A stretch of 39,597 nucleotides of DNA, taken from positions 37,585 through 77,181 of the forward strand of contig DF237213.1 of the NCBI GenBank assembly GCA_000708835.1, read 5' to 3'. The translations under genes and the position numbers were made by a program. The DNA comes from Klebsormidium nitens. Taxonomy: Eukaryota > Plantae > Klebsormidiophyceae. The first letter of the stretch is position 1; each line of letters begins with the position of its first letter. Under the pieces are notes generated by a model, which did not search any database, was not told the origin of the DNA, and saw only the letters and a list, made by a program, of their open reading frames with translations. Positions 1-39,597 of the stretch are shown here, piece after piece.

Positions 1-1241
1 GCGCTGCACATGGATCGATCGACTCCATCCGGGATCTAAGTACAGTTCGTTACTGAATTGCATCATAATGCAGTTGCGAACTTGCGACTTCCCGGTCACC
101 TGCATCCTATGGAACTCTCGCACTGTCGGATCGGTGACCACTGCAATATCCGCCGGGGCCGGCCGCGCAATCCGCAGATTCCTGCCATGGCACGGGCCAC
201 ATGCGGATGTGATCGCAGCTGAGCCAGCGCGCCGCTATCACTAAAGATCAAGCATCTTAGCTCGACATACATGTACACCGTGCGCAGGCTTGATCGGAAG
301 CTAACACTTCCACGAACTTGCGTGCAATTAAAATGCGGCCAGCATGCCATGATGGTACCGCGTAACATGATATAGGCCACATATATGACGATCACGTTCG
401 GACGCTATCGCACGCGCTGAGATCCGACCGTCCGTCCATGCATGCAAGACATTGAAAGTTTGACGTCATGGGCAGCATGTATAGTGGAGATATATTGTTG
501 TGGACAATCGCTGTATGCTGTGAGCAGTTATGACCGGAAGCAGGAGAACCCTGCACTGAGGACGGTCAGATTAATGACAACATGATGCCAGCACATTCGA
601 TCTGCATAAGGCAAGCACATTATCATGCCGCCCTGTCAGTGTCCGATCGACGGTCCTTCGAGGACTGTCTACTAAGCATGTGCTGGAGTAAGTTACATGC
701 CATGCTGGTCGCCGTGCAACAATTGAGGGGTTTGTCAATTGAGCTGACGTACTTTTGATGGTTCCTTAGGTATCACAGCAACCTGTAGCTTCTATCGTGA
801 GACACTTCAGATGCAACGCAATGGAGGTGTGCAAACATATGAAGTCGCTCCCAAGCAGGGTAACTATTGAGGACTGCAGCTCAAGCCGTTGATTCTCAAC
901 CCGTCACGTAAATCCATGCAGCCTCTTCCGACAATTGTTGAGCACAAGCCTTCGAAGACAAAGGTTTCTTTCCTTACCTTCTCCGCCTTTCCATTTCTAC
1001 CACCGACCCTTTTCACAGCTGACGCTCCTACTGTAAAAAGGGTTCACCGAGTGGACAAAATGGTGGCAAAACTCTCGGGAACTGGCGGCTCGTCGGCTTT
1101 ACCTCGTCGTAAGCTGTCTACTCACGAAAAGAAACTGCCAACACAGTCACGCTACATGCTGCAGCCTTGGAACTCTCTTGTGTCCCAGCTCAGTAGCTTC
1201 CCCCTCCCCCAGGCCCGTCCGCCCGTTCAGGCGCCCCAGCT

Positions 1242-2582
1242 TCAGTTGAACAACTTCTCCCCTTTTGCAAAGGCAATATAAAACACGGCGCCCGCTGCGA
1301 CCAGCGTTGCGGACAGCCCAAACACCGCCCCCCACCCCGTGACATCCCCGCTGCCGTCCGTGGCCGTTGTGAGCACCATGCCCGCGGCCGCCACCCCGAC
1401 CACCCCCGCCAGCGTGCCCGCCGTATTGGACACGCCCATCACCACCCCCGCGTACCGCGGCGCAATGTCCATGTGGTTCACCGCAAATCCCGCTCGCGCA
1501 AATGCGCACGCCCCAAGCGCAACCGAGGAGCACGCCACGGCGCCGCTCACGGTCTGGAACCTCGTCATGAGCAGAAACGCGACCGTCGCGACGCCAAAGC
1601 CCACGGTGTTGAGTGCCTTGCGCGCGGTCAGCAGCGGGACGCGGTGGCGGCCCACCAGGCGGTCCGCGAGGACGCCCCCCGCATTGAGGGCCAGGAACAT
1701 GAGGAGGTACGGGATGGTGGCAGCGGCGCCCATGCGCGCGAGGGGCGCGTGCAGGCCCTGCTCGAAGTAGGTGGGCAGCCAGTTCATGAGCACGTAGAAC
1801 GCATAGTGGAACGTGAAGTTGTTCACCACAATCGCCCACACCGCCATGCTGCGCAGCAGGCCGCCCCACGGGATGGCCCCCGGCGCAGGCCCCTTCTGCT
1901 TGCTGGCCTCCTTGTCGTGGCCCCCCTCCCCCGCCTCTGCAGCCTGCAGCGCCTCCATCTGCAGCGCCAGTAGCGCCTCGGTGCGCCCCTGCTGCAAGGT
2001 CGCCTCGCTCCCCGGTGCCTCGCGCGCCAGCAGAGCCCACGCGCCCGCCCACGCTGCGCCGAGCGCGCCCATCAACAGAAACACAGCGCGCGGCCCCCCA
2101 GCCTGTACCACTGTGGGGATGATGAGCATGGCGGTCGCGGCGCCCATGTACATGCCGGAGGTGACGAGGGACACGGCGCGGCTCTTCTCGTGGGGGGGCG
2201 TCCACTGCGCGAGCACCGTGTGGATGGCAGGGAAGATGAGCCCCTGCGCAACGCCGATGAGCGCCCGCGCCACCACCACCGGCAGCAGCGGTGACGCACG
2301 CGCGGGCGTGAGCGCGGAGCACACCGCCCAGAGCGCAAAGGAGCAGAGCAGGACGCGGCGGCCGCCGTACTGCGCGGCCGCCCAGCCCCCCGGGATCTGG
2401 GAGAGGGCGTAGCCGTAGTAGAAGGCGGAGAGCACGCCGCCCTTGGTGGCCTGGTCCAGGTGCTGCTCAATGGCGGCCGCAGTGAAGGCCACCGAGAACG
2501 CCACGCGCTCCAGGTACGCCACCAGGGTGGCAGCAAAGCACAGCACCACCATCATGTAGCGCGGCCGCAGCGCACCCGCCAT
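1242..2582 (-). CDS. PHT4;6: MFS anion/phosphate transporter, PHT4;6/ANTR5 (Golgi) type, single exon, 446 aa
   Basis: Uninterrupted ORF (ATG 2582, TGA 1242). It has SLC17/PHT4 motifs matching plant PHT4;6: YLERVAFSVA, SQIPGGWAA, AQGLIFPAIHTVLAQWTPPHEKSR, WAIVVNNFTFHYAFYVLMNWLPTYF, RAGFAVNHMDIAPRYAGVVMGVSNTAGTLAG. Confidence 0.93.
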   Translation of the reverse strand: MAGALRPRYMMVVLCFAATLVAYLERVAFSVAFTAAAIEQHLDQATKGGVLSAFYYGYALSQIPGGWAAAQYGGRRVLLCSFALWAVCSALTPARASPLLPVVVARALIGVAQGLIFPAIHTVLAQWTPPHEKSRAVSLVTSGMYMGAATAMLIIPTVVQAGGPRAVFLLMGALGAAWAGAWALLAREAPGSEATLQQGRTEALLALQMEALQAAEAGEGGHDKEASKQKGPAPGAIPWGGLLRSMAVWAIVVNNFTFHYAFYVLMNWLPTYFEQGLHAPLARMGAAATIPYLLMFLALNAGGVLADRLVGRHRVPLLTARKALNTVGFGVATVAFLLMTRFQTVSGAVACSSVALGACAFARAGFAVNHMDIAPRYAGVVMGVSNTAGTLAGVVGVAAAGMVLTTATDGSGDVTGWGAVFGLSATLVAAGAVFYIAFAKGEKLFN

Positions 2583-2653
2583 CGGGCACGCAACCGGAGG
2601 GCAGCAGAAAGGGGTCTTTCCAGCTGGACATCAGAGGGTGGGGCTTCTCTGGT

Positions 2654-3564
2654 CTATTCGCGGCCCTCTTCCTCAGCGAAGTCCTCGCGGCGGACCTTGT
2701 GGGGCCCCAGGTAGGTCCAGCTGCGCATGGTGGGCACCGCCTGCCCGGGGTGCTCCTCCCAGTAGCGCTCCTGCGCATGACGTTTCAGCGGTCAGGACAG
2801 GCACGCAATAGATCCTGTGAAATTGTCCTGGCACCCCTTGTAACACGGGGCCAGAGGGTGCCACTCTGTGACTTTACACCAGGTAAAGAAGCGCTCAGAC
2901 CAGGGAAGTAGCCAGGAACAGTCTGCCGGTAGATCTGTGAAGCGCTGTTACAAGGGTGTGTGCCAAGGCGGCTTCCCTGACGGAAAGAAGAACCAATCAA
3001 GAAGCAAGCCAAATCTAAAATTCTAACAGGACCCGATGCAGGTTTCAATCATCAACCAACCTAGAATGCGATTGCCAGCAGAAACAGTGCATCTGATACA
3101 TTGTACGCAGCAGAAAAGTGATTGGTTGAACCACAGCAGCACGGCAAGCAGCTCCGGAACTCCAAGTCTATGAGATGCCAAATCTGATCAAGCTGCCGAA
3201 GGACACCCATGTATGCATTATACTGATGGGCAGAAAAGCAGACATGAGACATACAAACAGTGCCCCCATCTTTGCTTACCTTGTAGAGCTGCTCTGTAAG
3301 CGCTGCTGCCACGACACCGCTGTAGAAGCCAACAACGTTGAGGAGAAGCAAAGGCGTCAGGGAGCGCGGTCGCTCGTAGGCCGCCAGCTCGTCAAAGAGA
3401 ATGACGGAGGCCCGGTAGGAGGGGTAGCCCGGCCACCGGCGCTGCAAGAAGCGCCTCCACATGGTCCAGCCTGCCGTCAGCACTACGCAGCGCCACCACG
3501 AATAGCCTCCAAATAGCCTCAGCAGTGATTCTGAACGCCAGAACCAACTCCCTATGGCAACCGC
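2654..3564 (-). CDS. Small conserved plant-type protein, 5'-partial (C-terminal ...EQLYK|ERYWEEHPGQAVPTM...)
   Basis: Exon 3564-3280 follows a TTGCAG acceptor and ends at AAG|GTAAG. Exon 2770-2654 follows a GCGCAG acceptor (39 codons including TAG). The phase-0 join gives GVVAAALTEQLYKERYWEEHPGQAVPTMRSW, a motif I recall from an uncharacterised land-plant family (not verified). The first exon was not located and may lie in or near the gap. Confidence 0.68.
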
Positions 3565-3805
3565 CTGCAACTACTAGGACCTACGTACCGTAGTGTGAAC
3601 CATGCGAGAGGACAAGACACTGGATCGACAGCCTGCATGAATTGACAATGACAGGTCTGCTGAACAGTGAATGTTGAAGACCATTTTCGATTCGATAAGC
3701 TCGGACGGTGGCGCTGCTGCGACATGAAGCTTTCTCGTCGAAATTCTTGTGGAGTCTCGTTGCGCAGGGATGGACGTGCCCAGCTACTGAGCTACCGTAG
3801 TCCAA

Positions 3806-4753
3806 NNNNNNNNNNNNNNNNNNNNNNNNNNNNNNNNNNNNNNNNNNNNNNNNNNNNNNNNNNNNNNNNNNNNNNNNNNNNNNNNNNNNNNNNNNNNNNN
3901 NNNNNNNNNNNNNNNNNNNNNNNNNNNNNNNNNNNNNNNNNNNNNNNNNNNNNNNNNNNNNNNNNNNNNNNNNNNNNNNNNNNNNNNNNNNNNNNNNNNN
4001 NNNNNNNNNNNNNNNNNNNNNNNNNNNNNNNNNNNNNNNNNNNNNNNNNNNNNNNNNNNNNNNNNNNNNNNNNNNNNNNNNNNNNNNNNNNNNNNNNNNN
4101 NNNNNNNNNNNNNNNNNNNNNNNNNNNNNNNNNNNNNNNNNNNNNNNNNNNNNNNNNNNNNNNNNNNNNNNNNNNNNNNNNNNNNNNNNNNNNNNNNNNN
4201 NNNNNNNNNNNNNNNNNNNNNNNNNNNNNNNNNNNNNNNNNNNNNNNNNNNNNNNNNNNNNNNNNNNNNNNNNNNNNNNNNNNNNNNNNNNNNNNNNNNN
4301 NNNNNNNNNNNNNNNNNNNNNNNNNNNNNNNNNNNNNNNNNNNNNNNNNNNNNNNNNNNNNNNNNNNNNNNNNNNNNNNNNNNNNNNNNNNNNNNNNNNN
4401 NNNNNNNNNNNNNNNNNNNNNNNNNNNNNNNNNNNNNNNNNNNNNNNNNNNNNNNNNNNNNNNNNNNNNNNNNNNNNNNNNNNNNNNNNNNNNNNNNNNN
4501 NNNNNNNNNNNNNNNNNNNNNNNNNNNNNNNNNNNNNNNNNNNNNNNNNNNNNNNNNNNNNNNNNNNNNNNNNNNNNNNNNNNNNNNNNNNNNNNNNNNN
4601 NNNNNNNNNNNNNNNNNNNNNNNNNNNNNNNNNNNNNNNNNNNNNNNNNNNNNNNNNNNNNNNNNNNNNNNNNNNNNNNNNNNNNNNNNNNNNNNNNNNN
4701 NNNNNNNNNNNNNNNNNNNNNNNNNNNNNNNNNNNNNNNNNNNNNNNNNNNNN
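3806..4753. other. Assembly gap (948 N)
   Basis: Run of n characters. Confidence 1.
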
Positions 4754-5116
4754 GCTCAGATGGTCGAGCCATTGTCTCGTCGCCCTGCCAGCGCTGCCAT
4801 GGTGGTCGAACTAGCGCATCTTATGGTGTCCACGCTGATCCGTTTGCCATTCGCAGGTCTAGGAGTTTATCAACTGGACAAGCACGGCCATGCTCACTGG
4901 TTGCATAACGTCATTGCATGACAACTTTTGGAACCCTAACCTACCTAGATTGTCCAGTCGGTGGCACTTTGAGCTCGTCTGGCGCGCCTCCTTGAGTATC
5001 CAGTGTTTGGGAAGTGCTGCCTCTTCCGCAGCAGAGCGTTCGAGCTGGGCACCGGCACTTTTTCGCTCCAGCTCCAAGTTGCTGACCCCTGTCCCGCCAA
5101 CTGTGGAAGGGCCACG

Positions 5117-7420
5117 ATGAGCGCCAGCAGGAGCCCCGTACCCCGGCTGGACAAGCTGGCCAGTGTCCTGGTTCCGGACGCACCCCGCGCTTCAGCCGCA
5201 GAGTCAGGGGACGAGTCCCAAGCCCAGGCCCGCGCCAGCTCAGCCAGCGAGGCATCCCACCCACCTGCGCCAGACGCCCACCACAGCAACGCTGACCCGC
5301 GGCGCGGCTCCAGGAGTGAGAGGAAGTCCCCGCCCCGGTCACCCCAGGCTCGCCGCCATGGGAAGACGTTTGGCGTCCCCAACTTGGCGCCCCTGAGCGC
5401 CATCATCTCTGGCGCAAATGGCAGCCATGGTCCGGCAAAGAAGCCCAACAGCCAGACCGGCAGAATGAAAGCCGTGCTGCGGGAGAGGGCGGTCTCACGT
5501 GGGGTGCGCAGGGCAGGCTTGTCGGCGGACGCGGGTGCCACCTCATCACCCGAGCCACAGGAGGCAGCTAGCCCTGGCGTCAGACTGCCCACCGAAGCGG
5601 CCCAAACAGCAGAGCGATCAGGGGTGACTGCCAGTGGGGCGGACAGCCCCCCTCTCCTGTCTCCGGAGTCGTCGAGCGCCGCCATGCCCGACGCCGCGCT
5701 GCTGCCCATGGTCACAGAGGAAGACATACAGAGAGCCTTCCGCTACTTTGCGGGGGGGAGGGGTGAGCTGTTACGGTCTGAGAGCGAGTCTGTTGCTTCT
5801 GTCCACCATCAGGGCAGGGCTTCCATATGTGGCAGCTGAGTGATTTGAAGGTTCATGCTTGATAGCTTGTTGGCTTGTTGCAAATTGCAATCATGGCGCT
5901 CTGTTGGATGAAAAAGGCAGTTGCAACTTCTGAGGAAGCATCGATGGTGTGCTCTTTTCGTGGTCTGCTCCTTGCGCCCCTCTGAGCTGAGCCCTGTGGT
6001 GCGCTGCTGTGCAGCTGAAGACGAGTTCACGGACGAAAACTTGCTGGAGCGCTGCTCCCCCTTCTATCCAGGTAAGGTGCCCAGGGTGCTCTTCCCGAAC
6101 CCTTTCTCTTGACGCCCTCCCAAGTCACTGAGTGCAGTGTGGTCCAGCAATGGCTTACTTAGATTAAGGCCGCTCAGCCCATCTTCCAGGGTACGATTCT
6201 CAGCGGTGGACCCGTTGCAGCTTGATCGTCAATGTCGTTCTTGAGTTCCTTCATGACAGAGTTTCAAGGGTGCAACGCTCAAGGTCCTTAAGGCAAACGG
6301 TAGATGATGCACTATCGGATTTTGCCGATGCTATGAAGCTGGCACCTTCAGCGGTGCCCAAATAAGGAGCCGTTCAGCATATCCGACGCCTGAGGTGGCA
6401 GCATGGCGCTCGTGTGTGTGCAGCGCTGACTGGCAAAGACGTGCGGTTGCTGATGGGCCACGGGGCCATGTCTGCCGACAAGCTGCGCAAGGTCGTCCAC
6501 ATCGCCCGCCACCGGGACCTCGCCGCCTTCGACCCCATCGCAGAGGCCTTCAAGGTGGGTCCTGCCGCACACACGCAGAAAAGGAAACATGGGTCTCTTT
6601 TGCCGTCTGTGATGCTCTCTCTGCAGTGCCGCTGTCCCTGCGGGGCAGTGGTTTGACACGGCCGGGCGTCATTTTATGCGTCTTCCCTCTTCTGGCCAGC
6701 GCGACTGTTGCCGATGTGGGCCTCACCAGCCGGTTCCGTTGTGGTGCAGGTATTGGACCCGCGCGAGACGGGCCACGCGGACATGGACGTCCTGGCGGAC
6801 CTGCTCGCGCACCTGCCGGGCGTGCACCGCCTCACCGACGAGGTCAGCCACGCGCCGCACTCAGGACCGCGGTGACGAAGTGATTTGCAAGTCGTGTATT
6901 TTTGAAGTGAACAGACCAACGAAGAGGTGGGAATCCTCAGGTCGGGCCGTAAGGGGGCCTGCTTGATTGCCTGGCAACAGCAGCTTCTAGTCGAGCACCG
7001 GGTAGGAGGAAAACTAGAGCTGGCTCAGGCTTAGCGACGGATTGCATTCGAGCGCTGGAGGTTATTGCAATTTGAGGTGACAGTCAACGGCAGGACATCG
7101 TCATCCCGTCTTCTATGCGCAAAGGTTTTTGGAGCCGACGTCCGGTTCTCATACCCAACCAATCCCGGCAGTCCGGGCCCCTGTCCTTTCTGTGAGCTGA
7201 TACGTGACCCGATGCGAAATGTCGTGTCAAGTAGAGCCCGGTCTGATGCTTCAGTGCCCCCGCCTGGCTGCAGGACCGCAGGTTCCTGCTCAAGATCTCG
7301 GACATCGACGGCGACGGCCTCATTAGCGAGGCCGACTTCCGGCGCTGCAGCACCTTCCTACCCCCGACCGCCCAGGACCAGGCCGTGGCACGAGCCGCAG
7401 CACTGAGGGCGTATTACTAA
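5117..7420 (+). CDS. EF-hand (calmodulin-like C-lobe) protein with long disordered N-terminus, ~357 aa, 5 exons
   Basis: Exons 5117-5762, 6015-6071, 6424-6554, 6750-6842, 7274-7420; all introns GT-AG and phase-consistent. The C-terminus reads FDPIAEAFKVLDPRETGHADMDVL...LTDEDRRFLLKISDIDGDGLISEADFRR, with a canonical EF loop DIDGDGLISEAD. Confidence 0.8.
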
Positions 7421-7559
7421 GCACGCCGGCCCCGGCAAGAAGCGCCCCAGACTCAGGCCATGGGGCGGGTGAATTTTCGCCGAGTTCCACCATGCTAGGG
7501 GGCGTGAGTACTAACGATCTGGCAACGCGTTGCGCAGTTTTAACACTTGCAATTGCAAG

Positions 7560-8300
7560 TGGGATTGAACCAGCCTCCATGGCCGGCGGACTCGAATTGC
7601 GACAGTAGCTGGCGCACTATTTCACGCTTAACTTAAGTATCCACTGTCTGGGCCAGGCACATGCCTTCAACACTAGGACTATAAACGCATATCTGTATGA
7701 TACATATAGCGGCACTAGATCTATCCTTGAAAATGGTCCATGTCTGAAGATCAAGTGCACGATCGCCGTCGCTATCAGGCTGCGCAGGTTCATTACATTT
7801 ACGGCTTGTGCCGGCGAACTCACAGACAATTGCACGGTCATGCATGATCTTGAATGATGCCAAACAACGGCCTCTCGGTGAAGATAAATCGAATAGCAAT
7901 GAGGCCGGCCGGCCGTATATACAAGTGATTGAAGTATGGCCCTAGCTATACTTATACCGGTTAAAGTATAGTCAACTATACATGGCCGCCTTGGACTCCA
8001 GCTCATGATCTCTAGCCCGCATGCACTCATAGCATCGCGCGATCATGAAAAATCGTGCACTGAGCTTCAAAGTTGGCCGGCGCGGCCCGGCCCGCGGCCC
8101 TGTCACGCGCATCAGTGAGCCGCGCGGCATAGATGGCATGCACCGATCGAGCTATACTAAGCTTACTAATTCCAATTATGTGTGTGGGCAGCTCGAAGCA
8201 TGTTGCAAATACTTGGAAGCGTCAAGCTATCAAGTTGGGGCTCAACCATCTCAAACGCGGATCGGACATGCATGAAAGGGCTGATCCGAAACCGTAAGTG
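7560..8300. other. Intergenic block enriched in 4-6-bp palindromes (between convergent EF-hand gene and lpxB)
   Basis: Manual count of ~44 palindromic tetramers in 7921-8160 versus ~15 expected at uniform composition. Confidence 0.6.
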
Positions 8301-8334
8301 GGCCACCTTATAAAGTGCCGCACAGACAGTACAG

Positions 8335-11300
8335 TCAGATTATTGTTATTGAAGTCCGTATTTTCCTCTCTGTCATCATTGTTAGGATGGTAGCGGCCGC
8401 CCTTCCGGCGGCGCCCGGTCCGCCGAGCAGGGCGCTCAGGCGGCGGTAGCCGTCCAGCACGGTGTCCCGCGCGCCGCGCTGGTTGCGCAGCAGCCCGAGG
8501 GCGGCCGCTGCCACGTCCTCGGGTCGGGCCGCGTCCTGGATGAACTCGGGCACCAGCTGCGCAGCAAGGCACGCTAAAGTGGGCGGGGCGACTTCGGCGG
8601 ACGTCACAAAGCCAACACGAGATTGCGGGGCATCAGGCCGGTAGATAAGCTCAAGTCACCGCTCTCAGTAATCCACTGAATAGGACGTGCAATGCACTGA
8701 ACAGTAGGGAAGGCAGGACATCAGATGCAACAACGGCTTTGGGCGTGCAGTGAATGTCGCTCCGCTCACCGGCTCTTCTAGGATCAGGTTGACGAGCGAG
8801 ATGTGCGGGACGCTGAAGTGGAACAGCGTGCGCGCCAGCCACGCAGTCACGGCATCGATGCGATACACCACCACCTGCGGGACCTGCGCAGGGGCAGAGC
8901 AATGAGTGTCGTCAGCACCTCGTCCCTTAAGCGGACTAGCAGAACGGCCTGGCCCACCGTTCACTCGGACATCTTGCGATACAGACTTTCATCTTCTGTC
9001 TCTACTTGCATCAAGTCTCCTCAAGATCCGATTTTGCAGGATGCTTCAATCGGCGACCAGAGGCCCCGTAAAGGAGCTGCTACTCTTCTGGCTCCCAGTT
9101 GGCGGGGGCAGGTGCGGTACCTGGAAGAGCGCGAGCTCCAGGTTGACGGTCCCGGACTTGGTAAGGGCCAGGTCCGCGGCCGCGAGCACCGTGTGAGAGT
9201 CGCCCTGCGCAACACGGTATGCGGAGCAGGCACGCATGTCAGAGGGGCGCCGCGCATCAGGGGCGTGTGTACCAAATGGGCCGGCTGGCGTGATACGAGA
9301 ATAGGGCGATCCTCCGTTGGCGAGGAGACCTTCCGTTCGATCTTTCGAAGAGAAGACACCAGCCCACAGCATGGCCAAACCAGTGGCTTGTTTTGATGCA
9401 GCAGCGGCAAATGTCGACCTACTTATATCCTGAAGAGGCTGGAAACTAAGCTAAAAAGAGAGAGCCAACTGCTAAGAAAGTAACGTACCTTCCAAATGGT
9501 TGCTTCAATTGAGTATGATTGCAGGGACTCTCTGATCGCGTTCTCTAAGTCCGAAGATACCACCGGTATGAAGAAGCGGAGGGGACAGTCCCCGGAACTG
9601 CAGATGACAACGTCTGGTTTCAGAGAAGACATAGTGCACTCCCACTTCAAGTCGCTTGGTTGAAACGTTTGAGCATCCACTAAGTTCGTTCCCATTAAAC
9701 TGCAACGGGCCCACTAGTGTCCTTTTCGAGGATCTGTAAGTCAAAAGCTTAAGGCTGCTCGAAAAGTCGCCAAAATGCCAAACGGATCAGCTAGACATGG
9801 CAATATTGAAACCCATCATTAGCAGGATTTGCGGGTAAGTCCGTTTGACAGGGTTTTTGGGGCCGGGATCCCGTAAGAACGTCGAAGCGTTCCGATCACA
9901 GCGAAGAACCGATCAGAAACGACCTGTGCGCTTTTCTCAGAATCTCCCCAGAGGATGTCAAAAGATTCGGTGTAGCATGACGTACTACTTTATACAAAGC
10001 CAGTTGCTTATCTTGCCCTTATCTGTTCGTAAGATTGCCTGCTGAAAAGGTGAAAGCAATCAAGCAAAACACGCCCAAAGTATTTTTGTCTTTGCAACGC
10101 TCCTTGACAAACTCAGTTCTGGCAAGAACGGGTCAAAGCAACGGTTCGTTCAAGGCCTTCGACTGTCAATCTAGGCCCAACTGGCCCTATGGCTGTGCCC
10201 CACCGTCCCTGCCCCTTACCTGGCCCACTCTTCCTGCACTGCCTGAGCTGCGCGCGCGAGAACCGGCCACACGTGGCGCACCTCCTGCGGCCGGGACGCT
10301 GGCAGCAGCGCCACCACCAGCGTGCCCGCACTCACGCCCAGCGCAGCGCGGGCAGCTGGGCGGTCAGGCTTGGAGGCAACGGCGTCCAGGAGCGGATGGC
10401 CCACCATTTGAACCGAGCCCCCAGCCCCTTGGAAGTAGCCAGCCTGTACTCAAAAGGACAGCGCACTGTATTGGAGAGGAGACTGAGAGTAATCTGTTTG
10501 GCCCGGTGCTCCTGTTTAAGTAGAAAGGGGGTCACTTGACTGCCCCAACCTATGAGAGACCTCTAAACTCCACACATCTTGACGAAGCTGTCTTCATGAG
10601 AAGACTTTAAGGTGAGCCGCACCTCTCTAGGGTAGGTGCACAAGATGGCGTCGGAGATGGCACACAGCGCCGGCGTGCGCGCCTCATTCCAGAGCCACTC
10701 GTTGGGGGGCACGTAGTACACCACCGGGCAGCCATACTGGCGCTTGAGGTAGCGGCCAAACGGGATGTTGACCCCCGGATAGTCAATAAGAATGACGAGG
10801 TCGGGCGGCTGGTCCCGCAGGAAGGCGCGCACTTGGGCCTGGAGGCGCAGCGTGGGGAGGACCAGGGGCAGCGCCTCCAGCAGCCCAATGGAGCTCAGGC
10901 CGCGGTTGTCGCCTGCACACCGAGGGGCACATATGAGGACAAAACAAGAGCGACCGTTCCAGCCATGAAGAACTGTCCTGGGGAAGGCTTCCCAGAACCC
11001 TGACTGCACATGTGCGTACACAATGACAGATCAGGGCCCCCATCTTCGCCAGGATCTCCAAAACCTTCCGCACACAAGTCTCGCATTCTGTACTCAAGTG
11101 CTTGCCTCCGAGGCAATCCCAGCAAGGATTGCATGGCGCTTACCTACCAGCGTGACTCCCGCCTCCTCAATGCCTCCACCTCCCAGCGCGCACACCGTGA
11201 CCTCGTGCCCCGCTGCCTGGGCTTGCTTCCGCACCTCGTGGACCAGGCCCGTGGCGTGCATATCGCCTGAAACATCCCCGGTGCTGATGAACACTCGAAT

Positions 11301-11687
11301 TGGCCTCCCCCTGCTCTCGTTCCTGCCTGGACTCCGCAGGTGGGACTCATCTTGCACCAGCACATGTTCCCAAGCTGCTGTGTCTGAATCTCCAGCGACA
11401 GCAGTAGCTGAACACGTCCTTCTGCATTGTCCACTCACGCGCTGGCGTGACCAAGCTGGTCGGGGAACAAGATTGTCACTGCAGAGAGAGGTACGAGAAG
11501 GTCTGGTTGGCAGACTGGTGCTGCAAGCTGGAGGTTTTCTGCAACGAATTGGATAAGCTCGGGGGAAGTAACTGATTGGGCTCGAAGTGTTAAAACTGTC
11601 TGATAATGTGACTGCAGCCTGTTTGCCAATGCTGACTGACTGGAGCTTGGACGGGGGCAGAAAGAGCTCAGCCACGCCAGCCATCAT
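8335..11687 (-). CDS. lpxB: Lipid A disaccharide synthase (GT19) with ~130-aa N-terminal organelle-targeting-like extension, ~528 aa, 7 exons
   Basis: Exons 11687-11144, 10912-10623, 10443-10220, 9597-9489, 9204-9121, 8883-8770, 8556-8335; all GT-AG and in phase. LpxB motifs: VFISTGDVSGD, SIGLLEAL, LIDYPGVN, YYVPPNEWLW, VGHPLLD, LLPASRPQE, ADLALTKSGTVNLELAL, VPQVVVYR, ISLVNLI, LVPEFIQ. Confidence 0.95.
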
Positions 11688-12439
11688 AGGTGCGGTGCAT
11701 CCGTCGCTTTCATTTCTTGGGAACACTGTAACAACTACTTGCAAATCTGCCCGTCCCTCTTCTCAAGGACAGCTGCAATGCCATTTCTTTATGCACTGCC
11801 CACCTCAACTGAAGTCAACTGACGCCCCCATTGGCAGCTTGTAATGGGAATCAGAGCGCTTGCTACTGCAGCAGCCACAGATGGACCTGACGCCCATTCC
11901 GCAAGCTATTTTTAGACTAGCGCTCGAGCAATCTGCTTCAAAGGACTCGACTTGTTTGGCCTGTTTTGATCGTTAAAATTAAACCGCCCAAAAGGCCACA
12001 AATTTAATTGGACGGCAAAGGAACGGCCTCCGCACGGCAACTTATTTGATTACGATAAGAGGACTCCACAAACCACGAAACAGCCAGGCCAGAAACGGCG
12101 GTTTCGGTGACGGGAGACAAAACGGCAGGTATAAGCAGCAGGCCAGACTTGGGAAACTCCATTTCATAGGTCCAGGACCAGTGGCAGGACCAGCTGGAAG
12201 CAGTGCAGTTGCCAGGACGCGTACGCAAGGCAAAGGAAGGCAATTGAGGAGGATCTCGTTGGGCAATACTGGAGGAGGCTTGTAGGACCTTCGGCGACCA
12301 GGCTCTCTCGTCAAAGCAGCTTCTTGAGGACGATTCCGGACTTCTCATGGTTCCAATGATCTGCGCACATTGGCAAACCAATTCTGCATGATGAGTCTTT
12401 TGTGACCCTCTGCAGCAAAGCGTTTTTTCGAGCTCGAAC

Positions 12440-15400
12440 ATGGCTAGCTCGGGGCAAAAAATCCTGTCCCGATGCAGCCTAGCGTGCCTCCTTCTCTGCT
12501 TGTTTGGGCGCCCCGCTGCAGGTTTTGATATCTGGTCCGAAAAGCAGCCAGCGGTGGAATTGCCCAACATAACTGCACTCAATCAGACTGGGACTTTGAA
12601 TGCAACTATGGCAGGAAATAGAACCGCAAAGGCCAAGGTTGGAGTGCTGAGTTGGCTTGTAGCTGAAGGGGTGCTGGATCCAGCTTGGGTGAGTGAGCAG
12701 GACTCTGTGCACGACATGCCCGTAACGGAGCTGGACAAGACAACCAAGATGCGGATAGAGAAGTACATACGGGAGAGCAACAAGACCTTGGCCGATTTGG
12801 CAGATGTGGAGAAGCGGGAGAGCTACATTGAGGGCATTCTCAAGAAGATGAACATCGAGGAGGCAGAGAAAGGGTCGGGCCGCTTCAATCAGACCATGGA
12901 GAAGCAGGAAGGCAAGCTGGAGACAGTGGCCCGGGTTGGGAAGCAGCATAAGCAGGGAATAGCGAAGAACGAATCGGAAGCAGTCACCCTCGGCACAGTG
13001 AAAGATCAGGAAGCTGCAAATTCGGGATCCCATTTAGGGTTTTCTCGTGGAGAGGACAGCGGGAAAGCAGGCGTGCAAGAGTCAGCTCAAGAGATTGAGG
13101 AGCGTGCCGCAAAGGCAGAAGCAGACAAGAAGGCCGAATCGGAAAGTAGAGAGGAAGAGGGTGATGGCAAGGAGGACGTTCCGCGCCTTATCGACTCTCA
13201 GGACAACGAGTACGTCATCAGCAACCCAGGCAAAGGCTTGAATCAGATGCAGCTGCAGCAGGACCTGACTCTCATCTCTGACATTGTCAAGGTGAGCTAA
13301 TGTCAAGTCCTGAATTGCCTCTGAAGCAAGATGTTTTGATTCCATGCCTGGACTCTGTGCTGCGCCCCTGTGGTACCTCTGACTTTCTGCCCCCAAGTGC
13401 CAAAGCCGGCACTGACGGAGTTCTCCAGCTCTACCCTGCTGCCCCACCGCAAAGCCCGCAGTGTGGTCTCAGCCCTGGCTCTTGCTGCAGGTCATAGTGG
13501 CGGCGGCTCTGGGGGGCCTGCTGTGCGGTCTGCTGGGCCAGCCGGTGTTGCTGGGGTACATTGCTGCGGGCATGCTGGTGGGGCCAGGCGGCCTGGGCCT
13601 GGTGCACGAGCTGGTGCAAGTAGAGACGCTCGCGCAGTTTGGCGTGGTGTTCCTGCTGTTTGCGCTGGGGGTGGAGTTCAGCATCGTGAAGATGCAGGGG
13701 GTCCAGGCGGTGGCCATCGGGGGGGGCACGCTGCAGATCGTGGTGGCCATGGTGCTGGGGGGCATGCTGGGGTCTACCGTCACTCAGGGGGTATTCGTAG
13801 GTGAGCAACGGGCGGCACTGCTTGAACATCCGTTCATTAGGACGAGGTCGCTTGTATTGGCGTCTTTACTTGGCTGTCAAAGTTGGAAAGTTTCTTCGCC
13901 TTGGGCCTGAAATCGCTTGGCAGCTCACTGCGTCTTGTGTCTTGTGCCGCGCAGGGGCGTTTCTGTCCATGTCCTCCACCACTGTGGTCATCAAGTGCCT
14001 GATGGACACGAGTACGGTCAACACTGAACACGGCCAGGTGGGCAAAGAATCCTACTGTCTAAGGCTGGCAAGGCCTCAAGGTTTTAGATGGGACCAGCCT
14101 GCTTCTCTGTACCCCACAAAGAACCGGGTGTGTTGCAAGTGAAGTCCACCGACCTTCCAAGAAGTCATGGTGAAACCTTTCCACTTTCGTCGAAACCACA
14201 GATACTGCTAGGCACATTATTGCTCGTGTCGTTGCTCCCACCCTTCAGCTCGTTCTTCGCCTGTACTTCAACTCCCCCCCGGCGCGTGCGCTGCAGATCA
14301 TGCTCGGCACGCTCATCCTCCAAGATTGCGCCCTGGGCCTGCTCCTGGCCGTCCTGCCGGCGCTGGCCTCCAAGGACAACAACCCGCTGGCCATCGCGGC
14401 GTCCCTCACGCGCGAGGGCGTCCTGCTGCTGGGCTTTGTAGGGATGGCGTGGCTGGTAGCGCGCCTCTTTGTGCCGCGCTTCCTGCGCATGCTGTCCGCG
14501 CTCGCGCTGCACGACAACGAGCTGTACCAGCTGGGCGTGGTCGCCATTTGCCTCTGCGTCGCGCTCCTCTCCGAGTTCCTGGGGCTCAGCCTCGAGGTCG
14601 GCGCCTTTGTGGCGGGGCTCATGCTCTCAGGTGAGGCCGCAGGTTGGTCAATACGAGGAGAATCAGGTTGTTGATGTGCCCACCCCGATGAGCCTCTGGA
14701 GACGGGACAAACAAGCATCGGTTGTGCTAACGGGTGAGGACAGATGCAAGGACGCCGGAGATGCGAGCACTGCCTGTCTAACTTCAGGACCGAGTACAGT
14801 ACGCTTATGACATAGCTGTCGGGTCCAGCTTCTGATAAGCTCGACACGGAAAAGGCAGCTACTCGAACGGGTTACCTGTTGTCTCCTGATTGATGAACGG
14901 GACAGCCGATGACATTTTCAATGGACCACTTTGCAGTAATTTTGAAGCAAGTCGGACAGTGGCGAACATGCGGCAAAAGAGTAATCATGTTAAGGGGAAT
15001 TTTGCGTCGACCAGGCCGCAAGCCAGCGTTTATCAGCTCGTTGAAAGTTCTGTAGCAAGGCGGTTCGTTTCAACAGCTCGCATGCATTTCCGTGGATACT
15101 CGGGACGATGGCGACCGTCTCCGACCTGCTTCGACGTTCCATTGTGCGCCGTGCAGGGTCGTCGTTCAGCGAGCGCACGCTGCACCAGGTGGAGCCGGTG
15201 CGCAACATCTTTGCGGCGCTGTTTTTGGCGAGCGTGGGCATGGTGATGCACCCGCTGTTTTTGTGGGAGCACATCGACGTGCTGCTCACCGCCACCGCCG
15301 TCGTCTTCTTCGGCAAGACCATCCTGGCCACTGTCATCGTGCGCGCCTTCAGCTACGACTGGGGCACCGCGCTCAGCGTGGGCATCGCGCTCGCGCAGAT

Positions 15401-15773
15401 CGGCGAGTTTTCGTTCGTGCTGTTGAGCAGGGCGCAGGCGCTGGGGCTCGTGTCGAGGAGCCTGTACCTCCTGCTCATGGGGACCACGGCGCTGAGCCTC
15501 GTGCTCACGCCCTTCGCGTTCAAGATCGTACGGCACATAGTTCCACTAGAACAGCAGAATAGAGACAGACGGACGTCGAGAGGGGAAGCCTCCGACACGC
15601 GGGATTTGGTTCTCAGACGAAGTTTGGGGGAGGCGGGGTCAGGGCTGCCGCATGCGCTGCAGGTTGAGGTGGAGGAGGATGACGTGGGAAGAAGCCGAGA
15701 CGATCGAGCACATGGTGTCTCAAATCACTCGCCGGCAATGCAGTACAGAAAAACACATAAACAGCAGGTCTAA
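12440..15773 (+). CDS. KEA4/5/6: K+ efflux antiporter (CPA2), endomembrane KEA4/5/6 clade, ~731 aa, 5 exons
   Basis: Exons 12440-13291, 13491-13800, 13955-14037, 14297-14630, 15157-15773; in phase. Signal peptide, then LQQDLTLISD, VQVETLAQFGVVFLLFALGVEFS, GAFLSMSST, GTLILQDCALGLL, NELYQL, QVEPVRNIFAALFLAS, LAQIGEFSFVLLSRA, GTTALSL. Confidence 0.95.
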
Positions 15774-16409
15774 GGCCAATCACCGGTTTGCTTTGACCCA
15801 TTGACAGCATGGCGCGCAACATTGACCTTTTGATGAAGAATTCTTGGTAGTAACAGGTGTAAGATAGGTACTGTTCGTCAAAGTGTCTCGTGAACGAGGA
15901 CGGTCATAAGGTGCGTGCAGACCGGCGGGGCGCTGATGGACTTGTGATGGAGGAGTCCTTGAGCAACTCTAACTGCCAAACCACTGATTGCCAGTGTACA
16001 CTCCAAAATTTGCAGACGTTGGCAGGTTATATCAGCTTGACGAGCTTCACATATTTGAAGAGATCAATATGAGCATGGCGCTGCACCCGGCGGTACAGTA
16101 TACTATACAGGAATTGTCTCATGCAAGTGCGCGCATAGAGTGCCATGCCGGCGGGCCATGGTCCCTCAAGGGGCCCGATGTCACAAATCGGAGGGCTTCG
16201 AGAAATTCTATTGCAACCCCTCCATGTCCCCGAGGCCAGCTGTTTGACAGTTTATAAGAGCGCTAACTTCAAGCATGGTCACTGGCAGACATTCTATAAG
16301 ATAGAGGAGTAAGTGACGAAGGCTCCATTTCCATGTGTGATGCAGCATCGTTAGTCCGCCGCCAAGTCCGTGTGGCGAGCCTCATTGCAATGTTGAAGGA
16401 CAGGCTTGC

Positions 16410-16439
16410 TAGACATATACAAGGTAGACATATACAAGG
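16410..16439 (+). repeat. Perfect 15-bp tandem duplication
   Basis: TAGACATATACAAGG x2. Confidence 0.85.
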
Positions 16440-16662
16440 TCCCCAAGAAACGATATAACTTGCTCTCCAGCTGACACCGGTGGAGAGCGCTATCAGGACT
16501 ACTTTAACCCAATGCACACACAAGACGCTGGATTACTTGTCAGGCTGAAGAACCGAGTGGAAGCTAAGCTGCTTTCTATCCAGTGTGCTGAGTCCTAAGA
16601 ACTTCCACCACCAGCTAATGAATTCGTTTTCATTTCGCATGGGAAATTGACATTCAGTTGAG

Positions 16663-17316
16663 CTACTCTTTCTTTGCCTCTGAGAAATATGCATCTAGAT
16701 CACTGTTCAGCTGCTCGGCTGACGGCGCTGGCGCCCCTCTTCCCCGGCCCCTGCCCCTCCCGCGCACTGCGCCCCTGCCCCTGCCTCCACCCCCCCGGCC
16801 TACAGCCGCTGCTCCCCTGGCTGCCCGCCCTCCTCCCCTGCCCACCACTATGCCTGTCTTTCCCCCCCTCCTGGCTGCCAGGCCGGGCCGCTTGGGCAGT
16901 GCCAGCCCAAAGCCTGCAGCAACAGCAGCGGCGCCGTCCTTGCGACGCACCGGGATCACCTTCTGCCCCAGGCTGCCCCTTCCACGCCCCCGGCTGCCGC
17001 CCCCCCTGACCGCTCCACCATCAATCGGAGCAGGTGCGTGTCCTAGCTCTTCAGGCGCCCCTGCTGCCCCTTTCCGTTTTGCTGTCAGCTTGTCATACCG
17101 GCCCTGCGTGGCCCGGTCTGCTGCCTCCGCTCGCCGGATGGCGAGGCCCGCAGCTTTGGCCTTCTCCCGCTGCTGAGCCAGCTGCTTGAACCTTTCATCA
17201 AGCGTCGACGGCGCAGCAGCCTTTTCATTGCTGCCAAGGACAAACCGTGGGCCGTCATCTTCTGTAACTGAAGCCTGCCCACCACCCTGTCGTCCCTTTC
17301 CTTTTCGTCGAGCCAT
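16663..17316 (-). CDS. RGG-rich RNA-binding protein with C-terminal UAP56-binding/FoP-type motif (CHTOP/UIF/ALY-like), 217 aa, single exon
   Basis: ATG 17316 to stop 16663. It has an N-terminal STLDERF motif, many RGG/RGR repeats and a C-terminal SAEQLNSDLDAYF, typical of CHTOP/ALYREF C-terminal UBM motifs. Confidence 0.78.
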   Translation of the reverse strand: MARRKGKGRQGGGQASVTEDDGPRFVLGSNEKAAAPSTLDERFKQLAQQREKAKAAGLAIRRAEAADRATQGRYDKLTAKRKGAAGAPEELGHAPAPIDGGAVRGGGSRGRGRGSLGQKVIPVRRKDGAAAVAAGFGLALPKRPGLAARRGGKTGIVVGRGGGRAARGAAAVGRGGGGRGRGAVRGRGRGRGRGAPAPSAEQLNSDLDAYFSEAKKE

Positions 17317-17623
17317 TTTGTTTTGTTTGAGTTGGATTGACGATTCCAGCTAAGATTAATTTCGGATGCGTTCCTCCCTCGTTGTGACAATCCTGGAATC
17401 GTCACCGCGACACACTCTGCAAAAGAGGCACAATTCTCTTTGCCAGCTAGGACCGGACCCAATTCCAGAGCAGAAGAAGCTCAGCTACCTAGGTCCTCCT
17501 GCATTCACATGTTCATGAGTTCTGATCTATGCCACTATGATGGCCCTGGGAGATCGACAAGCTGTAGCCTCAGCAGCCTTGGCTTGAGCGGCAGTGTGTT
17601 CGTATCATAATAAGATGCCATGC

Positions 17624-18041
17624 TGACAGAGGGCGGACAAGGAGAATGGTTCTTTTCGGGACCCTGAGCCCGGGGGCTGTTGGAAGGTGCCTTTCCTGAC
17701 GTAAGAAGCTTGACCAGAGCTTCACGTGCAGATGGCAAGATTGTAACCATCAGATGCATAGGTGCCAAGCATCGAACGGTGTGTCTATCATCGTCGGCCC
17801 TCATGGTTCTGGGTCAGACTTCGGGTTTGGCTACTGCAACTTCATTCTGAACTCGGAGAGGATCTACTGGGGCTATGCATCTTGCAGTGTTACATAAACC
17901 AGGCATTTTGAAGTCGTACAGTTTGACACACAAGATCCAAAGATCCCGGTAAATGTGACCCCTAGTCACTAAAGGCACCTTCCAACAGCCCCCGGGCTCA
18001 GGGTCACCAAAAGAATCATTCTCCTTGTCCCCCCTCTGACA
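17624..18041. mobile_element. Foldback / MITE-like element A with ~70-bp imperfect inverted arms
   Basis: 17624-17694 is the reverse complement of 17971-18041, with a perfect 35-bp core (17660-17694 / 17971-18005) and about 5 mismatches in the outer part. The spacer is ~276 bp and the ends are TG...CA. No target-site duplication was seen, so the mobile-element status is inferred. Confidence 0.6.
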
Positions 18042-18061
18042 TATAACCAGGAAGTTTATCT

Positions 18062-18397
18062 GTGCTTCAACTTTTAAAACTCTCATTGACCGTAGAGGAC
18101 GATATATCGGCGATCGATATCGGGTGGTCGGACGAAATTGGTAGTCCCCGGGCGGCTGTCAAAGGGAAGCCCCGGGCAACACTAAAAACCTAGGGTAACT
18201 GGCCGCATACACCCTAATGTCACAGGGAAGTGCCCGGTTGTCACCAGGTTGCCCACGAGACCCTAATGTTACAGGGGAAGGCCCGGTTGCTTACCGGGCG
18301 GTGCGAGACCCTAATGCTAGTGGGACTTGCAGTGCTGGAAGATTTCCACCGGCTTCTCGTCCTCTACGGTCAATGAGAGTTTTAAAAGTTGAAGCAC
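18062..18397. mobile_element. Foldback / MITE-like element B with 41-bp perfect inverted arms
   Basis: GTGCTTCAACTTTTAAAACTCTCATTGACCGTAGAGGACGA (18062-18102) is the exact reverse complement of 18357-18397. The spacer is 254 bp and non-coding. No clear target-site duplication. Confidence 0.62.
18211..18316 (+). repeat. Imperfect tandem repeat, period 48-49 bp, ~2.2 copies
   Basis: ACCCTAATG recurs at 18211, 18260 and 18308; the first two are followed by similar ...ACAGGG.AAG.GCCCGGTTG... sequence. Confidence 0.75.
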
Positions 18398-18875
18398 CGA
18401 AAGTTGAAGCAAACTTCCTGCGCATGAGCTGACCGGCGCAGGCATTCTCGTCAGAGGTTACTTGCAAACCTTCAAACTTACGTTCCATTACTGGTGCAGC
18501 AGTGGTCGGGGGAGAGGGGCGGGAAGCGAGGCGCCGTATTTGATGTGGACAGATTTCAGGGTGTTCTAGGGGAGCCGCTCTGCTTGACAAGGCCTTCGAA
18601 AACTGTTCAACCGTCGCTCTCCCGGGCACTTACGTCAAGAAGCGTGATGCAAACCTCAGCAAAACCGTCGTGAGTTAACCTTGCCTTTGCAAATGAAGTC
18701 GATCATGTTGCTGCTGGCTGTGCGTGCATTTCTTGGCAAAATGGCGCCAGCACCTGCTGGGCTCTTACTAGATGCTAGCTAGTGGTAAGCTCTCCAAGCT
18801 GGCATACAAAGCTGGCGTACAAACATCAAAGTAAGTGATATGATTTTCCCTACTGGGATCTGATGTGACTCCACA

Positions 18876-21800
18876 ATGATGGAGCACGGCGGCAGTTCTT
18901 CGAGGTTGCGCTCTTCCCAGAGTGGTGGCTTTCGCGCTGGTTCCAAGGCCACCCATTATGGACATGCTCCTGGTGTCAGCTCGCTGTCAGCCACCTCGGG
19001 GCGGCCCAGTCAGATAGGCGATAGGGAATTGAGCAAGCATGCTCCAATGTCTGCAGCCAGCTCGGCAAAGGCTTCACAACCTGCTGCTTCCAGCTCTGGC
19101 AGTCTTTCTTTCGAGCAAACAGCGGTGGCGTGGACGGATATCGAAGCTGGGGAGGCTGTCGGCTCAGAGGGGCCTGCGCAGAGCATCGCACAGAGTATGA
19201 GGAGAATGTTTCCCCCTGCACAACCACCCGCTCCGGACAACCAACCTGAACTGTTACAGTCAGCTGTGAGTCGGAGGCCAGCCGGGAATGGGGAGGAGTT
19301 TATCATGAGTCCATCGCCACTAGCCATCGCACTAGCCAAAAAAGGCTCCTACTCAAGCCCAGCCGACACACAACCAACAGAGGTAGCAAGCTCTAAGAAA
19401 GGCTCAGGAGCTGAGCAGAGGTCGCTGGCGCCTGCTGGTAGCAGCAGGAGGGCACGCTCAATGCGTGAGGCCAGCAACTTGAAGTTGTCTATTGGGGCTG
19501 ACCATCAAAGCATGACTACTCAGAATGACCGACAAGAACCTTCAAAGGCGTTCAGTCAGAAGAGATCGCTGCTAGATGCACCACTCGCTCCCACTATTCC
19601 TGCCCCCACACATTCGTCGGAGTGGCCCTCGTTGCATTCTGGTGCCAGGCCAAGATCGAACAGTGGTCTTTCAGAGCGCCATGTTGCACCACCAAGTGCG
19701 AGTCGGCATGGTACAGCAGCGTCGTCTTCAGCAGAGCACCCCACGTTGCAGCAGGGTCCCCCTCAGCTGCCATCTGCAGCCCGCGGCTTTGCTCCTGGAG
19801 AGCAAGGAAGACCAGGCCCCATGCACGGGATGGTTGCGGTGCCCCCCATCTTGGCGGAGTGGGTGACCTCCCCCGATGCTGCGGATGTGCTGGCCAAGAT
19901 CCTGGGAGTGGCACGCGCACGCCTGCGGGGCGTGGAGCAGAACGCTGTGCGGTTTGAAGCAGAGGAGGAAGAGGCGGTGCAAGAAGCGCAGGGGCTGCTG
20001 CAGGTGAGACCAAGCTCAAGTAGATAGAGTCAGAGAAGTTACGCAATCTTTCCAAGAGCAGCTTTCTCCTCAAAGTCGGAGCGTCTCAATCAAGTTTGGC
20101 AAACCGCTTGCACTGCTCTTTACTGCATTATGCTTGCTCCTAGTAATGGTCGCATTTGGATGTGGAGCACGCCATTTTTAATATGTGGGGGGTTAGCCCT
20201 TCGCCCGCAGGCTAGATGTGGAGCATGCCAATAAGAACTGTACAGACACCGGTGGTGAAGGTGGTCGGATGAAAGGCTCAGTTCCGGTCGTTTCCTGTCT
20301 GCTGTGTAGAGCCATTTGGATCACAAGGCGGGCGTGGAGGAGAAGCGGCGTGTAAAGCGCGAGCTGGAGCTGATTGAGCAGGAGTTCAGGGACGGGCTGC
20401 GCTGTGAATTCCAGGTCCCCCTGCAAGCGCTGCCCCATGTGTTTGGCGTAAATGGCAGCAACCTGGCGCAGGTGAGATGTTGTTGGGGGGTGGTTGCATT
20501 TGAACCTGGAGGATGGGTACTGAGGTTCTCTGCTTGCATACTCCAAACGATTGAGTGTAATCACAGTTTGACATAGGTTCATTCTTTCCAAACAAGTGGC
20601 ATTGTTTGCACGCTCCAAACTTTCACAATGCTAAGTGAAGTGCCTATCATCAGTCTCCTGCCTTGGGGCAATATTGTTGGGGAGCTGATTCTGAGGCCCC
20701 TGTTGTTGTCTGGCCCCCCCAGGTGCAGGCGGAGTGCGGGGTGGAGCGCGTGCTGGTGGACTCTGACGAGAGCATGGTGCGCATCGTGGGGCGCTCCAGG
20801 GAGGCGGTGGCCGCGGCGCGCTCCCGCCTGGAGTACGACGTGTGGTGCCTGCCAACGGCGCGCGACCTCTTGCAGAGCAGTGGCAACAAGATCGAGGCCC
20901 TGCTGGAGCGCGTGCGCACCAAGAACAAGCTGGCGGAGGCAGAGGTGCAGGAGGACGAACAAGGCCCCTGGGTAAGAGGCGACCTGGCACCGTCATATAT
21001 GCAATCAATTCAGCTACGCTTGGGGCTGAGCCCTCTGCAGTGAAGCTTCGGATTCCCAGTGTCTCTGGCCTCGCTGATGGCCTTCGTTTTGCTGGTGCAA
21101 CTCCTGTCCCCCTTGACGGCGGGAACAGAAAATCTGCTGAGTTTGCCGAATTTTACAATCCCTGCTGGCTAGAAGATGACCTGAGCGGGGTGGTGGCCTG
21201 CAGGTGAGCCTGGTGGGCTGCAAGGCGGTGTTGGCGGAGGCAGCCCGTGTGGTCGAGGGCCAGCTGCAGCTATTCGAGATGATGCAAGCAGAGGTATGGT
21301 GTCCTTGTTCCACCATTGACGGACTCTCGCCTTCCCCATCTCAAATGACAGTTGGCGGTCATGCAAGCACTTTCTGGAATGGGCGACTTTCTTTGACAAC
21401 ATGTTAGAAGCCTGTGATACTTCCAGTTATTGCCGGGCAGCTGTTTTCGACCTTTTTTGGGCCAATTCGTGCTTCTGTTCTTGTGGTTTTAGGCAACTTC
21501 TCACATTTGGTGTTTCTTGTGCAGGCCGCTGAAGTTGCTGACGTCAGCGAGGAGCAGGTACAGCGGGTCAGCCGCACCTGGGGAGTGCAGCCCCGCTCAG
21601 GACCCCCTGCAGGCGGGCCGCCCTTCTTTGCGGCCCCTGCCCGCTTGCCGGCCAACACAGCAAGAGCCCCATCAACCGCGCAGTCCCGGGAGCCAAGGGC
21701 GGCAGCACAGGCAACGACTGGCGAGTGGGAGGACATTGAACCCCCATTGATGGGTCCAGATCAGAAGCATGCATCGGGATGGGGGTCGCAGACTGGGAGC

Positions 21801-24800
21801 CCGGGGCAAGGGCCGGCGGGGAGCGCAGCACGTCCGACTCAACTTGCGCGGTTACAGCCAAGAACGGGAGCAGGAGCGGCAATGGGTGCAACCTCCAATG
21901 GGGTCGTGGACGGGACCGCGGGTGTTGCGCCCACAGGGTGGGGCCAAGCTGCAGCAGGTGGTCATCCTGGGTCGACAACTGGGCACCGGACTGGACCTGC
22001 ACTCGGACAGGGTTCCCTGCCAGCTGTCAGCCAGCCAGCGCGTGAGGCAAGCGGTCCGACTCAAGTGGCGGGAGGGTCTGGTGGGTGGGGAGAGGTGCCG
22101 GCGTTCCAGCATGATGTTCGAGGAGGGGCAGAGCCACGGATCGTAACCCGAAGGCCCCTCGCGGCGACCCCGAATCGGCTGGCCGCCAGCGTGCTGGCCA
22201 CTGTTGTGAGCTCACGCCAGAAGGAGGGGGCACAGATCAGCAGGGGCAGAGGGGGTCTGGGGGCATCTCCGGAGAAGGGCGGTCGAGCAAACAGGAGCGG
22301 GGCGGAGGGAGAGATGAAAGGACGGGCGACCGGGGGTCAGATTGCGGCAGCGCAAGGAGCGGAGCAAGATTATCAGGGGAGCAGCCTGGGCGCGCGTGAT
22401 GAAGAGCCCCCTGGCGCAACTGGCTGGGGGGACACGCCAGCTGCAAACAGTGGGGGACTGCAAGTCGAGCGGGGCAGGGGGCAGATCAAGGAGGCGGCAG
22501 CCGAGAGCGGGTTCTGGACGCTGGGGTCCCCTCCAGGCGCCACCCCCGCTCCCCCGCTGGACCAGGAATCGGTCAAGAGCACCTGGGACGCTGCCTGGCC
22601 CAACTCTGCCGTCGCAGGGCGCACCAACTGGGGGCAGCAGCGGGGGCCCGAGGGCCAGACGATCCTGGAAGGGAGGGGATCCGCCCAGAGAAGCGGCCCG
22701 CCCGGTCCTGCCGCCCCCGCGCCCCTCCCTGGGCCTGCGGCCAGCTCTGAGCATGCCTCCTCGGGGTGGAGAGGGCAGCCGCGCTCGGCCGCCTCAGGGT
22801 CTCTCAGCTCGTCTCAGCCGGGGGCCTCCATCAGCAGGGGCGAGCCCAGCACCGCAAGCTCGGGGCCTGCCCCGCGCCGCAGAGTGGAGAGGATCAACGC
22901 CAACGCGGTGCCGCCCCCTGACGTGTCCACTCTTCTGCGCGCTCCGTCCGGCAAAGCGGGCGTTCGGCCCGTTCTTGCTGCTCCCTCGTCGGCTCCTGCT
23001 GCGGCGGAGCCACTCATCAGCAGGAGCGCGGCCGCTGGGGCTCCTAGCAGGCAGCCAGGTGCTGCGCCGCCAGCCAAGGCCCCCGCGTACAGGCCGGAGG
23101 ATGCGGTCGTTCTCGTGACTGCCAGCGAGGGGAGCGGCTCGGGGCGGGTACCTCCCCAGAGCAGGCCTCTCATCGGCCGGCCTAGCACCACCCGGTCTCA
23201 GCCGCAGGCACCCAAGGCGTCTCCTGTGGTAAGCCTGGAACGGGAAGCTCCCCGGACACCTGCGCAAGACGTGCGGTCCGCCAGCCTGCCCAAGGCTTCC
23301 GGTGCCTCCAAAGGCAGCGTGTCGGAGCGGCCTGAGCGGAAGGCGCTGCTGCGGGCGGTGTCATCGGCGTCGAGCACAGGCAGCACCAGCAACTCGAAGC
23401 TGGCAAACAGGGGACAGGGGGAGGTCGCGGGACGGGGGAACGGGCCAGGACAGGTGGCGCCCCTGGGAGCCTTCCAAGAGGATACGCAAGAAGGGGCGAA
23501 CAAGGAGGCCCGACGCTTGGAGCGCACGCAGGAGGAGGCGTCCCTGCCAGAGGGGAATCAGGAACAGGAGGGAGAGCAAAAGATGGTCAGTGGAAGTGCC
23601 GAAGGGGCGCACGATCCTATGTCAGCGAGGGTGCACGCTGGGGCGAAACAAGAAGCTGAGGGTAGAGGCGCTTCCGTGAAGTCGGTACGGGGGAGCGAAG
23701 TGGAGCCGCTGGGCCCGGCAGAAGTGGCGGAAGCGCGGGATGCAGCACCGGATGCTCCAGGGAGAGGTGAGAGAACCGAGCGGACGGAGGCTGCCACACT
23801 ACGTGGCCAGGACGGAGAGGAGGGGGCGGTCGCTGGCAGCAGCGACAGCGATGGAGTGCAGGCAGTCGAGCAAGGTGAGGCCGCGACCCCCGCAGGTGGC
23901 ACCCCTGCAGGAGACAAGGACAAGAGCGCCACAGGAGGGCCAACGAGCGAGTGCGGAGCCGAGGAGCAGCAACCAGCGGCGGATGCAAAGGAACCGGTAG
24001 AACTGACCCCCAGGGGCAGTGCGCCAGACTCGGTATCCCCGGGCTTTGCTACGGGTACATTTCCGGCTTCTGCGGCTGCGCAGCTACTAAAGCGGTCCAC
24101 GCCCCTTCGTGCTGAGGCACCGGAGTTTGTGGCGGGGGCCGCACGAGCGTGGTCCCCCCTTCGAGCTGAGGCCCAAGTCTTTGTTGCAGGCGTGGGGCTG
24201 GTGGAGGACCCTGCCGCATCGCACGGGGCCTCAAGAAATGCAGCTTGCCCAGGCCCGAAGGCAGGAAACGAGAGCAAGGCAAAGGACGAGGCGAGAGGAG
24301 AGATCAACGGGCGGAGCGGGGGTGGGCAGACCCGCGCGCGGAAGTGGGCCTCAGAGACGAGCGAAGAGGAGCAGCGTTTTGAAGAGGGGCATGCTGCGCA
24401 GCACGGGGCCCCGCAGGGAGAAGGACCGACGAGAAACGGCCACGAAGAGGTTGCTCGGGAGGAAGCCGCTTCTGTAAGTCAGCAGGGACGCGTTGCTGGC
24501 GGGCCTTCGGGGTGGGGCGACGCGAAGAAGCCGGAGGCGGAGGAGAAACCGTCAAAATGGGGGACAGCGAATCATGTGAACGGAGGCCTGGAGGAGGTGG
24601 AGGACCACCCGTTTGCGCAGAGGACGGGGCAGGGCGCGCGGCCGGAATCCGGCATGCGGCCGTGGTCAGACGAGGCGGCGGCTCCGGCTGCGCCGCGCGG
24701 CAAGGGCGCGGGCAGCGGTAGCTGGGTGAGCGACGACTCGGGGAGCGTGCGCAGCGTGGGCGTGGACGTGGGCCGCTGGGCGGAGGAGGCGGCCATCAGC

Positions 24801-27645
24801 ACGCTGTCGGAGCACGAGGCGCTGCTGCACGACAGCCCGCACGGCTTCGAGGGCGCCACCGACAGCGGCAGCGGGCGCGGGGGCAGCACGGGGAGCAGCC
24901 GCGCGGGCAGCAGCGAGGGGCGGCGCGGGCCGGTGTACCGCATGAAGATGCAAAAGTTCCAGCTGGCAGCCATCAAGGCCAACCAGGTCGGGGGGGGGCC
25001 GCCCACCGGGTGGGAGGCCGTGCCCGAGGAGGGGGCCACGCCGGGGAAGGGCCTGCCAGGCACCGAGCCAGGTAGAGATTAAGACTTACTTTAATATGCC
25101 AGAGGCTTGCTGCAGATCTCCCTGAGCATCTCACGTGTCACTCCCTAGTCTATCACTTCGTGGTTAGCGTACCCACACCACTGTCCCATGTCTCTCTTTG
25201 TTTGGCGGTTGCTAAAACCTCGTGTTCAGGGGGAATATACACCATAGTTTTCGGGTTCCCTTCTACGCGTCTCCTTTCGTGGTGACAGTGAAATGCTCGA
25301 CTCATCGAAATTTGCAACAGGCACTTTGAAGCCCGTCTGACTCGGGTTGTTTCTCCATACAGGCCCCTCCGTCGCCACTGACGCGCCGCCTGCTGCCATG
25401 CATTCCGAGCCTCAGGACGTCCGTGACTGGGTGCGCCCCAAGCTGAGGCCGGACAGAGCAGGCCCTCTGTTGGACACTCCGGGACCCAGCAGGTCAGACT
25501 GCCGGCTTCTGATTGTCACCCGCTCATGCAGTCTTCCGTTAACATAGACTCTAAAGAGTCCCCCAATATTCTGGTTTGTGTTTTAGAATGCGTCGCCCTT
25601 CTCCTGCTTCCGTAACAGGTTCATTTTTCCGTGCCTCGTCCATCTCGTTCTGCTCCCTGTTCGTCAGCGTTGTGCTTGTTCCAGCTCCACCCAAGCTTAC
25701 CCGGCCCACTTTTTGCAGCAGGCGGCACTTGCCGGTGCCCGTTCGTGAATCTTTCCTGTTTCCATATTCACAGTTCTCCTGGTCCAGTCGCCTCACTCTT
25801 GCGTCTTCTTGCAGGCGGCTAGCTGTGCCCCCTGCCGCAAGAGCGCCCCACAGGGCAGAGCCCGAGAGGCAGGACCGGCCGCCTGCGCCAGCTCAGCCCA
25901 CAGCCGCAGATGAAAGAGCAGAGCCAGAAGGGGGTTTTCCTGCAGAAGAGGCAGTCCGAGCAACGGGATGGGGTGATGCGGAGGGGGCAGAGCAAGAAGC
26001 GTTGGCAGGGACTGAGGAGGTCGAGGCACGTGGTTGGACCGAGCCGCCACGAAGGCGAGAAGAGGCCAGCAAGGCAGGCGCGCACCGGGGGGAGAGGCGC
26101 GGCGGCAGGCTGGACGAGAGGGCGCGATCAGCCGAGGTGTACAACGAAGCGAACGGGGGTTCAGCTCAGGAGACAGACGTGGCGGTGGGAGCGGAAGAGC
26201 CCGGGGCGCCAACGGGGTGGGGAGGCGACGTGGCGGGGCCGTCGGCAGTGCAGAGTGAGCCGAAGGCGTACCCTCAGGATGAGAGGGGAGCATCAGGGGG
26301 CCTGGGTGTCGCGGATTACGCCGAAATTAGCGAGGAGCGCGAGTATGGCATGGCACCGGCAGACGAGGCGCAGCCAACCGGCTGGCCGGAAGAGGGGAAG
26401 GCCGAGCGGGGAGGGCCGTACGAGGGGCACACAGGCGTTGCGGCTGGCGAAGCCACGAGAGAAGACCCGCACGCTGACGTCAGCATGGAGTACGAGGAGT
26501 CGTGGGACGGCGAGGATGACGCAAGCGCGTCGGAAGCGGAGAGCTCTCCTCGGGGCGGCTTGCAGAAGGCGCCGCTTCGGATTGGGGCGCAGGACGTGCG
26601 GCTGGTGGAGGGGACGCTGCCGGCCACAGCGCTCAAGCGCAGCACCGTCAATCCGACGCTGCTGCCAGGGACACAGCGCGGCGCGGGGCAAGCGCAGGAA
26701 GCGGCGAGCCGCATGGAGGTCGGGGTGCAGGATGCACGGCTGCTGCCCGTGGAACGGTCAGAGAGGCTGGAGAGATCGGGACAGCGCAAGAAAAAAGACC
26801 GGAAGGGGAAGGGGAGCAGGGAGAAGAAGGAGCGGAGGCGCGAGGAGAGGAGGCTCGAGGAGAGGAGGCGCCGCTCGGGTGGTTCGAGAACGCCGCAGGG
26901 GGCCTCGCCTGGCGGGGACCTCAGCGAGAGAGGCGTGCTACCCGGTCCTTTGCGGCAGACGCCCGGTGCCAGTGGGAATAACACGCCGTCGCCGTCCCGA
27001 GTTCCCCCCTCCGGGTGGAATGCGGGGGGGGGATCCCCGGTGACGCCCGCCAGCATCCTGCAGGCCGTGGAGCAGCCGAGCCCCGGGGGGCGGAGCAGCC
27101 GGCTGAGGAAGGAAGGAGGGGGCAGGGGGACCAAGGAGCAGGCACAAACAGCGAATGAAGGACGGACTTGGCAGGACGCGGCAGAGGCGTCCGTGCAAGA
27201 GCGGGCCAGCAATCGCGCAGGTGCATCGTTGGCAGCCGACACGGAGGCGGGCATTCTGGGGAAGGGCGGGCCGGTGGCGCCGAGCAGGACGAGCGAGGAT
27301 TGGCCGCGGGACTCCACTGGAAGACGAGCCAGCAGTCAGCGCCGCAGTGCCGGGAATGCACAGGGTACCCAACCCGATGCCGCGAGAGACGTGAGCCAGG
27401 ACAGCAGCCACCTACAGCGAGAAGAGGGGTCGTCCCAAAAGCGCGAAGTAGGCAGCGTTGGAATCGAGGCAGCGGGGGGGGGCAAGGAGAGCGACGCTGG
27501 GGGGGCCGGGGGTGATGCAGACAAGCAGAGCAGTGGCAGCGGCGGGCAGCGCGGCAGCAGTGGCCAGTCAGCCAAGCGGGCGGTCCGACCGTCGGGAGTG
27601 TGGTCTGTGCGAGATAGGCGAGGGACGTCGACCAGTTCTGCGTGA
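18876..27645 (+). CDS. Very large (~2,378 aa) RNA-binding scaffold: FMRP/FXR-like KH0-KH1-KH2 module plus long disordered GW/WG-rich tail with two PAM2-like motifs, 7 exons
   Basis: Exons 18876-20003, 20310-20471, 20723-20971, 21204-21293, 21525-25071, 25363-25492, 25815-27645; all GT-AG and phase-consistent (7,137 nt). KH1 reads EFQVPLQALPHVFGVNGSNLAQVQAECGVERVLVD...VRIVGRSREAVAAARSRLE (GxxG = GVNG). Confidence 0.8.
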
Positions 27646-29397
27646 ACCAAAGCCGACTTTAGTTTTGCAGGTCACTTTGTCTATGGTGGTACTTGGTTAG
27701 ATCCGAGTCAAACAGTTTGAGGCGGTGCCAGGGCATGTATGTAGCGGGGCTATGATGCGCAGTGCGTTCCAGTGGTCTTGTTCTGTGTTCAGTCAATGCT
27801 GCTATAGCTTGATCTTGATGAATCAATACCTAGTCGACAGCGATAAGCACGCCAGGTACTTGTTTGTGAAACAGCTTTGCTTAACCGCTGGCGGGCCTTT
27901 GATAACCTGATACTCGATCGTCCTTCCCACCTTGCTGGTATCTTTTATTGGTGGTCAAAGTGACGTTGAGTTGGTCAAGTCGAACTGAGATAGACAAGCA
28001 TATGCTTTATCGTGAAGGCTTGATCTCTTTGCTTGGTTGATTGCGGCCCTAAGCAGGTCGCTTTGCCAATTTGATCGAAAGATCGTGACTCAGTGAAATG
28101 GTCAATTCTTTCAACAGACTCCCTTGTGACGAATTTTGATCACTCATTGTGGCTTGCATCGCAACGAGGGCCGCCCCGTGTGCATGGCATGTCCGACCAA
28201 CTTGAGGCGGCTGCCCACGCTGAGCGCAGCGGCAGGCTTCCTGTTACTGTGCGGATCTTCGTGTTAGTGGCTTGGTGCGCAGTGCTGATGCCATGCATGG
28301 CGGACTTGAAAACTTGACGTTTTTGACTAATTGCATGTGAGTGACCGTCGCGGCTCGATCCGTTCAATCCAGGAGCAGAGACGTACGTAACAAATAATTG
28401 CATATATATGATCGTAAGCTTGAGTCAGCATGCAATCAAAGTCCAGCCTGTCGAATATGCATCAACACTGTTACACCGCGAGCAATGATGGCGACTCGGC
28501 GAGAGCTCTGGCCAGGCTCATGGCTGGCACTGTAAGCGCTCGCGGAGTCAGCTGACCGCGAGCCCGGCGCGAGCTGCCACAACTTGTCACGATAAGGATT
28601 TGATCGTCATTCGCGCACAAAAATGCATCAGTATTATTGCATCATGTGCGCACATTCCGTACCCACCGTATGCTGCCAACAAGCGACTGGACAGCAAGTT
28701 TAGCAGCTGAGGCCCGGGCCAGCCGGGCCCGCGGCCTGTAAGCAAATCACTCATGAGATTGCCAATGTTGGATTGACCTGGATCGGCGCCTGAAGCCTCA
28801 TTTCATGCATCGTGCGCGCAATGGTGCCATGAATCACATGCTTGTGCAAGGGCATTGTACATGAAGGGTCCATGGGTGAGTCCGGGCGACGATGCCAGCA
28901 AATGAATGCATGGTTTGGTATGCAACCGGGGCCCTGCATCATTGCATTCCGCTGCATTTTCCACCTTTGCTTGGTTCAAGATCATGACATCAGATCGATC
29001 GCACCATTGCCTGGCACATGGCTTTCATTCGGGGTGGCTCGCGCGTACGAATGTGATTGCTAGACAAAAGGAGGGCCGCGAGCTGCTCGTCCGATCAGGA
29101 AGATGGGGCGAATGTACGGTCAGACCTGCGACGTGTGACTATTTCTATGTTCGTCCCATCTTCCTGACGAGCAGCGCGGCCCTGTTAGTACGAGACAATC
29201 ATTGCTTTGCGGACTGTCTGGGCGAATATTGAAGGCCGGTATCAGCGAGTTGTTGACCTTTCTAGCTTACGCAGCCCTTGCAACTAATTTACCGAAATGC
29301 GTCTTCAGGGAACTTTCTGATCGACATATCGCTACACATATTGATTCGACGACTTGAGGCACGTACATTTGACTCGTCAAAGTACGCAGACCTCATC

Positions 29398-31271
29398 TCA
29401 GAGGTCTTTGGTGGGAGTGACGGCTTCCACCCTCTCTGGTTGCTGAGACCTCCGTACGGCTTGGCTCGCAAGATGGCCCGCTTGCCGTTCCGCTAGCTGC
29501 AGCAAAAGATGAGGCACGGCCTGACCAACATGACAGAGCTCTCCTTCTAAGCCGAATGCAGGATTCTGGCCTTCCATGCTGCCTCAGGCATTTAAAGCAC
29601 AAGACGCGCAGTCGAAGGCCAGAAGCAAGTTCTTGAAGTGAGTTTGCTAAATGTCGAGCGCGAGTTCGACGGCGCACCTTTTCGAAGTACGTCCGTGGCC
29701 GTGCTGTCCTCGGCCGCGCTGTGGCCGGCCGCGCCGCGGGCTGTTCCGTCTGCACCTCCATGCACACTGCCGGCGACGCCGGGCGCGCCGACTGCGGCCG
29801 CCTCGCACTCATGTTTGCTGCTTCTCCCTCCTCTTCTCGCTTGCCGCGGCAGCCCGCGCTCTCTTCTCCGCCATTCCGCCACGCGCGAACAGCCTCCAGG
29901 AAGGAAGCCTGGTTGCGCTCCTCGTCGAAGTCGCCGTCTAGGAGGGAGCCCCCAGGCTCGCCATTCCGCGCGCTCGTGCTGCCGGGGCGGTCGCGGGCCT
30001 CCGAGTACTGGGCCTGCATCCAATGAGACAAATATGGCTCGAACATGTAACGAACGAGTGTCTCATCATGACCGCACCAGACATCGAGAAAGTCGCGTGC
30101 TGTGGACCTGGTAGATAAGGATGTGTCAAGACTATCCTGAACGACAAGGGCGCGCTTAGTTGCTGCCCAGTGCATTGGCGTCCAGCTTGGTGATGTTGCC
30201 TCTTACCGCTGGGTCGAAAGTTCTCCTTGGTGCGCCGGGCCGCTCTGTCTCCCCGGCTCCGCTCTCAGACGCTCTCTTCGGAGAAAGTGGGGGCAGCTTA
30301 GCGGGTGGCCGCCGAGGTCCAACGCCAATCCGATAGTCTGCAGGCAATCTCCCGCTGTATTAGACCCATCCAAGCAACCCTGTCTTCGAAAACGCTTGTC
30401 AAAATTGCATCCTCATTGTCATTGACACAGTCTTGAACCGTAAGATTTGGTTCTCACCTGGCATGCTACTCGTCTTGAATCCGGATGCTGTATATGCTGA
30501 CCAGGACCCAGCTTTCTTGGGGCCTGCAGATGCAGGCAAAGGCCCGCTCACGTCTCTCGTGATCTGCTGCAATGGGCCGGGCTGCAGACAGTAGGTCCAA
30601 CGTTCAGAGACACGGGTAGAAAGTGCACCACCGTTAAGACGGGCAAGACTGTCGAGCAAGCGGTCCATGGAGTCAAATGGCAAAGCAATGAGTGACCACC
30701 TTTGACAGGCGACTGCCAAGACACCTCATCATCCAGCTGTTGCACGGAGTCGCCTAGCATTCAGCCACTTTGAGGAAAAACTGATGCACTTTGCCCTACA
30801 TCAGCCCCCACTCTGAGGTGCAATCCTCTTGTGCATCACAGCATTGTGCGCGCAGTGCGGCGGCTCACCCTGGCGCTGCCCCAGATGCCGCCTGTAGTAA
30901 GCGCACGGCGCACTTCGTCCCGCTTGTGCATCTCTTTCTGCATCGCCTCCCGCAGCTGCCGCAGCTTCCTCTCCAGCTCCGCATTCTCCTCCGCCAGCAC
31001 CGAGCTCGCCTCGTGCCGCCGCGCCTTCACGCCCTCGCTCGCCGACAGCGAGTGCCTGCAGGAACGCCGTAAAAAGGTCTGACCACCTGGACCAGCTACT
31101 AGGGCACACAGCTCTCGTTGGTTCACCTTGAGCTCTGTTTGAGCCGGACGTGCCTGGAAGAGATGTAATCTCCACCTTTATTCCGGGACCAGCAAGCTCT
31201 TTGATGGTTCTCAGAAGGGCGTAACTTTCTTCAACAATACTTGTGGTGCCTTACCTGCGCTGCGTTGCCAT
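29398..31271 (-). CDS. ZBBX-like ciliary protein lacking an evident B-box, ~297 aa, 6 exons
   Basis: Exons 31271-31255, 31055-30869, 30581-30458, 30337-30207, 30013-29678, 29496-29398; in phase. The N-terminal coiled coil EENAELERKLRQLREAMQKE...WGSAR and the motif GDFDEERNQASFLEAVRAWR resemble the two conserved blocks of ZBBX (from recall). Confidence 0.68.
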
Positions 31272-32137
31272 CCTGCTGACTGAAGTAGGCAGGCTTGCTG
31301 GTGGAGTTGCAAGCCTCAAGGGTCCTTTGCTCTTCAAGCTAGCTCGTTTCAAAACACTGTGGCTGGATCCAGTGCAAATGGGCGCAAAAGTTGCGATCTC
31401 AAGGGCGGCCTTTCTTGGGGTTTTGCAAAGCTTATATCTGCAAACCTTCAACCCGAGCTTACTGATTGTGCAACGGTACAGATGAGCAGTGTCCTTTTTG
31501 CAGCCTCGTCAAAGCTCGATTTGAAGGCCACCCGTAGCACCAGACCTTTTGTTTATTGAGCCCAAGAGCTCCTTCCGTAATACGTTTGAGATGCTTTCCA
31601 CGTTCGCAGTGTTAAGTTTACAAGTTTGCCCTCGTGAAGTACTGCGCATCGGGCAATTCAATGATCTTGAAGGCAGCCTTTTAAGGCTTCAGGGCTTTGA
31701 GTTGTACGGATCCCTATGGTCAAGCAGGACCTAGGGCCCCTAGTAGCTAGATAGGTACCGTTGTACCGTAAAGATCCACAAGTGTGTCAACTACCACCCG
31801 TATGTACTCTGTCCATGCCCGTCGACGCTCAGCTATTTATTTGCAGCCGTCCAAACTCTTCATCGGACTGCTTTGATTGGGCAGAAACGCAGCGGAGGAT
31901 GCAGTCACTGACATCAAAGAACCGGCTGACGTTTCACCGAGCCGGTTATGAACAGCAAACTCTTCAACCTCAGGACGGCGGACGGCAGGAGACGGTTCAT
32001 ATGGGCACCTCGGCAAAATTGAAAAGGTCTGCACCATCGCAAAATGTAAGCAGCAATGCAGGCAGGGGATTGCGCGGGCGAAAACCTCAACGGCAGACCT
32101 AGGGGGGAAGACAATTCCTGAATCCTCACATGGTAGG

Positions 32138-35046
32138 ATGGCTTCAGCGGCGTGCCTTGTGGTTTCAGCTCCTGTGGCAGGCTGTAGTATGACATTGGAC
32201 AGGCAGAACCTTACAAAATGTGAGGTGCGGGGCCTGCATCCATGCAATACGGTAGCGTCCAGCGCCCTCCGGAGTCACCCGTCCTTGCTTCCCTTTGAGG
32301 GTCCTCTGGCCCTTGTACAGTCCCTGCTGGTGCAGTCAAGAAAGCTTGGCAAGAGCGCACCACGCGCACTCCGGCAAGCATACAAATGCTGCTCAGGTGG
32401 TGAATATAATACCTCCTCAAAAACAAAGCCCCGAATAGGAGAATCTAATCCTCAAAAGAGAGAAGCAGCTATGGGTACAGCCAGGTTGCCCGATGATGTG
32501 GCCCAAAATGTGTATGCTAAAGGGGAAGAAGGTGTCCATCTTCATCGCCGAACAATTTCTGTTTCGCTGGGCGCTGCTGTCAGCAGCATTCTTGCAATTG
32601 GGTCTACACTGGAAGGTGCTGCAGCGACTTCAGAGGGTGACCAGAAAACGAGGCAGGGTGGCGCCACTACCGACAAGGGCAGTAAGAAAGCCAATGTGTT
32701 TGAGCTGGAGGGCGGGATCAAAGCTCTGGACGTGCGGATAGGCACTGGGCCAAATCCCAAGGAGGGGGACAAAGTGAGCACAGCCAGCCCTGTTGCTTGG
32801 TGGCAGTACTAGCAAAAGCACAGCCTCTTTGACAGCAAAAAGCTGCACCTCAGGGACAGAGTTGACAGCGTTTTGAAGTCACTTCTGTCGTGTGATTTTC
32901 AAGCTTCGACCCTGTAAAGTTCCTCCTGGTGGTTGAGCAAATGATATGCCCCAGAGTACTTCTAGCCTGTCGGATTTATTCCTTGCGGCTAGCATGTTCA
33001 ATTGAATCTCAGATGATTTCTATTCCTCAAGGCCCTCACCTGGCCCTCACCTGAGACCTTTCGTCTGCAGATTGCCATCCATTATTATGGCCGTCTTGGC
33101 GCCAAGCAAGGCTGGCGATTTGACTCGTCATATGAGCACAAGGACCTGTTTGGAGTTCCAGAACCATACGTTTTCACCATTGGATCGGGGCAGGTGCGCT
33201 TTCTGGATGACAATTTCCGCTTTGGGCTGGAATGCCAGTAAGAGCGAGACAATCATGGCATCCTTGCTACATCATCTGACGATTTGCTGAAACTCTTTTC
33301 TGGAGTATGCTCAAAAGTTGGTGATCACATGAGAGACATCGATCCACTGCTGCTTAGATGTGAGGTGCTTTCTTGAAAATGAGAGTCAAGGAGTACCACG
33401 GGCGTCCTTTCCCCGCTGGCCAGAAGTAGTTTTCCAGACAACGTCAAAGACGATCTTGAGTGGCTGCCGCACAGATAATGTCTGCTCGGACTTTCAGTAT
33501 ATCATAGCTTTTAGACCATCACAGATACTGCTCTTATGACAGAATGTCTTGAAAGGCCTGCATCGCAAAGCAATAAGATGTCGGGTTATTCTAGCCAGAA
33601 AAATGGAACTCACATGGCTGCGGTTTGATGATTGAGGAAGGATATCGTGCATGGTTGGTCGGCTGTGAAAGACGAGGTGCATCCCAACACTCAGTTTGAA
33701 TCTAGCATGGCCACCTTTCACGACCTTGAAAGTGAATCAAGTCTTCTGAATCTTTTGGTTGGTTTTCAACAGTTACTGACTTCCTCGCTTGCAACGGTTC
33801 TCTCATGGCTAGTAGCCGAAGACCCAATTGCCCACCATTTGTCCTTATTTATCACTAAGGGCGCGAGCTCTTCTTAACCAGGGATGAAATGCAATGCGGG
33901 CAGACAACCGTTTGAAGGGCTGCCAGTCTCGACGGTTCTGGCAACCACAGGCGGTAGAGACTGATCAACTCGACTGTAGAAAATCATTAGTAGCTCATGT
34001 TACCATGCAGGTCATTGCTGGCATTGACACCGCGGTTCGGAGCATGCGAGTGGGCGGCATCAGGAGGGTCGTAATTCCGCCCGACCAGGGCTACCAGAAC
34101 AAGGAACAAGGACCAGTGCCGCCAGACGTAAGGACGCCCTGCAAAGCAACAGAACTCGCTAGATAATCACTTGGGTCCTGGATCAAATTCACGAAACGTC
34201 TGATAACCTGAAGTGCCTCAAATGAGTCGCCGCGGTCGGCCTGTTGGAAAAACCTGCCACGCCTTCTTTCATCTGGAGAAGCCCCAGTTGGTCCTTCTGG
34301 CTTGAAATTTTGCAACCCGCAAGTTTTGTTGCCACAAGGCTTACGCTTAGTCTTGCAGGTTCAATGAGAGGGCTCTGTGAACTTCTGTGAGACAACCTCT
34401 TTGGAAGGTAGTTGGTCAGGTTACATATGCTTAAACGTCCCTGTGTTCTTCGAATGGCACAATTGCTGATGCTTATTGACCCATGCGCTAAGCAGGTTGC
34501 AGTATCGCCCATTGGCGCACATTTGCATAGCACCTAGCTGACTATTCGACATCTTCAATTTGAGCGTTACGAAAAAGCTGACAATGCTCCTCGAGCTTCG
34601 ATCCGCCACTTCTTAGTTTGAGACGGAAACTCTTCCCCCATTTTTTGGTATGCGAACAGGGGCAGCAGGCTGGTCAATCCTGTTTTGGTCAAAACTGCTG
34701 CGGTTCTTGAAGTCCATGACACAGCCACATCAGACCGTCAGCTCTATTTGTTTTGTATATTATCGTTTGCCACAAGCTGGTAATCAGTCGTTTTTACTTT
34801 TGACTGCGCGGCAAAGTCAGAAGGGTCGCGCACTTATGGTCTAGGGCGCAGTAGAGTCGAGTATATGAGTTACATGATGCTCTTTGTTCGAACAGCGAAG
34901 GCCATTTCTCTTATTGTCTTCTGCAGTTCTTTGATCGGCAACGACTTTACACGACCATCTTCAACCCAACAAGGCTAGCAAACGGGGAGGGAGCAACTCT
35001 AGGAACGGTTATCTTCGACCTCGAGCTCGTCCGGATACAGTCGTGA
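32138..35046 (+). CDS. FKBP17-1: Thylakoid-lumen FKBP-type peptidyl-prolyl isomerase, FKBP17-1 type, ~331 aa, 4 exons
   Basis: Exons 32138-32773, 33071-33193, 34011-34127, 34927-35046. It has a bipartite transit peptide with twin-Arg RRTISVSLGAAVSSILAIGSTLEGAAA, then IAIHYYGRLGAKQGWRFDSSYEH, GIRRVVIPPDQGY and FFDRQRLYTTIFNPTRLANGEGATLGTVIFDLEL. Confidence 0.93.
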
Positions 35047-36603
35047 GGAAAGAACAACTGATCGACTTGTATGCAGAACCCGGGTGGACACCAAACGACT
35101 GGCTGCAGTGTTTGTGCAGATTTCTTCAGCAGCATATAGGCCTGAGGGTCGGAGCATACAGATAAGTTTGCAGTAGATTGATTGCTTAGTAAGCAGAGCT
35201 AGAACTTACCTAAGATGACGTACATAAAATGCTCTGATGTGTTGAAATAGCTGAGTGCGGTACGGTGCGTCAAGACCGAGCCGCCTGATAAGCCGAACGA
35301 ACAGAGTTGCAACATCATGCAGCTTCTCAGGCGTGTACTAACCGCACTCAGTAGAGAAGGTTGATGCTTATTCTTTTAGAGCTTCTCGACCGACTTGAGA
35401 GGAACACGGGCGCGGAAAAAGTAATCTGTATGTCAAGCTCAGTGCATGCGCAATTCCGATTTTCTAGCCTATGAGACCTGCGAGCCTCCGTATGCATACT
35501 GTTGGATTTCCAATTTTTGAATTTGATAGCTGATATCGCAATGTGCATCGGGCGGCACATAAGCTCATGCATGGTTACTATACAAAAGACGAGCACACAT
35601 ATGTCGTCGATGTTCGCCGGATTTTAAAGACTTCAAGAAAGCTGATATCAATGCTCTATTGACTTAAGCTCATGTCCTCATTTAGTACCGTTTATGACTG
35701 AAGGCCGGGGATACAACATGCTTTAAGCTGTGCTGAGCTGAGTGATGATCGTTGATCGAGCACTATATAGCTAGGTATTACAATCCAATGTGCATCTTCG
35801 CGACTTGCATGCACATGCACATGCACTCTTCTTTGCCTCGAGGAACAACGAGCTCATAGTCTCATACTATCACTTACCTCGCATGGGCCTCGCATGCATG
35901 GACCGGGAGGGGTCCGTGGCAAATTAGCGAGCGCGGCGCTGGCGAGCACGACTTAATAACACTATCTATTGTAGTACGGTATAAGCTAGTAGCAGAGTAG
36001 TAGAATCCAACCAGTTTAAGCTCTGAGTCTGAGGGTCCATGCATGGATCTGCAATTAAGCTACAGAAGCCTACCGCCGTAGAGCCGTAAGTATAGGTAGT
36101 GGACTGTTCATCATGCCGCAGTGCTTCAATCTATCAATCGGAGTCGATGATCTATCAGATTGCAGTACTACGAAGTTCGAACCCTTCTCTGCCAAACTTG
36201 GTTTCGGCCGGCCGTGTACTGCAAAGTTGGATCTATCGGACGGCTGAGAACAGGATTTGGCCGGTGCTGACTACACGCCACCTGTCCAATCATTGATGCG
36301 TTCGATGGGATCCCCCGGGAGCAACGTCAGAGCAAATTGAAGCACGGAACTACAGACCGGTAGCTACCGGTACAGCAGTGTGCACCGGCAGTCCTGCTGA
36401 GCTGTGTCACTGTGTCACAGATTGTCAAGATGTCGTTTCTCTCGATGCACACTGCACAGCACAGGGTGTACCTATTCTTGCAGACTGCACAGCACAGATC
36501 TTGCAGACTCCAGCATTCCAGCTTCTACCGGTATTTCTGCAGCGAATCACAACTTTCTAAAACAGGAAAGGACAGTTCTTGAAGCGCTCGCGGCTCACCC
36601 GAC

Positions 36604-39068
36604 ATGGCAATCGATAGGAACGCCGTCGTTTCCGGTGCGAGACACCACCTGGCAATAGCTTTGAGCTTTGCCTTTTTCCTGGTTGCAAGTCCCCTCTGCT
36701 CTGCCAGCCAGGACCCGGCTCTCTGCCCTTTCGAGCTGGGTTACAGTCCCACATTCAATGAGGATGGCACACAGCTTTCCTGCAACAAAGGTGAGGGTTT
36801 TTTGCGCAGTGTTCTGCTCTGCCTATGTTTATATGCTTAGCCATTTTGCGGGAGGGCATAAAGTCTCGCAGCTTATGCCGTTGTCGTCGGAGGTCAACAA
36901 TGCCGAACTGCTTCTTGATGGAAAAGGGAACTAGATTCTGGCGGGCGCTGTGTCTGTTGCGGACCATCAAGATTGTGTGCAGTATCGGAAAAAGGAAAAG
37001 GCATATCCAAGTACCACTTCTTTGGATTGGGGTAAAAGTATTGTTCAGGAACCTGAATTGCATACAATTCTTCTGTGAATCTCTCTACTTCTCTTGCCGC
37101 TCGTTTAGATTGTCTGCTTTGTTGCAAGTCTTCTGAATATCAAGCAGGCTGCTCAGCTGCAGAATCCCTTAGGCTCCGCGCCTTACCACCGTTTCAAGCT
37201 TTCAAGTTGTGACTTTATCGCTGTTCATATTCTTGAGTTCTTTGTAAAGAAGATGTTTGAAAAGGTGCCTCGTGCTGCCTTTGCTAGATGTCAGACCGTT
37301 CTGCACGCCCAATTGGTTTCATCCTATTGCATCCTGTTGGCTTGACCTCCATAGCAGAATATGGAGGTCAAGCCAACCCTCGAGCAATATTGCGCTAAAA
37401 TTCCTCAACGACAGCATGTGAACCAGCTTCTCAATCGAATGATGTTGCCCAAAACATCTGCCCCTGATGTTCAGTGTACCTGATACTTAAAAAGACTCCG
37501 CACTCAATTGTCGAAGGATTCTGAGATTTACAATGGCCAAGCAGGATGCAAAGATCAAGAATCGGAGGAACAGAAATTCTGGACTCCGGACTGGTGAAAT
37601 TTGGGAAACTTCTGCAATGTTGGTGTTATATCCACATCTCACCGTCATCAAGGATTCTTTCTTGTCACCTCAACATATCTTTGATGATACATTCCATGCA
37701 AATCCTAAACCTGGTTTGCATCTCAAGGCATTCTCTCAGCCAGGCCCCCTCACAACCCCTTTCCCTCCTTCAATTGTTCGCCAACAGCCACATGGATTTG
37801 GTTATCAGAGTAAAAGTACTTGATTATCACTCTTTCCTTCTCTGTTTGTAACTTCCACAATCTCCAATCAAAACCTGTGACAACAAATCACCGTGTGTCC
37901 AAAAAGCTCACGTCTTTCTCCTTTCTGACTATCTCAATTGCAAATTTCTTGCTGGCAGTTATTCTCATTCTATCATTCTTGCTACTTTACCTTGCGCAGG
38001 TTCTGAGTCCTTCCTTGTGGACCCCGATGGCACCAATGCTATCGCGCTACGCAATGTCGGCACGAGCGTGAAGCAGCTCTCATACGGTGCCCTGATGCTC
38101 TCTCAGGAGCTCTTCTGCGAGTACACTGATCCGAATGCTGTCTTTTACCTGCCTGATGGAACCCCAACTAAGGATGGAGACCCTGCCCTAGGGGCCTTCC
38201 TGTTCTCCTTCAAGTTTCCCCCAGGAGTCGATGTCAACGGAGTCTTTGCCGTGAGCAATTCATCAACATGCGATTTATTATATCTGTGTGATGTTCCTGA
38301 AGGCAGATTCTTCCTGCAAACCAGGCCTGTTCTTGATCTGCTGGATCCGAGTAGCATTTTTCCGTTCTGGATCTCATTCGTGGTTCGTCTTTCTTGTCCA
38401 GCTCATTAGCTCTATGGTGATGACTAAGATAATCGCCCTCTGCAATTTCTCCGGTGGGTTCTTGGATGATAGTTCAGTGCTTGAATGAGAAGGTCCTGGG
38501 ACAGTTTGGCAAAAGTTCCTGGACTCTTGTCGATGTTGGGGATTTCCTCAACCCAAGGAACAGCCTGTCAACAATATCCGAACATGGGATTCAGTTCTTG
38601 CCAGTGGTCTGCAAGCCGGTGTCTCACATTAGTTTGGCACCGGTCTTGTGGGCTTTACCATGCACAACCCGTGGTCATAGTCAAACAATGTTGCATGCTA
38701 GTTTTCATCCTGAAGACGTCGCCCAAGACAGGCAACGTCGGGCCTGCTTCGCCGAGTCTGCAATGGAAGCGCACTTCTGAGCGACTATGGCAGAAGGCTT
38801 CTTTGGAAAGGCCTAAACAAAGCCCCGACAGTCGATGACTCGTACTTTTTTGAGGCCCAGCCCGAGCCACTGTCCTCCTCCATGTATGCAGGTCTCCAAC
38901 TTTCAGTACCTAGGTGGCTCTCCTCCCAGGGTGCACGTGGACTGGTGGATGTTCACCCTCAACTTTGACGTCCGCTTTGACACCATTTTTCGTTATGACA
39001 GCGATGAAGAAAGCGACGAGGCTAAGTGGAAGCAATACATTTCTGTATCAACGGTCATACCAAAGTGA
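36604..39068 (+). CDS. Uncharacterised secreted protein with an N-terminal TolB/PD40-like repeat; exon structure only partly resolved
   Basis: Exon 36604-36790 has a signal peptide (LAIALSFAFFLVASPLCSA). It joins in phase 1 to an exon starting at 38000, giving GYSPTFNEDGTQLSCNKGSESFLVDPDGTNAIAL. A probable last exon is 38891-39068 (ATGCAG acceptor, ends TGA). The middle exons (38350-38890) are uncertain. Confidence 0.45.
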
Positions 39069-39597
39069 AGGAAGATGATAGGAGTTGTATATGTTAACAC
39101 TGCCTGGCGAGAGTTGCCGTGGGGAATACCGATAGTTCCGGCCGGTTTTGAGTAGGTAAACTTAGTCAAGGAGTGGATATTACTTTCGAAAGCCAATGAC
39201 AATAGCCATGTTGCTGCCCTGCTTGCGATAGTCAACAAGTTGAATCACACGGCTAGAGACGGTCGCGCTTTTTAATAAAGGATGCAAAATCTCTAGCTAC
39301 GATCAGAAAAGCGCAACGTGTCAAAAATAATGTTTTGCTGGCAAGAATTCTAAGCTTCAGAGCGTATATGGTAGAAGCGAGTCACATCAGACATTAGGTA
39401 AGGAGTTAAGCACTGAGGCGATCGCATGGCCCGAAGGTTGCTGCTATCACTGAGCCAGCTAAAGCACATGCATGCGCTTAATATATATTTGCTAAGCTTG
39501 TATAGCGGAGGATTTTCGAGGATTAGTATGCATGTCATATAATGAACAAGCCTGCAGTTGAAGCGGTTTCCCCCAAGTATTCCCCAATTAGCGTCCT

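What the first reader, a model, noticed from the sequence alone, without database searches (positions are those of the whole stretch)
8335..11687. Cyanobacterial-type LpxB with a plastid-transit-like peptide: possible lipid A-type pathway in the chloroplast envelope
Seen: a spliced nuclear lpxB with a ~130-aa extension whose first ~98 aa are S/T/P/R-rich and acid-poor, ending CRRTCSA-TAVA. From recall, diagnostic segments (SIGLLEALPLVLPTLRLQ, LIDYPGVN, YYVPPNEWLW, TKSGTVNLELALFQVPQVVVYR) resemble cyanobacterial LpxB more than the proteobacterial-type Arabidopsis LpxB. Established: the Arabidopsis lipid A enzymes are mostly mitochondrial (Li et al. 2011). Inference: this is an endosymbiotic gene-transfer copy that may make a lipid A-like disaccharide in the plastid, paralleling the plastid peptidoglycan retained in streptophyte algae and mosses.
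Basis: partly seen in the sequence, partly recalled or inferred. Interest (0 to 1): 0.82.

Follow-up and report, generated by a model that had tools for sequence, protein, structure and literature searches.

The report
Cyanobacterial-like LpxB gene in Klebsormidium
A streptophyte alga (Klebsormidium nitens) carries an intron-bearing nuclear gene for the lipid A disaccharide synthase LpxB; its nearest bacterial relatives are cyanobacterial, but whether the enzyme works in the chloroplast is not shown.

Summary
Window 8335-11687 (minus strand) is a 7-exon, GT-AG, in-frame lpxB gene of 528 codons. Exons 2-7 and the end of exon 1 are 100 % identical to the public Klebsormidium nitens protein "lipid-A-disaccharide synthase". 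That public model starts 142 residues too late.

The "cyanobacterial-type" reading is largely supported. Orthologues run from prasinophytes to bryophytes and gymnosperms, and none was found in an angiosperm. In a careful tree they form one clade (100/99) with Cyanobacteria and an unnamed bacterial group. Grouping them with proteobacterial LpxB is rejected (AU p = 1e-5). The order within the clade is unresolved (plants + unnamed group 68 %, plants + Cyanobacteria 31 %), so transfer from the plastid ancestor is plausible, not proven.

The "plastid transit peptide" is the weak part. All eukaryotic orthologues carry 53-184-aa N-terminal extensions. In Klebsormidium, codons ~14-100 of the extension have intron-like GC3 (0.3-0.5 against 0.76-0.93), and nothing related was found. 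Plastid and mitochondrial targeting cannot be told apart here.

A plastid lipid A pathway remains untested. I could not obtain the Arabidopsis-type LpxB or any LpxA/C/D from this alga. Overall this is a known enzyme family and an already annotated gene, with an interesting lineage distribution that I did not find described in the literature library I searched.

The parts
11295..11687 (-). Exon 1, 5' part: 131-codon N-terminal extension read from ATG 11687 (second ATG at 11684). Putative organelle-targeting peptide whose coding status is uncertain.
   Evidence: The frame is open from 11744, with 42/20000 shuffles open. GC3 is 0.49 overall and 0.29-0.50 over codons 14-100. There is no in-frame Met between codons 3 and 142. 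Frame-preserving GT..CAG pairs exist inside it, e.g. 11640..11422.
11144..11294 (-). Exon 1, 3' part: start of the LpxB fold (strand beta-1 and the GDxSGD loop). It ends in phase 1 at a GTAAGC donor.
   Evidence: Pfam LpxB profile positions 1-45. GC3 is 0.76. The public model P0175 starts at Met143 inside this part. The motif is conserved in all orthologues.
10913..11143 (-). Intron 1 (231 nt, phase 1)
   Evidence: GT..AG. Same column and phase as Marchantia intron 2.
10623..10912 (-). Exon 2 (290 nt), the largest conserved piece
   Evidence: PF02684 4.6e-17 and TIGR00215 1.5e-15. 100 % identical to P0175 residues 41-136.
10444..10622 (-). Intron 2 (179 nt, phase 0)
   Evidence: shared with Marchantia.
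10220..10443 (-). Exon 3 (224 nt)
   Evidence: PF02684 2.3e-11. 100 % identical to P0175 residues 137-210. Holds the S186/R187 equivalents of E. coli S200/R201.
9598..10219 (-). Intron 3 (622 nt, phase 2)
   Evidence: Same phase as a Marchantia intron two alignment columns away, in a variable loop.
9489..9597 (-). Exon 4 (109 nt), a variable region with no family hit of its own
   Evidence: 100 % identical to P0175 residues 212-247. GC3 is 0.64.
9205..9488 (-). Intron 4 (284 nt, phase 0)
   Evidence: shared with Marchantia.
9121..9204 (-). Exon 5 (84 nt)
   Evidence: PF02684 9e-6. 100 % identical to P0175 residues 248-275.
8884..9120 (-). Intron 5 (237 nt, phase 0)
   Evidence: shared with Marchantia.
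8770..8883 (-). Exon 6 (114 nt)
   Evidence: PF02684 8.8e-7. 100 % identical to P0175 residues 276-313. Holds N307, the equivalent of E. coli N316.
8557..8769 (-). Intron 6 (213 nt, phase 0)
   Evidence: shared with Marchantia.
8335..8556 (-). Exon 7 (222 nt) with the stop codon at 8335-8337
   Evidence: 100 % identical to P0175 residues 314-386. Holds E317, the equivalent of E. coli E326.

Best explanation
The window comes from the streptophyte alga Klebsormidium nitens. Positions 8335-11687 (minus strand) hold a genuine, old nuclear gene for a GT19 lipid-A-disaccharide synthase (LpxB). It belongs to a clade found across Viridiplantae (prasinophytes, Mesostigma, Klebsormidium, Zygnematophyceae, liverworts, mosses, gymnosperms) and not found in angiosperms. 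Its nearest bacterial relatives are cyanobacterial LpxB and one unnamed bacterial group, not proteobacterial LpxB. Shown: the gene structure, family membership, fold, intact invariant residues, the clade, and vertical descent (introns shared with Marchantia). Inferred: the protein is an active UDP-2,3-diacylglucosamine : lipid X glycosyltransferase made in the cytosol and imported into an organelle by an N-terminal extension. The plastid is somewhat more likely than the mitochondrion, given the gene's ancestry and a distribution that resembles that of plastid peptidoglycan genes. The gene most likely entered the green lineage early from the cyanobacterial plastid ancestor or a bacterium with a closely related LpxB.
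For: Gene model and family. P0175 scores 249 bits on the TIGR00215 equivalog model against a cut-off of 190. Fold: the AlphaFold model has pLDDT 94.5, and the top Foldseek hits are E. coli LpxB 5W8X/5W8N/5W8S (E ~1e-16). Residues: the equivalents of E. coli D98, S200, R201, N316 and E326 are invariant. Relatives: the exhaustive search with exon 2 and the word search with the Marchantia orthologue return green-lineage proteins first, and after them every named hit is cyanobacterial. All 80 best loci in 185,579 named bacterial genomes are cyanobacterial at 41-46 % identity, though that scan used a pattern drawn from this clade. Tree: the clade of Cyanobacteria, group X and plants gets 100/99, plants alone 95/87, and plants with proteobacteria is rejected at p-AU 1.4e-5. 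Nuclear and old: 5 of 6 introns share column and phase with Marchantia, and the sixth has the same phase two columns away. The streptophyte branching follows the species tree. Extension: all full-length eukaryotic members have 53-184 extra N-terminal residues, while bacteria have 0-15. The cyanobacterial relative sits in an lpxC-fabZ-lpxA-lpxB cluster, so the relatives are true lipid A genes.
Against: The branching order among plants, Cyanobacteria and group X is unresolved (68/31/<1 % of bootstraps). Early-branching cyanobacteria, red algae, glaucophytes, named alphaproteobacteria and the Arabidopsis enzyme are not in the tree. The Klebsormidium extension has intron-like GC3 over codons 14-100, five Cys residues in TGCAG-type contexts, and possible in-frame introns. 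Exon 1 found no relatives, and the public model omits the extension. Its net charge of +10 is not plastid-specific (PMC12531127). No LpxA/C/D partner is shown for any compartment of this alga. The only experimentally located plant lipid A enzymes that I know of are mitochondrial (Li et al. 2011, from memory; that paper is not in the library).
Confidence: 0.6

Rival explanations
1. Same enzyme, but targeted to mitochondria. It would serve the mitochondrial lipid A-like pathway known from Arabidopsis, and its cyanobacterial-like ancestry would say nothing about location. In lineages that have it, it may be the only LpxB, later replaced in angiosperms by the other type.
For: The extension is net +10 and Arg-rich. 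Positive charge is the mitochondrial tendency, and the two presequence classes are poorly separated outside eudicots (PMC12531127). Plant lpx genes known so far are described as mitochondrion-derived and mitochondrial (PMC4198247; Li et al. 2011 from memory). I found no evidence of a second LpxB in Klebsormidium, although this was not testable.
Against: The extension is proline-rich (11 %) with a low helical hydrophobic moment (maximum 0.40) and no obvious amphipathic helix. The ancestry is cyanobacterial-like. The presence/absence pattern (gymnosperms and bryophytes yes, angiosperms no) resembles that of plastid peptidoglycan genes (from knowledge).
Confidence: 0.3
2. The gene reached the green lineage by horizontal transfer from a non-photosynthetic bacterium of the 'group X' kind, not from the plastid ancestor.
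For: Plants + group X is the favoured arrangement (68 % of bootstraps against 31 % for plants + Cyanobacteria). Group X genes lie in lipid A clusters next to an MsbA-like exporter or sigma-54 activators, so group X is probably not an oxygenic cyanobacterium. Non-cyanobacterial origins have been argued for other plastid envelope and wall enzymes (Sato, PMC8227023, title and abstract only).
Against: Support for plants + X is weak (UFBoot 68, SH-aLRT 17). Group X is unnamed and could be a non-photosynthetic member of Cyanobacteriota. Deep-branching cyanobacteria such as Gloeomargarita are missing, and their absence alone could push plants outside the sampled crown group. By identity, Cyanobacteria (40-41 %) are at least as close as group X (38-39 %).
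Confidence: 0.3
3. The protein keeps the LpxB fold but has a different job, such as another glycolipid glycosyltransfer or a structural, non-catalytic role in an organellar complex.
For: There are precedents for Lpx-like folds reused in organelles. Chlamydomonas plastid RNA polymerase subunit PEPS6 has an LpxC fold (bioRxiv 10.64898/2026.06.23.732312). A GT-B subunit of Tetrahymena mitochondrial complex I is the next-best structural match after E. coli LpxB. Canonical lipid A has never been isolated from plants (PMC3087551).
Against: All family-invariant residues are kept across hundreds of millions of years. The protein passes the strict equivalog model. There are no extra domains.
Confidence: 0.1
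4. Bacterial contamination of the assembly, or a dead pseudogene.
For: None beyond the bacterial affinity of the family.
Against: There are six spliceosomal introns at positions shared with Marchantia. The frame is intact, and codon bias is typical of the flanking algal genes. Orthologues follow the plant species tree.
Confidence: 0.01

Closest known systems
Green-lineage orthologues, e.g. Marchantia polymorpha 'lipid-A-disaccharide synthase' (BFI39916.1 / PTQ36673.1, MARPO_0062s0088), plus Physcomitrium, Sphagnum, Taxus, Spirogloea, Mesostigma and Cymbomonas
   Same: 51-56 % identity for the streptophytes and Mesostigma, 47 % for Cymbomonas. Same clade (95/87). N-terminal extensions throughout. 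Five or six of the six introns are shared with Marchantia.
   Different: Marchantia has four more introns, one of which separates the extension into its own exon 1. The Klebsormidium extension is contiguous with the fold and shows no sequence similarity to the others.
Cyanobacterial LpxB (e.g. Nostocales HT-58-2, locus L005, in the lpxC-fabZ-lpxA-lpxB cluster)
   Same: 40-46 % identity over the full length. Shared motifs such as YY(I/V)(P/A)P(N/Q/E)EW. Same 100/99 clade.
   Different: The cyanobacterial gene has no introns and no N-terminal extension and lies in an operon. The plant clade is not nested inside the sampled cyanobacteria.
E. coli LpxB (PDB 5W8S/5W8N/5W8X)
   Same: Same family (GT19, GT-B fold). 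It is the best structural match, and the invariant residues D98, S200, R201, N316 and E326 are kept.
   Different: Only 27 % identity. It falls in a distant proteobacterial clade, and grouping it with plants is rejected.
Arabidopsis AtLpxB and the mitochondrial lipid A-like pathway (Li et al. 2011, from memory; Wang & Wu 2014, PMC4198247)
   Same: A nuclear plant gene of the same enzyme family with an organellar presequence.
   Different: By indirect evidence it belongs to a different lineage. No angiosperm protein ranks among the 120 best relatives of the Marchantia orthologue, whereas about 100 cyanobacterial proteins do. I could not obtain the sequence, so this was not tested in a tree.
Plastid peptidoglycan synthesis genes of streptophyte algae, bryophytes and some gymnosperms (from knowledge)
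   Same: A similar pattern of bacterial envelope genes kept in early-diverging green lineages and absent from angiosperms.
   Different: For peptidoglycan, both the product and its plastid location have been demonstrated. Neither has been shown here.

Membership tests
LpxB / CAZy GT19 lipid-A-disaccharide synthase | Match to the family profiles over the whole length | tested here: met
   PF02684 hits are colinear over the exons. P0175 scores 249.4 bits on TIGR00215 against a curated cut-off of 190.25, far above the related family TIGR03492 (26.6 bits).
LpxB / CAZy GT19 lipid-A-disaccharide synthase | GT-B two-domain fold like the solved E. coli enzyme | tested here: met
   The model has pLDDT 94.5. 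Foldseek ranks 1-3 are 5W8X/5W8N/5W8S with E ~1e-16 and TM ~0.6.
LpxB / CAZy GT19 lipid-A-disaccharide synthase | Family-invariant active-site and UDP-site residues | tested here: met
   The equivalents of E. coli D98, S200, R201, N316 and E326 are present in all 14 aligned sequences. The N-terminal GDxSGD motif is present in exon 1. Which of these residues are catalytic rests on my memory of the literature.
LpxB / CAZy GT19 lipid-A-disaccharide synthase | Catalyses UDP-2,3-diacyl-GlcN + lipid X -> disaccharide-1-phosphate | not testable with these tools
   This needs an enzyme assay or complementation.
Lipid A (Raetz-type) pathway in the same compartment | LpxA, LpxC, LpxD and a pyrophosphatase that supply the substrates | not tested
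   No other lipid A gene lies in the window.
Endosymbiotic gene transfer from the cyanobacterial plastid ancestor | The eukaryotic clade is sister to, or nested in, Cyanobacteria | tested here: inconclusive
   The clade with Cyanobacteria and group X gets 100/99. Within it, plants + X gets 68 % and plants + Cyanobacteria 31 %. The AU test of plants + Cyanobacteria did not finish.
Endosymbiotic gene transfer from the cyanobacterial plastid ancestor | Nuclear gene with spliceosomal introns, inherited vertically | tested here: met
   Six GT-AG introns, 5-6 of them shared with Marchantia. The gene tree follows streptophyte phylogeny.
Endosymbiotic gene transfer from the cyanobacterial plastid ancestor | Present across Archaeplastida | tested here: inconclusive
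   It is broad in Viridiplantae, including a Tara Oceans picoalga with a CCT-domain neighbour. A red-algal GT19 transcript is reported (PMC12843361), but its type is unknown. No glaucophyte was seen.
Chloroplast transit peptide | N-terminal extension relative to bacterial homologues | tested here: met
   129-131 aa as read. All eukaryotic orthologues have 53-184 aa and bacteria have 0-15.
Chloroplast transit peptide | The extension is really translated as read | tested here: inconclusive
   The frame is open (42/20000 by chance), but GC3 is 0.29-0.50 over codons 14-100, in-frame intron candidates exist, the public model omits it, and no homologue of exon 1 was found.
Chloroplast transit peptide | Directs import into plastids rather than mitochondria | not testable with these tools
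   No targeting predictor was available. The composition (S/T 23 %, P 11 %, net +10, low amphipathicity) is ambiguous, and the two classes are poorly separated outside eudicots (PMC12531127).
Arabidopsis-type (mitochondrial) plant LpxB | Groups with At2g04560 orthologues or alphaproteobacteria | tested here: inconclusive
   The sequence could not be obtained (one search returned only bacteria). Indirectly not met: there are no angiosperms among the relatives, and grouping with the proteobacterial rows (E. coli, Pseudomonas, P0053, P0133) is rejected.

The most novel reading that the evidence does not exclude
Green algae, bryophytes and gymnosperms may retain a plastid-located, cyanobacterial-style short lipid A pathway ending at the LpxB disaccharide. 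It would have been lost in angiosperms together with plastid peptidoglycan. That would make the chloroplast envelope of these lineages a closer relic of the Gram-negative outer membrane than is currently thought.
Probability: 0.15. Interest if true: 0.8.

Novelty: new member of a known kind. Interest (0 to 1): 0.5.

Why it matters
Plants are known to carry lipid A genes, but the pathway characterised so far is mitochondrial and of non-cyanobacterial origin. Histochemical claims of lipid A in chloroplasts (Armstrong et al. 2006, cited in PMC3087551) have never had a genetic basis. A second, cyanobacterial-like LpxB lineage is present in genetically tractable plants (Marchantia, Physcomitrium) and absent from angiosperms. 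That provides a concrete gene to localise and knock out, so the question becomes testable. On the practical side, the public Klebsormidium gene model is truncated at its N-terminus and should be revised.

Tried and rejected
- **Bacterial genome scan with exon 2 alone.** 332 pattern matches, none confirmed.
- **Word search with exon 1 to find related extensions.** Nothing at 100-317 aa. This blank says nothing about longer proteins.
- **Contig of a close relative.** P0001 (85 % identity in exon 2) lies on Logan contigs L082/L083, which end 142 bp upstream of exon 2 and do not reach exon 1.
- **Attempt to fetch the Arabidopsis-type LpxB.** I used a profile led by a 781-aa protein, hoping to exclude ordinary-length bacterial proteins. 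The length limit did not act that way, and only bacteria of about 380 aa came back. They were still useful as named outgroups.
- **AU test of plants + Cyanobacteria.** It did not finish after about 860 s. I replaced it with bootstrap split counts.
- **Literature.** I found no paper in the library describing this plant LpxB lineage or GT19 counts in bryophytes. The organelle atlas supplements have no entry. Li et al. 2011 is not held.
- **Rejected readings.** Contamination or a pseudogene (shared introns rule these out), and a proteobacterial affinity (AU test).
Full report
**What is in the sequence.** The window has about 55-60 % GC, a 948-N scaffold gap, and spliced genes. On the minus strand between 11687 and 8335 I defined seven exons: 11687-11144, 10912-10623, 10443-10220, 9597-9489, 9204-9121, 8883-8770 and 8556-8335. 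Every intron is GT..AG, and the phases (1, 0, 2, 0, 0, 0) are consistent. The total is 1587 nt, i.e. 528 codons plus the stop. The exon translations match Pfam LpxB (PF02684) and NCBIfam TIGR00215 in colinear order across the profile. Exon 2 aligns with the solved E. coli LpxB.

**Organism and independent confirmation of the splice model.** The public protein P0175, "lipid-A-disaccharide synthase [Klebsormidium nitens]" (386 aa), is 100 % identical to exons 2-7 and to the last 39 residues of exon 1. The piece lengths add up exactly: 39+1+96+74+1+36+28+38+73. So the window is K. nitens, the six splice junctions are confirmed, and P0175 served as a referenced stand-in for the spliced product. 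The public model starts at an internal Met (residue 143 of my exon 1). That cuts off the conserved beta-1 strand and the 'STGDVSGD' motif, which every homologue has. Its match to TIGR00215 accordingly starts at profile position 21. The public N-terminus is therefore too short.

**Family membership.**
- P0175 passes the curated lpxB equivalog cut-off (249 against 190 bits) and scores far lower on the related family TIGR03492.
- An AlphaFold2 model built on a 37-sequence alignment is confident (pLDDT 94.5).
- Its best structural matches are the three E. coli LpxB entries (E ~1e-16, TM ~0.6). The large rmsd is, from my memory of that work, due to the domain-swapped crystal dimer.
- The equivalents of E. 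coli D98, S200, R201, N316 and E326 are invariant in plant, cyanobacterial, group X and other bacterial sequences.
- Nothing suggests loss of catalysis.

**Who the relatives are.** An exhaustive phmmer search of 1.84 billion representatives with exon 2 gave a top tier at 58-85 % identity, then a tier at about 45-50 %.
- The named members of the top tier are all Viridiplantae: Spirogloea, Marchantia, Sphagnum, Cymbomonas and Mesostigma. Prasinoderma, at 51 % identity, and two Closterium species are further green-lineage hits.
- A word search with the full-length Marchantia orthologue listed liverworts, mosses, gymnosperms (Taxus, Cryptomeria, Ginkgo), Klebsormidium, Spirogloea, Cymbomonas and Mesostigma. 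After these, every named hit was cyanobacterial, at 41-46 % identity over about 80 % of the query.
- No angiosperm appears in that list. An angiosperm orthologue would be expected to outrank the cyanobacteria, so the angiosperm LpxB is either absent from this lineage or far more divergent.
- One unnamed member lies on Tara Oceans contigs beside WD40, multicopper-oxidase and CCT-domain genes. It is a green picoalga, and the gene there has no introns.
- A scan of one genome for each of 185,579 bacterial and archaeal species returned 599 confirmed matches. The best 80 were all Cyanobacteria at 41-46 % identity. The scan pattern came from this clade, so that result is biased.
- In Nostocales HT-58-2 the relative lies in an Omp85/Toc75-like - lpxC - fabZ - lpxA - lpxB cluster, so these are true lipid A genes.

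**Phylogeny.** I built a careful IQ-TREE (LG+C20+F+G4, PMSF) of 75 rows by 386 columns. The rows were 20 Viridiplantae, 23 Cyanobacteria (19 named and 4 unnamed that group with them), 5 members of the unnamed "group X", 9 named outgroups and 18 unnamed others. The named outgroups were E. coli, Pseudomonas, Acidobacteria, Binatota, Deltaproteobacteria, Syntrophobacterales, Omnitrophica, Gemmatimonadota and Spirochaetes.

| Grouping | UFBoot / SH-aLRT |
|---|---|
| Cyanobacteria + group X + Viridiplantae | 100 / 99 |
| Cyanobacteria | 100 / 96 |
| Viridiplantae | 95 / 87 |
| Group X | 100 / 100 |

- Within streptophytes the order is Klebsormidium, Spirogloea, then embryophytes, as in the species tree.
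- Holding plants together with the proteobacterial rows costs 74.5 log-likelihood units and is rejected (p-AU 1.4e-5).
- The order among the three groups is not resolved. Plants + X appears in 68 % of bootstrap trees, plants + Cyanobacteria in 31 %, and Cyanobacteria + X in 0.6 %.
- Group X members lie in bacterial lipid A clusters. One cluster has LpxD, ACP, KAS, an MsbA-like exporter, LpxB and LpxA. Another lies on NCBI MAG GCA_016188575.1 next to two sigma-54 activators. Oxygenic cyanobacteria lack sigma-54 (from knowledge), so group X is probably something else.
- "Cyanobacterial-type" is therefore a fair description of the sequence. "Inherited from the plastid ancestor" is the leading hypothesis but is not demonstrated. 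The tree has no early-branching cyanobacteria, red algae or glaucophytes.

**An old nuclear gene.** I mapped the public Marchantia protein onto its genomic locus and found 10 introns. Five of the six Klebsormidium introns fall in the same alignment column with the same phase. The sixth has the same phase two columns away, in a variable loop. This excludes contamination and supports vertical descent since before the split of Klebsormidiophyceae and land plants.

**The N-terminal extension.** Points in favour of a targeting peptide:
- As read from ATG 11687, the extension is 131 aa. Its first 98 aa are S 16 %, T 7 %, P 11 % and R 10 %, with only 3 acidic residues, net charge +10 and no strong amphipathic helix.
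- Every full-length eukaryotic orthologue starts with Met and has 53-184 extra residues, mostly net basic. Cyanobacteria, group X and E. coli have 0-15.
- In Marchantia the extension is encoded by its own first exon.
- An organelle-targeting role for the family is thus well supported.

Points against trusting the Klebsormidium sequence as read:
- GC3 is 0.58-0.71 around the ATG, 0.29-0.50 over codons ~14-100, and rises again from codon ~102. Introns and the 5' flank have 0.47-0.59, and the conserved exons have 0.76-0.93.
- The stretch contains five Cys codons in TGCAG-like contexts and several frame-preserving GT..CAG pairs of typical intron size. One example is 11640..11422, which would leave a 58-aa extension.
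- Exon 1 found no relative, and the contig from a close relative does not reach it.
- The frame is nonetheless open far beyond chance (42 of 20,000 shuffles), and no in-frame Met lies between codons 3 and 142.
- I therefore accept that an extension exists but treat its exact sequence as unverified, including the cleavage-like 'CRRTCSA-TAVA'.

Plastid and mitochondrial targeting cannot be separated here. No predictor was available, and Raval et al. 2025 (PMC12531127) report that the charge difference between the two presequence classes is most evident in eudicots.

**Function and pathway.** The window holds no other lipid A gene. The neighbours are an MFS transporter and a spliced Na+/H+ exchanger. 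I could not examine the rest of the genome.
- Opiyo et al. 2010 (PMC3087551) note that cyanobacteria have only lpxA, C, D and B. They concluded that all or some plant lpx genes came from other bacteria.
- Wang & Wu 2014 (PMC4198247) list the plant lpxA, lpxB, lpxD and kdtA as mitochondrion-derived.
- Neither paper mentions a cyanobacterial-like plant LpxB, and my searches of the held library found no paper that does.
- Lpx-like folds are sometimes reused in organelles. Examples are the LpxC-fold subunit PEPS6 of the Chlamydomonas plastid RNA polymerase and a GT-B subunit of Tetrahymena complex I among my structural hits. A non-lipid A role therefore cannot be excluded, although the intact invariant residues argue for catalysis.

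**Verdict.** The cyanobacterial-like affinity is supported and the proteobacterial alternative is rejected. The endosymbiotic origin is plausible but unresolved. The transit peptide and the plastid pathway remain hypotheses. The gene itself is already annotated under the right name, with a truncated start. What appears to be undescribed is the lineage-level picture: a second LpxB type across non-angiosperm green plants.

All full-length analyses used the public protein P0175, which lacks the first 142 residues.

Noticed in passing
window 11259-11687 (minus strand), versus public protein P0175: The public K. nitens gene model starts at an internal Met (codon 143). It lacks the conserved beta-1/GDxSGD start of the LpxB fold as well as the extension, so the annotation is N-terminally truncated.
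   Followed up: yes
window 3806-4753: A scaffold gap of 948 N.
   Followed up: no
window 1242-2582 (minus strand): A single long ORF of 446 aa with a full-length Major Facilitator Superfamily match (PF07690, 1.1e-47). It looks like an intronless transporter gene.
   Followed up: partly
window ~13461-15770 (plus strand): Two ORF pieces match the start (profile 1-108) and a later part (245-370) of the Na+/H+ exchanger family PF00999. This is a spliced antiporter gene divergent from lpxB, with about 1.8 kb between the two starts.
   Followed up: partly
window 21414-27645 (plus strand): Very long ORFs (1222 aa and 689 aa) in a region of 68-71 % GC with strong GC and AT skew and no Pfam match. This could be low-complexity coding sequence or a repeat-derived open frame.
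   Followed up: no
window 18871-18963 (plus strand): ARAGORN calls a 93-nt tRNA-Arg (anticodon GCG), unusually long and overlapping the start of ORF 18876-20027. Rfam found no tRNA at gathering threshold, so the call is doubtful.
   Followed up: no
window 16663-17316 (minus strand): The C-terminus of this ORF weakly matches the FoP_duplication domain (PF13865, 24.2 bits against a cut-off of 24.6).
   Followed up: no
L005 450-7131 (Nostocales cyanobacterium HT-58-2): An Omp85 gene that scores best on the chloroplast Toc75/IAP75 model lies directly upstream of lpxC-fabZ-lpxA-lpxB. The ancestor-like form of the plastid import channel and the lipid A genes are therefore neighbours in this cyanobacterium.
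   Followed up: partly
Foldseek hits 4-6 of the P0175 model (PDB 8b6f_A0, 7tgh_T1, 8gym_T1): A subunit of Tetrahymena mitochondrial complex I has a GT-B fold that matches the LpxB model with TM ~0.7. It is a possible example of an LpxB-like protein kept as a structural subunit in a mitochondrion.
   Followed up: no
L089 10001-13932 (NCBI MAG GCA_016188575.1, contig JACPHN010000126.1) and the P0016 contig: An unnamed bacterial group ('group X') has an LpxB as close to the plant clade as cyanobacterial LpxB is. The genes lie in LpxB-LpxD-KAS-ACP or MsbA-LpxB-LpxA clusters next to sigma-54 activators. Its taxonomy is unknown to me and matters for identifying the donor.
   Followed up: partly
L082 / L083 (Logan SRR23617210, SRR20627847): Short genomic contigs from an organism with 85 % identity to Klebsormidium in exon 2 and the same exon 2 / exon 3 layout. 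This is probably another member of Klebsormidiophyceae.
   Followed up: partly

What the first reader, a model, noticed from the sequence alone, without database searches (positions are those of the whole stretch)
18876..27645. Candidate GW182-like silencing scaffold in a green-lineage alga: KH module + AGO-hook-like GW/WG repeats + PAM2 in one 2,378-aa protein
Seen: the spliced product has three KH-like folds, then ~1,800 aa of disordered G/A/S/E/P/R-rich sequence in which Trp recurs mostly in GW/WG context, plus a tandem pair of PAM2-like motifs. Established: animal GW182/TNRC6 bridge Argonaute (via GW repeats) to PABP (via PAM2) for translational repression and decay; plants have no GW182 orthologue, and their known AGO-hook proteins (NRPE1 CTD, SPT5L/KTF1, SUO) have different architectures. 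Inference: this may be an independently assembled AGO-PABP-RNA adaptor or RNP-granule scaffold. I do not recognise this domain combination from any described plant protein.
Basis: partly seen in the sequence, partly recalled or inferred. Interest (0 to 1): 0.88.

Follow-up and report, generated by a model that had tools for sequence, protein, structure and literature searches.

The report
Algal FMRP-like KH protein, tryptophan-motif tail
A real gene of the streptophyte alga Klebsormidium nitens encodes an RNA-binding protein whose paired KH domains most resemble those of animal FMRP. They are followed by about 1,800 disordered residues carrying conserved tryptophan motifs of the kind that bind Argonaute, but its proposed role as a GW182-like silencing adaptor is untested and its "PAM2" motifs fail the standard definition.

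Summary
The window is Klebsormidium nitens. The gene is KFL_002640140, annotated as a hypothetical 2,054-aa KH protein. Comparison with three related algal loci supports it better than the public annotation does.

**KH module.** Two KH folds are confirmed. Their closest match by sequence and by fold is human FMRP KH1-KH2. A third fold ("KH0") is unverified.

**Tryptophan motifs.** The 1,835-aa tail is real coding sequence.
- 79% of its tryptophans are conserved in an orthologue that is 41% identical overall.
- GW occurs 12 times against 4.1 expected.
- A sharper motif, [PA][ST]GW, occurs 9 times against 0.15 expected.

**PAM2-like pair.**
- The peptide PLRAEAxxFVAG is under clear purifying selection.
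- It gets no Pfam PAM2 hit.
- It has an invariant Arg where PAM2 has Asn, and Ala where PAM2 has Pro.
- It lies inside a 315-nt segment that the public annotation splices out, possibly an alternatively spliced exonic intron.

**Family.** No homology to GW182 was found. No relatives were found outside Klebsormidium-like algae and two short metagenomic fragments.

**Verdict.** This is a lineage-restricted mRNP adaptor or scaffold with an undescribed architecture. AGO and PABP binding are plausible but not shown. The scan noted the KH module and the GW motifs separately on this same window.

The parts
18876..20003 (+). Exon 1 (376 codons). Mostly disordered N-terminal region with conserved islands. 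The start codon is supported by the orthologue N-termini.
   Evidence: Against L004 all 4 indels are multiples of 3 and substitutions favour third positions. This includes 19266-19751, which the public annotation treats as an intron. The L005 exon-1 ORF is continuous and shares islands there.
19830..20003 (+). Candidate 'KH0' region (model aa 319-376). Conserved, but the fold is unverified.
   Evidence: Conserved in L004, L005 and L007. Single-sequence AF2 predicts a helix. hhalign against KH1-KH2 gives E 0.03 at 1.7% probability. MAFFT repeatedly aligned it to the second halves of KH1 and KH2.
20400..20830 (+). KH1 (model aa about 407-466), split by intron 2. The GXXG loop (GVNG) at 20445-20456 is intact.
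   Evidence: Pfam KH_1 at 25.6-30.5 bits against a cutoff of 21.5. AF2 elements E31-35, H38-45, H47-59, E63-67, E72-76, H80-90. PDB phmmer hits are FMR1 and FXR1 KH1.
20834..21539 (+). KH2 (model aa about 468-548), split by introns 3 and 4. The GXXG loop is degenerate (SSGN) in Klebsormidium but canonical (GKNG) in the distant relative L007.
   Evidence: AF2 elements E92-98, H101-122, E126-132, E135-143, H144-172 at pLDDT above 90. The tandem superposes on FMRP KH1-KH2, PDB 2qnd. Alignment A3.
21525..25071 (+). Exon 5 (1,182 codons plus 1 nt). Disordered A/G/S/E/P/R-rich tail with conserved islands and most of the Trp motifs.
   Evidence: Against L004, 10 of 11 internal indels are multiples of 3, and third-position bias holds outside 23874-24188.
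23875..24189 (+). 315-nt in-frame segment that the public annotation splices out. Candidate exitron. It holds both PAM2-like motifs.
   Evidence: P0005 lacks model aa 1327-1431. The donor-like AGGTGAGGC and acceptor-like TTTGTTGCAG|G are conserved in the window, L004 and L005. By my count from the segment lengths (no tool computed it), the equivalent segment is 288 nt in L005 and 313 nt in L004, where a net -2 nt frame change upstream of the motifs makes splicing the only in-frame route.
24102..24137 (+). PAM2-like motif 1 (PLRAEAPEFVAG).
   Evidence: Identical in L004. A tandem 54-nt duplicate of motif 2. No Pfam PAM2 hit.
24156..24191 (+). PAM2-like motif 2 (PLRAEAQVFVAG, continuing into VGLVED). 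The copy conserved in all three species.
   Evidence: By my count on the printed codons, differences from L005 across LL.RSTPLRAEA.VFVAGVGLVED are about 12 synonymous to 2 non-synonymous.
24663..25040 (+). Most conserved island of the tail (model aa about 1590-1715). It holds four conserved Trp, a serine-rich stretch and a predicted amphipathic stretch ending in PPTGWEAVPEEG.
   Evidence: Alignment. This part has the lowest substitution rates against L004 (0.045/0.045/0.135).
25363..25492 (+). Exon 6 (130 nt).
   Evidence: tblastn matches in L004 (80% identity) and L005.
25815..27645 (+). Exon 7 (609 codons plus stop). Disordered tail with further [PA][ST]GW motifs and a conserved C-terminal RPSGVWSVR peptide.
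   Evidence: All 7 indels against L004 are multiples of 3, with substitution rates 0.11/0.135/0.26 by codon position.
26785..26874 (+). Lys/Arg-rich patch (RKKK...RRRR). Resembles a nuclear localisation signal or an RNA-binding stretch. Overlaps a 15-nt tandem repeat.
   Evidence: A shorter KKKK patch is present in L005.

Best explanation
This is a genuine, selectively maintained gene that has so far been found only in Klebsormidium-like algae. It encodes a large mRNA-binding adaptor or scaffold.

**Proposed mechanism.** An FMRP/FXR-type tandem KH1-KH2 module contacts RNA. KH1 has an intact GXXG loop, while KH2 keeps the fold but has lost the loop. The 1,835-residue disordered tail displays an array of conserved Trp-centred short linear motifs, about nine of them [PA][ST]GW[GE]. 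It also carries other conserved peptides, including PLRAEAxxFVAG. These motifs recruit partner proteins multivalently to the bound mRNA.

**Likely partners.** The most probable partners of the Trp motifs are proteins with tryptophan-binding pockets, meaning Argonaute PIWI domains or CCR4-NOT subunits. If so, the protein would repress or store bound mRNAs in RNP granules.

**Shown versus inferred.**
- Shown: the gene structure, coding constraint, KH folds, FMRP-like geometry, and motif enrichment and conservation.
- Inferred: RNA binding, the identity of the partners, and the repressive outcome.
For: **Gene structure and constraint.** The model and splice sites reproduce. Intron positions are conserved in L004, L005 and L007. 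Codon-position bias and frame-preserving indels hold in exons 1, 5 and 7.

**KH module.**
- Pfam KH_1 is above its cutoff.
- The only PDB sequence hits at E<=0.05 are FMR1 and FXR1: 2qnd at 1.1e-4, 2cpq at 5.9e-4, 2fmr at 0.045.
- The metagenomic relative P0004 hits 2qnd at 3.2e-11 across both KH domains.
- The AF2 model has pLDDT 90.6.
- Its top Foldseek hit is 2qnd at E 2.9e-8 with TM 0.56-0.68, while other tandem-KH proteins score TM about 0.3.
- VIA-align gives Z 12.9, rmsd 3.4 A over 133 of 143 residues.

**Tail.**
- 67% of residues are A/G/S/E/P/R.
- Trp is the most conserved residue: 79% against L005, compared with 41% overall and 49% for the next residue type.
- GW and [PA][ST]GW are strongly enriched.
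- By my reading of the alignment, 7 of the 9 [PA][ST]GW sites keep the full pattern in L005, and L005 has extra copies elsewhere.

**Context.** K. nitens has AGO proteins (PMC7994812).
Against: - No expression, splicing or interaction data were available.
- The motif density, about 15 G-flanked Trp in 1,835 aa, is at the low end for known AGO platforms. PMC4476159 reports under 2.5% to over 10% of residues in such peptides.
- GW/WG predictors give false positives in Gly-rich sequence (PMC2910046).
- Conserved aromatic residues in a disordered region could equally act as non-specific condensate 'stickers'.
- KH2 has lost its GXXG loop, so RNA binding may rest on one KH domain.
- The margin over other tandem-KH folds is modest: Z 12.9 against 11.0 for archaeal APE0754 and 10.5 for Dim2p.
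Confidence: 0.55

Rival explanations
1. This is the reader's specific reading: a convergent GW182 analogue. The GW motifs would bind an AGO1-type Argonaute, and the PLRAEAxxFVAG peptides would bind the MLLE domain of poly(A)-binding protein. Together they would bridge RISC to the poly(A) tail to drive repression and decay.
For: - The [ST]GW[GE] context and the conservation of the Trp motifs fit AGO hooks.
- The PAM2-like peptide keeps Leu3, Ala7 and Phe10, the hydrophobic anchors of LNxxAxEFxP (PMC7356810).
- That peptide is under strong purifying selection in three species.
- K. nitens has AGO1/5/10-type proteins (PMC7994812).
Against: - No homology to any GW182 domain was found.
- Pfam PAM2 gives no hit at E<=10.
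- Position 4 is an invariant Arg in place of the Asn that stabilises the PAM2 beta-turn, and position 12 is Ala rather than Pro (PMC7356810).
- The bare L...A..[FW] skeleton is expected 0.42 times by chance.
- The public annotation removes both motifs by splicing. In L004 a frameshift makes their inclusion in a full-length product doubtful.
Confidence: 0.18
2. The protein is a pure RNP-granule scaffold. The tryptophans act as aromatic 'stickers' that drive phase separation of a KH-bound mRNP, with no dedicated Trp-pocket partner.
For: - Trp is the dominant aromatic in the tail: 28 of the Trp are counted in the alignment, against 14 Phe and 9 Tyr.
- The Trp sit in flexible G/S/T/P contexts.
- The tail is very long and of low complexity.
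- FMRP itself forms granules through its KH domains and disordered region (PMC8903291).
Against: - The flanks are too specific for generic stickers: [PA][ST]GW occurs 9 times against 0.15 expected.
- Whole islands around the Trp are conserved.
- There is a Trp-free gap of about 460 aa between residues 958 and 1419.
Confidence: 0.2
3. The protein is a nuclear AGO4-type platform, comparable in function to the NRPE1 C-terminal domain or SPT5L. It would tether AGO-siRNA complexes to nascent RNA through the KH module.
For: - The tail has a conserved Lys/Arg patch that resembles a nuclear localisation signal.
- K. nitens has AGO4/6/9-type proteins (PMC7994812).
- K. nitens uses AGO hooks in its NRPE1-like subunit (PMC11194755).
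Against: - No chromatin or transcription domain was detected.
- FMRP-type KH proteins are mainly cytoplasmic and polysome-associated (established knowledge).
- A basic patch alone is weak evidence of nuclear location.
Confidence: 0.07
4. The finding is an artefact. The long G+C-rich exons would be chance open frames, and the GW motifs a by-product of composition.
For: - High G+C (60-70%) produces many long ORFs on both strands here.
Against: - Frame-preserving indels and third-position bias hold across exons 1, 5 and 7.
- Peptide islands are conserved at 41% identity.
- Composition-preserving shuffles do not reproduce the motifs.
Confidence: 0.02

Closest known systems
Animal FMRP/FXR1/FXR2 (fragile X protein family)
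   Same: - Both have a tandem KH1-KH2 with the same inter-domain geometry (PDB 2qnd: Foldseek E 2.9e-8, VIA Z 12.9).
- FMR1 and FXR1 are the only PDB sequence hits.
- In both, the KH tandem is followed by a long disordered C-terminal region.
- FMRP is a granule-forming translational regulator linked to the miRNA pathway (established knowledge).
   Different: - No Agenet/Tudor domains were detected in the 318 residues upstream of the KH module.
- KH0 is unverified.
- KH2 has lost its GXXG loop.
- There is no clustered RGG box, only six isolated RGG.
- The tail is about six times longer and is built on Trp motifs.
- Identity is only 22-23%, so orthology is not established.
Animal GW182/TNRC6
   Same: - Both are large and mostly disordered.
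- Both carry dispersed [ST]GW[GE]-type Trp motifs that are conserved while their surroundings drift.
- Both have a conserved peptide with the PAM2 hydrophobic anchors in the C-terminal half.
   Different: - No detectable homology.
- This protein has KH domains rather than UBA and RRM domains.
- The PAM2-like peptide fails the consensus at Asn4 and Pro12.
- Trp density is much lower.
- It contacts RNA directly through KH, which GW182 does not need to do.
Plant AGO-hook proteins (NRPE1 C-terminal domain, SPT5L/KTF1, SUO, NERD, SDE3)
   Same: - Both have GW/WG/GWG peptides in a fast-evolving disordered platform.
- In both, the number of motifs is maintained while their positions turn over (PMC4476159).
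   Different: - The folded partner domains differ: polymerase, KOW, BAH or PHD domains in those proteins, against KH here.
- No repeat units are seen at the DNA level.
- About 2% of tail residues lie in hook peptides (my estimate), near the lowest value reported for NRPE1.
PAM2-containing PABP partners (PAIP1/2, ataxin-2, eRF3, LARP4, plant CID/ERD15)
   Same: - The L-x3-A-x2-F spacing is shared.
- The peptide is flanked by small residues and sits in a disordered region.
- It is duplicated in tandem, as the overlapping PAM2 pair is in eRF3 (recalled from memory, not checked here).
   Different: - Arg replaces Asn or Ser at position 4.
- Ala replaces Pro at position 12.
- Conservation extends C-terminally into VGLVED, which is not part of PAM2.
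- There is no Pfam hit.

Membership tests
GW182/TNRC6 | Sequence homology to GW182-specific regions or to its UBA and RRM domains | tested here: not met
   Pfam scans of every exon and of P0005 at E<=1 to 10 found no family above its cutoff except KH_1.
GW182/TNRC6 | Array of GW/WG Trp motifs in a disordered region | tested here: met
   12 GW and 10 WG against about 4 expected. 22 of 28 Trp are conserved in L005.
GW182/TNRC6 | Binds Argonaute through Trp pockets and is needed for silencing | not testable with these tools
   Requires pull-down, co-IP or complex modelling. Single-chain prediction only was available.
PAM2 motif (MLLE ligand) | Match to consensus LNxxAxEFxP (PMC7356810) or to the Pfam PAM2 model | tested here: not met
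   Leu3, Ala7 and Phe10 are present. Position 4 is Arg in all species and position 12 is Ala. A regex recalled from ELM gives no hit. Pfam gives no hit at E<=10.
PAM2 motif (MLLE ligand) | Conserved as a peptide in orthologues | tested here: met
   PLRAEA.VFVAGVGLVED is invariant in the window, L004 and L005. Nucleotide differences are almost all synonymous.
FMRP/FXR | KH1-KH2 tandem with FMRP-type packing | tested here: met
   2qnd is the top hit by sequence, by Foldseek and by VIA-align.
FMRP/FXR | N-terminal tandem Agenet/Tudor domains | tested here: not met
   Exon 1 (376 aa) gives no Pfam hit at E<=1. The region is low-complexity.
FMRP/FXR | KH0 fold before KH1 | tested here: inconclusive
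   A conserved 58-aa region lies in the right place.
FMRP/FXR | C-terminal RGG box | tested here: not met
   Six scattered RGG triplets and no cluster.
Type I KH domain | beta-alpha-alpha-beta-beta-alpha fold with a GXXG loop | tested here: met
   KH1 has both the fold and GVNG. KH2 has the fold only, with the loop degenerate as SSGN.
Plant AGO-hook platform | Disordered region enriched in GW/WG/GWG with a compatible composition | tested here: inconclusive
   Enrichment is met. Density is low, and the published composition scores (PMC2910046) could not be run here.

The most novel reading that the evidence does not exclude
Streptophyte algae independently built a GW182-like effector on an FMRP-type KH chassis. 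The protein would bind mRNA directly and recruit AGO and/or CCR4-NOT through the [PA][ST]GW array. It would engage PABP through a variant PAM2 with Arg at position 4. Inclusion of that variant PAM2 would be switched by a conserved in-frame exitron at 23875-24189. If true, this would be a plant-lineage answer to how small RNAs repress translation without GW182. It would also push the FMRP-type KH module back before the animal-plant split, or show that it was transferred or arose convergently.
Probability: 0.12. Interest if true: 0.85.

Novelty: new variant of a known kind. Interest (0 to 1): 0.55.

Why it matters
- **An open question in plant RNA silencing.** Plants and green algae repress translation with small RNAs but have no GW182, and the adaptor that links AGO to the mRNA-decay and translation machinery is unknown. 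This conserved protein joins a direct RNA-binding module to an AGO-hook-like Trp array, so it is a concrete candidate to test in an early-diverging streptophyte.
- **Origin of the fragile X family.** I know of no report of an FMRP-type KH1-KH2 tandem outside animals (my own recollection; the literature searches here found none), so this module bears on that family's origin.
- **A practical annotation fix.** The public K. nitens model appears to miss 57 N-terminal residues and to remove two coding segments. One of those segments holds the most conserved short motif of the tail.

Tried and rejected
- **Pfam on single exons.** Uninformative, because the KH folds are split by introns. This was solved by using the annotated protein P0005 and the fragment P0004.
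- **Searches for distant relatives.**
  - An exhaustive phmmer of exon 3 against 1.84 billion representatives found only 4 short genomic-ORF fragments.
  - Three word-indexed searches found only Klebsormidium-like sequences: exon 5, then the KH module against length windows of 385-1,225 aa and 1,130-3,594 aa. No land-plant or chlorophyte relative emerged.
  - Sensitivity is limited by the short query in the first search and the 5-mer prefilter in the other three.
- **Single-sequence AF2 of the whole module.** Poor at pLDDT 63, and its Foldseek hits were weak.
- **Two MAFFT alignments that included exon-1 tails and exon-4 pieces.** They misaligned onto KH1 and KH2 and were discarded for folding.
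- **The contigs of P0001, P0003 and P0004.** Too short to show a tail.
- **The spliced 2,378-aa protein as a query.** It has no reference and I did not type it in.
- **'K. nitens lacks NRPE1-type AGO hooks' (PMC4476159).** Rejected, because a later paper finds an NRPE1-like subunit with AGO hooks there (PMC11194755).
- **Literature search for the locus tag.** No results. One of the three search terms, an accession, was my guess.

Full report
**1. What is in the sequence**

Reading the + strand between 18876 and 27645 gives seven exons with canonical GT..AG introns:
- 18876-20003
- 20310-20471
- 20723-20971
- 21204-21293
- 21525-25071
- 25363-25492
- 25815-27645

Joined, they make 7,137 nt, which is 2,378 codons plus one terminal stop.

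The window is from Klebsormidium nitens. A search with exon 5 returned the annotated protein KFL_002640140, a 2,054-aa 'hypothetical protein' with a K Homology domain, at 100% identity (P0005).
- It starts at Met58.
- It removes model residues 131-292 (window 19266-19751).
- It removes model residues 1327-1431 (window about 23875-24189), which hold both PAM2-like motifs.

**2. Is the model right?**

Comparative data say largely yes. I recovered orthologous loci from public assemblies:
- L004 (Logan SRR23617307), 75% identical in the tail.
- L005 and L006 (JGI 3300060285), 41% identical in the tail.
- L002 and L003 (Logan SRR14092359), close to L005.
- L007, a short and more distant fragment.

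Evidence for the model:
- Introns 1-4 sit at the same positions and phases in L004 and L005. The two exon ends that can be read in L007 also carry GT donors.
- Against L004, every indel in exon 1 (4 of 4) and exon 7 (7 of 7) is a multiple of three.
- Substitutions favour third codon positions, for example 0.11/0.135/0.26 in exon 7.
- Introns 1-4, the ones compared, are only 55-71% identical with 5-7 gap events each.
- The stretch 19266-19751, which the annotation calls an intron, behaves as coding: rates 0.144/0.169/0.25 and in-frame indels only. Peptide islands inside it are shared with the continuous exon-1 ORF of L002/L005.
- The orthologue N-termini support the start at 18876.

**3. The KH module**

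Single exons give no Pfam hit because introns split the folds. On P0005, KH_1 is found above its cutoff: 25.6-30.5 bits against 21.5.

Sequence comparison with the PDB:
- The window's own module hits only three chains at E<=0.05. They are FMR1 KH1-KH2 (2qnd, 1.1e-4, aligned across both domains), FXR1 KH1 (2cpq, 5.9e-4) and FMR1 KH1 (2fmr, 0.045).
- The metagenomic relative P0004 hits 2qnd at 3.2e-11, ahead of FUBP at 5e-7.

Structure prediction:
- Single-sequence AlphaFold2 was poor, at pLDDT 63.
- With a small alignment of orthologue exon pieces (A3), the model reached pLDDT 90.6 and pTM 0.76. It shows a long helix followed by two complete beta-alpha-alpha-beta-beta-alpha units.
- Foldseek puts 2qnd first at E 2.9e-8, TM 0.56-0.68 and rmsd 3.7-4.1 A over 136-139 columns. 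Other tandem-KH proteins reach only TM about 0.3, because their domains pack differently.
- VIA-align gives Z 12.9 (rmsd 3.4 A, 133 of 143 residues). The next hits are two archaeal tandem-KH proteins at Z 11.0 and 10.5.

KH1 keeps its GXXG loop as GVNG. KH2 has SSGN in K. nitens and SSSE in L005, but GKNG in L007. The loop was therefore probably lost within the Klebsormidium lineage.

The proposed third fold, 'KH0' at 19830-20003, is conserved but has no fold support. Two KH folds are confirmed and the third is open.

No Agenet/Tudor domain and no RGG cluster were found. This is an FMRP-like KH tandem, not a demonstrated FMRP orthologue.

**4. The tail and its tryptophans**

Residues 544-2378 are 67% A/G/S/E/P/R and only 14% hydrophobic.

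| Measure | Observed | Expected from shuffles |
|---|---|---|
| GW | 12 | 4.1 (6 of 20,000 shuffles reach 12) |
| WG | 10 | 4.2 |
| [PA][ST]GW | 9 | 0.15 (no shuffle above 3) |

The motifs are dispersed rather than part of DNA tandem repeats.

Trp is by far the most conserved residue type. In the three-way alignment, 22 of 28 Trp are kept in L005 and all 28 in L004. Overall identity to L005 is 41%, and the next best residue type reaches 49%.

By my reading of the alignment, seven of the nine [PA][ST]GW sites keep the full pattern in L005. L005 also has extra copies where K. nitens has none. Number is maintained while positions turn over, which is how functional arrays of short linear motifs behave.

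The alignment shows many other conserved islands. One is a 125-residue stretch at the end of exon 5 with the lowest substitution rate in the gene.

**5. The PAM2-like pair**

The two copies, PLRAEAPEFVAG and PLRAEAQVFVAG, lie 54 nt apart. L004 has both. L005 has one clear copy, preceded by a possibly decayed one.

By my count on the codons printed, K. nitens and L005 differ across LL.RSTPLRAEA.VFVAGVGLVED by about 12 synonymous and 2 non-synonymous changes. Against L004, 7 of 11 differences fall at third positions (P about 0.04). The peptide is therefore translated and under selection in at least some lineages.

As a PAM2 motif it is only partial:
- Against the consensus LNxxAxEFxP (PMC7356810), it keeps Leu3, Ala7 and Phe10, and Glu9 in copy 1.
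- It has an invariant Arg where the turn-stabilising Asn sits, and Ala where Pro sits.
- The Pfam PAM2 model gives nothing even at E<=10 on a 46-residue piece.
- The bare L...A..[FW] skeleton is expected 0.42 times by chance.

Conservation shows the peptide is functional. It does not show that the function is binding the PABP MLLE domain.

**6. A possible exitron**

The segment that the annotation removes (23875-24189, 315 nt, in frame) has splice-site-like ends conserved in all three species. It starts at a donor-like AGGTGAGGC and ends at an acceptor-like TTTGTTGCAG|G.

By my count from the segment lengths (no tool computed it), the equivalent segment is 288 nt in L005, also in frame.

L004 has the only non-triplet internal indel of exon 5, a net -2 nt. 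It lies inside this segment and upstream of the motifs. By my reading of the sequence, it includes one extra C in a short C run. The consequences in L004 are:
- The retained form is frameshifted and stops.
- Splicing out the 313-nt equivalent restores the frame.

Taken together, this fits an alternatively spliced exonic intron that adds or removes the PAM2-like pair. A mis-predicted intron combined with an assembly error in L004 is equally possible. Only transcript data can decide.

**7. Distribution and literature**

No relative was found outside Klebsormidium-like contigs, apart from two short metagenomic fragments, P0003/L007 and P0004. Both fragments carry the KH module. L007 shows exon ends with GT donors that match the K. 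nitens structure. P0004's DNA could not be fetched. These searches have limited sensitivity, so absence elsewhere is not proven.

No paper mentions the locus.

From the literature:
- K. nitens has AGO1/5/10-type and AGO4/6/9-type Argonautes (PMC7994812).
- It has an NRPE1-like polymerase subunit with AGO hooks (PMC11194755), so AGO-hook recognition plausibly operates in this alga.
- GW/WG prediction is known to give false positives in Gly-rich sequence (PMC2910046).
- The density here, roughly 2% of tail residues in hook peptides by my estimate, is at the low end of known platforms (PMC4476159).

**8. Interpretation**

The best-supported reading is a lineage-restricted mRNA-binding adaptor or scaffold. 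It combines an FMRP-type KH tandem for RNA contact with a long disordered tail that presents a multivalent, selected array of Trp motifs and other short peptides for partner recruitment (confidence 0.55).

It is weakened by the failed PAM2 tests and the splicing uncertainty.
- A partner-less condensate scaffold (about 0.2) and a nuclear AGO4-type platform (about 0.07) are the main alternatives.
- The artefact reading is effectively excluded.

The protein is not a member of the GW182 family. It may work like one.

**9. Verdict**

This is a new variant of known kinds, namely KH RNA-binding proteins and GW/Trp-motif platforms, in a combination I found neither in the searched literature nor among the database relatives. 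It is worth an experimental look in K. nitens. It is also worth correcting the public gene model.

Noticed in passing
window 19266-19751 and 18876-19046: The public K. nitens model KFL_002640140 starts at Met58 and splices out 162 codons of exon 1. Both the skipped N-terminus and the skipped segment show coding-type conservation against L004 and L005, so the annotation is probably wrong here.
   Followed up: yes
window 23875-24189; L004 about 5452-5768; L005 about 6039-6328: A candidate conserved in-frame exitron holds the PAM2-like motif(s). The splice-site-like ends are conserved in three species. In L004 a frame change inside the segment makes the retained form non-productive.
   Followed up: partly
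L007:3-1092 and P0004 (JGI 3300059473, no DNA available): Two more distant metagenomic relatives of the KH module. L007 shows exon ends with GT donors that match K. nitens and has a canonical GKNG loop in KH2. This suggests the family is wider than Klebsormidium and that the KH2 loop was lost secondarily.
   Followed up: partly
window 19131 region (exon 1, 'AWTDIE') and about 21725 (exon 5, 'EWEDIEPP'); L005 exon 1 'EWVDIEP': A second, acidic Trp motif of the form W-x-D-I-E occurs once in exon 1 and once in exon 5. Both copies are conserved in the orthologues. Its partner is unknown.
   Followed up: no
window about 22970-23020 (model aa about 1026-1042, 'INANAVPPPDVSTLL'): A conserved peptide whose first half (I-N-A-N-A) resembles the N-terminal half of PAM2 (LNxxA), but it lacks the Phe at position 10. 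It is conserved in L004 and L005.
   Followed up: no
window 3806-4753: A run of 948 N, which is an assembly gap. It explains the apparent 13% G+C dip in the composition profile.
   Followed up: yes
window 8335-11687: Another note of this scan (s1-332511) reports a cyanobacterial-type LpxB gene with a transit-peptide-like N-terminus upstream of this gene. I did not examine it.
   Followed up: no
window 26828-26871: A 15-nt tandem repeat (2.9 copies) encodes part of the Lys/Arg/Glu-rich patch of exon 7. L004 has a 27-nt deletion here, so the patch length varies between species.
   Followed up: partly

Follow-up and report, generated by a model that had tools for sequence, protein, structure and literature searches.

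FMRP is usually treated as an animal, neuron-centered protein. In animals, FMRP, FXR1, and FXR2 carry an N-terminal tandem of Agenet/Tudor domains (Tudor_FRX1 plus Agenet) and a contiguous module in which a KH0 domain without a GxxG loop is followed by a helical linker, a KH1 domain with this loop, and a KH2 domain; a long helix after KH2 then leads into a disordered C-terminal region. The KH0 domain of FMRP is thought to act as a platform or protein-contact surface, and FMRP is known to associate with AGO/RISC. Our full-text literature search returned animal FMRP work alone and no paper on a non-animal FMRP relative. What was known already is that automatic database annotation calls at least one protist member FXR1; what is new is an FMRP-type homologous core in a new architecture.

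We analyzed a 39,597-nucleotide stretch of Klebsormidium nitens contig DF237213.1 (assembly GCA_000708835.1, positions 37,585 to 77,181 of the forward strand), called the window here; all coordinates refer to it. Positions 19830 to 21560 are part of a spliced, expressed plus-strand gene, KFL_002640140. Our reading, to which we give a probability of roughly 0.8, is that this gene encodes a protein with a KH0-long helix-KH1-KH2 core homologous to the animal FMRP/FXR core, that this core belongs to a eukaryote-wide family predating animals, and that the protein would serve as an mRNA-bound repression scaffold. The module has the order and spacing of animal FMRP, FXR1, and FXR2, with a KH0-like domain lacking GxxG, a KH1 that has it, and a KH1-KH2 packing in the predicted model that resembles 2QND, and a long helix and a disordered region likewise follow KH2. 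Unlike the animal proteins, the K. nitens protein has no N-terminal tandem Agenet/Tudor domains, its KH2 has neither GxxG nor the long variable loop, and in place of FXMRP1_C_core and a typical RGG box there is a GW/WG tail of about 1,700 amino acids or more. Identity of the module to animal members is only about 20 to 26%. In its length, disorder, dispersed conserved GW/WG tryptophans, and PAM2-like motif, the protein would be a functional analog of GW182/TNRC6 and the plant GW/WG Argonaute-hook proteins. We draw this likeness from motif counts and tryptophan conservation and claim no sequence homology, and AGO binding is putative. Unlike in GW182/TNRC6, the folded RNA-binding part is an FMRP-type KH core and not an RRM or UBA domain.

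The exons of the KH region on the plus strand are one ending at 20003, three at 20310 to 20471, 20723 to 20971, and 21204 to 21293, and one starting at 21525. Read from the DNA, all four introns between them are GT..AG and phase 0. Once they were removed, the KH0-like, linker, KH1, and KH2 peptides from which the initial annotation had proposed an FMRP-type module all lay at the positions it gave, with the peptide MVAV beginning at 19830. The features are as follows, where L001 is a diverged relative carrying the KH gene, from a JGI metagenome contig, and P0001 is the public K. nitens protein.

18876..19826, plus strand: low-complexity N terminus within the first coding exon; no Pfam family, and transcript contigs are unbroken across it.
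19821..20003, plus strand: KH0-like domain at the end of exon 1, a GxxG-less type-I KH (beta-alpha-alpha-beta-beta and the start of alpha'); model residues 3 to 63, pLDDT about 97.
20004..20309, plus strand: intron 1, GT..AG, 306 nt; joint in contigs of four runs, same position in L001.
20310..20399, plus strand: rest of KH0 alpha' and the helical linker, a single helix (model residues 52 to 90) colinear with the linker in FMRP 129-213.
20400..20471, plus strand: first half of KH1 (beta1, alpha1, GxxG loop, start of alpha2); Pfam KH_1 at E = 3e-7 on the spliced protein.
20472..20722, plus strand: intron 2, GT..AG, 251 nt; splits KH1, joint in transcript contigs.
20723..20830, plus strand: second half of KH1 (alpha2, beta2, beta', alpha'); aligns to FMR1/FXR1 KH1.
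20834..20971, plus strand: first half of a degenerate KH2 without GxxG; aligned to FMR1 KH2 in 2qnd.
20972..21203, plus strand: intron 3, GT..AG, 232 nt; joint in transcript contigs.
21204..21293, plus strand: second half of KH2 (beta', alpha'); aligns to the C-terminal strand and helix of FMRP KH2.
21294..21524, plus strand: intron 4, GT..AG, 231 nt; joint in transcript contigs.
21525..25079, plus strand: continuation of the post-KH2 helix, then the GW/WG-rich disordered tail; no Pfam family, and the P0001 model continues downstream.

In transcript contigs from four runs of four studies, precisely the four introns were missing (skips of 306, 251, 232, and 231 nt), and a spliced mRNA of the KH gene therefore exists. 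In run X1, a 204-nt low-depth contig lay inside intron 2 (20482 to 20685), which is probably unspliced pre-mRNA or a DNA trace. The long ORF downstream of the module shares 98% identity with NCBI protein KFL_002640140 (P0001, 2,054 amino acids, "K Homology domain-containing protein"), whose splicing across the KH region is that of the contigs. We used P0001 for work on the spliced module; its module agrees with both the translated exons and the joints seen in RNA. Upstream, the P0001 annotation places the start codon at an internal Met and has a further intron within the first coding exon (...LLQSA joined to QGPPQ...). Transcript contigs begin at about 18725 to 18787 and are unbroken from about 18725 to 20001. 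Because the contigs of four studies are continuous over 18725 to 20003, where P0001 takes out that intron, the true N terminus is probably the Met at 18876, about 320 amino acids ahead of the KH module.

The upstream boundary of the KH gene is a minus-strand ORF at 16663 to 17316 that carries RG-rich repeats together with a FoP_duplication domain of the Friend of PRMT1/CHTOP-like kind (E = 5e-5, and at 24.2 bits just below the Pfam cutoff of 24.6 bits). Elsewhere, the window has an assembly gap of 948 N in a row, which is probably the reason for the apparent GC of 0.13 in bin 4001 to 5000. The initial annotation had seen no Agenet/Tudor domains upstream of the module, and this held: Pfam found none in the 376-amino-acid first exon or in P0001:1-120, and there is no room for them upstream because the transcripts begin at about 18725 and the minus-strand neighbor lies ahead of them. 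None of the Pfam models for KH_9 (the FMRP KH0 model), Agenet, Tudor_FRX1, and FXMRP1_C_core matches this protein.

The gene structure is conserved in L001, where introns interrupt the gene at the same four places as in K. nitens and the exons have the same lengths of 162, 249, and 90 nt. The module exons are 51 to 73% identical between the two, from 51% in the KH0-like exon part to 73% in the second half of KH2, and the low-complexity flanks are 32 to 41% identical, with 32% in the N-terminal region. At the GxxG position of KH1, K. nitens has GVNG (20445 to 20456) and L001 has GPQG; both glycines (G109 and G112) are the same in every sequence of the family alignment. The absence of GxxG from KH2, also remarked on in the initial annotation, is common to both species, which have NKIE and SEQV, respectively, at the loop position, where relatives in the family alignment have GxGG.

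We ran AlphaFold2 with a 31-sequence family alignment (A2) on the 236-residue module (P0001 95-330). The model has a mean pLDDT of 97.3 and a pTM of 0.80, and it contains three type-I KH folds. The KH0-like fold (beta-alpha-alpha-beta-beta-alpha) takes up model residues 3 to 49 plus its last helix, which runs on to residue 90; KH1 spans residues 94 to 153; and KH2 spans residues 155 to 206, with its helices 1 and 2 predicted as one (residues 164 to 185) and a long helix behind it. A separate model of the KH0-plus-linker part likewise reached a pLDDT of 97.3. Single exons matched no Pfam KH family, because intron 2 splits KH1, and PDB searches with them were nearly blank. The spliced module matched the general KH_1 model alone among Pfam families (E = 3e-7).

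The first domain, described as KH0-like in the initial annotation, requires the most care. A profile of the KH0 and linker (A3) searched against the PDB matched FMRP residues 129 to 213 in 4qw2/4qvz, which are exactly KH0 plus linker, at E = 0.002, and 4ova at E = 0.024. Against four animal KH_9 regions, hhalign aligned A3 from the first strand through the end of the linker (96.3%, E = 1.7e-9, 95 columns, score 52); against one aphid sequence the match was weak (54%, C-terminal half only). The structure comparison of KH0 alone gave a divided answer. VIA-align put FMRP KH0 (4qvz/4ova residues 125 to 201) among the top matches, with a Z of 8.3 and an rmsd of 2.7 to 2.8 Å over 74 to 75 residues, in a tie with other KH domains and the RRM-titled entry 2diu (Z 8.5), all at a Z of 7 to 8.5. 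Foldseek with the KH0-only model returned generic KH domains (PNPase, hnRNP K, and Nova), with FMRP KH0 outside the top 50.

It follows from the profile scores that the domain could be something else, namely, a unit of KH2 plus helix that was duplicated independently in a protein whose KH1-KH2 is FMRP type, or a KH0 only analogous to that of FMRP. A3 aligned slightly better to animal KH2 plus the following helix (97.1%, score 65) than to KH0, it scored 24.9 bits against FMR1 KH2 and 21.3 bits against KH0 in the PDB search, and KH_9 gave no match. Sequence alone does not separate a "KH0" from a KH2-like unit. Because FMRP KH2 is an equally good or better match to the profile, orthology of KH0 is less secure than homology of KH1-KH2, and it rests mainly on position and colinearity. 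We nevertheless consider a nonorthologous first domain unlikely. The domain sits where KH0 sits in FMRP, with about 91 residues counted from its start to that of KH1 and presumably about the same, some 94, in FMRP; it lacks GxxG, as FMRP KH0 does; it aligns colinearly along the linker helix and on into KH1; and in the protist relatives that carry Agenet domains, this domain stands right behind them, as in FMRP. Its assignment as a putative KH0 is based on position, spacing, absence of GxxG, and the Agenet-bearing relatives. There is a hint in these comparisons that KH0 may have arisen by internal duplication of a KH2-plus-helix unit. The KH0-linker profile shares an LLE.HL.H motif with FMRP KH2 and its C-terminal helix (alignments A3, A4, and A5).

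The KH1-KH2 tandem carries FMRP-specific sequence and, in the model, FMRP-like packing. When the single module sequence was searched against all PDB chains, only FMR1 and FXR1 structures fell below an E value of 0.1: 2qnd (FMR1, 1.1e-4, with KH1 and KH2 in one stretch), 2cpq (FXR1, 6e-4), and 2fmr (FMR1 KH1, 0.045). The PDB has many more KH proteins, but no other one did so. The 31-sequence A2 profile matched 2qnd in one stretch at 3.4e-34 (121 bits), and the best match outside the FMRP family was KSRP at 3.9e-14, in two separate pieces. Foldseek on the module model also ranked 2qnd first (E = 8e-8, target TM 0.70, rmsd of 3.5 Å over 139 columns). Other KH tandems gave an rmsd of 6 to 20 Å, and the relative placement of KH1 and KH2 in the predicted model thus fits FMRP best.

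We then searched the 236-amino-acid module with phmmer against 1.84 billion proteins (representatives), which gave 155 matches at E values of ≤1e-3 and 42 at ≤1e-10, a similarity well beyond what chance would produce. Among them were an aphid "FXR1-like" protein (P0043, 2.7e-11), P0137, P0140, and P0150, in which Pfam identified Tudor_FRX1, Agenet, KH_9, KH_1, and FXMRP1_C_core, confirming them as genuine animal FXR proteins. By hhalign, the family aligned to the aphid protein over 200 colinear columns, from the last strand of KH0 to the helix behind KH2, with the linker and both KH1 and KH2 in between (99.6%, E = 2e-24), and to four animal KH1-KH2 regions at 99.8% (E = 4e-28). These results bear on whether the gene encodes a generic tandem-KH RNA-binding protein, closer to HEN4/FLK/PEP, vigilin, or PCBP types, that resembles FMRP by chance or convergence. 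Pfam, which sees general KH_1 only, would agree with such a protein. Against it, FMR1 and FXR1 are the sole single-sequence PDB matches below 0.1, they lead by 20 orders of magnitude with the family profile, and the domain orientation in the model fits 2qnd only, which makes a generic KH protein very improbable. The initial annotation had named HEN4/FLK and vigilin as the families that might match better, and had pointed to an FMRP-like order and spacing of the three domains; FMR1/FXR1 came out best by sequence, by profile, and by structure.

That annotation had presented the module as an FMRP type outside animals. It is one, but it is not isolated. Alignment A2 defines a wider eukaryotic family of FMRP-like KH0-KH1-KH2 proteins, with members in labyrinthulomycetes (Hondaea fermentalgiana, GBG23865; Mucochytrium), another stramenopile (Cantina), dinoflagellates (Yihiella and Gymnodinium), a chromerid (Vitrella, CEM18671), a haptophyte (Scyphosphaera), Rhizaria (Plasmodiophora, CEO97373), and a prasinophyte green alga (Pycnococcus, GHP03304). 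The Hondaea protein is labeled "Fragile X mental retardation syndrome-related protein 1" (FXR1) in NCBI. The module of about 230 amino acids aligned end to end with these relatives at significant E values and 20 to 32% identity, and the conserved family positions F97, G109, G112, A149, and R150 are all present in K. nitens. On this alignment evidence, the K. nitens protein falls within the wider FMRP-like family. The protist proteins share the whole module and differ in being shorter and without GW motifs and in mostly keeping GxxG in KH2. Agenet domains stand ahead of the module in 10 of the 45 proteins scanned, which gives those 10 the full Agenet-KH0-KH1-KH2 layout of FMRP.

In a maximum-likelihood tree that included the stramenopile and algal proteins, as the initial annotation had suggested, Klebsormidium grouped with Pycnococcus (support of 97/96), and the animals, alveolates, and labyrinthulomycetes formed separate clades. 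The Klebsormidium branch is long (1.56), which makes its placement less certain. The Pycnococcus clade is the nearest to Klebsormidium in this tree, and the pattern appears compatible with old vertical descent and not with transfer from animals. Recent horizontal transfer from an animal, or contamination of the assembly, has nothing in its favor other than the animal-centered reputation of the family and is extremely unlikely, given introns of algal type that a second Klebsormidium-like genome shares, expression in K. nitens runs of several studies, identity of only 20 to 35% to any relative (L001 aside), and clustering with Pycnococcus and not with animals. The FMRP-type family looks much older than animals.

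The tail behind the conserved core is disordered and spans about 1,700 amino acids or more. P0001 contains 15 GW/WG motifs, and six RGG are spread over 1,724 amino acids of tail; Pfam found no family there and no FXMRP1_C_core. We compared the tail region at 21525 to 25079 with L001 3584-7216. Of the 19 tryptophans in its first 1,185 residues, L001 keeps 17, versus 41% identity overall, and most of the conserved tryptophans lie in [ST]GW or GW[GE] contexts. This level of tryptophan conservation against a diverged background argues for functional motifs, which may be Argonaute hooks or deadenylase-binding motifs. The DNA at about 24200 to 24330 (exon E) encodes two PAM2-like motifs, LRAEAPEFVAG and LRAEAQVFVAG, which occur also in P0003. 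The annotated P0001 model splices out this stretch, and the motifs are known here from genomic DNA; one is kept in the L001 ortholog as LRAEAKVFVAG. Among the relatives compared, the core is joined to a GW-rich tail only in the Klebsormidium lineage. The others are proteins of 350 to 850 amino acids with short Q/S-, G-, or RG-rich tails and no GW motifs.

We conclude that the K. nitens gene encodes a divergent member of the FMRP-like family. On the green-lineage branch of Klebsormidium and Pycnococcus, there are no detectable Agenet domains, and on the Klebsormidium branch, the GxxG of KH2 was lost and a very long disordered tail stands in place of the short RG/G-rich tails of the relatives. 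By analogy, KH1, the sole domain with an intact GxxG loop, would bind single-stranded RNA, and KH0 together with KH2 would provide a rigid platform or a protein-contact surface. The tryptophan tail would recruit Argonaute, deadenylase, or PABP factors to the bound mRNAs, and the whole protein would join a reader of the FMRP kind to an effector arm of the GW182 kind. We infer this mechanism from what is known of the family, that is, of KH domains in general and of FMRP, and a link to AGO would run through the GW tail.

A more far-reaching proposal, speculative and in our judgment probably wrong in at least some part, is that the FMRP core, with Agenet domains in several lineages, is an ancient and possibly LECA-age mRNA-regulatory module and that in Klebsormidium it was fused to an Argonaute-hook/PAM2 arm, so that one polypeptide does the jobs of FMRP and GW182. 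If that were true, the connection between FMRP and small-RNA pathways would be ancestral and not an animal invention.

For the family, a triple-KH core in a streptophyte alga, a prasinophyte, labyrinthulomycetes, dinoflagellates, a chromerid, a haptophyte, and a plasmodiophorid points to an origin far before animals, and these organisms offer simple microbial systems in which the role of the conserved core can be studied. The protein of Klebsormidium, which has a GxxG-dead KH2, no Agenet domains, and a GW tail with conserved tryptophans, is a natural setting for separating the parts of the core that serve RNA binding from those that serve scaffolding.

Follow-up and report, generated by a model that had tools for sequence, protein, structure and literature searches.

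The Klebsormidium nitens gene KFL_002640140 occupies positions 18876..27645 on the plus strand of the window, that is the whole stretch of 39,597 nucleotides that was analysed, and as read here it consists of seven exons (Table 1). ORFs and splice signals, together with the deposited protein and conservation among orthologues, underlie the exon model; exons were analysed singly, and the deposited protein P0001 stood in wherever a joined sequence was needed. P0001 is 100% identical to this model over the shared parts, and the stretch 23877-24191 is spliced out in the deposited model. The order of exons is the same in the orthologous contigs L001 and L003, and orthologous ORFs are present in at least three other sources. 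For the tail encoded by exons 5 and 7, dN/dS is 0.33-0.44, with dS saturated at about 1.6, and therefore the tail is coding and under constraint.

Table 1. Features of the KFL_002640140 locus, in positions of the window.
Feature	Position	Strand	Basis or remark
Exon 1	18876-~20003	+	ORFs, splice signals
Exon 2	~20316-20473	+	ORFs, splice signals
Exon 3	20723-~20971	+	ORFs, splice signals
Exon 4	~21205-21296	+	ORFs, splice signals
Exon 5	21525-25071	+	ORFs, splice signals
Exon 6	25363-25492	+	ORFs, splice signals
Exon 7	25815-27645, stop included	+	ORFs, splice signals
KH module, exons 2-4	20316..21296	+	FMR1/FXR-like; preceded by helical region at end of exon 1
TWG (SRTWG)	W codon 21579 (21579..21581)	+	exon 5; first motif
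N-terminal Trp cluster	21726..22769	+	exon 5; 10 Trp, 6 of GW/WG type; 9/10 kept in P0003/L001
SGWG	W codon 21780	+	exon 5
TGWG	W codon 21939	+	exon 5
GGWG	W codon 22086	+	exon 5
TGWG	W codon 22425	+	exon 5
NWG	W codon 22629	+	exon 5
SGWR	W codon 22767	+	exon 5
Trp-free Ser/Pro/Ala-rich middle, ~460 aa	22770..24149	+	invariant columns in orthologue alignment; pLDDT ~30
Pair of adjacent PAM2-like copies (LRAEAPEFVAG, LRAEAQVFVAG) separated by ARAWSP	24105..24191	+	sequence
C-terminal Trp cluster	24345..25013	+	exon 5; 7/7 Trp kept in P0003
SGWG (SGWGD)	W codon 24513	+	exon 5
KWG (SKWGT)	W codon 24558	+	exon 5
TGWE (PTGWEAVPEE)	W codon 25011	+	exon 5
GW motifs of exon 7	25969..27018	+	sequence
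TGWG (ATGWGD)	W codon 25969	+	exon 7
RGWT (ARGWTE)	W codon 26035	+	exon 7
TGWG (PTGWGG)	W codon 26218	+	exon 7
TGWP (PTGWPE)	W codon 26383	+	exon 7
Lys/Arg/Glu-rich stretch, exon 7 aa 314-354	26755..26877	+	one long charged AlphaFold helix, pLDDT up to 92
SGWN (PSGWNA)	W codon 27016	+	exon 7
Conserved C-terminal end RPSGVWSVRxR..TSTSS	27589..27642	+	invariant columns R591-S608, orthologue alignment

The KH module and its relatives

In the N-terminal 420 residues the sole Pfam match above the cut-off is a KH_1 domain at P0001 aa 189-248 (E 9.7e-7), and Pfam thus calls one KH_1 in K. nitens, not two. By structure-match search, the N-terminal module nonetheless qualifies as a tandem KH1-KH2 of the FMR1 type: the top phmmer matches among solved structures were FMR1 KH1-KH2 (2qnd, E 9e-5), with a match spanning KH1 into KH2, and FXR1 (2cpq, E 5e-4). 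Relatives of the module at E<=1e-3 number 153; ten from among the best were scanned, and nine of these have two KH_1 stretches. The order KH1, KH2, helix and then a disordered tail containing Gly and Arg is that of FMR1, FXR1 and FXR2. However, identity to these proteins is only about 30% at E ~1e-4, KH2 is reduced, Pfam matched no Agenet/Tudor domain in exon 1 or P0001 aa 1-188, and the tail has several times the length of theirs and, unlike FMRP tails, is rich in Trp motifs. FMRP and dFMR1 of animals are found in association with Argonaute complexes.

Protist and algal two-KH proteins (P0008-P0065) resemble the module with 24-35% identity across about 220-250 residues, the lowest E being 7e-18, and they share with it an N-terminal 'ELLxW' helix and an aromatic-Gly-acidic site after KH2. 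These proteins differ from the K. nitens protein in their length (~270-860 aa), in having 1-7 Trp, and in their RGG- or basic-rich tails, none of which is GW-rich. No GW tail was found in relatives of the KH module elsewhere, and comparative support for the tail is thus confined to the Klebsormidium lineage; a word search of the KH region against long proteins returned the query itself as its single match. The contig of L004, a more distant relative of the KH exons, stops before any tail, and L005 and L006 are short sequences. In the alignment with relatives from other eukaryotes, the column of the first motif (21579) reads xxxWG[ED] or FGD and is followed by an RGG-rich tail. Judged from this alignment, the TWG directly after KH2 and the helix is an aromatic-Gly site ancestral to the KH family and not a lineage-specific hook.

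Tryptophan motifs of the tail

An earlier note on this DNA had counted 15 GW/WG motifs in exons 5 and 7, and all were found in the frames and exons claimed. The preference for [TS]GW[GE] among these dispersed motifs was likewise confirmed, and the further isolated Trp residues that it mentioned amount to 13, in small, polar or acidic contexts. The core common to the motifs is [PA]-[TS]-G-W, with G, E, D or A as the next residue. Trp accounts for 28 of the 51 aromatic residues of the tail and for 1.6% of all its residues (Gly ~15%), and GW/WG peptides make up 2.1% of it.

Using 20,000 residue shuffles of exons 5 and 7 together as the null model, we observed 12 GW versus 4.1 in shuffles (P=3e-4), 10 WG versus 4.2 (P=5e-3), 7 GWG versus 0.6 and 10 [TS]GW versus 0.6 (both P<5e-5); WG in exon 7 alone was weaker (2 versus 1.4 expected). 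The GW frequency is therefore higher than the Gly content predicts; the opposite outcome was one that the earlier note had said would refute it. Each of the five alternative frames of this DNA presented 0-1 [TS]GW and no GWG, and the 1,791 residues of the tail contain 6 [PA]TGW versus a single one in the 61,646 six-frame codons of the remaining window. In both lineages, P at -3, T/S at -2 and G at -1 relative to Trp are enriched 3- to 7-fold. Direct or tandem DNA repeats were considered as a source of the motifs and rejected, as no repeats account for them.

The GC content of the region (60-70%), the Gly content of the tail and an excess of bare GW/WG adjacency of just about 2-fold might suggest that the motifs arose by chance or from composition alone, in a low-complexity sequence rich in Gly and GC, or that the long ORFs are non-coding. 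This is very improbable, given the shuffle results for GWG and [TS]GW, the lack of such enrichment in the other frames, the retention of Trp at saturated dS, the dN/dS values and the orthologous ORFs. A compositional artefact was accordingly rejected on the shuffles and the frame control.

Trp is the best conserved residue: in exon 5, 17 of 19 are kept in an orthologue that is ~43% identical overall (Fisher P=5e-5), and identity is 59% within 5 aa of a Trp versus 39% elsewhere. A lack of Trp conservation, which the earlier note had named as evidence against its proposal, is thus not seen. In the orthologue alignment that it had proposed as a check, Trp is conserved in exon 5 over diverging spacers; in exon 7 just 4 of 9 are kept, but new ones appear. 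The spacers, rich in Ala, Pro, Glu and Arg, hold many conserved blocks. Exon 7 has 9 Trp in K. nitens and 8 in L001, of which 4 are common to both, indicating turnover with the number maintained; 3 of its 5 GW motifs are kept in L001, which gains PTGWGAG, GGWTG, GEWER and SSWQ elsewhere in the exon. Both lineages have the same [PA]TGW core, with G drifting to E, A or D at the position that follows Trp. In the N-terminal exon 5 cluster the spacings of 4, 11 and 23 residues are preserved exactly, and in the C-terminal cluster the 15 residues from SGWG to KWG are kept despite a diverged spacer. Many Trp lie inside well conserved blocks (EFWTLGSP, RKWASETSEEEQR, GSWVSDDSGSVRSV and RWAEEAA), which resemble specific composite motifs more closely than generic hooks. 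When the conserved C-terminal portion of exon 5 was used for a word search, the same orthologues and nothing further were returned. Better conserved Trp together with turnover at constant number is known behaviour of AGO hooks (PMC4615383, PMC4476159).

AlphaFold predicted no folded domain in exon 5 or 7 (mean pLDDT 33 and 42) and hardly any secondary structure. When each exon was searched with Pfam, the tail had no match, and exons 1, 5 and 7 had no family at E<=1. Besides its GW/WG motifs, the N-terminal exon 5 cluster contains GEWEDI, GFWTL, STWD and AAWP. The Trp-free middle has the conserved blocks NANAVPPPDVSTLL, SEGSGSGRV..PLI and VSSxSSTGSTSNSK. The two PAM2-like copies lie within the stretch removed by splicing in the deposited model, and P0003 and P0004 keep one copy, LRAEAKVFVAG. 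The copies match the Leu, Ala and Phe of what we take to be the PAM2 pattern, with Ala replacing the final Pro; Pfam gave no PAM2 match for them at E<=10. Members of the C-terminal cluster are RKWAS, SGWGD, SKWGT, RPWSD, GSWVS, GRWAE and PTGWEAVPEE, and two short helices are predicted there (aa 1082-1102 and 1137-1154). The Lys/Arg/Glu-rich stretch of exon 7, which includes a 15-nt tandem repeat (26828-26871) and is shorter in L001, is a possible nuclear localisation signal or coiled element. A GYF-domain ligand (PPG then hydrophobic) was rejected for PPTGW/PPSGW, as one residue separates PP from G.

The tail is very long and by prediction fully disordered; Trp, its prevailing aromatic residue, is distributed along it, and it has 31 RG and 6 RGG motifs. 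The Trp residues might accordingly act as aromatic 'stickers' driving RNA-granule condensation around an FMRP-like protein, with no single pocket-bearing partner; RGG-rich tails also follow the KH module in relatives, as in FMRP. Stickers, however, need no fixed three-residue context such as the one enriched here, nor the exact preservation of positions and spacings. Because of that context and those kept positions and spacings we favour specific recognition, and consider condensation by stickers quite unlikely.

Comparison with Argonaute-hook proteins and possible partners

By its sequence, the KFL_002640140 protein is not a member of the GW182 family. Neither the UBA-like domain nor the RRM, both hallmarks of GW182 (PMC4615383), was found by Pfam in exons 1, 5 and 7 or in the N-terminal 420 residues. 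Homology to GW182/TNRC6 was not detected, word-index searches with exon 5 returning Klebsormidium-type orthologues only, and an atlas feature search gave no usable match. GW182 has not been detected outside animals and is regarded as animal-specific (PMC4615383). Nevertheless, the protein is like GW182/TNRC6 and C. elegans AIN-1/AIN-2 in being long and disordered and in having scattered Trp motifs flanked by G/S/T, whose conservation exceeds that of the spacers; between its Trp clusters lies a PAM2-like element, a candidate counterpart of the PAM2 motif of GW182/TNRC6, and its Trp count is low, as in AIN-1/2 (PMC4615383). A difference is that it carries its own RNA-binding KH module, whereas GW182 has none.

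Like the plant WG/GW platforms (the NRPE1 C-terminal domain, SPT5L/KTF1 and GTB1), the protein bears its GW, WG and GWG peptides on a non-homologous stretch that is disordered, and as in Physcomitrella NRPE1a the hooks occur without detectable repeats, with a hook share of <2.5% there and 2.1% here (PMC4476159). Unlike those platforms, which are Ser/Asn/Asp-rich, the tail is Ala/Pro/Glu/Arg-rich, and its motifs are on a KH protein, not a polymerase or elongation factor. We re-implemented the Karlowski 2010 matrix and applied its domain composition score (dos) with the cut-off of 6.99 half-bits (PMC2910046). In this scoring, which the earlier note had suggested, 12 of 14 segments reached the cut-off, but they are short, score 8-21 and are all in the 'weak' class. 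No medium or strong domain arises by merging of segments; platforms whose function is proven lie in the medium to strong range, >25 (PMC2910046). Exon 5 has 9 passing segments versus 3.9 in shuffles (P=0.0025), and exon 7 alone is not significant. The earlier note had called the composition the recognised signature of Argonaute-hook platforms. This is supported at the level of motifs, with multiple GW, WG and GWG above chance, their context, and predicted disorder in which Trp is conserved and spacers diverge; it is not supported by content (1.6% versus 6.3% Trp and ~15% versus 21% Gly in the reference), by scores that pass the cut-off but stay 'weak', by the spacers or by the first motif, which is ancestral.

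NRPE1 is reported absent from K. nitens (PMC4476159), which has AGO genes of the AGO1/5/10 and AGO4/6/9 types (PMC7994812). Plant AGOs are reported to conserve the TRP2 pocket poorly, with a Trp blocking it (PMC12477606).

Our tentative explanation, to which we give somewhat less than even weight, is that KFL_002640140 encodes an RNA-binding protein whose tail Trp residues are selected docking motifs and candidate Argonaute hooks; we infer both the docking and the Argonaute partner. The FMR1-like KH module would bind mRNAs, and in the disordered tail of ~1,800 residues the Trp of [PA]-[TS]-G-W-[G/E/D/A] would serve as short linear docking motifs held by selection. In the most probable mechanism each Trp would insert into a Trp-binding pocket of the Argonaute PIWI domain, and several motifs per chain would tie KH-bound mRNAs to one or more small-RNA-loaded Argonautes, an adaptor role in the manner of GW182 or AIN-1. 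The PAM2-like element and other conserved blocks are possible effector sites.

The same enrichment, conservation and disorder would also fit docking to a different protein that has Trp pockets, for which CCR4-NOT (CNOT9/NOT1) is the leading candidate; in that case the protein would be an Argonaute-independent, KH-guided mRNA repressor or decay factor. In GW182 silencing domains, G/S/T-flanked W-motifs bind CCR4-NOT, and the context here matches them, Trp being preceded by G/S/T and followed by G or an acidic residue; the PAM2-like element between Trp clusters, as in GW182 silencing regions, and the low Trp density, normal for such effector regions, agree with this. W-rich C-terminal parts of GW182 proteins do bind CCR4-NOT (PMC4615383). 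The present data fit CCR4-NOT and AGO binding alike, but GWG and TGWG are forms seen more typically in AGO hooks, and Pfam does not recognise the PAM2-like element; we regard a CCR4-NOT partner as rather unlikely.

The way in which plant and algal Argonautes recruit the repression and decay machinery is far less clear than in animals, and a conserved multivalent Trp tail on an FMR1-like protein of an early-diverging streptophyte is a concrete candidate adaptor. Perhaps streptophyte algae built their own GW182-like adaptor, an FMR1-type KH protein hooking Argonaute directly through multivalent [PA]TGW and engaging PABP or deadenylases through PAM2-like and other elements, with [PA]TGW as a proteome-wide Argonaute-docking code in Klebsormidium; we consider this extended proposal improbable. 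If this extended proposal is true, the adaptor would be the scaffold, 'missing' from the green lineage, on which small RNAs guide translational repression and decay. An adaptor of this kind would further show that a link between FMRP-type proteins and Argonaute can be hard-wired through hooks. The [PA]-[TS]-G-W core is a sharply defined motif for peptide binding work, and should the partner be CCR4-NOT or another protein, the locus would still document selected Trp-based linear motifs in an algal disordered region.

Gene model and reading frame

Seven exons were predicted from open reading frames and GT/AG signals, and we analysed them singly, with the deposited K. nitens protein P0001 (KFL_002640140, 2,054 aa, exon 5 identity 100%, deposited as 'K Homology domain-containing protein') standing in wherever a joined sequence was needed. 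Two in-frame stretches spliced out in the deposited model have an open reading frame here and are conserved at the protein level in the orthologous contigs L001 and L003; the choice lies between an annotation artefact and retained/alternative 'exitrons'. The second of them contains both copies of a PAM2-like element that is not recognised by Pfam. Elsewhere in the window, the 1-kb bin at 4001-5000 has 13% GC versus 43-71% in the rest, and may represent inserted AT-rich DNA, a simple repeat or filler in an assembly gap.

Positions of the gene and of candidate elements within it
Feature	Position	Strand	Remarks
Whole gene	18876-27645	+	seven predicted exons
W-[TE]-D-I-E copy AVAWTDIEAGE	19131-19133	+	exon 1
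In-frame GT..AG stretch	19266-19751	+	162 aa; spliced out in KFL_002640140
Exon 5	21525-25071	+	ORF and splice signals; same exon as in the earlier note
W-[TE]-D-I-E copy TGEWEDIEPP	21726-21728	+	exon 5
In-frame GT..AG stretch	23877-24191	+	105 aa; spliced out in KFL_002640140
PAM2-like LRAEAxxFVAG element	24105-24191	+	conserved in orthologues
Exon 7	25815-27645	+	ORF and splice signals; same exon as in the earlier note

Enrichment and conservation of the tryptophan motifs

All 15 GW/WG motifs that the earlier note had listed in exons 5 and 7 were found exactly as described. Compared with 20,000 shuffles of the pooled residues of both exons, GW was observed 12 times versus 4.1 (P=3e-4), so that its frequency exceeds that of shuffled sequence, WG 10 times versus 4.2 (P=5e-3), GWG 7 times versus 0.6 (P<5e-5) and [TS]GW 10 times versus 0.6 (P<5e-5). 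Plain GW/WG adjacency is therefore about 2-3 times expectation and the extended context about 15 times. The remaining five frames of this DNA contained 0-1 [TS]GW and no GWG, and [PA]TGW occurred 6 times in the 1,791 residues of the tail encoded by these exons versus a single occurrence among the 61,646 six-frame codons from the remaining window. No direct or tandem DNA repeat explains the motifs. The core common to K. nitens and L001 has P/A at -3, T/S at -2 and G at -1, each enriched 3- to 7-fold; Trp is followed by G in K. nitens and mostly by E, A or D in L001.

A word search with exon 5 found three relatives, a fragment 73% identical to it (P0002) and two proteins, P0003 and P0004, with 40-41% identity by BLASTP and 43-46% in alignments. 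Contigs of these relatives with the same exon series were present in a Logan assembly (L003) and in JGI metagenomes (L001 and L002), the orthologue set comprising four sources of a single lineage. The Trp conservation on which the earlier note's refuting test turned was seen in exon 5, where 17 of 19 Trp are kept in P0003 versus 43% of residues overall (Fisher P=5e-5), every other residue type being kept at about 50% or less. Residues at most 5 aa from a Trp were 59% identical versus 39% elsewhere, and the spacings between neighbouring Trp (4, 11, 15, 18 and 23 residues) are often exactly kept, even across diverged spacers. It was partial in exon 7: L001 keeps only 4 of 9 Trp and yet has 8, with new sites at PTGWGAG, GGWTG, GEWER and SSWQ, a pattern of turnover with the number maintained. 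The dN/dS of the tail was 0.33-0.44 (dS being saturated towards L001), and the tail is thus coding and moderately constrained. Chance or artefact is a highly improbable origin of the motifs, and the Trp are very probably functional linear motifs.

The extreme C-terminus (27589-27642, RPSGVWSVRxR..TSTSS) is nearly invariant in all three orthologues, while the adjoining sequence has diverged. Another class of Trp motif, W-[TE]-D-I-E flanked by acidic residues, is present in two copies, each retained in orthologue L001, which is ~40% identical (MEWVDIEP, AEWEDIAP); W-x-x-I in acidic surroundings is similar to an ATG8-interacting (LIR/AIM) motif.

AlphaFold gave a mean pLDDT of 33 with three short helices for the exon 5 alignment, and of 42 for that of exon 7, with two helices, a long charged one at aa 314-354 and one of lower confidence at aa 440-476. 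Because the alignments are shallow, these models count as supporting evidence only, and together with composition they fit an intrinsically disordered tail. Trp accounts for 28 of the 51 aromatic residues of the tail. The Lys/Arg/Glu-rich stretch 26755-26877 of exon 7, predicted as a single long charged helix (pLDDT up to 92), overlaps a 15-nt tandem repeat, is shorter in L001 and could be a nuclear localisation signal.

The KH module and its relatives

The N-terminal part contains a Pfam KH_1 domain, and the best solved-structure matches of the KH module are FMR1 KH1-KH2 (E 9e-5) and FXR1 (E 5e-4). An exhaustive HMMER search with this module gave 153 hits at E<=1e-3. Those spanning the whole module, which derive from eukaryotic transcriptomes and metagenomes, marine ones among them, are ~270-860 aa long and have only 1-7 Trp each, and 9 of 10 scanned have two KH_1 stretches. 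The order is a helix with 'ELLxW', KH1, KH2, a helix, an aromatic-Gly-acidic site (xxxWGEE or FGD in alignment A4, directly after KH2 and the helix) and an RGG-rich tail. The module (20316-21581) is part of an unnamed two-KH protein family, spread over protists and algae, with an FMRP-like layout outside animals. The first listed motif (TWG, 21579) is the ancestral aromatic-Gly-acidic site, and the others sit in a tail known so far only from the Klebsormidium lineage.

Candidate partners of the tryptophan motifs

The earlier note took the motifs as the signature of Argonaute-hook platforms. With the published plant composition matrix, re-implemented from Table 1 of PMC2910046 (drop-off 8.6, cut-off 6.99 half-bits), 12 of 14 seeded segments passed; all were of the 'weak' class (8-21 half-bits) and none merged into a platform. 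Exon 5 had 9 passing segments versus 3.9 in shuffles (P=0.0025), and exon 7 no excess over shuffles. The tail has 1.6% Trp, whereas the plant AGO-hook reference set has 6.3%. Hook peptides make up 2.1% of it, within the range reported for Physcomitrella NRPE1a, whose hooks also occur without repeats (PMC4476159); NRPE1 itself is reported absent from K. nitens (PMC4476159). The alga has genes of AGO1/5/10 type, with GAQ77599 and GAQ89017 as the AGO1/5/10-like proteins, and of AGO4/6/9 type (PMC7994812), and in plant AGOs 1 of 3 Trp pockets is reported poorly conserved or blocked (PMC12477606). Argonaute is a tentative candidate partner, somewhat short of an even chance. That the motifs would serve another Trp-pocket partner, such as CCR4-NOT, is rather unlikely, and a role as aromatic stickers for an RNA granule is slightly less likely still.

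A UBA-like domain and an RRM define the GW182 proteins, none of which has been found outside animals (PMC4615383); Pfam found neither domain in KFL_002640140. It does not belong to the GW182 family, and would at most be a convergent GW182 analogue with an FMR1-like RNA-binding module as its base.
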